Of a stretch of DNA of 64,000 bases, positions 1 through 64,000 are shown one piece after another. The DNA comes from Balanoglossus misakiensis. Its lineage: Eukaryota > Animalia > Hemichordata. The notes beneath the pieces were generated by a model, which saw only the letters and a list, made by a program, of their open reading frames with translations, had not been told where the DNA came from and did no database searches. The number at the start of each line of letters is the position of its first letter. Position 1 is the stretch's first letter. Position numbers and translations under genes: made by a program. The stretch covers positions 492,922-556,921 of the forward strand of contig CM082579.2 of assembly GCA_040954595.2 (NCBI GenBank), read 5' to 3'.

Positions 1-425
1 TTGAAATTGACATCTGATTACCTTATTCATTTTAGATGGTAAATGGCTTACCCGGGTACATATAAATATATGGATTGGTGGATCTGTAACTAAGTTCATT
101 CTGCTTGGTCACCGAGGTATTGTGATCAATGCAATGCAAGACAAGACATACCAAACAGAAAGTATAAAAAGAGTTATGGAATTTATTCACATTTTAATTG
201 GAATTCTCTAATTACAAAATAAATGAAGTTTCTCAGAATCCAAAGTAGTTATAGGATTTATTTTAAATACAAAAGCTATGACACTACTGATCTCTCTTCT
301 TCAGAATAAATTTGGATACACTTGAACCTTGACTGAAAGAATGAACACTCAAATTAACAGGTGAATTGATGGCAGCTGTCTTGACAGCATATACAGGTGA
401 GGGATATAGCACAAAAGACTTATTT

Positions 426-3168
<2,743 letters not shown>

Positions 3169-3169
3169 G

Positions 3170-3782
3170 CTGTGATATTATTTATGCAATATTGATATCT
3201 GTATGTTTTAAAGCTTTAATACATGTATCTACACTGAAACTGAATCAGTGCTGCTACAATAAAAGATCAAGAGAATTTAAAAGAACATTAAAGTCACACA
3301 AATTTGCATTGCATGGTTTATGTTTATAAATGTCACTCAAAACAAACCACGTCGTTCGCGAAACCGGAAGTAAATGCCACATAAAGCACAGAATCTGGTC
3401 TAATGCCTAATACTGCATCATATCCCGAAGAGAAAGCATCTATGGGGGCGTAGTTATACTGAAAACGGCACAATATTGTTCACTCTCGATAAAAACATGA
3501 TTATTTCAAGGTATGCAATGAAACACGAGTCACCAAGATACCTACCATTTTGAATCTGTAATGAGGTACATTTCATCCTCGTTTGACTAGAAAAAAAGGT
3601 CAACGTATTTTTATACAACATAATAAATAACAATACTCTTCTCGTTTTCAGGAGCATTTAAATAAAATCTAATGAAAATTTAATACTTGGCGTGGTTTAT
3701 TTTACATTATAAAGATATTTCAATAGACTGTTTTAGGCTTCTGAAATATTACTAGGAACGAGGAAGAGTGCGAAGATTCAAG
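3170..3782. promoter_or_regulatory. Divergent WDR61/SMU1 promoter region
   Basis: The two genes are head-to-head with start codons ~600 bp apart. An ETS motif ACCGGAAGT is at ~3363 and a YY1-like CAAGATGGCG overlaps the SMU1 ATG. Confidence 0.55.
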
Positions 3783-7107
<3,325 letters not shown>

Positions 7108-8333
7108 AAGTGCAGAAGTCTCCTGTATTCACCAACTGACAGTGACCACTCCATGTTTTAGTGTTTGTTTCTTGGACCATTCCCCCCGCAAAGTTGTGAT
7201 CTTTTGCAGAGCAGTGTGAATGGTAAAAGTGTCACAACCTTCATCAACCTGTGAGAAAAGTCCCACATAGTCTCTCATGTTGATATCTATATACTAGTAT
7301 CCAAGACCATTTCTATATGATAACGCAAAATGGTACAATGTTTTTAAGAGATTCTTTTATGTCCATCAAATAGTTCCAACACTCAGTTTATCAGTATGTT
7401 TCCTCAGGACATGTAATGTGTTGGTGGTAAGAATTTTGTCATCTTGCCCTTTGATACATAACACAGTAAATAAAGTTTCTGGACTGAATAGCCAGGTTCT
7501 CAATGTTGTGATGTACATATAGCTTTTTAGATGATTTCTTTGGCTTTTGTAGTGCTATTATGTGAAGAGGGACAATAAAATTGTATACCAAGTAACATGA
7601 TGGACTTGTATGTGTACCTTTGTTTAAAGGAAGATGACCAGGACTGTGGGCGCACAACCCAGCACACAATAGGTCATTTTCATATACATGTACTGGTCAG
7701 GATTCTTGGGACACTTGTGAAAATGATGGCTTTTGAACAAGTTCTGTTACTTTGAATGCGGGTATATTTTATTGATATCTAAATTCCACATCTTTGAAAC
7801 GAAGGCAGAAGATAATATCCAAAAGGCTCACCAAAATTTTAATGATGAAAGACGAAGAGTACATCTACAGAATTATTTTTATAAAGGCTAGTAACAGGTT
7901 TTGATCAAATTGTAAGTAACTTTTGAAAACTGCAAATTGGTATTGGCAGATGATTTTGGCTCAAAACTAATTAGCGTACTTATTCCAAGTTTGTTACACA
8001 ATGAAAAAACTCATTTCCTATTAAAAGGTGATTCATCTCAACATGCTAACTGAATCGAAGCACAACATACATTTACGCGCACTTTTGAGCACATCAGATG
8101 CACCCTTGTCACCATTTCAGTCATTGAATAATGATAATGACAACGCACAAAACAGCGAACATTTTAATGTGGATCTGTAATTACAGTCAACTGACATGCA
8201 TGGAACAACATACAAGAAGCAATGAACAAAATGCAACAGTATAACTTGTGAATTAATTTATTTCTGTGTCTACGCAAGTTTTTGCGTGTCTAGGAAGGGC
8301 CAGCCCATTCCTAGAAACTCACAAATACAAATT

Positions 8334-9374
8334 TTATTTATTACTTCCACCATGTGGAGCACGGTTCTCTGGCAGATGTTTGTGGTCGTGATTTCTTTTA
8401 TCATTTCTGTTAGTATTTGCAATTTTCAGCTTCTCTTTCAGACCAAGGCGTCTACGTTCAGCTGCCTTGTAAGCCCTCTTCAGCTTAGCCCACATCACCT
8501 CTGCCCTAGAAATAAAAATACATACAGTCAAAAGGCAGGAAAGAGCATAACTAGAGACGAATAGAGTATGACTTCTCCACTTCATCTCGAACTCAATTCT
8601 GTGCGGATATCCATCTTGTGAACTTACTTGTTTGCCCTTGACCTCTCGACAGTAGTGATTTCAACACACTTATAAGATCCATCAGACTGACCCTTGCATG
8701 CAAGATTAGTCGCAGTATTGCAGCAGGCATCGTATACACCATTTGGACCAAGTGGGACAGGCAGCTCACACTATGCGGAAGAAAGAACAATTAGGATAAT
8801 AGTAACCTACATGTAGTTTGATTTCTTTTCATTTTACCCCGTTCGATCTATATTTGCATTATCTTTCTAAAGTAAACAATCCCTCACATGTAGCTTGACG
8901 TGAATATTAACTTAGTTACCCATCAGAATATCACATAAGTTTCTATTAAGTTATGCCAAACCAATGGTGACAATTAATATTTCTAGAATGAGCAAAATGG
9001 GAGACGTTTGTTCTACGTGCGCCATTCTCACGCGAGGCGTATGGTAAACTATAAGACTATTTTTCTTCACTGACTTCAGACCGACCCTGAACATAAATGT
9101 GGGTGAAAATAAGCGAGAAAACTGGATAAAAGCATAATATTGAAGTATTGCTCACTTCTTGCCCTGCTTCAAATTCAACCTCACAATTGTCGGCTAAATG
9201 ACCTCTGCGGATGAAATGAGAAATCTTCTCCATGTTCATCTCATGAGGATGGTCGCCGGAATCGTGACCTGGATTGACAGCCGACGGTAAAGCCTCCTCC
9301 TTTTTACCAAATCCTGGCTGGATGCATAAACAAACGAACACGGCCACACATCCAAGCATCGCCACAGTTTTCAT
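8334..9374 (-). CDS. Uncharacterised secreted preproprotein (177 aa) with a six-cysteine knottin/ICK-like domain
   Basis: Three exons, 9374-9156, 8770-8628 and 8505-8334, have canonical gtgag/gtaag donors, pyrimidine-rich ag acceptors and compatible phases (219+143+172=534 nt). The product has a hydrophobic N-terminus (MKTVAMLGCVAVFVCLCIQPGFG), a C-x9-C-x14-CC-x7-C-x9-C core and several dibasic sites. Confidence 0.75.
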
Positions 9375-9870
9375 GATGACGATCTTCAATCAAAACGATG
9401 CAAATTTGATTGAAAATACGATTATTTCGATGTTTTTGGCCTCAACAGTACCCGTTATAGCTGCCCGTTGTTACGTTCCAAACAATATATTCATAACGTC
9501 ATTGTGACGTAATAATTTCATGTCGTTTTCAGGAATCTGATTGGCTCAAAGTTTACATTAGGGTGACTATGCGCATGTGCATGTTTTTTTTCTTACTGCC
9601 CTAACAAATTCTTTGTTTCCAACCTTGTTGTTGTACTTAATCAATGGAACAACACCTGCTTCAAGCACTGAAGATATCTTTATTGCCTATCAACAACGTT
9701 TTGGCTCCCCGAAAAAAGCGAAAACGTTACAACCAGGCCATGCACTGGGTTTTCAACCATGCCCTGACCTCTGGCTTAAACAGCGCCATCTATGGGTGAC
9801 CTTTAACAACAGGAAGACAAAATACACGTTGCTTTAACCAACGTAAACTCGGCAGCCAGAAACCTTCAAG
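9375..9870. promoter_or_regulatory. Divergent promoter between the knottin-like gene and SPCS3
   Basis: ~500 bp separate the divergent ATGs. It contains CRE-like TGACGTAA (~9505), reverse CCAAT GATTGG (~9539), NRF1-like TGCGCATGTGCA (~9570) and CTCF-like CAGCGCCATCTATGG (9781). Confidence 0.5.
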
Positions 9871-11286
9871 ATGAACACGTTCCTTTCGCGTTTAAACACA
9901 ATATTTGCCTTCACATTGAGTGTAATGGCAGCGCTGACATTTTGCTGTTTCCTGACGACAGCATTTAACCCCGCGATCACATCTGTTGAAATAGGAACAA
10001 CAAAAGCAGTCGTGTAAGTTGCTTGACATATTGTACATATCTATTTGCATGATTTCACGAAAATAGATTTTTCGACAAATATTCTGCACCAATCTTCCCA
10101 ACGCCACTTACTCATCCCAATTCATGAGTTACGATAAGGACTATGTCTGCTGTGAAGAAACATGAACTCGGTTACTCTCTTGCGAAGATATACCTTGTTT
10201 GTTATCAGCATTCTCTGCATATTGTGATATTGCTGCAGTTTGCATCCCCTCCATCTTCCCTGCAGCAAATTGTGATTGTGATAGGCGTAGCTTACAGTTA
10301 CCACCCATCACCATATTGAATTGATCATAGAGAATTTCATTATTTAATAGGAAGAATGTAGCCAACTTTGCAGCATCCTCAAGGGAGAAGAATGACCTGG
10401 CACAGGTGGCCTTTGACCTCCATGTTGACCTCTCACCTATGTTCAATTGGAACACCAAGCAGTTATTCTTGTATCTTACTGCTGAGTATGAAACTAGAAA
10501 TAATGTAAGTATCATTGTATTTCACTCAAACAAAACTCAAAATAATTCAGAGAACATTTTTGGGAAGGGTTGATGAGACATGATATTATGGCCAACAGTC
10601 TGGGCCAGATTGTGTAGCACTTTTGAACTCAAGTCAGGTCATACAACTGATACTTAGATGGTTTCATTCTTCCACAGAAACTGAATCAGGTCGTTTTGTG
10701 GGATAAAATTGTCAAAAGAGGTGAAAACACAAAACTAGATTTCAAGAGCATGAATACAAAATATTACTTTTTTGATGATGGAAATGGACTCAAGTAAGTA
10801 AACACTTCATTGTTATAGTGGCTTGACTTATTCATTTCCTCTTATGACTGCATTGAAATCAAAAGAGGTAAAACGGTTCAGAAACCATAACATGAAAGGG
10901 ATATGGTCACCAAACATGCATATTCAGATTTAAGAATCAACCCACACACTATTACAGTTTCCAGCAGTGACATAAAAGGCAAGAAAGTTGGTTGGCAATC
11001 AAGCAGACATGTTGTTGCAATAAAGCTTCAAATTATGGATGGATTTTGATGGCTATCGACAAAGTGACACTCAGTAACTACTGATGTATTCACACCAGAG
11101 TTGTCACTGTTTTCTTCTCCACAAATTACAAACCATTTATTCTGTATTTTGTTTTTCTTTCCTAGGGGCAATGAGAATGTGACATTATCACTATCATGGA
11201 ATGTTATCCCCAATGCTGGCACTTTACCAAGACTTAAAGGATTTGGAGAACATGTCGTACACTTCCCTAATGAATACAAACAATAA
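9871..11286 (+). CDS. SPCS3: Signal peptidase complex subunit 3 (SPC22/23)
   Basis: Exons 9871-10013, 10351-10504, 10678-10793 and 11166-11286 give [32 protein letters not shown]...[18 protein letters not shown]...[13 protein letters not shown]...[30 protein letters not shown]...*. AATAAA at 11481. Confidence 0.95.
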
Positions 11287-13891
11287 CTTATTTCACATCA
11301 AAAATATTTTCAGAATTTTCTTTGTAGAAAAATTCCAAAGATATGACTGTTTCAATGTTTTGTTTGAGTTGAATTTTCTATGATTGTAATGTCTTTGTAT
11401 ATGTACAATTATAGTAAAACCTGCACACACTTCTTGCTATAATACCGACATTTATGAGTTCTGTTTTGTTGACTCGTTGGAATAAACAATTTAAAGACAA
11501 CATTGACCGATCGTTTTCCTCAGTATGCAGTTCAGGGGGGGGGGGAGTTGTCTTTATAACTCTCATGACAATAATACTTCCAGACACTTGAAGTTTCCAT
11601 AGAAACATCGTTTTTATCATTTAATTACAGCGGCGGTAGTAGTATGTTACAATGGAGGAGCTGACAGACACTGTCTCAGTGTAAAAAGAGGGTTGTGCCC
11701 CAAAAAACCTAACATCAATGGTACTACAGGGCTCTCAATCATGACGAGTAATTACATGTACATATGATTTTGAAATATAATAAATTTATACAGCAAATTT
11801 GTACAACATACAAAAAGGAAGCAGTAACTTAAATTCATGAAAGCCAAACTGTTCAAAAGTTTAGGCTGAATTGTGATGTTGGCCATCTGTCCGATCCGAG
11901 CAATCGCCAGATGGAATGCACCATTGCTTGAGTGTCCGTCACTAGAAGTTGATAGATTACAACACGGCAAACAATGAAACTCTGTCTAGATGACCTCACT
12001 CCAACATTTTACAAATCACTTGCAACATATAACATTTTTCTTCAAAGACTTAGAAACTTGTGAATACAAGCTTTCTCCCTGGACACAATGACGGCTCATT
12101 CGAAGCTCTTTCTTACCAAGCCAGAAATAGGATGACGTTTCAATGGAGTGTTAAGAAATTGCTGCACTTTGCTGTCCATGTGACAAGTAATGTTGGCCTA
12201 CACATTAGAGGTTGGCTTTGTCAACTATTGCAATTGAATATCATGATTTGTACACTTCAATAAATCAGTAAATGGATTGAAAAAAATGCAATATAAAAAG
12301 ACAAAAAGTGTACAACAAAAACATTACAATATATTGCATCTACAACTGGGAAGAGACTTTTAATCCCTTGGTCACCCTGTGTTCTCTCAACAATGGTATG
12401 GTCTTACGAGTTCACTAGACAAGTCCATTACAAGGAGGGGGCAGAGGGAGTCCGCTAACTTGCTGTTCTGCTGATGATATGTCATCATCAAATAGCTTGC
12501 CATTTTGAGAACTGGTCAGTTTCTTCAGTCAGTTTGTATTGGTGCATGTCAAAATTATACAATTCAAGGCTCATGTGAGGAGCAACCTCTTGAACGGAAT
12601 ACAAATTCATATACCCTGGACGTTTTCAATGCAAAGTGCCCTGAAATGTTATCTTTCTGGGGAAAGATATATACACGTAAAACATATTTGACCCTTGCTA
12701 TATCATGCCTCTACATCAAATGATCATCATGGCAGACATTTGGCTCCCAGTGATGTTCTGATGACAGTCTGCATAGGACACTTTCATGACCCCTATGTGA
12801 CCTTTACATCATGGCATTTGGTTGGTATCACGATTTCACCAGTTTGAGTTAAACTCCAGATCAATCATACTATTGAATGTGTGCAGAACAAAAAAAAATG
12901 AAATTTGTAGGTTACAAGACTGAATATTGAATGATATAAAAGTGACATACCAGAGTAACACCAAGATGTAAGGTCACTTATGGGTCATGAAAGAGCCCAA
13001 TTGTGAGGCTATTAACTGACTTGTAGCCATTGGAAATTTGTGTCTCAGAAAGGGTCAACTCTCTGTTATGATGACTGGCAGTGCATTTACTTGAATAAGA
13101 ATAAGGACTGTAGAACAGCAGTGAATTGATTTCAAGAACAAGGAATATCTAAATGTGCCCTTTTCTCAGTTGCCATGGGTCTCCCAGACAACGGCCAGTT
13201 CTTTCAAGTACTTGGTAACATTTTCAGTTCTGTAGGAATGTTTCACTCAGAGTCACAATTTCTGAGGCAGGAACTGATTATTGTGCCAATACATTTCATA
13301 AATACCAGTTTGAATGACAACTTGACGGGCTGACTTAAAACTAAAATGTAGTGTACACCACAGGTTTTAATTTAAAATTGACAATACATTTTAGCTGTAG
13401 GCTAGGTATCAAAACAAAAATATTCTAAAAATCCTCCATTTAGCCTTTACAGACTCAGTTTTTGGAGAAACATCTGGTTTAAAAAACTGTTATTACTAAG
13501 AATTTGTCAGGTTGTGGACAACATCAATCAAGTGTATGCAGCAAGTTTTGATAAAATACATTTCAAATAGAGAAAACAGAAAAAAAAGTTTGGCTGTATG
13601 TACATGAATTATTTGACAAGAACATGTACATTCAGAAATCAGCAGACATACCCCCTTTCTTCCCTTGGATTCAACAGATGCTGACTTTATACTCTCTCTG
13701 GTGACTTTACCCCTACGGAATAGACTCATCAAAGTGCCCCCTTTCTGGCCTCTTCATCAACCATCCATCTATATCTGCCTTCCTGTATCTACAAACAACT
13801 TGGGATCAAGGTATGTCTCTAGGGTGTGGCATTTTGAGTTCACTTATGTACAATCATGCCAGGTGATAACCATGTGACCGACATGTGACCA

Positions 13892-16800
13892 TCATGTGCC
13901 GTCTCTTGATTGGTAAAATAGAATATAACCTGATTCAGAGGTCTTCTGTAAATCTGATGTCAAACCATAAAATTCTTCAATCGCCTGAGCGTCTATTTTC
14001 TGCAATTGATGAGAAATTAACCAAACATCACATAAAAAAGCAATAAAACTGCAGTTTTCAAATGTTACCCACTGCACATCAGTTGCATTTCTCAATTAAT
14101 GTTATGATGCACCTCAAAAATAACGATCAACAAAATCTTATCAACACTTCTAGTTCAAATATTCTATAAACATTTGTTTTAACACCAACATACAAATTGA
14201 CTGCAGATATTAAATCAACTGATTTTAAAATACCTTACCTCGACTATATCATCATCAAATAAAAGCCAAAAACCATGGCTTTTGACGATTGTGATATAAT
14301 GTCCCCTATTCGGACCACTGGAAAGAAAATTAACAATATGAGGTTGTAAATTTTAAGATTCGATGTTGAGCACCAACAATTTATGATACTCTAATTGAGC
14401 AATTCTACATCCAAGAACAATTGGATTCCATAGTCAGACTTCAATTACTGCATAACATATTCAACATCATTCTAACTTTATATACAAAATATCAGAACTC
14501 TTACCTTCCACAGTGTATAACTACAGCAACTAAGTCATAAAGTTTGTCTGGATTGTACGCATCATCGGACTGGAAATGTATAAAATACATCTGTATAATT
14601 AACTGAACTAAATGAAAAGATGTTGACTTTCAAAGTCATGAGAAAGCAAGCTTGTCCAGCTGATTCCAGTAAACATCTATTAACTGACTATGAGGATAAC
14701 AGCGTACACCTATTTCCCTGTGGGGATCACCCCTGAAGCGAAATAAAGACAAACTCACCGTATTCACAAGTCTAAGTTCCAGTGGAAACACCACTCTGTA
14801 TGATAACTTAGTATATCTGTGTAACTGTTCCATGTACTTAAATCGTTTTAAATGTAATGCCAAAATCATTGGTAACTTCTTTACTCTCATTCTGAAAAAT
14901 TGAACAAAAAATGGCATGAACTGAGATCAACTTGTGGCTAAAATATTATGTTGAATTAGTACTTTCACCGAACTATCTCAATTTGGGTGGAAAAATTGGT
15001 ACTGCCGGGTACATCTTTAATGTCCTAAATATGACATACCTTTTCTGTGCTTCCTGTTTACTGCAACAATTTTCACAATAATACTTATATTCACTACAAA
15101 GTGTCTCTGTACTGCTAAATCCCCTGTGTGTAAAAAAAATACAACATTTATTTTAGCCACTTATGATCTGTCCATGGTCAAGTAACGCCTTTATACATTA
15201 AACTGTCACAAGAGAAAGATGAGTAAGACTGACTTAGAGCTTTGATCTGTCATTTTATGGACTATGTCATTTACTCAGAAAAGGGCAAATTCAGTGAAAG
15301 TTGAGATGAGAAAAATATTGAAGCTGCTTTCTTACCTCAAGCAATGTGTTATTGAAGTGTTTTGGTCCACATCTACTGATAAATCTAGAAAATCTTCATC
15401 TTTGCTACTAACCTAAGGAGGATGCATAAAAATGATGTAACAAATAACTTCACTCATGGTGATATTAAATTGCACTGAATGTGGAGTTTTCTCTCCCTCC
15501 GCGACATCAAAACAATTTCATCAGGATTAGTTTCAATAATCAATGGAAGAGAAAGGATCAATATGAGGGAAAAAATCAAATGTTTAAAAATTGATGTACA
15601 TTGAATACTTACTGTTTCACAACAAAGACATCTAGTCTCATTCGTCAAGGTACCTTGAAATATATCATGCACCCATGTAGGTTCAGGTTTGCTGATCTGG
15701 TTATCATTACCATTCCTGCCTTTGTTTCCTTGTTTTTCAGCTGTTAAAAGACAACCACAGAAATACTGAGGGATGCTACAGGATTGTTATGACTGCACAG
15801 TAATTAAAAGTGACATTCCAAATAAATTAAATCTAAAACACAATCAACGCTTCATCACTCCAAGGATATTTTTAATTTCCTCTGCGTCCAAATCAAGTAC
15901 ATTAGTTGCTCTGGGAATTCACTACGCCAGGTATTCATTTTCACGGAATTCACTTTGGCAGGCATTGATGGTGATACAGATTTCATTACCCTGGATAAGA
16001 GCCTAGCCACTCAGTCTCATGGACATTGGATGAAATGTGTTATCAGCTAGATCTGATTACTTGCAGAAATGGATACGTTGCACAGTATCTCCAGGGTACT
16101 ACAAATTGCCATGCATAAATGAATTTCTTCGCCTTCAACAGTACAAGCCTCACAGTACACATACATGTATTTCAAAGGTGTTTTATACTTCAGCCAGCCA
16201 GGCATGCAATGAAGTAACTGCTCTGATTGTGTGTTACAAGGTTTTTGTTTTATTACATTAACTTTGACCAGGAATTCTAGTCATCGCCACCATTTGTGAA
16301 GAGTTCAAAGAAGAAATCTTCAGTGATTGTATGAAGACTGTACCTTTGCATGTCAAATTAAGAGAAAAGACACAGCCTTGCTGGATTTCAGCTGCACTTT
16401 CTTACCTTGTAATAGATCTGCTATTGTATTCAATAAATAATTCAGAAATTCATGGGCATCTTGCTGCATGTAATTATCAAATAACTCTGTTAATGGAATG
16501 AACAAGAGAAAAAAGTATATGTTAAACCCTGAAGGCAGTTGCAGGGCAGGCAGGCAGTTTTATAGTGGTATTATGTTGACAAAGCTGGACACATGCCATT
16601 AATCAATTACAAAATGAACATTTTCCAAAGATAAAGTAATGGTTATTATGTCCAATATAAATTGATGCATCTAAAACCTTGTCACCAGAGGTCAATATAC
16701 TTCACCCAGAATAATCATCCAAAAGTACAAACAATGCACTTACCATTTTCTTTCCTAAGTCTTGCAATAAACTTTTTGGGTGCGATGACACCAACTTTCT

Positions 16801-17421
16801 TTTTCTGTGATGCAATGTTGTTGAAAAGATCTGCTAGACAAGTCAAAAGGGTTTCTTTCTTCTTGGGCTGAGCCTTGTATGCTAACACTTTATCTCGGAA
16901 TGGCTTACAGAAGTACAGAGCTTGCAGCACAGAATTGCAGTAACAAGTGTTTCCAAACTGTCATAAAAAAACAATAAATAAATTCTATATAAAAAATGAT
17001 ATACAAATAATGTGTAGAGCAGGCACAAGGTGTCTTCCGGTATATTCATGCCACACCCACAATAAATACTTGTTTACTCACATTTACAAGTCCAAAGTAA
17101 TGTTCGTTCGGTGGGAACTGATCAGAGCCAATCTCCTTTTCTAGTGCTGAAGCATTAGCTCCCTGAAAAAGGAGAACACGTAAAACAGAAGTTAACAAGT
17201 AAGTAGTGGTACTACTAGCTGGGCGACATGAAACCTTGCAAGGGTGACATACGTCTCTGCCCACTGTTCACTAACTCAGACTGGTGAACAAAACCCCCCA
17301 AAACATTGAATGGTATTTCACTTGTCTCACAGTAGTGGACTCGGGCGATAGAAGGAAGCCTTTAATGTTTCCCAAGCTGCAATATGCAATGAATACAAGG
17401 CTAACACACTTGACTTACCAT
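13892..17421 (-). CDS. USP46: Ubiquitin carboxyl-terminal hydrolase 46/12 ortholog, multi-exon
   Basis: M|[27 protein letters not shown]|[17 protein letters not shown] (Cys box), [46 protein letters not shown] (His box) and C-terminal [15 protein letters not shown]. This is probably a single co-ortholog of USP12 and USP46. Confidence 0.95.
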
Positions 17422-17730
17422 CTTTTTTATAGTTGTTTATCGATGGGACTGTACCTGACGGCTCATGACATCAACATTGAAGCTTGTCCGCCATTTTAAA
17501 CTATTGCATCGTGGGTAATTTTTCTAAAATTATGTTCTTGGAGAATTCAGAGAAATTGTCAGAATGCTTGTCTTTAACCTCGCGAGAGTTCCTCCAGTTA
17601 AAAGTTACTTTATTTTGTCTGATATTATCACTGTCACTCGCATTACAGAAGGATGGTCTTTTTTTCCCGACAGCTCAGCATTCGGGTCATGTGACGTCAT
17701 GCGGTCTCTTTCTCGTGGGTCCGCCATTTT
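17422..17730. promoter_or_regulatory. Compact bidirectional USP46/RPL21 promoter with TCT/5'TOP start and non-coding RPL21 exon 1
   Basis: A pyrimidine tract CTCTTTCTC at 17706-17714 is followed by a short exon ending CCGCCATTTT|gtaagt (17730). Also present: perfect CRE TGACGTCA at 17692-17699, YY1 motifs CCGCCATTTT at ~17488 and 17721, and a near-palindromic CTCGCGAGA at ~17579. Confidence 0.75.
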
Positions 17731-17985
17731 GTAAGTAAGGAGGAATTACTCCGTGGAGTTTGAATATAAAAAGCCACAAATTTCCTGTAGATAATCGAAT
17801 GTTTGGCACTTAAAGCGAAATGTAATGGGATCAATAATACAGGGTGGTAATTTGGTAGTATAAGAGATAGATTTGCCAGTGTTACGGTATCTTGATTGTG
17901 CAGCACATGTGTTCACACTTTACTCCACACTTCCACTTGCCCATACTGCCACTGCATAGCGACACAGCTGCACAGTGACAGTGTG

Positions 17986-18227
17986 GTAGGGCATGAGGAT
18001 TTGTCTGCCCTGGTGGTTTGGGTTAGACGGCAGCCTAGACCAAACATATCGTTCAACCAAACACACCATGCACATTGCCGAGCTTACTTTACTGCAACTA
18101 AATACTGCGTGCTTGTTTTGTGAACTACATGTATGTGGAGCCAGGAGGGCATTAATAATACTGACCATAGAAGACTGTGTCTTCTCTTATCACTCTTGTA
18201 TAGTGGTTCTTGATTACTGAAGCCTGC
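17986..18227 (+). ncRNA. Candidate intronic box C/D snoRNA in RPL21 intron 1
   Basis: C-like ATGAGGA (17993-17999), D box CTGA (18217-18220) and a short terminal stem GTAGG/CCTGC. The 11 nt GTTCTTGATTA before box D are complementary to conserved 18S UAAUCAAGAAC. Box D sits ~88 nt upstream of the 3' splice site. Confidence 0.4.
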
Positions 18228-18321
18228 GATTTTTGTACAAGAGGCAGCGTTTGCTTTCAAGTTTCAGATTTACATTTCTGACTTTCTTGTTTATTTTTTG
18301 TGTTGTAGATAAGTAAGCAAG

Positions 18322-19305
18322 ATGGTAAAGACCAACACACATGGGTACCGTCGTGGTACCAGGTACATGTTCTCAAAACAGTTCCGTAAGAAGGGAGTGG
18401 AACATCTGTCAACGTATATGAAAGTGTACAAGCGTGGAGACATAGTCGACATCAAGGTACACCATATTCAATAATCTTTAATAAACCTTATACCTTATTA
18501 GCATCATTGCCATTATCTTCATAATTCATGGCATAAATAAATAAGTTATGGTTAATTTTATTCTTGCAGGGTAATGGTGCCATCCAAAAGGGTATGCCAC
18601 ACAAAATCTACCATGGGAAGACTGGCAGAGTATACAATGTTACCCAGCATGCTGTTGGTATTATTGTCAACAAACAAGTCAGGTATGATGAAGACAAGTA
18701 GCTTACCGCTCTAAATCAAAATAAACAGAACTAAACAATTAAAAACATCCTTTTCTCGCATCATGTTCATAATTGTTCACACAACATTTCATGGCTCCTA
18801 TTTGTCTTTCAGAAATCGCATCATCCCCAAGAGAATCAATGTTCGGATAGAACATGTCCGTCACTCGAAATGCAGAGATGACTTCCTGAAGAGAGTCAAA
18901 GAGAATGATGAAAAGAAAAAGCAGGCCAAGGCCAGTGGTGTCAAAATCAGTCTCAAAAGACAGGTGTGTCTTTCGTCAGCTATTTGTACTGTGTTGGGCC
19001 AGATAATGTTCCCATAGTTCACTAGTATTTAGAAATGGATACTAACAAAATAAAAAGACACTAGTGGGAAAAAGACAATTACAGTTGATGTCAACAGAAA
19101 AAAAAACTGCGTGATCTGAATGACCATTGATCCATCCATATTTTGCATATTAGGTTTATGACCTATAGGCACGTTTAACACACATTTGTAATTATTGTTT
19201 TTTGTTCAATTACAGCCCATTCAACCACGCCCAGGACACTTCATTAGGACAAAACACAACAAACCAGTGCTGTTTGAACCAATTCCATATGAATTTATCG
19301 CTTAA
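18322..19305 (+). CDS. RPL21: 60S ribosomal protein L21 (eL21), 4 coding exons
   Basis: [25 protein letters not shown]...GDIVDIK|[25 protein letters not shown]...[26 protein letters not shown]...[15 protein letters not shown] at ~19328 and ~19357. Confidence 0.97.
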
Positions 19306-19385
19306 AATGTAAACAGAGCAAAAAGGAAATAAAGAAGCGGTTCTGTATTTCAGAGAAATAAAGTTCTGTCCTGTGTCTCTTCTGG

Positions 19386-19403
19386 TTGTGTGTGTGTGTG
19401 TGT
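19386..19403. repeat. (TG)n microsatellite
   Basis: ttgtgtgtgtgtgtgtgt just downstream of the RPL21 polyadenylation signals. Confidence 0.7.
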
Positions 19404-19749
19404 ATTTTGGTATGCATTTTGCAGACTGTCAGTAATTTCATTCATTTGATCATGTGTTTTAGGGAAGGATGTTAGTGTACAGGTCATAAAGAGAGTTAGA
19501 TCAGATTTATGCTATCAACACAAAATACATTGGAAAAGAAAATAATCACACAAAGTTCATATATTCAAACTTTACAGTGGCCATATTATACAGCCTCATT
19601 ATGATTTGTACGTTGAAGCATGAGGGCGCTGTGACGCATTGGTGACCTTTGACCCAACACATGCAGCCTCCACGAGCATGTGTTTTCATCACATTCACTA
19701 CATAATTAACTGCTGATTAATAAGTTGTTGGCGTTCGTTTCCCAAGATA

Positions 19750-22700
19750 ATGGCGAAAAGTTCCAAGAGTAGAAATGACACAGCAGTACGTACATATAAT
19801 AATATATTAATATAGAACTATACAGTGATGATTAGCTGATATTGAGGAACTCAATGTGTCATATATATCATATACCAGTACATATGTTTATATAAATGTA
19901 GAGGGAAATTGGGCTGTTTTAATATAGGCGGTGTACTACTGGTCCGTTTCTTCATCAGATACTGTTTGCATAATATTTTTAATTCTCAAATACATTTACA
20001 GATCCAGGGTACTAATGACAGTAGTGTTGTCAGCAAATGTTGTATGATGTCACAAGGTTATTTCCATGACAACTACCTCAAGTACTTTGTATCCAACAAA
20101 GTCTACAGGAGATCTCCTTTGATTAATAGAGGTTATTACATCAGAGCTCAAGCTGTCAATCATGTACTCCAAGCCTTCCTGTCATCTACAGATCAGTTGC
20201 CAAGACAACCTAAACAAGTAAGGTTGTTGAAATTAAAGTTTGAGCACTGAAATAAACCCCTTTTTTCATTTCAAAAAGTTTGATGTTTACTTTTACATAA
20301 ATTCAGGCAAAAATTTGAAGTCATTTAAAAATGACAGAGAACAGTTGGCTGTATGTTTGGTAGAATGTAAAAATATTTATGCAACTATTTTCTTACTTTT
20401 GAAGATTGTGTCCCTAGGAGCAGGATTTGATTCAGCATATTTCAGACTTGAGGCGGAAGGTTCTCTTGATGATTGTACATTCTTTGAAGTGGATTTCTTA
20501 GATGTAGCAAAGAGGAAAGCAGGCATCATTGATCAACAGTCGGAACTGAGTGATCTGATTAGAAACAGATGTGTTAACCAAGAGATGCTGAACAAAGGTT
20601 AGTAGGAGGATAGGTGTGACAGTGGGGGGGGGGGGGGACAGAGGACCATACAGCAGACAGATTTCAACATCAAAGAAGTCTACAGTTATTCCAAAGACGA
20701 ATGTGTTATCCATTGTCAGCAGATACATTCCAGCAGTTTGTTCACAGACATTGATCACTGAGACCCTTGATGAATGTTCATGTATGTGAAGTTCTTATTA
20801 TCCGCCACAAGTTTCAGTAATGATGGGGATATATGTATTTACCTCTACAGTCAGCAGGATTGGCTGTCTACCAGCTGATGATCACAGGCTTTCATTGACA
20901 AAACTGAATGAAATCTTGTTGCAGGAGTTGTTTTGAGATCATCCAACTATCAGTTATTGGGTGTTGATATGACTAAGTTGAATGAACTGAGTGAAACACT
21001 ACAGCTGACTGGAATTGATTTCAACAAGCCAACTTTACTTCTCTCAGAATGTGTGATGACATACATGCCTGTTAAAAGGTAAATATATGTGTGAAAGTTA
21101 ATCAGCTACCACTGAAGTGCAGTTTAGAAGCAACGTCTGGAAGGATTAATGCAATGTACAAATAAAAAGTACTTGAGGACCCATTGCCACATAAATAAAC
21201 ATGCTGCAACAAATATATTCAAGATGAGGATAAAAGGAAGTAAAACATCAGAATTACACGTTGCAAAAAATTGTCACCATTTATTTTGTTGGCATTTTCA
21301 GATCTGATGCACTTATATCATGGGCTGCAGAAACATTCAGAAATGCTATGTTTGTCACTTATGAACAAGTAAGTAAAATGTATTAAACCTTAGAGGCTCC
21401 AACGTGGATCAAATTGTGGCAAAAGACCTAAATAAGTTTTGATCACCATGGGTTACATTATGGTTCCTATCATAACAAAACCTGATTGAAAGTTTCCCCT
21501 TGAGAAGTCTGGTTTTCATGCACAGATACTTTGCAATGCTTCAACAGAAAAATTTTGACACAGTGTGTGATATATCTCACTGGCTTATTTTTCTGAACAG
21601 GTTTCACCAGATGATGCATTTGGAAAAGTCATGTAAGTTTGACTCTCTTAATTCACGTAGAACAGTCCGTCAACATTTTGGGGGAAATTTCTGCTGTCTA
21701 ATTGCTCTTACATTGATCATATTGGGCATTTCCCCATTTCATATCCCGTGTGAAGTTTTTGTTGTTTATAAACGATTGTTCTGGTTACCCGTTCTTCATT
21801 GACTTTTCACAGGCTGGACCATTTCAAAAAACTTGGATCACCACTGAAAGCCATTCAGACCTATCCAACAATCACAGCCCAGAAAATGAGATATTTAACA
21901 TTGGTGGGTGACTTCTGTTTCATCATTCTATTCTGTGTGTACAACTGTGTTGAAGGGATGGCACTGTGAAATAGAATTCATTGCATAGCGGCAGAATGTA
22001 ATATATATTCATTTCTTCAATGTAGGGATGGGACATTTCCATAGCAATAAACATGAATGAACTATACTTCAATATTTTGACAATGGAAGAAAGACAAAGA
22101 ATTGAGAAGTTAGAGCCATTTGATGAGTTTGAGGTAAGGTTATCAAAACTGCTGAGTCAGTGTCTGAAAATATGTGCAGAAATAATCTATAGAAGGTGTG
22201 TCTAAGTGTCTTTTATCTTTCTAGGAATGGCAGTTGAAATGTTCTCACTATGTGGTGGTATGTTCATTCACTGGAAATCTGAAACTCTTATCAGACTGTG
22301 TTCTGCCAACAATGCCAAGATGCAGTCCGCCTGACAGGGAAGCTGTTGATAAACCTGGTGATCATGTGACTTTGAGTAAGGTTGATGTGTCTCAGCCAAT
22401 CAGAAGATTTGGTCATGCCACCTGCCTAACTGAGAGTGGTGAGATTGTTGTGATTGGTGGATTTGGTGAAACAAGAAGCACAGGAAAACATGAGAGACTT
22501 GGTGATATTGAAATGATTCATTGGAAGCAGAAGAAAACTAGTCTTGTTCAGCCAAAGCAGAATACTCTAGGTATGTTGTCTGTCATACATGATTACAATT
22601 CTTGTTGATATTATTGCCAACCAGAGTTGATGCAAAAACTAGAATCAAGTGTATGATTTACTTGCACATCCTTTCCATATTCTCTTATCAGTTCGACATA

Positions 22701-24301
22701 ATCATTCACTCTTCCTTTTGTCTAAATAAACTCTCGGATAAGTTCCAGGCATAGCATAAGTTTTGGTGATATTGTTTTCTTGTCAACCTTGGCGTCTTTT
22801 TCATAATCCATAAATCGATGCATGTAATCAGTTTCATTGTTGTTCCTGTTTTAGCTCCACGGATGTTTCATTCAGTTTCCAAATTATCAGGGAATAAGAT
22901 ACTCATATTTGGCGGAAGAACGTCCCCAACAAAACCTCTGAAAGGTTGTGAAATTGTAAGTTTTCAAAGGGAGGATGAAACTCTCTGTTACGAATGTCAC
23001 AACTTCGAGTGCATTGGAAATATACCCAGTCCAAGATGGCGGCATAGTGCCAGTGTGGTTGCTACGGGCGACACAGAGTATGCAGTCATTTTTGGTGGCA
23101 GAACAGCAGAGGAACTTGCTCTGGCAGATTGTTATCTTTTGAATTCCAAGACATGGACATGGGAAGAAGTAAGTGCCAATTATTTTCCGTTTGATCTGTA
23201 TCATAAAAATGTTGACGAGTAACAGAATATAGTTAATCAGAGATATTTTTCCTAAAACAACTATGTAGACTTTATATGGTAAAGTATTTCCTAAAAGTTT
23301 GGCATGATATGGTTTGCTTCTGTTTGTGGACATTAGGTGAAGTCAAGTGGTGATCAGCCATGTGCAAGGCATTCCCATTCTGCAGCTGTTTACAAAAACA
23401 ACAGAGTTGTCATCACTGGTGGTCTGAATTCTGAATTGAAAGCTTTGAATTCTATGCATGTGCTCCACTGTGACAGAACACCACCATGCTGGGAGAAACT
23501 GAATCCTGTGCCAGAGATCCAACGCAGGTAATAAAGGGATTTGCAGTTTACTGAGGTATCAAAGTAGTGTCTGGGTTGGTGTTAGTGATGTGTTTTGTAG
23601 ATATCTGTGCGATGAATTTTGGTGTGATAAATCTGTGGTGAAACTGACAGCCTTTTTTTGGCATTTTGTCTCTGTAGGTATTCTCACACTTGTGAGTTAG
23701 TGGAAGATCAGTTGTTGTTATTGGGTGGAGTGAGTCATTGTAGTCAAAGCCGACTTGGTCTTGCTGTGATTCATCTACAAACTATGGTACACCAAGAGTA
23801 TTCCCTGCCAGTAAGTGGTCACAAACAGATTTTATGGTATAGCAAGTTAGTTTGCCAACCATTGAATCTCAGTATCAATCCTTTATCTACAGTTTCAACG
23901 CCGACGTGTCTTTAATAATTGCTTCATTGACACCTTGTAGGACTGAAGATCCCTCTTGGCTAACAACAGTCTTGTGTGATTGAACATTAACAGATCACCA
24001 ACGATTTACTTTCCATGTCCATTTACTGGACAACATTGTTGCATATACAGTATTTTCTATGAATATATACTAGAGAAAGTGTGTAATCTGTGTTATAAAA
24101 TCCTTTTTCCTTACTCTACAGGGAATTGACCCAGAATTTCCCATAATGCTGCATAACCACAGAAGCCATCTTGTTTCCAGGACAGAGCTGTGCATTGTGG
24201 GTGGTGGAGGCAACTGTTTTTCATTTGGAACTCATCTGAATACAACCCCATTTGTATTTGATGTAAAGGACATTATTGAAACCCGGCCAGTCTCAGACTG
24301 A
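19750..24301 (+). CDS. LCMT2: tRNA wybutosine-synthesizing protein 4 (leucine carboxyl methyltransferase 2), multi-exon
   Basis: MAKSSKSRNDTA|IQGTNDSSVVSKC...RRSPLINRGYYIRA...IVSLGAGFDSAYFRL (SAM-binding LCM domain), PTLLLSECVMTYM, LEPFDEFEEW, Kelch-type repeats (RRFGHAT, PRMFHS, PRWRHSA, ARHSHSA) and C-terminal GGGGNCFSFGTHLN. Confidence 0.93.
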
Positions 24302-24615
24302 AAGGTGATCAACACGCATTTACAGGAACTGGAATATTGACTGCATATCACATTCAAGATTTTGCGTCATTTTCAGAGTAGAGCATAAAACCTGATTTGA
24401 AAGTCTTCATTCATACTTTCTTACATTCATGTCTGCTCCATCCGTCAGACATAGCCTGTGTCACAGTAACCAGGGAATGACAGAAACATATCTGAGACAA
24501 TTCACATTTATGTTATTACATGACAAAGTCAATGTTCTTTTATTGAATAATCAGAATTGTGCTTCACAAAAGTACATGATGATGAATAATTCCTTGAAAG
24601 CAGACCACTTTCTGC

Positions 24616-24634
24616 AGAGAGAGAGAGAGAGAGA
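24616..24634. repeat. (GA)n microsatellite
   Basis: agagagagagagagagaga between the convergent LCMT2 and protease 3' ends. Confidence 0.7.
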
Positions 24635-24780
24635 CTTAATGGTTACGTATACAAACTTGACATTTTTCTCTCTCCACATATACTGACACATATTGGATTT
24701 TAAAAGTGCAATCATACAGAACAGCCAGGGAACCTTTTAATTTAATTTCAACCGTACCTTTTATGATTAATGCCTGTGAA

Positions 24781-27258
<2,478 letters not shown>

Positions 27259-27454
27259 CTTGGTTCTGAAATCAGAGAAATAGAAATCATTGAGTCAGTT
27301 GTCATGAAGACTGAAAGGGAGATCAATGAATTTAAAAGAAAGTTTCAAAAAAGTTACTGGAACTTTGCAAACAAATGATTCAGGATGATTACTTTACATG
27401 AATATGGGTAACTTGGAAGACGAGAAAATCAGAGAGAAAAGACGGAATGAGAGA

Positions 27455-27620
27455 CGCACCTGTATCGTTGACGAGTCTGAACAACTATGACTTTGTTGGT
27501 TTGTTCTACAGCCTTATATGCAACCACGAAGTCTGTTATCTTTGCGACATCCGCCAATATGCTTCATTAATCAAAAAGACCCAGTTCAAATTCAGTATAG
27601 AAAATGCGATATGAAATTGC
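27455..27620 (-). promoter_or_regulatory. Non-coding first exon and TATA/GATA promoter of protease copy 1
   Basis: A donor-flanked short exon (~27460-27490) is homologous to that of copy 2. On the minus strand, CATATAAG (~27513-27520) and AGATAA (~27536-27541) are present. A 19-bp block is shared with the copy 2 promoter. Confidence 0.5.
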
Positions 27621-29869
27621 TATTACTGATACAATAATGACCGGTGGCAGTGCACAAATTCTCATCATTAATATTTGTAGACACATTTGTGATAATGAGC
27701 AACATGTGGGTCAGTAACAGGTGAATGTACTGTCGAATCATTTGCTGGCAAGCTCAAACCGCAAATTCAGGGCTACGTGAGGTGGGATAGATTTGTAGTT
27801 TTCAAAAAGACTAGAAGTTTATTTTGTTCTTTTGAATAGATATATCGCGTTTTGAAATGGAAACACATATTTCTAAGACCTGGTTCGGAAGACATTTTGG
27901 GAATCGATTTGTATTTGGCATATGAGAGTGAGCGCTATTTGTTAACAGTAGTCTCTTGTGTATATAGATGTCATTTCAATAGTATTTTTTTATTTAAAAA
28001 AATGACAAGGACTGGTCACAAAAGAAAATATGTTTGATGGATTTTTTAAACACTGACCATGCATGTTGCGTATATTATTTGCAAGCAAGTTAAGTGATAA
28101 TTATCAAGATATTTAAAGAATACAGAGTCTTTGCTGAGTCATATTAAATGTATCATCATCACCATATCAACGATAAGCGAACATTATCAAAATCGTGTGC
28201 ACACGTCAACAGAATTGGATCGATACTACATTGAGTGGGGTGAGGCAGCCCGCCCCCCAACAGGTGCCGAATCTCACCGAATTTATCTCCGTGCCATCCA
28301 ACTACACACACCACATCTTCTGTATATCTAGTACCAGGTGGAATTGATGCGTGGGGCTGACATAGTTCAACACAACCAAGGGCATCGCGTTCGCGTAAAC
28401 TTTGTAATATTAGTGATTAAATTTCCGGTAAGATACACGTATTAGATTTCGAGATTTTATGAAATTCTGGTCATAAGATAGGATGTGATGTTATAAATAA
28501 TTTAGGCCCTATATGAAGCCTAGCATCCAACAGTAATGTTCACGTAAGTAAGCTCTCGTGAAGAAATAAGTCTTAAGCTTTGATCTGAAGGTACAATGTT
28601 AGAAGCTGATCGAATAAGACCTGGCAGTGTCTTCCATAGAATTGATGAACGATAGGAGAAGGATCTGTTTTAAGTGTAGTTAGTCATACGATAACAGGCG
28701 GCCTTCACTATTATTCACAATTGGCTACTGCAGCTACAGGAATCTCTAAAACAATGCTTGCTACCTGATGTGAAAACCAAGCACTTGTCAGATTTTATCA
28801 TCCCTGTATGAAATGTGTGTCATGTCAACATGGGGCAATTTTCCGGTCTTTGGCAAAGAATTTCGTTCATGATTTTTGTATAACAAGAGTATTGTTATAT
28901 CTCTTATGTGACGGTCACTTTAAATACAACGCAAATTTTCACCATCCTTGTAACGGTGGTTCTTATTATTTCCCCAAAGTCAACACGTCGGAATAGAGTC
29001 ATGTTTGCTTTGATTTCTCTGTCGAGAACAGAATCACATTTTCACCGCCCACACGTCTTTCCGGTTGAAACTGTGATAATATACACCCAGTGTGCTTTGC
29101 GGCGACGAGTACAGCGACATTAGGCAAGTTGATGATTGTGGCGTGTTCCATTGTTGTGTGGAACCGTGGTCTACCTGTTCCAGGTGTGTGGAAAGTAACT
29201 GACCAATCAGAATAATCGTTCAAATGCCACCATGTCTGTGCATGGTATCCGAACTGAGATTGTGTCAGTGATAACATTAGGTGGCCACTGAACCATTTTT
29301 ATCACAAATTTGTAAAGTATATTACATGTATCTGTAGAAAAGGTCACGTGAGATGATAAAATCCACCAACTTCCCTCGACTTGTTGAGTGTGTGTATGAA
29401 AAGTGTTAAAACGATTCTCCTTTGATCGTGGATATGCATGCTGGCCGCACATATGCAATGAAAAGACAAAACGCATCATGTAAGCGTCCATTTTGTTTTA
29501 TTGCATAAACTGATTCACAATTTCAATGTTGAATTCCATAACAATAAAATAATGGTGTGAATTCTTTGAGTTCTTTCCTTGCTGCCTGAAAGAGAGAGAG
29601 AGTGAGAGAATATTTAGAGTTCGCATTAGTGAATGTTTGACGTATGGATAAGGTTGATATGGATAAGTTCCATGCAATTCCCCAAGAAATCATGTGAGTG
29701 CCATTTACTTTCACGCTGGACTTTCATGACCTTTACTTAGAGTCTGCATCTGGGGTCTGCTTATAGCTCCTATAACATGTCAGTGACACCAGTTACTTGA
29801 AAGAGAATCTTTGAAAGTGATTTAAGTTTGCCTGCATGTTACCTGCTACAACGTCAGCCAATGAAGAAA

Positions 29870-32363
<2,494 letters not shown>

Positions 32364-32604
32364 CTTGGTTCTGAAATCAGAGAAATAGAAAAGTTTTATA
32401 CAGTCGCCACGAACAGTATTATTGTTTGAAAATTACTCACAGAAGCAAGCCTAAAGCATTAATCATCACAGCAGTTTTAAAGGTGATTGTAGAGAATTGT
32501 GCAAACCCAATGTTAGCAGCGATCGGAGATGCGTTTGAGAGTAATTTAGGCTTAGGCCTACATGCAAATGTGTGATCAGAGAGAGCAAGATGGATGCCGG
32601 GCAA

Positions 32605-32811
32605 ACTTACCTATATCTTTGACGAGTCAGAACAACTGTAATGAGCTTCATTAGTATTCCCTTTTTATAAATATTCAGAAGAATGTTATCTGTTCAACAT
32701 CCGCCTGAAAATTTCATCATCAATCAAATCGAGCCAGACGACTAACGTAATTTTTGCCATATGTCTTTTTGTATAATATCAAATGATAAAAGTAGAAAAT
32801 GCGATATGAAA
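32605..32811 (-). promoter_or_regulatory. Non-coding first exon and TATA/GATA promoter of protease copy 2
   Basis: gtaag donor at ~32610, minus-strand TTTATAAAA at ~32663-32671, AGATAA at ~32686-32691, and the shared block TAGAAAATGCGATATGAAA at 32793-32811. Confidence 0.55.
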
Positions 32812-34280
32812 GCACCAATAAGTCCCCGTGGAAGTAGTCAATGAATGGTTGCGTCTGTTTGTGTGTCCATTTAGCTGTAATTACTGCATGGAACAAATTT
32901 GATACCAATACAATGCACAATTGCGCACATACGTCAGTTAATTTTGCAACGCGATCCAATAAAACCATGCACCGGGCGGGCAATTCTGTTGTGAAATTCT
33001 TCATCCCTGGATACATGATTCTATACTTTAGTCAGATTTGTTTGACCACCCAATTTCATTCAAAGTTGGTACGAGAACCAATTTCTCTCCAACTTTCCAC
33101 AAGGACAATGTAGGCCTAGTATGACATATATTTGACCATCAAGATTTTTGTCGATAATCAAGATTTGTCGAGATTTATATAGCCACCGGGCAATTTCTAA
33201 TAGCGCTTTGGTTAATTTGATTAACGATTCTATAGAGAATAGACATATAGAATATCTAAGTCCAGTTATGCAGCGGGGATCATGTCATTGCCAATTACTG
33301 ATTATTTAATGTATTATTTAACTTATTATTAATATAAAAGATGTCGCAGTTGCCAATTTCCCACCATTTGTGTCTTTCTACCGTCAGAAACACGCGATAA
33401 TGATGCAGTTCGGTGACCCGTCAGTGGATCATCTATAAGTAAACTGATACACGTATGTCTATCCTCAAACTGTGATGGGTCACCTTGAAAACTTCAGGTT
33501 CTACATATAGGGCACTTTTGGAGACCTCATACCCCCCTCCATACCCACTACCACGCCTTCAAACCCTATTGCCCCCATAGTATTTGACGTTATCCCGTGA
33601 TAGGCATACTTGTTGAAACACTTTCAATTTGTTTGAAAATTGGGTGAATGGTTGCTGGTACATGTATTGCCAAAATAGCTGCATTTTGTAATGTCCTCGG
33701 GTATTTTGCAATGTCATCGTCCATGAAGGACAATTTGTAACACATCTGTTCATGTATCTTATCATTGACAGAATCCGTCTGTAGGCCTAACAGGTGGGGG
33801 AAATGTGGTCCTTATCATTCTGTGCCTGTAGCCATAGTATATCGGTGGCTGGACCGGACAACACATACGATAGGCCTGTTTACACCAAAAGGAGTGTCCA
33901 CCAGAGATGGCGTTATTGTTTGAACAATTCCATTACGGACAAAATGCGTATCTCATTTTTTTTTACATTAAAGCTAACACGTTTATGATGAATGCTAAGG
34001 TATCCACCGTCTGGTCTTGTGTGCGGTTGTAATAATGCGACTTGCGTATATGTCCATAAAGTATACACAATTAAGTGTAAGAATTTTTGCGAAAACAGCC
34101 TATGATATTAGTCCACTAGGTATGTCACCCATAGATTATTACTTTAAAAAGTACATGTGCAACTCAGGCATGCAGTGATGCGCTAGTCTGGTTCCCTGCC
34201 CCAATCTCACCGCTGGCTGCGCTACGCTATGCTAAATTTACCCATGATGCACTACAACACGAGCTGTGATGTAAACAAAC

Positions 34281-36755
34281 ATGGCGGAAAAGTTGCCTGT
34301 CGAGGTAAGTTTCGGGGGAATTTTTTTTTCGTCCAAAGCCAAAATACAGGTCATCTAACGCGTGACCTGCGTATTTTAGTGATGTGTGATAGGTAGACTT
34401 GAGTATGCTAATCCTAGCTCCAATGAAGTATCTGCCACTGGCGTTACTCACAGTTGGAATCACTGACTGCGACCTGAAAATAATTATTTTCAGGTGGAAT
34501 CAAACACACAGGTGCTTAAAAATAGGGTTAGGGACTTAGGGGTAGGGGTAAAAATATTATATCTGTGTGTGGGTGGAGGCTCGCCGTAACAACACAGCCC
34601 TGCCACGCAGAGCTAACTCACAAATGACACTGCACCACTCGACAGTGACAATATTGATATTAAACTTCAATGCTTTTAATTTATTAAAGACCTCTCACAT
34701 CTTAGGTGAAAATTAGCATATTTGATGGGAAATAATCACCGAGCGAAGTTATAAGCAAACTGTAACTTTTGCTTCTCTTGTTCACAGGTGATATCTTATA
34801 TCATGAGATATCTGAGCGTGTCTGACCGAAAAGATGCTGCTTTGGTGAACAAGAAGTGGTATGAAGCAGCCATGGATCCAGTCTTGCAACAAGACATCAT
34901 TCTGACATTCCAGACTCCATCCATGAATGATGGACCCATTATTGGTTTCGGAAGACGAAAAAGTCCAAACCTGGTTCTCAACAACATTGATGGTTCATCA
35001 CACTCAAAAGCCATCATTCAGAAAGCTTGTCAGTACATGGGAATGAACTTGACCTCGCTGTCACTCAAAGTGTCAGATATCACTGAAGGGACTTTCATGT
35101 CAATAGTTCCATATTGCCATCATCTTAGAAGTCTTGACCTTAGCTCGTGCAATAGCTTGTTTATGTCTGGAAAACTGCTGGAAAAGGCAAAAGACAAGGA
35201 GGCGTTGAAAGAAGCTCTAGAAAATCTGAAAGAATTAAATCTCAGCTCAATAAGGTTTCTATCAGATGCCCTCTTCTGTAGAATGGTGTCCTGCACACCG
35301 AACGTAGAGAAACTGTCACTTGCATCGTGCCTTTTGGCTATTGAGTTTGACCCCTACAGAGGTCGCAGAGGTCGTGATTCAGAATCTTTGCTGACTTTTT
35401 CAAATGTCTTGAAATTTGTCCAAGAACACAAAACAACACTTAAGGGTTTGGATCTGAGTAGAACAGCTGTAACTAATGAATGTCTCACGTCACTCGTCAA
35501 AATACCAGGATTACAGCTGAGAGAAATTTCTCTGAGAGCATGCAGAGACATCTCTGATGAGGGCATAGCTATTCTTGCCAAGTCACAAACTGGTCTCAAG
35601 AAAATTGACATCAGTTCGTGTCAAGATTTGAGAGATGGGTCGCTGGTTGCAATCCAGCAACATGTGACTGATCTGGAGCACTTGAACTGCGCCAAGTGTC
35701 GTTACATCAGTGATGCAGCTGTGGTGAAGATGAATTCTTCACTTCCAGGCCTGACCTACCTCAACTTGTCCGACTGCTACCAACTGACATCAGTAGGACT
35801 CACCAGAGGGCTCTGTTCTGGCACTGCTTCCAGCATTGTATCCCTGAATCTAAACTGCTGCAGTTTGGTTCAAGATGACCTTGTATTGGCCATGTCAAAG
35901 GTCATGAAGCAGCTGGTAGAGCTTGACCTTGGCTCCTGTTTCCCACTGACGGACAGGAGTGTTAACATCATCGCCAAGTCATTTGGAAGGCTTCGAGCAC
36001 TGAGACTGGCATGGTGCAAAGAGATCACTGACTTTGGGCTTCTGGGCTTGGAGAAGTTTATCTATCAGGATCAAGATGAGGAGACGAGAGATGAAGGCGT
36101 ACAAAACACGCACCAAGGCATTAAGATGAACACCCCAGGAAAGCCCAATGAATACAGCAGTGGTCGATTTTCCCGGAATTACTGCAACATGGGAATGTTC
36201 AGTGCCCCTTCCGATGGCGACAGAAACCCACCGCAGAAAATCTCATTCTCTGATGTGGAAAAAGAAATGCGTAAAGATAAGAATACAGCTATTTACATGC
36301 TGAAAGGGTTGCAGAGTTTGAGTCTCAACGCCTGTCAACACATCACAGATGTTGGCATTTCTGGGGGAATTAAATTCCGTGAGTTGAAGCGACTCGATCT
36401 CAGCATGTGTCCGAAGTTAACGGATGAAGGTGTGAAGATGATCTGTCAAAACAACAGAAGCCTGGAAGAGTTGCATCTCAGCCAATGTCAGAAAATCACA
36501 GACATCAGCATCACCATGATTGCCAGGAACTTGATCCGACTGCTTCTGCTTGACCTCTCAAGCTGTGACAGCGTGACAGATCAGTCCCTGGTTGTTCTTG
36601 CTAAGCACAGCCGCCAGCTGAGGCACCTCAACTTGTCAATGTGTGGTCAGATCACAATGGAAGCAGTAGACAGACTCACTCACACCATGAAAGATCTATC
36701 TGTGCAGGCTCAGTATGTTGGTGGCACCCTGGACTATGACCTGTTTGCCACCTAA
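34281..36755 (+). CDS. F-box/leucine-rich repeat protein (LRRC29/FBXL9-like), 2 exons
   Basis: Exon 1 (34281-34304, MAEKLPVE, gtaagt) splices to exon 2 (34788-36755), giving the F-box LPVEVISYIMRYLSVSDRKDAALVNKKW followed by many cysteine-containing LRRs (LxxLdLsxCxxitD). Subfamily assignment is from recall of the architecture only. Confidence 0.88.
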
Positions 36756-39700
36756 GTTGACACACTTCTGTTCAGAGCAAATTGACGATTACAAGACCAA
36801 TTCAAATGTTTCCAGCCATTTCTACAGCTTCGCTCTTGAGCTGTTTCTTAGTGAATGAAGTCTTGTTCGACTACCTCTCACATGAACAGAATATTAGAAT
36901 ATTGTGGCAAACTGCGTGGTCTAAATATTGTGTATATGCGCATAATATTAGGTACCAACATTGTTTTAGCCCCAGGGTGCATGCACTAGTCAATATCATA
37001 GACCCAGGAGCTCCAAGATCTATGCAAACATTCATGTCAAGTATATAATGGACCGATTCTGTGATATGACTTGGATGCCAGGAACAATTGATTTTTAACA
37101 GTTGAGTATACCATGCCATGTTCTTGTTTATTAATATTAGCACACATTTCATAAATGAAGTAAAATATACCTTATTCAATGAATAGGATTTGAACTCTGA
37201 AATTACTGTACCAATTAGCAAGGATATCAATGCACAAAACCATTGGCCACATTCCAAACTTTTATATGACTGCATTGTATCCGTTGTTCAAATTAATTAT
37301 GTTTATTTTTCACATAAGCATTATTCAGCGTATCACACAGTACATACAGTATTTACACATTTCATGATTTACATGTAAATAATTTGAAACTGTGAACTCA
37401 TGTTCAACTGGTATTGTTATACCTCTGGTTTTAAGACTAATATTTATAGTCAACTTAGAGCAAATCTTTCCTACCAAACGTTATCCTTTATAGCAAACAA
37501 GTGAAGTTGAAATATTTTAATGATTTTTTAAAATTTGCATGAATACATCTATAACAAAGGCATTTTATTTGGATTGCTGTGCTTAACAAGTGAATATTTG
37601 CTAACAGGACAGTACCATAGCAAATACAAATAGTTCTCAGACCTCTGTGTTGTGGATATCAACTTTTGATTCACAACATTAAAACTGTGTGTCGTACTTA
37701 CTGGGGGTATGTGTATTACTTCATTATTTTATTTAATATGGCTCAATTGAAGTTACCCCAAAAAATATTTCAAAAGTTTGGAAGACATTCTTGGTGTAGA
37801 GAAATTAAATCTAGCTGATCTGGCTGTAGGTTGTTATTGGCCAACAGGAAGTTGAAGAACACAACCAATTTCTTCACAGTGTTGACGTTGTATAATAGTA
37901 ACAGCGTACTCGGCAATCATCGGATCTTGGGCAGAAACTGGCACGCCGAGGATGATTTTAGTTAGATGTCCATTTTTGGTGGCGCTATACAGCAGTAGAC
38001 ATGGGGCAGGGAACCGGATATGTTCATTGCTACAATTACATATTCATGGTGATTATACTGAAATAATTCTTTGCAAATCTAGCTGAAGTTCATAGCCAGT
38101 CATGCTTGCAATGGGGAATAAATAACGTGCCTGTAGGCCAATTTTGAGACTGCTAAGCAAGTGTGTGCGTCTACAAAGAGACAAGTAATGATACAAAGAA
38201 ACCTACACATTGGAATATTGCAGTAAGACACTAACTACACTGTGGGTTGTATAGTATCAGCTCCCATCCTCTCTCAATTATAAATGAAGCCAAAAGGACT
38301 TCTTTGAGGGGGTGACATATCCCATTATGCTTTGCACACATACCACACAGTTCGTCATGATACACTAATAATAACAGGCACATACCAACAAATCTTATGA
38401 ATAATAATACTGTATTTATTTTCTGTAATCAAGATGTAAAAAATAATAGCAGGGTGATAAATGGCAGCTTCTTTTTATGAATATTATCAATATAAAATAA
38501 TTAGAAAATAATTTAGCCAACAAGTGATCACCAACACCACTATGTCTAACTGCATAGACATGGTTTATATGGAAACACACATATTCATGTAAGGTTACAA
38601 ACTGAATATCGGACAAGTATAGGTCAACTAAACTCAACCAAAAAAGGAGGGACCTTCTCCTCTTCTAATTTGCATATACTATTCATATTATATTATAGTA
38701 TTCTCTCTGTAGTTCCATATTACGTATATACGCAATTACGGGAAAAAAATTAAGTATATGACTGATCCATCAAAAAGATCTGTCATCATTTTTTTCACTA
38801 AAAAGTTTTCATTCATGTGATAAAATCCCACAGGACAGTACAAATAATGTTATCCACAACTGTCACCCCCATTTCCCTGTACATAGGTTCAACTACACCA
38901 TTGAAAAACAATAGTGCTGTCCCAAAGATGGGGGTGAAAGGTTAAAATGAAAACTACACAGATTTTAAACCTCTTTTTAAAAACATGATAAGGCTGAACA
39001 CAGAAAAGATGTGCTCTCCGAGTTGCTAGTATTTCTGGTGATACCAAATAATCCAGTAAAAATAGTAGTACAATATTTCGCGGGGGTTCATATCTGTATT
39101 TTTTAAATATTATTACAAGTTGCCAGATGGAATGAAAACAAGATACATGCAAGACTGAATGCAAAATAAATCACTATTGTCAGACTCTTGCAAATTTCAA
39201 AAACAAACTGGACATCAAAAATACACGATAGAGACACTTTGACAGGTTCATAGAATCCCCTCAACTTGTATTAACCCCAAATATATAGGAAAATAGAGAT
39301 TTTGTAAAAGAAGACCTCTGTCTGGGTAAAATTCTGACTCTTAAAAATTTGCCAGATTGATGAATGTATATCACATGATTTTTCTATATGAAAACAGTAA
39401 CTACTTGAATAAATTAAAATTCAAGTTCGTCTAGTGCAACTTGCCTGTGTGCACGCAAAGGGTCATTTTATGTACAAGGTATTTATTTATTTACAAGTTT
39501 TTCCTCTATACAATTCAAGGCACATTTGTTGAGATTTAGAGAGGTGGCATTAACATCAGAAAATTTCCTAAGTCATCGTCTTTACTGACATATTTCTCAC
39601 ACAGAGGTTTTTTTACATTTCCATGAAAAGCACACGAACAGGATCCTGAGAAGAAATCAGGGTATAAAAATAGACTTTGATCTCTGATATCCCATTTTGA

Positions 39701-39876
39701 CTGAATTTCCATAAATGTGATTCCTTTTAAAATTTTGATTATGCAAATGTTTGAAATCTCCCCCACCCCACCCCAACCCGGGTCAACCCTACAACACCTT
39801 GTCCACCCCAGCAGGGTGAAATGGATCAGTTCTGTCCTATTTATTCACAAGGATCCATTACTCAGTTTTAGGGGTG

Positions 39877-42800
39877 TTAGATTGTCACTTCTTGATCAGC
39901 CCCTGATAGTGAGGGGAGAATTACAATTGCTGATGATCTTGGAGATCTCTGTGGTGTGCTAGCACTGGACTCTGCAGCACTACTTGGTGCTGTACTGATA
40001 CCCATTGGTGTTACCATGGGTGAAATCGATGGAGTCCGGTTTGCAAGAGGCGAAAGCGAAGGTGAGAAATTCGGTGACATGGCTGGCGAGGTAAAATTAC
40101 TGTCTGGACTGATGGGAGATCTTGGAAACATGTTGACCGAGGCACCTTGATTGATACGACCCTGATTCATTGAAATTGCTATGGGTTGTATTGGTGCCAC
40201 ATGTCCATGGGCGACTGTTGTCAACAACGGTGGTGGGAAATTTTTCACTTTTGGTGACAATGAATGTTTCTGTCTCTGATGGGATCTGTGATCCTCAACC
40301 TGTTTTTTCGCGATGCTTTCATCTTTTAATTTTGCGATTTCAGCAAACACATTTGCCAGGGGCTGAAACTGTGGCCCCCAATCCAGTAAATAGTCCCAGT
40401 TGTAACTTCCCGAGAATTCCTCATCACTATTGACGATGGAACTAAGTGAACCTGCCATCGACGGCTGTCCATCATCACCCATTCCAAACGCTCTTGTGCC
40501 ATCCATGATGGCATTGTTTTCCTCTGTGCCAACTTCATGCAGTTTTGCATCAATGAACGTTCCCAAGTCAACTCCACGCTCTTCTCCACCACCTTCATCA
40601 CCAAAGATGTGCATGCTCTCCACGCTCTGGTTGAGAACTTTGTCACTCTTGGGCACACTGACCCCGAGACTTCGCAGAACCTGATTGGCAGATTGTTCAT
40701 TGACTGAGAAATCTGAAATGGCATCTTCGTCTGGTTGAATTCCTGAATCTGGTTTACGATGATGAACAGTGTGATGGCCAGGATGGTGATCTAGTATAAC
40801 AGATTTCTCATTTATCATTCGTATTTCTTCATCTTCAACGCTTGCTGATCCCCGTCCACTGGAAGTGGAATTGGATTGATCAGAGACATCCGTGCGTCCA
40901 ACTTCCATTGATGTGTTTGGAGAATGCATCCGTGTAATCTGCCTCATTCCATTCATTCCGTACATTGCCGGGATGGTTCCATTTGGAGGAACATCTATCA
41001 GATGATGTTCTGTTTGGTCTGGACTCATTACGATTGGATCGAACGCATCATGGTCGTACGAATGCGCAGTTCGTCCACCGTCTGGAGGTGGACTCTGGGC
41101 TGCTGGTTGTGGTCTCTTCTTGCGTACATAAATCGTTATCAGAACGATCACCACAATGACAATTGTAACTCCTGCAATAATGGCAAATACAATGACCAGA
41201 GCCAAAGGGATTCCAGACAATCCGGTTGAGGGCTCTGCACCCGGGCAGGTGGCACAGTTGGAGTCCACAGTCACTTTACTTGTGCAATGACCTTGCAATG
41301 ATGTGGCTTTGCTGGACATGGCGATAATACCCAAATCATAAACATCTTCACTGGATCTTGCGTATCTTTCACCACCAACGTCTCGCTTCCTCCTGCTCTC
41401 CACAAACAGCTCCTTCACAGTAATGATTCCATGCGTTTCATTCATATGGAAGTTTGGATAGTCGGCATCAAAGGAGTACAGCACCAAACCATCTGCACGA
41501 TCATCTTCGTCAGTAGCACTCACTTGACCAACCACATCGCCAACCTCAGCATTGACAGGAACACTGAATTCATACAGAGTTTCAGTAAAGACAGGATCAA
41601 ATTCATCAACTCCGGTGATGGCAATATTTGCTGTAACTGAAGCATCCTTGCCTCCGCTGTCAGACACTTTGATAGAAATCACATATTCCTTCTTGTCCGT
41701 CTCAAAGTCAAATTTCTTTTTACTTATTACATCACCAGTCTGTGGATTTATCGCAAAGAACTTCTTGTCTTCACCGTCTTCTATGGTATATGTAAGGATA
41801 CCATAAGGACCCCTATCATTGTCAATTGCATGAGCCGAGAATATGTAGGTATCCACTGGTTCTTCTTCAGGTAGAGATTCCAGATACATCAACACGGGAA
41901 AGAACGGAGAATGGTCGTTTTCATCTGTGACGTAAATCACGACCGTGGTCAAACGATGAAGAGGGTTGTCAACACTGCTGTCTGTTGCCGCCACCGAGAG
42001 GCGATGAACAGATTTCTGGGTGTCGTGGTCCAGTCTTCCCTTCACAGACACAACTCCACTGGTTTTGTTCACTTTGAACAGATCCAACTCATTCCCTGAG
42101 GTAATCTCGTAACGAACCTGAGCGTTGGAGCCATCGTCTTCGTCGGTTGCATGCACAGTCAGAATGGACATCCCAGAGGGCGCTCCCTCACTGATGGTGC
42201 CTTCATAAGAAGTTGCATTGAACACTGGTGCATGGTCGTTGATGTCTGTGACAGTCAGAACAACAGTGGTTGAGTCATTGAGTTTGGGTTGACCTCTGTC
42301 AGATGCCTCAATGATCAACGTATATGTTGTCTGTGTTTCTCTATCCAGGTCACCCATCACTAAGATATTGCCTGTGTCTACTTCCACTTCAAACATTCCA
42401 TCTTCATTTCCCTCCACAATCCTGTAATAAATTTCTTTGTTTTCTCTTGCATGATCGTCATCCTTTGCATCCACAGACAACACCATGTGACCTTTTGGTT
42501 CTCCCTCACTCACTTCATCGACATACAGCTCACTATTAAATTCTGGGGCATGGTCGTTGATATCGATGACTTCAATGCGTACAGCAACAGAACTGGACAG
42601 GGCTGGCACGCCTTGATCTGTTGCCTTGACAACAAGATGCACAGTTGGCTGGCTAGGGTTGAATGTCACTATCTCAGTGGTGTAAATAATCCCTGTAAAT
42701 CAAACAAACAGGTAGACGTTGAAAAAGAATTCTCATTCAAAGTGTTTTCTGGTTCTGAATTACTTTTTAACATTGTCACAATGTCAATCACTGGCAATAG

Positions 42801-45800
42801 TTTGATGATACTGGAAATGCTTTCACATTATGTACAAATGATTCTCTCATCAAACATCAGACTTGAGACGGTAACAAGGAAAGCATCTCACCTGTTATTT
42901 CATCAATCCTGAATCCTGGAGTGAGAGCAACATCCAGACTGTAATGGATTTCAGCATTGGAACCTGAATCTCTATCTTCTGCAGTCACTGTCAGCACAGA
43001 CACTCCTGCTGCGGTTGTCTCGATTACATCAGCCTGGAAAAGAAAACAAGCATTAAAATATAATGTTGACATCACTTAATCATGATGTCATTACCAATGC
43101 AGTGTTCACTGTCAAAGAAACCCTGTTTACTACACTTAGGCAACTGAAATAGTTACTCGTACTGTATATTTAGTTGGAATATTCTTGTAGCTATGAATTC
43201 ATGTATTCATTCCTGAAATTATCCACATTCTCACCTCGTATGAATTCTGCGTAAATTCTGGAGCATTATCATTCTCATCTTCCACAGTTACATCTAAATC
43301 CAATGAAGTAATATGCTTCCCATCAAGACACCTGATCTTCAGAATGTAATCCTGTCGTTCCTCGTAATCCAAAGCTGCTGCCAGAGTTATAGTTCCACTG
43401 AACTTGTCAATACTGAATCTGTCATCAGGATTTCCACCATCAGCAAAGTCATATGATAATACTGTCTGGGCATCAGCATCATTGGCTGATACTACAGTTA
43501 CCATGGACCCAACTTCAGCATCTGAAAAAGAATCAATTAACTGTTATTTTTCTCTCATTTACTTCATGGCCGGCTACTCTCCTGTTAATGTATCAACATG
43601 TAACAAATTGTGATTCAAAACACATCACAGCCCATGAACTGAGCAAACCTGGCTGACTACACACCTTCCTGAATCTTGACACCACTGTGAGGGTTGAATG
43701 AAGGTTTATTATCATTGACATCAACAATTTTTATCTTCAACATAGCTGTACCCGTCATTGCTGCTTGGTCATTTCGGTCAACGGCCTCCAGAGTCAGTTT
43801 GTACATGTCATGGATTTCCCGATCTAATGAGAATGATGTTGACACCACGCCTGTCTGGGCATCGATGGTAAATGCACTATCTGTGTTTCCATCAATAATG
43901 GCGTAGGTGATGTCGGTATTCTCGCCTATGTCTCTATCGGAAGCAGACACCTACAAAAACATAAAACATGAAACATTTTTACAAACAAAATCAAAAAGAG
44001 AATGTGACTTTGATTCTTTCTATGGAAACCCAGCTCTGTCAGACTTACCTGAATGACAAAAGTTGCCCTCTGTTCATTCTCCCAAACTTGAGTGGCATAT
44101 TTGTCCTGGATGAAAATTGGTGGATTATCATTGATGTCAAGGAGCTCCACCCAGACTGTTGTGTATCCGTACAGATTTGGTGCTTGTTGGGCAGACACAG
44201 CTAGTCGCATCTTGGGAGCTGTCTCTCGGTCCAGTAAATCAGGGTTTTCTACTGTAATTTCACCTGTAAACAGAAAGATAAGCTTACATGGTAATACAGT
44301 ATTTCCAATGACACCTGACATTGTAATGTGTAGAAAACCTATATGGCACTGATAATCACAAGAACATCAATATTCATGTCTTGCAAAATTAAAAATTGGA
44401 ATAATTTCTCTCGCTTTCAAACATACCTGTATTTGCGTCGATGGCAAACACAGCATCTTCATTTCCATGTGATATTGCAAACGTAGTCCCTGCTTGATAA
44501 TCAATCAACTCATCTTTCATGTCAATGACAGTGGTTCCTCTAGATGAGTGTTCAGTTACAGCCACATTGTACAAGTCACTCTTGAAACGTAAATCTGGCA
44601 TGGCATTATTCACCCGGATTTCAGCAATACCTGTTGACAAACAGAGACAGATTTATATGAGTGCAAAATCTGTGTTCTAGTGGAAAGTCTGTCTTTTGTA
44701 GTGAGTTAATGAACTTTTCTAATCCCTTATTTTTTATTAGATATCCATAATTATTTTCAGATTCCAATACAGGGATTTAAATGTTAGGCATCTGTCACTT
44801 TCTTCAGCATCATACATTTATTCATTGAAATCAAATCTGTGCCATATGGAACTGGATAAACTAAAAAAATGTCTGAATAATGGTGTTTGTCAAAATGATA
44901 ACGGTGTTCAAATATCTGTGCTGAAGCCAGAAATTTCTTTCATCCACACCCACACTCCTACTAGCCTTGTAAAAAGGAGAGCTTTCTCTCAGGTTATTTA
45001 TAAATCTTATGCCTCCAATATTGTATCATTATCTTACCTTCGCTGCTCAACACTGGAACACCATGATCTGTGGCCATAACATCCAATCTATAGACTTCAT
45101 CAGTGTGAGGAAGTTCTGCTTTCACTACAATCTTTCCATCATCACGAACAGTGAAATATGAACTGCTACCAATCAGGCTGAAAATATATCAAATTATATT
45201 ATACAACTGTTCACAATCATAAAATGACATGATTGTACATTTGGCATAAAGAGCAATAAATAATTTGAACATGTGTTCATATTATTCAAGGATGCATGAA
45301 GACATGCTTGATTCATGGATGAAAAGGCCTAAGTGGAACCTAACAGAAGCTGTATCTACCATGTTGGAAAGTACAGATTGTTTTCAGTTTACCTGTATGA
45401 AACTTCTGCATTGGTGCCTTCATCTTTATCAACAGCTGTCAGTTGTATGATTTCAGACCCAACTGATATTGTGCTTGAAATGTTAGCTGTGAAAGGAACT
45501 GATGTAAACACTGGCGCATTATCATTGATATCTGTAATGATAACACGGACTTGTGTTCCTGATGACATTGGGTACGTCACACTTCCATCGGTCGCATTTA
45601 CTTCAAAGAGGTATTCAGCTGTGGTTTCACGATCAAATTCCCTGTGGAGTGGAATCAGACAAAATGAAATTGTTAGATACAATTATTCATCAAAATGAAT
45701 GAAGCACTTATTGTTTATGAGATAAATGCCTATGGTCTTACCTGACTGATGTTATTACTCCATTGACATTGTCGATACGGAACATATTGTCTGATAAATT

Positions 45801-48800
45801 CTCCAGTGTATACATGATCTCTGCGTTGGTGCCCAGATCGGCATCAGTTGCAGTGACAGTTAACACTGTGCCATTGATGGGGAAATTCTCTGCAATGGAT
45901 TGGACGTAGGGTGTGTTTTGAAAGACTGGAGCGTTGTCGTTGATGTCCACAACAGTGACAGTAATAACCATAGAACTGCTGAGGGGATTAGTGGCATTGT
46001 CTTGAGCCGTGATTTGCAGCTGATATTGATCCACAGTTTCACGATCCAGAGACTGCGATGTCGCAAGAACACCTGTGACTTCATCCACCACGAAGTGAGA
46101 ATCTGAGTTACCATCTGCAGAAGATCAAAGAAAAACAAAAAGTCAGCCACTTCAATGTCTGTTGGACCTTTACAAATGGAGTTCCACTGCCTAAGAACAT
46201 TGAGTGCACAGGTGTAAACAGACCAATGTAAAACTTTAATGCAAAGAAAGCAATTTTGTGACAATGTGCATACCATACTACCACAGTCAAAATGAAGAAT
46301 GTTCTTACCTGTGATGAAGTATCTGATTTCAGCATTCCTTCCGTCATCAGCGTCGCTGGCGGCAACCACGTGGAGAGCAGTGGCCAGGCCGTTCTCAGGC
46401 ACAGAGATGGAATAAGTGCTTGATGCAAACACTGGAGCATGGTCATTCTCGTCTGTTACACTGACTGACACAGTGGTTGTGTCATACAGCGCAGGGAAGG
46501 CGACGTCACTGGCATACACTGAAAGAGATACAGATTCAGTTTGTAGATGGAGAGACATTCTGGTCAATGGCCGCACATGATAGTACAACCATCCTGATGT
46601 GTCTGATGAAGATACTGGAATACAATAAAACTACGTGCAAACATGAAAGCAAATCATACACCTAAGTACCTGTCACAATATAAGATGGAGTGGCTTCTCT
46701 ATCCAGAGTGTCACTGGCATAGATGTCGCCTGTTGTGCTGTTGATCCAGAACATATCATCTGCAATGTCATCAGGGATACTGTAGGTGATCTCTCCATTG
46801 GTGCCTGCGAGAGAGAGAGAGACAGTGGAATTTTAGTATAATAGGCATGTCCATTGGATACACATCATTAAAACCATCCTATAAAAATTCTCAATTAAGA
46901 AAGCCTTGAAAATATCACCGGTCAGGTCAGGTGAGACATGGTTTGCAAATAACAATGGCAACCAACAAAGACACTCACCAATATCAGCATCTGTAGCATC
47001 AACTCGTCCAACAAAGACATCTGAACCATAGTTTTCATTGACAGACATTGAATAACCATCACTAACAAACTCTGGTGCATTGTCATTGACATCTTGTACA
47101 TTGATCACTAAATACTGAAAGCTTGCACGTGGTGGGTTGCCTCCATCTGCTGCAGAGATGTTGAGTGCATACGTATCAACGACTTCTCTGTTGAGAGGGT
47201 CGACCAAAGTGAGAAGTCCTGTGTCATGTTCAATGCTGAACTTCCCAGCATCATTACCAGAGACAATGTCATAGACAATGTGTCCATTCTCACCAAGGTC
47301 AGGGTCTAATGCAATGATGTGAATGACAGGGTAACCCACTGGTTCGTCTTCCATGATGTACGTCAGACTGCGTGAGGTGAACTTTGGACTGTTGTCGTTT
47401 TCATCTTCAATGACGATGCGAGCTGTTGTTGTACCGAAGAGGGGTGTGTCTGGTGGGTCTGGTTGGTCTTCCGCTTGGACCACCAGAGTGTAAGCACCAA
47501 ACGCTTCCCGGTTGATGAGATTGATGGTGGTCAATTCGCCAGTGAGTGGATTGATCTCAAACATGGTCTGGTTGCCGGACTCTTGAACGATGAAATAATA
47601 CAGCTTGGCGTTGTTCCCACTGTCTGCATCTGTTGCTAGAATGGTGCCCACCGTGTGCCCAATGGGGACGTTTTCTTTGACTCTCAGCAAGACGGGATCT
47701 TTTTCAAACTGTGGTGCATTATCATTGAGGTCATTGATGTAGATGTGTACAGTGGTTGTAGTTCTCCGTGGGTTGCGAATACTCATATCTGTTGCTTGGA
47801 TTGTCAAGACATAGCTGGCACATAGTTCATAGTCTGTATAATCAATGGTGAAGATTTCCCCAGTGGTACGATTCACCTCAAATGTTCCATACGGATCGCC
47901 ATCAATGATGTAATACAGGACTTGACCATTATTTCCAACATCCGCATCGTATGCACTCACATAGCCAATGCTTGTTTTCGGTGGCACATTTTCATCCACG
48001 GTGAAGGAATATGTTGAGTTCACAAATTTGGGGCTGTTGTCATTCTGGTCCAGTACTTCAACATACACAATATTGACCGTTTCCCTGGGAGGGTTCCCGT
48101 GGTCTCTTGCTGCGACTGATAACACATATATATCTTTCTCTTCTCTGTCCAACGAAGCACGTGTTCTGATGTCGCCAGTTGTTGCGTCCACTTTGAACAT
48201 AGACACACCACTAAGTTCATCCCCTTCAAAGAGAAGAAAAGCCCAGATTAATATCATCCTGACTCTCCTGGACAACATGATCAACATAAATGGGGTCAAC
48301 ACCACAAAACAGGACAGAGGTGTCCCTGCTTGCTTGTTGCATATAGCTATTATACACTGTAATGGTAGATTACAAATGGCACAATTTATTAAATCATAAA
48401 TGTATGACAAGTGTATTGAAACATGTCTGAACCAATCACAGCATTATGAACAATTCTTATTGAGAGTGCTATGCATACATTTCTATCTCTGGATGCATAA
48501 CAATCTTGGTTTAGACAAGTCTGTGTGTACGTGCATGTCTGTAGAGGCAAGGAATCTTGAGAGGAAAGAAAAGAGGGGAGGGGACAGAAAGAGATAATCG
48601 TGAAGTTTTCTGATGAATTTTAAAGATGAAACGCCTTCTCATTATATTACAAAATAACAAAATCATTAACTCTATTTTTAAATGCAGTTATCAAAACTGC
48701 AATCCCCAATCACCAATTTCTAAAAGTATCTATTGCTAGCAGGAGCTATCAAAATTACTGATATTTTACTCTACAAAAGCTTTGTGATTGTACAAGTCCT

Positions 48801-51800
48801 ATGCGTTTTACTGGTAACTGCAATACAAGTACATGTACTTCTTTTAAAAGTGCCTATGACTATGTTTATCTACAACAATCAAACAAACACTACTGTACAG
48901 TCAATGTGAGGATAAGCATGCACTAAAACTGACTGATGTGTAAGATGTTTTGATCTGATTTACAATTATGTTCAGTCTCTCAGTAGAAATTACAGTAAAT
49001 ATACACAACACTGAAAGAGTAACACTCTATAATTTAGGAAACCTACATGTTTGTCAAGTAATAGTGCACACTTATTTCCTGTGTCAACTGTGTTTTTCAC
49101 ACTGTCTTTTTTGTGCTTACGTTTACATTGAAAGGAACAGCTACTATGGGCTTCGTGTCTCAAAGCTTCCTGGTCTAAAGGGGACAAGAATTAGCATCAA
49201 GATTGTCATGTCAGAAATACTTCTCTTGGTTATTTGAATTTTCATTGACGGAAGAGTTTGTTCGCCACAATAAAGTGGCACAACACAGCTACTTTGTGAC
49301 ATTGCTTAGATGAAACCACAATAAGTTTGAAGGTTTCATGCATGGTTATCAAGAGAGAGTCTTTCTTCAGTTGATCAAATGATGCTGTTAGGGTAACTTA
49401 AGAAACAGTAGATAATACAGTAGAGATTATTACAGAAGAAAAGCCACAGAGTTTGGATAAGTACAGATAAAATCATTAAACAAAACAAAAACAGAGAAAA
49501 TATATTGAGTGTTGATTTGTAATGTTAAGTACATGTATCTTTACAGATCAAATTCATAAACCTCCGATCTGGTTTGATAGCCATTTCATGACTGATACCA
49601 AATGCCATTTTGGTAGCAAATATCTTGTAGTACTTACCTGTGACGATATGATACGACACCAAACCATTATCTCCGCTGTCCGGATCTCTAGCACTGACAC
49701 GGATGACTTGAGTGTTTGCCGGTTGATCTTCCAGGATTTTGGCAACGTAGTGGTCTTTATGACGGAATTCTGGAGCGTTGTCATTTTCATCATTTACGCT
49801 GACATATAAAGTGGCTGTGTCCTCTTTTGGATTGATGCTGTGGTCAGTCACTGTCACTGTCAGTTCATAACTGGATTTTTCTTCTCTATCAAGAACCACC
49901 TTGGTTGTTACAACACCTGCCAGGAAAACAGGGGTAAATGTGTAAGAGAGGAACGACAATAAATAATTCTTCAAAATGCAATATTTCAATGGTCAAAAGA
50001 GGATGGAAAGATTCTCTTTGGAAAGGAAGCAAGTTCAAGTCAACATACCTGTGTTTGGATCGATGTCAAATACATCATTGGTTTGAATCTGGAAGCTGAG
50101 TTGAGCATTTGTGCCTTTGTCTCTGTCAGTTGCACTGACTGTTCCAACCACTGAACCACTGATTTCATTCTCATCAATATTGAAATAGTAACTCTCTTGC
50201 ATCATCTTGGGAGCATTATCATTGACGTCATTCACATGGATGATGACGGTTGCGGCTGCACTCTGAGCTGGAGTGCCATTGTCCTTCGCTTCAACTTCCA
50301 GAATGTAATCCGATGTCATCTCTCTGTCCAACTCTTTCCTGGTGTACATTACTCCAGTGTCTGGGAATATTCCAAAGTTAGCCGTGTAGGGACCGGGTTT
50401 CAGCTTGTAAGTGATACGAGCATTACTGCCCAGGTCGCCATCTGTGGCCGACACCTGCAAGAACTCATTACCGATTGGCCAATCTTCAGACACGCTGATT
50501 TCGTACGATGGGGGATAGAATTGCGGGCCATGGTCATTCATATCTTGAACATAGATATTAATAGTCATGTTGGTGGCAAGTTTTGGTGTTCCTCTGTCCG
50601 ATGCTTCCACTATCAACTCATATCTACTCTGTGTGTCGTAATTCAGAGACTTTAAAATCTGGATCTGCCCAGTTATGGTGTTGATGCCGAACAATCCATT
50701 GAAATCATTTATAAGTCTGTATTGCACTTTTCCATTATTACCACTATCCCTGTCTGTTGCCACGGCTACAAAGAAAACTGATCCCGTCATCAAGGTTTCT
50801 GGAAGAGACTTAACAGTCACAGTGGATTCAAATTCTGGTGAGTTGTCATTGATGTCAATGATGGTCATATTGACGAGGGCACGACCGTGAGACGGTGGGT
50901 TTCCGCTAGATGCCTGGATGTTTAGCAGGACGTAAGGATGGGCCTCATAGTCTAGAGCTGAGTTGATGGAAAGAACACCAGTTGTTGGATGGAGATAGAA
51001 ATAACCATCGGGATCCCCAGAATGGATGGTGTATGTGATGCTGTCATGGTTACCTGGGGGAAGGAGAGAAAATTAAAACTTGTTGGAAGTGACATCATTA
51101 ATTTCTTTCAATACTGACAACTTCTGATGACTCAAAAATTCACATTCAGTGAAAACTGCTGAGATAACTCACCAGGATCAGTATGTGCTGCATGAACAGT
51201 ACCAATGACGGAAAATCTCTCCGCATTCTCCAGAATCCTAAAACTGTAACTTGGTTGATCGAATTCTGGAGGGAAGTCTTCTGCTCCGATGACACTAACA
51301 CTGACCTCAGCATTGATGAGGGAGACCAAGCCCCCTCCATCTGTGGCTGACACTGTCAGTTCATGTAAAGACTTCAACTGGCGATTCAACGATCCAGCCA
51401 GACGAATCATACCTTGGATAGAAAGAGTTTCAAGAATTCAACTGATTAATCTCACGAATACATTTGCATTTTTGGTGCAACAGCATCAAGATGCGACTAA
51501 AACCTTGGTGTTATTTCATTCACAGTGAATATGCTAAGATTCTCTCAGGTGAAAATTTAAAAACCAACCATATAAATCATTTTCAGTGACCAATAAATTG
51601 TTTTACTGATAGTGAGAGTTTACTTACCATTTCTAGAATGAATAGTAAATATTCCATCACTGTTTCCACTTATGATGCGATAGGAAATTACTCCATAAGC
51701 ACTTGCATCTTTATCTGTGGCTGTTACTGCAACCACTTCACTGTTCACTTGACTGTCTTCACTTACATCAACTACGAGAGAGAAACAGTTTTAAAGTGTT

Positions 51801-52835
51801 AGAGAACTGTATACGCAGCCATGTCCAGCTGCTCTAATACATGTCACTTAGTTTGAATGAAGTTCCTGAGATGACCATATCACTTCTATTTAACACAAAT
51901 GCACTCTACTCTGTCAGTCTTTTAAAAGCATCTAAACTATCCACCAAAGTCAAAGATACCGTGAAAGTAGGCATTTATTCGCACAATACAGTTGCCTTGA
52001 TGCCTAATTTGAAAATTGGACGGGTGCTTGGTGTTGGGTTGAGAATCACTTCTGTCAATAAGGATTATAATCTGACCATGAAGAGAATTGAGTTACTCTA
52101 CAACAGTATTAACTTTGTATGAAAGCCAATTAAAATCTGACAATATGTTTCTGTCAGGCATAAAACCACAGATTAGTTCAGTCAAGTGATTCACAGTGCA
52201 ATGTATCCATTTCAACTCTTGGCAGTTTTTTTGGAAAAGACAACGCCTACAGGATGGTTGTAGGCACATACTTCATCCTGGGATACTTTTCAAAGACAGG
52301 ACGGTGGATGGTTTTCAAATGAATCAGACGCCATGTGTGTAACTGTGTGACATACAATGAATTTATCAACACTAAAAGGTCAAACCAAACAAAAGTTGGA
52401 ACTAGTTAATTCTCTCTTAATATCATTTTGATTTCACGGTAATTCAATGTGCAAGTCCCTTTTATTTGACCATCTGGTATCACATCTCGGCCTTCTATGT
52501 CAAATATTTCACAATCACAAATGTAACGGTGATCATTTTTGTTGGCATACTATCTCACCTGCATATGTTTGTGGATAGAATATTGGTCTGTTGTCATTGA
52601 CATCTATGACAGTAATTTTCACCAGAGTTATAGAGTCGAGACCACCTCCATCCACAGCCTGCACAGCAAATTGATACGAGCTGCCTCTCTCATCTCGATC
52701 CAGCGCCATTGTTGTACAAATCCAACCAGTATCACTACGGATTACAAATTCCGGTGGAGGAGAGCTGCCAAATCCTTGACCAATGGAATAAGTGATTCGA
52801 CCAAATTCACCAGCATCCAGGTCACTTGCTGAAAC
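39877..52835 (-). CDS. DCHS1: Dachsous-type protocadherin, 3' portion (5' exons lie beyond the window)
   Basis: Many cadherin repeats (LDRE, DxNDNxP, AxDxD) occur across exons from 52835-52559 to the terminal exon 42692-39877. There is a TM segment (IPLALVIVFAIIAGVTIVIVVIVLITIYV) and the Dachsous intracellular motifs SSGRGS and GSLSSIVNSDEEFSGSYNWDYLLDWGPQFQPLANVFAEIAKLKD. Probably co-orthologous to DCHS1/DCHS2. Confidence 0.93.
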
Positions 52836-55800
52836 CTGTCAATATAAAAAAATAATCGTTTGTTTGGTTTTGTTATTTGTACTCTTTGAGAATCATCGTT
52901 ATACAAGACTCGCATTTATTTCATATACAATACAACCATCACTGAGATAAATAAACACATAGACAAAGATTTAATCTCCACAGAAATGGTTCAATTTCAT
53001 TCTTCTCTATAATAATTTATTAGTAACTTTGTCATTTCAATATACTGCTATTAACACGATACACTTTTGGTACAGTTGACATTACACCAATCTCCAGTAA
53101 TGTCGACTACAGACAAGATGCCAATACCACTGTTCGGTCAGTGTGCGACACCTGGTTACAACGTTCCTGATCCACACGTAAATTCTCCCATCACCCTGAC
53201 ACAGGGGTGAAAATTAAGAAGGTTTGCCCAATGAGAGTATTTGCATACCACAGGGTAAATAAATAGGTATTGTTTAATGTCCTGACAGACATTCAGTAGT
53301 GTCAATTAATTCCCAGCTCTCTGCTTGGTAAATAACGAAGTGAAAGGATTCCTAGTGTCCGCGACAACCCATTTTGGCAGCTTTACTATTCATATGTAAA
53401 ATCTGAACCCTGCCTGCGCACTAACTCACGTTATTTATTCTGTCCACCAGCCAGCAGTTTCTGGTTACTTACTCTCTCAATAGACTAAGATAATATTCCT
53501 GTAACTTGACCAAGCTTCAAAAAAAAGAGATTTTCTGATAGTCTTGAGAATTGAAGCAAATGGCAAAGATCATCGAGTTTTATGTGAGCAAAGTCTCTGT
53601 TCCTTCAGCGGGGGATCTGTTAGTGTTGCAAGATCAGCAACAACTGTGACACTATCAACAAAACCACTGTTGATAGCATTAGAAATGATGAGAATTGGGA
53701 GTTTGACAAATACAGTCTGGTATGGGTACACAACAGACATAAACCTATCTACTGATTTCACCGATCATCAAATGTCACTGAGGCTGAGGTCACTGACAAC
53801 TCACAACAAAATGAAAGTACCTGTACCAACATTAGCACAGATTATATAACAGAAATCTCAGAGAGACACAGAAAATGTAACAATTACAAGTTTCTTTCAC
53901 AGCAGCGCGATACTTTTTGTAAATTTGGAAATGTTAGGTTTGTTAGAAGGAGAAACTGTTGCTGTGTGTATTGGGGCATTTCTGTTGAATTTCTGTTCTT
54001 TCAAGATGTCCCCGTCTTTGAAACCCTGGAGCTTCCAGTCATGAGTGTATACAATTTCCATAAAGAATTCAGTAGTTGAGAGTGTTTTTTTTTTCATGAA
54101 ACATTCATTTTTAATATTAACATTCTTTTGAAGACACCAGGTCACCCACGGTCACAACGCAACACATCATCAGAGTGGAATCTCAAAAGAATTCTTCACA
54201 AAAAAAACTACTTTACTACACATGAATAGTCTGTGCAAACGTCACATCCTTTTCTGAATCTTAAGCATAAAACTAAACATTTGTTGACGATTAAAGACTT
54301 TTCTGTTATCCTTTTTGCAATGAAAGTGATGGAATTCTGGATGCAAAGTACACCGTGAGCAGACACTCTATTGTCTTCCTGTCTAAAATTGTTGGTGGAT
54401 TTTTCTTTATAAATGGTGAGGAAGCAATCATCAAACAAACATCTCATTGATGGTCTGCCTGTAGCAATGTCTCTTGTCCCATCGTACCAACAGAAGGTAA
54501 TTGCCTCTGTGTATTGATTTATGTTGTAAATTTGGATGTAAAAATGTCTTTACTTTGTGGGTGTTTCCTTAGCCTTTGTAACGAACGCTGATAACTTTCT
54601 CTGAACTACCAGGAGACCATGTATCATTCACTGTTCAACAGAATTGGTATAAAAGACGACATTCATTAATTTTTATGAAATTTTTATTTTTAATGAATTT
54701 CACTGAGTATGTTGCAGCATACCCGAAAGCATATACTTCGTCTACAGAAATACACAGGTCACCTAGATTCTTTCCCTATATCCATAGTAGCAGGGTTGAA
54801 GTCGTCTGTATACATATGTGATGCTTCAACAAAACTGTCCTGGAGAAGACAGACTCAAGTCAACTTGAAACGCCTTGGTATTCATGTGACGAAGGTAGAC
54901 AAAGCCCGTCACAATAGCCGCCATTTTCTAGCAACATTTAGGAATGCCAGCAGTGGTACGGCAGACAGACTTTGGGGGAAACGTAACACACGCAGCCACT
55001 AACATGCATTGTGTCATGACGCAAGAATTCCTGGTCTAAGTCTAGAGTACCTGGGAACACTGCCAACTCTTGTTGGTTTTCTGTGGCACACACCATTTTT
55101 TGATGCCATTTTAAGCGAGAAATGCAGAATTTTGAGACAGAAAAACAGACTAAGTGTTAACTTTACAGACAGAAAACAACGTCAATACATCTAGAAATTT
55201 GCAACCGTGGTGTGATCGCAATAACATAGGTGTGTCTCCCACCATTAATGCCGACACTCAGACCTTAGAAATTCTCAAATGTTTTCCTCAATGGACTATC
55301 TCAGGAGACCATGCTAAGATGATTACATAACTCTTGGTCCCAGGACAGAATCTGTACTAGACAATAACTGTTCTATTCATTATCCACAGATGCCAGAGCT
55401 GTTTTCTTTTAGATGCAATCTAGTGGAAAACATTTCTGAAGACCTTTCTTATCACGGCAACTCTAAAAGGACATAACAAAGTCAAGATTACACTTGAACT
55501 GCTCAAACTCTCAATTTTAAAGACAAATGACAATAAACACCTGAAGACCCATGCCTTTGTATAATTTGCTTTTGTTTTTGTGTGCATCCCAAATTGAAAT
55601 GGTCAACAGGGAACGTTAATTAGCCCAAGGTGTTAATTGCCAAACACAGAAAAACAAAGGCTCAGGGGTTTGTTAACTGTACATAAAGCAAAATACTGGA
55701 AATAGTTGTTTCTCTATGGAGGCATAAGAGACAATATATATTCTTTATCTTTTGAGTATCTTCTTTATCAAACTGCTTTCAAGAATGTCAAATTTACAAT

Positions 55801-58800
55801 AGTTACAATTTTTAATTTTTCATATTTCAGTTTAAATTATTTTGACAGGGTTGAAATTTATCTATGTCCTACATACAGTGCGTGTCTCTCTCCTAAATCT
55901 TCCCCAAGCAAATATCTAATTTTTAGGTCATTTGCAGCAAAGGAGAAAGATCACAAAGCCTGAACACAAACGGATAAATCTGTCTTGCTTGAGTTTACTT
56001 CGTTTACAAAAGATACAATGACGCACCAACATATTTTATTGCTGTTTACAAAATCTGTATGACTAACTAACATGTAATTAGTAGGACAATGGTCAATACA
56101 TGCCTTGAAGGTTTGTCCGTACCGTTATTACATGACTTGACAAAAAATCTCGGTTGTGTGTCCTTAATGCCATGGACAATCTTTTATTAATTCCAATACC
56201 ATCTGAGCAGCGTGTAATTCAAGATACTAGCTGATTTACATCGCATACATGAACTGTGAATACCGATGTTGATTTACACTATAAACAAGATGTCCGCCAT
56301 CTTCCATCTTGCTTTTGACCCTGTCTTTTTTATTTGGAAAGAAAACTCTGAGTTGCCCAAATCATGTATTTCACACCTAAACCTAAAGATTGGTTTATAC
56401 CATTGTGTAGATAGTCTCTGAACTTTGTAGTCAGAAGGTCAACACAACAGCCTTGTACTTACACTGTCAACTGTGATCCATATGTAGGAATTTCTCAGCA
56501 ACATTAGAAATCACATTCTCAAGACTGTATATACAATTGCACATTGACTGATGCCACAAAGAATGAAAGCAAACCTGAAGTGTAAGGGGACAAGGTTAAA
56601 CACACACAACACACTTTGGTTAACCGTCCCTTACCAAGTTTGGTGTGGTGCGAACTGTTTAGATGGGTAAGATGAAAGTATAAGTAAAAGTGTTGTGTTG
56701 GACCAGGTCCTAGACTCACATACCCCCAACCCTAGAAATAGTGTGCCCTCAAACACTAAGTTGAGTTTTTATATCAATGGCAGAGAATGTACACCTTGTC
56801 ACTCATTTGGCTGCAACCAAAGTTCCTTCCCTTTTTTTTTTGAGGGTCTGTGCTGCAACCAGCCACAGCCAAATACTTTTCAGCTAAATGAGGTGTGACC
56901 AAAGTCCACAGAAATCCAAGGTCTTGTGTAAAGACTCAATGATACAAGTGTGTGCTAAAGTGTACACGATATAGAATTCTCCCACGTTTGATGTTTCCAA
57001 TCACGGTTCAAAACTAAAAGGGCGGAAAAAAGTGTACAATCCACACCCACACCTTCTGCACAAATTGGCATTCTCAGATTCATTTAGAAAGAAGATTCAA
57101 ACTCTAAACTTTAATGTGCTTTCCATTCTTGTCTCGTAATCCTCTAAACTATGCAACTGACCATCCAGTTAGAAAATCTCGTCATCTATGCAGGAATTTC
57201 TGAACCCAAGTGTCTACACTCATCATCAAAACAAAGTATCATCTCCTTGGCTTCAAACCGTCTCATCCCTTAAACAAGTCACGATAAAACTGATTTGTTG
57301 ATGAAGCATGAGAACTTATTTTGTTTTCTATTAAAGCGAAATTAATTCCTGTTGCCTACTTCAACCCGAGATGCCTGACTTCTTACCATTCCTCTGGATT
57401 ACCACTAATCCATCCTGTGTTTAACAACTTTTTGCATCCCTCTTTTCAGAAGAAAATAATGTCTGTTTTTGTCATGCAGAAAAGCTTTTCACTCAAATTT
57501 GGGGTAAAAGATACAGACCTGAAAAGGACTGGGCCTTGTTTACTCAAAACAATTCAAAGTGATTACAAATTAGAGTTTGTTGTTTCCCATCGTGTGAATT
57601 GTATCTATTGATGTTCTGTTTTCAGGGATGAAAGGCCTTCATGGTGTTTTCATCAACAATGACAAAACCCTTTCATTGAATCAATTAATTAGACTACCAA
57701 ATCCCAGTAAATACAGTTCCCACTTCATTGGTTGTCTATTCTAATTTTGGTGTTAAATATGCCCAAGAGAGCTGGATTCACTTCACCAACTTTCCTGCTA
57801 CAAAATGTGTTAATTATCGCCCTTGTTTCAGGGTGGAACGCAGACAGACTGTCTTCTGCTCCACTGTCAAGTGTTTAACTACAGTCATTGAAATAGAAGA
57901 ATCACTGAAAGACTTGTAAACACAAAAAGAGGACAAATTGTGGAACAAGCTGATTGTCATAAGTACAAGTCTGCACAAGCATCAAATGTTTCAACTTGTA
58001 TCTTTGTTACCAAAGTTCCAGTCTCACCATCATTCTCCTATTCCATCTCTGTTCATGTCTTAATATGTAATATTTTTATAAATAGGGGAAGGAATTGTTT
58101 ATCCAATAATGACAGCTGTGTAGCTGATTAAAATGAACATGTGTTCCGTGGATAAACTGTGAAAGTCAAGGTTGCCACAGTAATTAGTCAAGCTGTTGGG
58201 TTCAAATTCACAACCCAGTACATGTAATTACTTCACACTGAAATTTGGACACAAAATTTAACGTGTATTTACATCACATTGCAACAAGCATCATTACATA
58301 ATCAATAGAGTTTAGATATGCTAATTAATTTGATATTCTACTGTACTTGATTAATCTGCTGCAATATAATGACTATCTGGCAGCAGGAGTCCTGAGGTGA
58401 TGGCTAGATCACATACAAGCAAATTTATATCGGTACCATGCAAACAATCTATGGCTTAATTTTGCACTCTTGAAAGAACTGTTGAACCAGTTACTGTGGT
58501 AACCATAATAGAAAGGATATCTAAATTGACCTGTTTGGTTGGAATATTAGCTGTATCAGATAACAATGTAACACTTTATCAAATGTTACAACTGATAGTG
58601 ATATGACCGTCTTCATTGAATATTAAAGTTTTGAATTGATACAGGTATCTTTTATTTATGATATACACTGCACAGTATTAAGTTGCATAGACTCACTTTA
58701 TGAAATTATCGACTGCTTGACATTTCAGAAATCAAGAAACAACAGCTACCATTACATATGTTCAATATTTTAAAGGTTATTTTTGAAACACTGTATCTTT

Positions 58801-61800
58801 CAGAGGCAAGATTTCAATTTAGATCTCAGTTTTGGTTTGTAGTCAGAAACGGCCACACACAGAACACAGGGTTCCAGTTTGATCAGATCTTTCCTCGTGT
58901 TCCAAGATGGCTGCCAATGATGTCCTTTATCAAGTCTATGAGATTTAATGAATCCAATATGGTGGCCCCTCCGATGACTGATTTCCCTCCTAACCCAGCA
59001 CGACATTGCGGACAGACAGACTGACGGCAATTCTGAAATCCACACTGTCAGTGCCCTGCCAAAGTATGGCTATGCTGAAAGTTAACACCGTCGTCCCACC
59101 ATGGCCAATATTGGATACCCTGTTCTACGTTTGTAAATTTAACCAGGGACTGAACCTTTGTTTACGATACCCTAAATGCTGTTTAATTTTAGCATTGCAA
59201 AGATTGTCATCGCCAAACCACTGTCTCCATCAACAGGAAAACATGACCACATTCAAGTCCATCTAGACAACACTTCATATTGCAATTACCAATGTTACAA
59301 AATCAATGACGTCTTCTCACACAGACTGTGGTGGGTTTCATGTGTACATAGTACTCTTGGCAAGTTTTAGATGTACCCAGCAAATATTGATTTTGCAGGA
59401 GTCTATGGACTGTACCATTTTTCTTCCTTCTGTCACCACTTTTTCTTTCTCTACTGGTCTTTACAATGAATCACCATGAACAAACCATCCACTTCCAAAC
59501 CCTTCACAAATGAAAATTACCTAACACTTTCTCTCCATGAAAGACCCACCACAGACCAGTTTAGTTGAGGTAGTAGTATTTGTACTATTCATTGGTTGAA
59601 AATACTTCAAAGCAAACTAATCTATCATCATGACACAAAATAGTGAAAAACACGGACAGACTACCCATGTTGGTAAGATAGCAAATACAGTTGACGCAAG
59701 TCAATACGCGGGATATCAGCGATCTGGGTCTGGCAACCTTTGTCCCTCCGCCTGTACTGTCTGTCTGTTGCTTGGCTGGAAATGTGATTTACAAATCTTC
59801 ACAAACTCCTTCTCTGTGGGCCGAAAATATATCTCTGATGGAAATGTAATGTAACGTCCTGTTCATCAATTGAACCATGATGCAGTTGTGTGGGCTTTGC
59901 TTTAAAATTTTATGTCCCCATTGCCTACATCATGCATGTTTCATAAACTTTATGTCAGTGATATTTATCAGACAGTTATTGTAAAATCAGAGATTAGTTG
60001 ATGTTTATAATATCATTTCATGCTATACATACATGTACATGTAAGAGACATCAACATCCATGAAATACTGTACCTAAGTTCTAACACGTGAAAATTGTTA
60101 TCATTACATTTAAAAATAGAAAAACAGCACATTCCGTACTATTTGGGTGCAGGGAATAAGTGATGTTTGCTATTTTTTTGTAATTATTCATACCAGTATA
60201 GATAAATGCAGACCACAAGTCAGAGAACAGTTGTTATGGACAACCATCCTGATACCAAGAACCCCATCATTATATACATACACAACAAGGTATAACCAGG
60301 GAGGAGTAGAGACCAGTTCCGAACAGAGTCCAACTCTTTTCTTTCCGTTTCTGAAGATAAGATGACCTGAAAAGTACAGGGCCATTAATTTGTCTGCACA
60401 TAGTCCACAAACATCGCACCATTAGAGGGATTTTCCACCAATAAACAAAGATTACGCCATTAGGGAGTCCTTCTAAGTGTTCTTGGCAATCAAAATGTCA
60501 TTATACCCAAACTCTCATTAAGAAATTTTCAAGTCAAGTCAATGTTATTTTATTTGTGGAAAAGTTCGTGCTACATCCACTTGGACTCTTCATAGAGCTT
60601 GACTCACAGTCACATACCAATTACTTTATCAGCATTGGTTGCCCTCATCCTGACACGTTCCATGGCCATCTGATCTCGGCGATTTCATGGTTATTCCATC
60701 AACAAACCCTGTGACTTTAAGTGCCAGCTGCAGTTCAGACACCATTATCTACATTTTTACATAATCTCCCCCACCATACATTACCACTTCACTGCAAGCA
60801 CATCTCTGGTCTCCCAGATAAATATTTACAAGACGGCAAACAAACGCTCTCCAAATGACGGAAGACATGTTTTATGTCAAGCGTATCTTTTTCATCATCG
60901 GTGACATGTTCCCCCCTCACACTAGGCTCACAAAATTTTAGATCAGGATTCTGATCAAATGCCGTCAGACAGCAAACAGTCTGATCACAGTGAATATTTG
61001 TTATTTGGGTCCGACAAAAGATCAAGTTCAAATTCTTGGCATCTCAAGTGACCCCTTGAGTTCAATCCTAGCACTCTTGTGGTGTTTTAATATTGACTTC
61101 TATTGCCAAACAAGCCATATATATCAAAGTGTTGCAACTTGAAATTTCAGACCAACTCTGACACTCCCTGACCCAGTGTTAACACAGCTGTACTCAAGTG
61201 GCCTGTACCACGATTTCACAAAAAACTAAAACCATCCATTTTTGATGTCAGTGATTTATGTGTGGCAGATAATGCCCTGAACCCCGACTATCTGTCTCCA
61301 CTGTCTCATCAGACTGCCTTAGTCTACCAATGAAACGACAGACTCGCGCACAGCCCTGACGAGTCCCCATAAATCAAAATAATGAATTCACTGGTAAAGT
61401 CTCCCTAAAAGAACTCAGACCCTTTTTGCCACACATCATTGGTTTTTGTTGAAACGACTGTTGTAGACCTTTCTTGTTTAAGCTCTTGTATTAATGAACT
61501 GACCGTGTTGCTTGGCAACCAACATGTAGGTCCAGTATTTTCTGTATTCTGACACAGTTTCTGTCGGACGACTCTACCTGTTGGTCAGCCACCTGCGCAA
61601 CTAATCCTTTCCATTGTGACCTTAAATCTCCACATCACTTTCTCACCAACATGTACGCTAAATTGTACGTCTGAATTCCAATTTTGATCGTCTCAACTCT
61701 CCCAACCCATTGCAACTTGATACAAGAATACTGTACATGAACTATCTTCAACAGAAATAATTACCCAGAGGGTCATAGGGCCACTGTTTTATACCCTTCA

Positions 61801-64000
61801 GCTCATCCAACAATGGGCAGGGGTTTCGTGAAACCGGGCAGGCATCAAACACAGTACTCTGGTAAATTGCTCTGATCTCGTCAAAATTGACAGAAATGGG
61901 CAATTTACTACTTCAACTTTCATCACTTGTATTTTCTTTGTTTAAATTACACACATTAAGACTGAAAGGTGACATTTTCTATCTGCTTGTGGGATTTTGA
62001 CCTTCCACTTCTTACCGCTCCAAATACACTTGTAACTGTGATATATACCTCCACACACTGATACCAAGTTGATACCCCTACAAGACAATAGACTGTCTTT
62101 GTAACCAAATAAACAAACAAAAAGATAAACAACCCTATTAACAACAAACAAACAACTTGATACATTATACCTCAAAAAGAAACCTTGGTCTACTCTTGAT
62201 AGTGGTCTGAAGTCGCAGAAAACGTTTAATTTGCAACATCAAATACTGCACACACTTTGAGTAGTTGGAATACACAATGCTCAGTTTGAGAAATACCAGA
62301 AATGCTTAGTCTGTGGAAGTTATCAAAACAAAAGCTGAAAATAAATGGGACATTTGCACACTCTGCAACTATTTGGACATCATTCTTTGGTGGAACTGCT
62401 GTTCCCGATAGCAATTTATAAAAGTCGCGTTCGGACTGAAAGAAAGGCCTCCGTTATAGAGGAGGGGGATGACAAGAACCATATTGTGAAGATTCATTCA
62501 CAAAGCAATCACGACCAAGCAGCCTCCACACACACACACACATTCCTTGCGTCTCTACAAACTTTCCATGCGTTGTCTCAAGTTTCTTGACTGAGTTTAT
62601 TGTTGCATACTCCCCTCTGCGATGACAGTGGTATCCGTCTCAACCAACTTGGAGATGTTTGTTGTATCCAACTGTTTATACTGATGACCTACACAAACAG
62701 CTTCCCATGATACAGTGTAACCCACTGCAGAAGCCATTAGATTCCAATTCAGGGCTAAAAATACTGATCGGGATCGAGAATACGCGCTGTATGAATGCTT
62801 GTCTTGTGTGGCTACCAATCGCAGTAACAAGAACAACGAGATGAACCAAACTTTGATCTTTCAAATTCCATCCTTTGCCCTTAGCGCAACTTATCAACGA
62901 CAAGAACTCTGGTTTCATTTTTATTCAACGCTAACAGAACATCTCATGTTTCAACAATGTCACCAGACTGCTGAATTGCAAAGTAATTCTTTCCAAGTTC
63001 CAGATATGAATGAAGTTCTCAAGATTTTACACTTCTGGCATATGTGACAGGCCCATTTAAATCTTGCAAGGTAATCTTGCCAGTGTAAACTGTCTGTATG
63101 TGGTTTATAGCTAGTTAGAATCGATCTGGTGTTTTCAGGGCGAATACAGGTTTTTCAGAACTTAAAATCACTGGTTCAGATTCTAGACAAGTGGTGAACA
63201 CAGGAAGCATGGTTGACTATCCACAAATCTTGTTGGGTTCAGTTTTCATGATGTTTACATCAACTGTCTCCGACTGAACCAAAAACAGCTGCATTTACAT
63301 TAAATATACTAAATATAACACTGAAAATATGACCATGGTAGCAAAACTGAAATGCAGTTGTTTAAAATCTTTAATACATAGGGTGAAAAGGAACTATGTC
63401 AAATGTTTCTCAGCAAGTGATTTCATTGTTTCTCCAGATGGATGTAGCTAATGATTATCAGAAAGCTTTCTACAGGGCACTTCACTTTATCGCAGAGATT
63501 TGAAGCTGTCAACCACATATGCCAGACTGGAGGATAAAAAGGAAATTACAGAAAATGAAACGTCCCACGCTGGTTCTCAGACAGTCACCCCTGAACCTCT
63601 ACCCACTGTGCTAAACCCTAGCCATCACTGGTGGATGTGATATATCTGGGTGGTACATGTCCAGGGGGTAAGCGTCCTGAATCCCTTCACATCAAATGAC
63701 CAGTTGAGCCTTGGCCTCAAAGGCGAACTGATCAACTTGGAATTCACACTTTCCAAAAGTTAAACATTCGGTAAAACTGGTTTGAAAAAGCAACCTAAAC
63801 AATACAATTAAAACAAACATTTTTCTTTATGCCTTCTGACTATACAGTCAAGTATAAGTTTTACAGTGAAAGATGTAACACAAATATTTGTCCTGTTTCA
63901 AGGCATATGTTTGGCAAGTCTGCAGCATTGCCTTTTTTCCATTCCATCTGTTTGACAAGTTCACATCATTGGAATTTCCTCCATCAAAGAATGCCGCTGC
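52836..64000 (-). other. Large intron of the Dachsous gene (no coding exon recognised)
   Basis: The exon at 52835 begins mid-cadherin repeat after a cag acceptor. No cadherin-like or other convincing ORF appears in the remaining 11 kb. Confidence 0.7.

What the first reader, a model, noticed from the sequence alone, without database searches (positions are those of the whole stretch)
8334..9374. Hidden 3-exon orphan gene: secreted preproprotein with an inhibitor-cystine-knot-like core between dibasic sites
Seen in sequence: three exons splice in frame to MKTVAMLGCVAVFVCLCIQPGFG-KK-EEALPSAVNPGHDSGDHPHEMNMEKISHFI-RR-GHLADNCEVEFEAGQECELPVPLGPNGVYDACCNTATNLACKGQSDGSYKCVEITTVERSRANKAEVMWAKL-KR-AYKAAE-RRR-LGLKEKLKIANTNRND-KR-NHDHKHLPENRAPHGGSNK*. 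The middle exon carrying five of the six core cysteines does not appear in this frame in the ORF track. Established: C-C-CC-C-C is the cysteine framework of knottins (framework VI/VII conotoxins, spider ICK toxins, the core of agatoxin-like peptides), and RR/KR are prohormone-convertase sites. Inference: processing would release a ~70-aa disulfide-knotted peptide plus short basic peptides, so this could be an undescribed neuropeptide, toxin-like or antimicrobial precursor. I do not recognise it as a named family. It sits between two housekeeping genes.
Basis: partly seen in the sequence, partly recalled or inferred. Interest (0 to 1): 0.8.

Follow-up and report, generated by a model that had tools for sequence, protein, structure and literature searches.

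The report
Acorn-worm cystine-knot-like secreted peptide gene
An acorn worm carries a three-exon gene, shared with an unnamed gene of the related Ptychodera flava, for a small protein predicted to be secreted, whose conserved six-cysteine core likely folds into a toxin-style knot and most likely acts as the worm's own signalling peptide rather than as a venom.

Summary
The gene model is right: three GT-AG exons in frame, 177 codons. The host is an acorn worm. It is not a strict orphan: one full-length relative was found, Ptychodera flava XP_070552395.1 ('uncharacterized', 175 aa), collinear with all three exons and with identical cysteine spacing C-x9-C-x14-CC-x7-C-x9-C. No other relative, Pfam family or solved sequence relative was found. 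A low-confidence model of the core (pLDDT 59) gives only weak fold matches (Z 2-3.6), mostly knottins, also Bv8, Dkk1, IGFBP-5; disulfide pairing is untested. The core is acidic (-6) and better conserved than the signal peptide; the tail is basic with conserved dibasic sites. Best reading: a likely endogenous knotted ligand released from a basic tail; mucus defence peptide is the main rival. No expression data. The scan had not noted this gene before.

The parts
9156..9374 (-). Exon 1 (residues 1-73): signal peptide, His-containing spacer, conserved short helix, first core cysteine
   Evidence: 44/73 identical to P. flava, no gaps
9306..9374 (-). Predicted signal peptide, residues 1-23 (MK, hydrophobic 5-17, small residues at -3/-1, followed by two basic residues in both species)
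   Evidence: Kyte-Doolittle 11-residue mean up to 3.0 (window) and 2.8 (P. flava); helix 5-17 in model; SignalP not available
9207..9230 (-). Conserved amphipathic segment, residues 49-56 (EKIS.FIR), directly before the proposed RR site
   Evidence: 7/8 identical; hydrophobic moment 0.78 / 0.68; helix 48-56 in a low-confidence model
9204..9209 (-).
   Evidence: P. flava has RG
8771..9155 (-). Intron 1, 385 nt, GT-AG, phase 0, falls immediately before core Cys II
8628..8770 (-). Exon 2 (residues 74-121): core Cys II-VI, predicted beta-hairpin, variable linker with a conserved single Arg
   Evidence: 26/46 identical; strands in models
8666..9185 (-). Six-cysteine core C64-x9-C74-x14-C89C90-x7-C98-x9-C108 (spans intron 1); net charge about -6 in both species
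   Evidence: 36/51 identical over residues 58-108
8506..8627 (-). Intron 2, 122 nt, GT-AG, phase 2; possible in-frame alternative acceptor at 8550
8334..8505 (-). Exon 3 (residues 121-177): basic, predicted helical tail (net +10; P. flava tail +17) with KR, RRR and KR sites and a His-rich end
   Evidence: (25/49 identical)
8279..8325 (-). Hairpin in the presumed 3' UTR just after the stop codon
   Evidence: z -3.1, 0 of 200 shuffles; region picked after seeing the repeat; single copy in window
8257..8262 (-). Candidate polyadenylation signal AATAAA (another, ATTAAA, at 8168)
9375..9870 (.). 496-nt head-to-head interval shared with SPCS3: CpG-rich, paired CRE-like half-sites (9495-9512), CCAAT box (9540), no TATA match; likely bidirectional promoter
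   Evidence: CpG o/e 0.97 against 0.46 for the window; SPC22 domain from 9871; motif names recalled

Best explanation
This is a conserved three-exon acorn-worm gene whose product is predicted to be secreted and likely trimmed by prohormone convertases to free an acidic six-cysteine domain, which likely folds as an expanded knottin/disulfide-directed hairpin and most likely acts as the animal's own extracellular signalling ligand. Steps. Shown: intact reading frame over three exons; a collinear orthologue in Ptychodera flava; identical cysteine spacing; acidic core; basic tail with dibasic sites in both species. Predicted: the signal peptide is removed after Gly23; the core forms three disulfides around a C-terminal beta-hairpin; the tail is helical. 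Inferred: convertases cut mainly on the C-terminal side (the conserved Arg after the core, and the conserved RR and KR pairs in the tail); the mature domain begins upstream of RR56-57 and keeps the conserved EKIS.FIR helix; the basic tail is a holding segment that binds the acidic core or polyanions (granule matrix, heparan sulfate) and keeps the ligand stored or local until it is cut; the freed, protease-resistant core then binds a receptor or ion channel on the worm's own cells (neural or coelomic). My odds: real gene 0.97, secreted 0.93, ICK/DDH-type fold 0.75, endogenous signalling role about 0.45.
For: Orthologue XP_070552395.1 aligns to all three exons. Residues 49-108 are 43/60 identical against 27/60 for the rest of exons 1-2 (Fisher p 0.005, boundaries chosen after looking); signal peptide 13/23, so the core is the best-kept part, the reverse of the conserved-signal/hypervariable-mature pattern of venom families (recalled). 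No paralogue in the window and only 1 protein of 208 candidates passed in the profile search, so no sign of a toxin-like expansion. Core net charge -6 in both species. Fold search: 27 of 48,161 chains reach Z 2 or more; 23 of the 27 are knottins by my recall of the entries, among them the endogenous ligand AgRP, and 4 are DDH/colipase-type; best Z 3.6, rmsd 2.8, 39 aligned (PcTx1). Acorn worms have PC2-type neuropeptide processing (PMC10508912, passages). Precedents for endogenous knotted peptides: CCWamide/agatoxin-like neuropeptides (PMC8557429) and starfish injury-induced DDH peptides (PMC11891777).
Against: No expression, peptidomic or activity data. Only two sequences, so conservation statistics are weak: the best 26-residue window (21/26) is reached by 3037 of 20000 permutations, core against spacer p 0.11. 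The core model has mean pLDDT 59 and the full-length model 44; no fold hit is significant (Foldseek best E 1.7; none at Z 5 or more). The window protein has no canonical dibasic site directly after the core (RSR; P. flava GRR), so the two species might release different products. Overall identity (70/120 in exons 1-2) is below that of a neighbouring housekeeping protein (75%), and no Glandiceps or Saccoglossus relative was found although both proteomes are in the collection: fast evolution also suits a defence peptide. The CpG-rich, CRE-like promoter can be explained by SPCS3 alone.
Confidence: 0.45

Rival explanations
1. Mucus or body-fluid defence protein of the modular knottin-plus-cationic-helix kind (works like spider CsTx-1 or horseshoe-crab tachystatin): the basic tail binds or damages microbial or predator membranes and the knotted core blocks a channel or enzyme; the acidic core would mask the tail until cleavage.
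For: Tail net +10 / +17 and predicted helical; the three best language-model look-alikes are spider peptides, the first of the Toxin_35 family (score 0.79); tachystatins among the weak fold hits; modular knottin-AMP toxins are described (PMC6832493); restricted distribution.
Against: A score of 0.79 is within what shuffled proteins reach. The tail's hydrophobic moment is not above shuffles (188 and 1498 of 2000 reach it) and its mean hydrophobicity is low; conserved dibasic sites would chop the helix; the core is acidic, conserved and apparently single-copy.
Confidence: 0.25
2. A stand-alone half of the colipase/prokineticin/Dickkopf fold: the six cysteines correspond to C5-C10 of that fold, keep its II-V and IV-VI bonds and close a new I-III bond (the pairing recalled for vertebrate CART), so it would modulate a prokineticin-type receptor or LRP5/6.
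For: Foldseek ranks Dkk1 first (E 1.7, 28% identity); VIA lists Bv8 (Z 2.2, rmsd 4.1, 46 aligned), Dkk1 (Z 2.2, rmsd 5.1, 45 aligned), U33-TRTX-Cg1c (Z 2.4) and IGFBP-5 (Z 2.1). The C-terminal subdomain of this fold has a long loop, 17 residues in SF22 against 4-6 in most ICKs (10.1101/485722), like the 14-residue loop here. The two x9 spacings and the L-x-C...DG..C end resemble prokineticin (recalled, not tested by alignment).
Against: No Pfam Prokineticin, Dickkopf, Colipase or CART match at E up to 10; six cysteines, not ten; no AVIT or RFP signature; adjacent CC instead of C-x-C (recalled); knottins align with lower rmsd.
Confidence: 0.12
3. Secreted protease inhibitor or matrix/metal-binding component (mucus, burrow lining, coelomic fluid) that is not a receptor ligand: the knot is an enzyme-blocking scaffold and the His-rich and basic parts bind metals and polyanions.
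For: Knottins include protease inhibitors (PMC6832493 section 2.4.1; SOTI-III among fold hits); His content is kept in spacer (3/25 in both) and C-terminal end (4/21, 4/22); the N-terminal dibasic site is not conserved.
Against: No match to any inhibitor family; conserved KR followed by N-H looks like a convertase site; no repeats typical of structural proteins.
Confidence: 0.15
4. Chance assembly of short frames or a dead gene.
For: No transcript was seen here.
Against: Collinear, gap-free orthologue with all six core cysteines and open frames in both species; canonical splice sites and exon-like GC.
Confidence: 0.02

Closest known systems
Ptychodera flava XP_070552395.1 (uncharacterized protein, 175 aa; P0126)
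   Same: Same length class, same order of parts, identical cysteine spacing, 70/120 identical over exons 1-2 and 25/49 in exon 3; recorded on a contig of the same length (50,616,078) as the P. flava orthologue of a gene in this window.
   Different: RG instead of RR before the core; GRR after the core (possible amidation signal) where the window has RSR; about four more residues before the tail helix. No function or name; accession in 0 papers of the library.
Inhibitor-cystine-knot peptides (PcTx1, Hc3a, tachystatin, AgRP C-terminal domain)
   Same: C-C-CC-C-C order; predicted hairpin carrying Cys V and VI; weak structural matches.
   Different: Much longer loops (9, 14, 7, 9), acidic core, medial position with a 69-residue basic tail; pairing unproven; no sequence match.
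CCWamide / agatoxin-like neuropeptides of protostomes
   Same: Three-exon gene, signal peptide, spacer, knottin-like peptide, endogenous role proposed.
   Different: They have eight cysteines, a C-terminal amidated aromatic residue and the mature peptide in the last exon; here six cysteines, core split over exons 1-2, long tail.
Starfish KARTESH/CHUPA (KASH2, DDH fold)
   Same: Ambulacrarian, signal peptide + spacer + convertase site + disulfide-braced hairpin, lineage-restricted, function unknown.
   Different: Four cysteines, 28-48 residues, C-terminal, acidic spacer, reported from echinoderms only.
Prokineticin / Bv8 / Dickkopf CRD2 (colipase fold)
   Same: Weak fold matches to the model; long loop in the C-terminal subdomain.
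   Different: Ten cysteines in two subdomains, AVIT or RFP signature; none present here.
Modular spider toxins of the CsTx-1 type (knottin + cationic helix)
   Same: Order of parts: knot-like core then basic helix.
   Different: Acidic core, tail not clearly amphipathic and cut by dibasic sites, no venom context, no sequence match.

Membership tests
Inhibitor cystine knot (ICK) fold | Six cysteines in the order C-C-CC-C-C | tested here: met
   C64, C74, C89, C90, C98, C108 in both species
Inhibitor cystine knot (ICK) fold | Antiparallel beta-hairpin carrying Cys V and Cys VI | tested here: inconclusive
   Strands 39-43 and 49-53 of the 57-residue model contain these cysteines, local pLDDT 64-75, mean 59
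Inhibitor cystine knot (ICK) fold | Disulfides I-IV, II-V, III-VI with III-VI threading the ring (PMC6832493) | not testable with these tools
   Model coordinates are not returned; needs disulfide mapping or NMR
Inhibitor cystine knot (ICK) fold | Short loops as in the scorpion ICK consensus CX6CX4DCCX2-4K/RCX3GX4-6C (PMC3694633) | tested here: not met
   Loops are 9, 14, 0, 7, 9; this excludes that subfamily, not the fold
Inhibitor cystine knot (ICK) fold | Significant structural match to a solved knottin | tested here: inconclusive
   Best Z 3.5-3.6, rmsd 2.3-2.8, 37-39 aligned; none at Z 5 or more
CCWamide / agatoxin-like peptides | Eight cysteines in the mature peptide | tested here: not met
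   Six core cysteines against eight
CCWamide / agatoxin-like peptides | Mature peptide C-terminal, in the last exon, ending in an amidated aromatic residue | tested here: not met
   Core is medial, in exons 1-2, followed by a 69-residue tail
Prokineticin / astakine / Dkk CRD2 (colipase fold) | Ten cysteines, bonds C1-C4, C2-C5, C3-C7, C6-C9, C8-C10 | tested here: not met
   Six cysteines
Prokineticin / astakine / Dkk CRD2 (colipase fold) | N-terminal AVIT (chordates) or K/R-RFP-K/R (ambulacrarians) signature | tested here: not met
   Neither motif in exon 1 or in P0126
CART peptides | Pfam CART match; C-terminal six-cysteine domain with C-x-C (features recalled) | tested here: inconclusive
   No Pfam hit at E up to 10, but HMMER filters drop weak matches; CART not among the 27 fold rows, which does not exclude it
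Echinoderm EH-like (np11/np15) six-cysteine precursors | C-terminal six-cysteine peptide with eclosion-hormone cysteine positions | tested here: not met
   Core is medial with adjacent CC and a predicted beta-hairpin; no Pfam eclosion match; EH spacing itself recalled
KARTESH / CHUPA | Four cysteines, C-terminal peptide after an acidic spacer | tested here: not met
   Six cysteines, medial core, spacer near neutral (-1 / +2)
Modular knottin-AMP toxins (CsTx-1 type) | Amphipathic cationic C-terminal helix | tested here: inconclusive
   Cationic and predicted helical, but moment not above shuffles (188/2000, 1498/2000)
Modular knottin-AMP toxins (CsTx-1 type) | Venom-gland expression and toxic or lytic activity | not testable with these tools
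   No expression data obtained
Neuropeptide precursors (general) | Signal peptide plus conserved dibasic sites on both sides of the active peptide | tested here: inconclusive
   Signal-like N-terminus and tail RR/KR conserved; site before the core not conserved as dibasic; site right after it dibasic only in P. flava
Neuropeptide precursors (general) | Expression in neurons or neuroendocrine cells; peptide seen by mass spectrometry | not testable with these tools
   No data

The most novel reading that the evidence does not exclude
An undescribed family of endogenous knotted ligands in a non-chordate deuterostome: either an acorn-worm counterpart in design of AgRP/CCWamide-type knottin neuropeptides, or a free-standing half of the prokineticin/Dickkopf fold with CART-like pairing, which would bridge knottins, the colipase fold and CART and offer a ligand for an orphan hemichordate receptor.
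Probability: 0.3. Interest if true: 0.72.

Novelty: new variant of a known kind. Interest (0 to 1): 0.45.

Why it matters
Knottin-type peptides are known mostly from venoms, plants, fungi and protostome nervous systems; in deuterostomes the examples I found are AgRP and the four-cysteine starfish KASH2. My literature searches listed no paper that describes a six-cysteine knottin-like precursor in hemichordates. A solved structure would test whether long-loop C-C-CC-C-C peptides still knot, which bears on the open ICK-versus-DDH origin question, and a receptor would add a signalling system to the hemichordate nervous or coelomic toolkit. The impact is limited by its narrow range (two ptychoderid-like species so far) and by the lack of any functional evidence.

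Tried and rejected
No RNA holder was listed for 8000-9600, so no reads were laid. No whole genome is held, so paralogues could be sought only in the window. Word-based search with exon 2 against longer proteins: no candidate. Exact look-up of the three exon peptides: 0 of 3. Full HMMER search with exon 2: 6 proteins at E up to 0.001, of which 1 is the P. flava orthologue; the other 5 are long proteins (552-1893 aa) matched in 6-13 short stretches, two inspected and found to be repetitive without the cysteine pattern, one named SprB-repeat; all 5 dropped. Profile of P0126 plus exons: only P0126 among 208 candidates. Pfam: 0 families for the exons and the core, and DUF7024 below its cut-off for P0126 (E 0.015, 15.6 against 24.4 bits), rejected. 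PDB by sequence: nothing, apart from a phosphatase at E 1.2 and 0.025, rejected as chance. Atlas: feature hits at 0.79 or less for the whole protein, none for the core; structure rows under the naming bar. Metagenome scan with exon 1: 266 pattern matches, 0 confirmed. Rfam 7000-11500: 0. CART and KASH2 are not among the 27 fold rows; absence there proves nothing. DREP families rejected on disulfide number where the passages give it (one to three bonds; the three-helix CHH type on fold). The full-length model (pLDDT 44) was not used for a fold search. No complex prediction was run, as no partner is claimed.

Full report
Observation. The minus strand of 9374-8334 holds three exons as described: 9374-9156, 8770-8628 and 8505-8334, joined by GT-AG introns of 385 and 122 nt, in phases 0 and 2, giving 177 codons and a stop. 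I translated each exon on its own and obtained the residues in the finding. An acceptor at 8550 is also in frame and would add 15 hydrophobic residues; the orthologue lacks such a stretch. No RNA run was listed, so splicing was not observed.

Host and neighbourhood. A long single-exon F-box/LRR gene at 34785-36752 is 75% identical to Ptychodera flava, 67% to Glandiceps talaboti, 61% to Saccoglossus kowalevskii and 47% or less to all other 117 rows of the 120 listed: the host is an acorn worm, likely a ptychoderid. The gene lies tail-to-tail with a LisH/WD40 gene (SMU1, name recalled) and head-to-head with the signal peptidase subunit SPC22/SPCS3. The 496 nt between the start codons have CpG o/e 0.97 (window 0.46), two facing CRE-like half-sites and a CCAAT box (motif names recalled), which suggests a shared promoter but may belong to SPCS3 alone.

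Relatives. HMMER over 1.84 billion representatives with exon 2 gave 6 proteins; 5 were long multi-stretch matches and were dropped, and 1 was a 175-aa protein at E 4.5e-10, P. flava XP_070552395.1, 'uncharacterized', a cluster of one. It aligns without gaps to exon 1 (44/73) and exon 2 (26/46) and with gaps to exon 3 (25/49); tblastn on the window finds exactly the three exons. A profile search found nothing else among 208 candidates; that search needs shared words, and the full HMMER search used exon 2 only, so distant relatives in Glandiceps or Saccoglossus are not excluded. Pfam, PDB sequences, Rfam and a metagenome scan were blank or chance.

What the two sequences say. Both have a signal-like N-terminus, the spacing C-x9-C-x14-CC-x7-C-x9-C, a core of net charge -6 and a basic tail (+10 and +17). 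After the core P. flava has GRR, the window RSR; one Arg is shared. RR and KR pairs in the tail are shared. Residues 49-108 are 43/60 identical against 27/60 elsewhere in exons 1-2 (p 0.005, post hoc), but a permutation test on the best 26-residue window is not significant (3037 of 20000) and core against spacer gives p 0.11. The tail's hydrophobic moment is not above shuffles (188 and 1498 of 2000).

Fold. The 57-residue P. flava core folded alone gives mean pLDDT 59 with a hairpin holding Cys V and VI; the full-length model is poor (44) and shows helices at 5-17, 48-56 and 116-152. Foldseek has 0 matches at E 0.001 and ranks Dkk1 first at E 1.7. VIA-align finds 27 of 48,161 chains at Z 2 or more and none at 5; 23 are knottins by my recall, 4 are DDH/colipase-type (Bv8, Dkk1, U33-TRTX-Cg1c, IGFBP-5); the second look gives PcTx1 Z 3.6, rmsd 2.8, 39 aligned. 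The Atlas lists spider peptides at 0.79 or less, a lead only, and nothing for the core alone. So a disulfide-braced hairpin of the ICK/DDH kind is likely, the pairing is open.

Mechanism. I commit to an endogenous secreted ligand (0.45). Shown: gene, orthologue, cysteines, charge pattern, tail sites. Predicted: secretion, hairpin, tail helix. Inferred: convertase cuts on the tail side free an acidic knotted domain that keeps the EKIS.FIR helix; the basic tail holds it in granules or on polyanions; the core then binds a receptor or channel of the worm. The reasons are the conserved, acidic, apparently single-copy core. Rivals: modular defence peptide (0.25), protease inhibitor or matrix component (0.15), half-colipase-fold ligand with CART-like pairing (0.12; the resemblance to prokineticin and CART sequences is recalled and was not aligned), artefact (0.02).

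Comparison with known families. It is not a CCWamide/agatoxin-like peptide (eight cysteines, last exon, amidated aromatic end; PMC8557429, passages), not a prokineticin (ten cysteines, PMC6832493 section 2.4.1 and passages; RFP signature, PMC11521371, passages), not KARTESH/CHUPA (four cysteines; PMC11891777, parts 1-4 of 5), not an EH-like np11/np15 precursor (PMC4772807 and PMC5627052, passages), not a DREP (PMC10501145, passages), and it misses the scorpion ICK spacing (PMC3694633, passages). Other passages read: PMC13311285, 10.1101/485722, PMC10508912, PMC6188537, PMC4626739. No supplements were opened. The P. flava accession is in 0 papers of the library; topic searches were seen as listings and showed no title or abstract start on this gene; most subscription papers are not covered.

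Verdict. A real, conserved, unnamed acorn-worm gene for a likely secreted six-cysteine protein with an expanded knottin-like core and a basic tail. It is a new variant of a common design rather than a new kind of system; function is inferred only. Earlier scan notes agree on the host and report several other unnamed peptide precursors in this genome, none of them this one. Interest 0.45.

Noticed in passing
window 9375-9870: The secreted-peptide gene and the signal peptidase subunit SPCS3 start 496 nt apart, head to head, across a CpG-rich interval with a palindromic pair of CRE-like half-sites (9495-9512), a CCAAT box, and NRF1-like and YY1-like motifs (names recalled).
   Followed up: partly
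window 8279-8325: Stable hairpin right after the stop codon in the presumed 3' UTR (z -3.1), single copy in the window, no Rfam match.
   Followed up: partly
window 8506-8550: In-frame alternative acceptor would add 15 hydrophobic residues with two cysteines; retention of intron 2 would instead stop the protein right after the linker and give a tail-less form.
   Followed up: partly
window 1-23300: Compact run of housekeeping genes: WD40 gene (WDR61, name recalled, minus), LisH/WD40 (SMU1, plus), SPC22 (plus), ubiquitin hydrolase (USP12/46-like, minus), ribosomal L21e (plus), LCM methyltransferase with Kelch repeats (plus).
   Followed up: partly
window 34755-36752: Single long exon of an F-box/leucine-rich-repeat protein (LRRC29-like), used to place the host among acorn worms.
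   Followed up: yes
window about 39880-54500: Large multi-exon cadherin of the Fat/Dachsous type on the minus strand, with a 940-codon frame holding cadherin repeats and a cytoplasmic motif.
   Followed up: no
window 30949-31419: Frame with a short stretch that looks like the subtilisin catalytic-Asp region (recalled); no Pfam match at E 0.01, probably one exon of a secreted protease gene.
   Followed up: no
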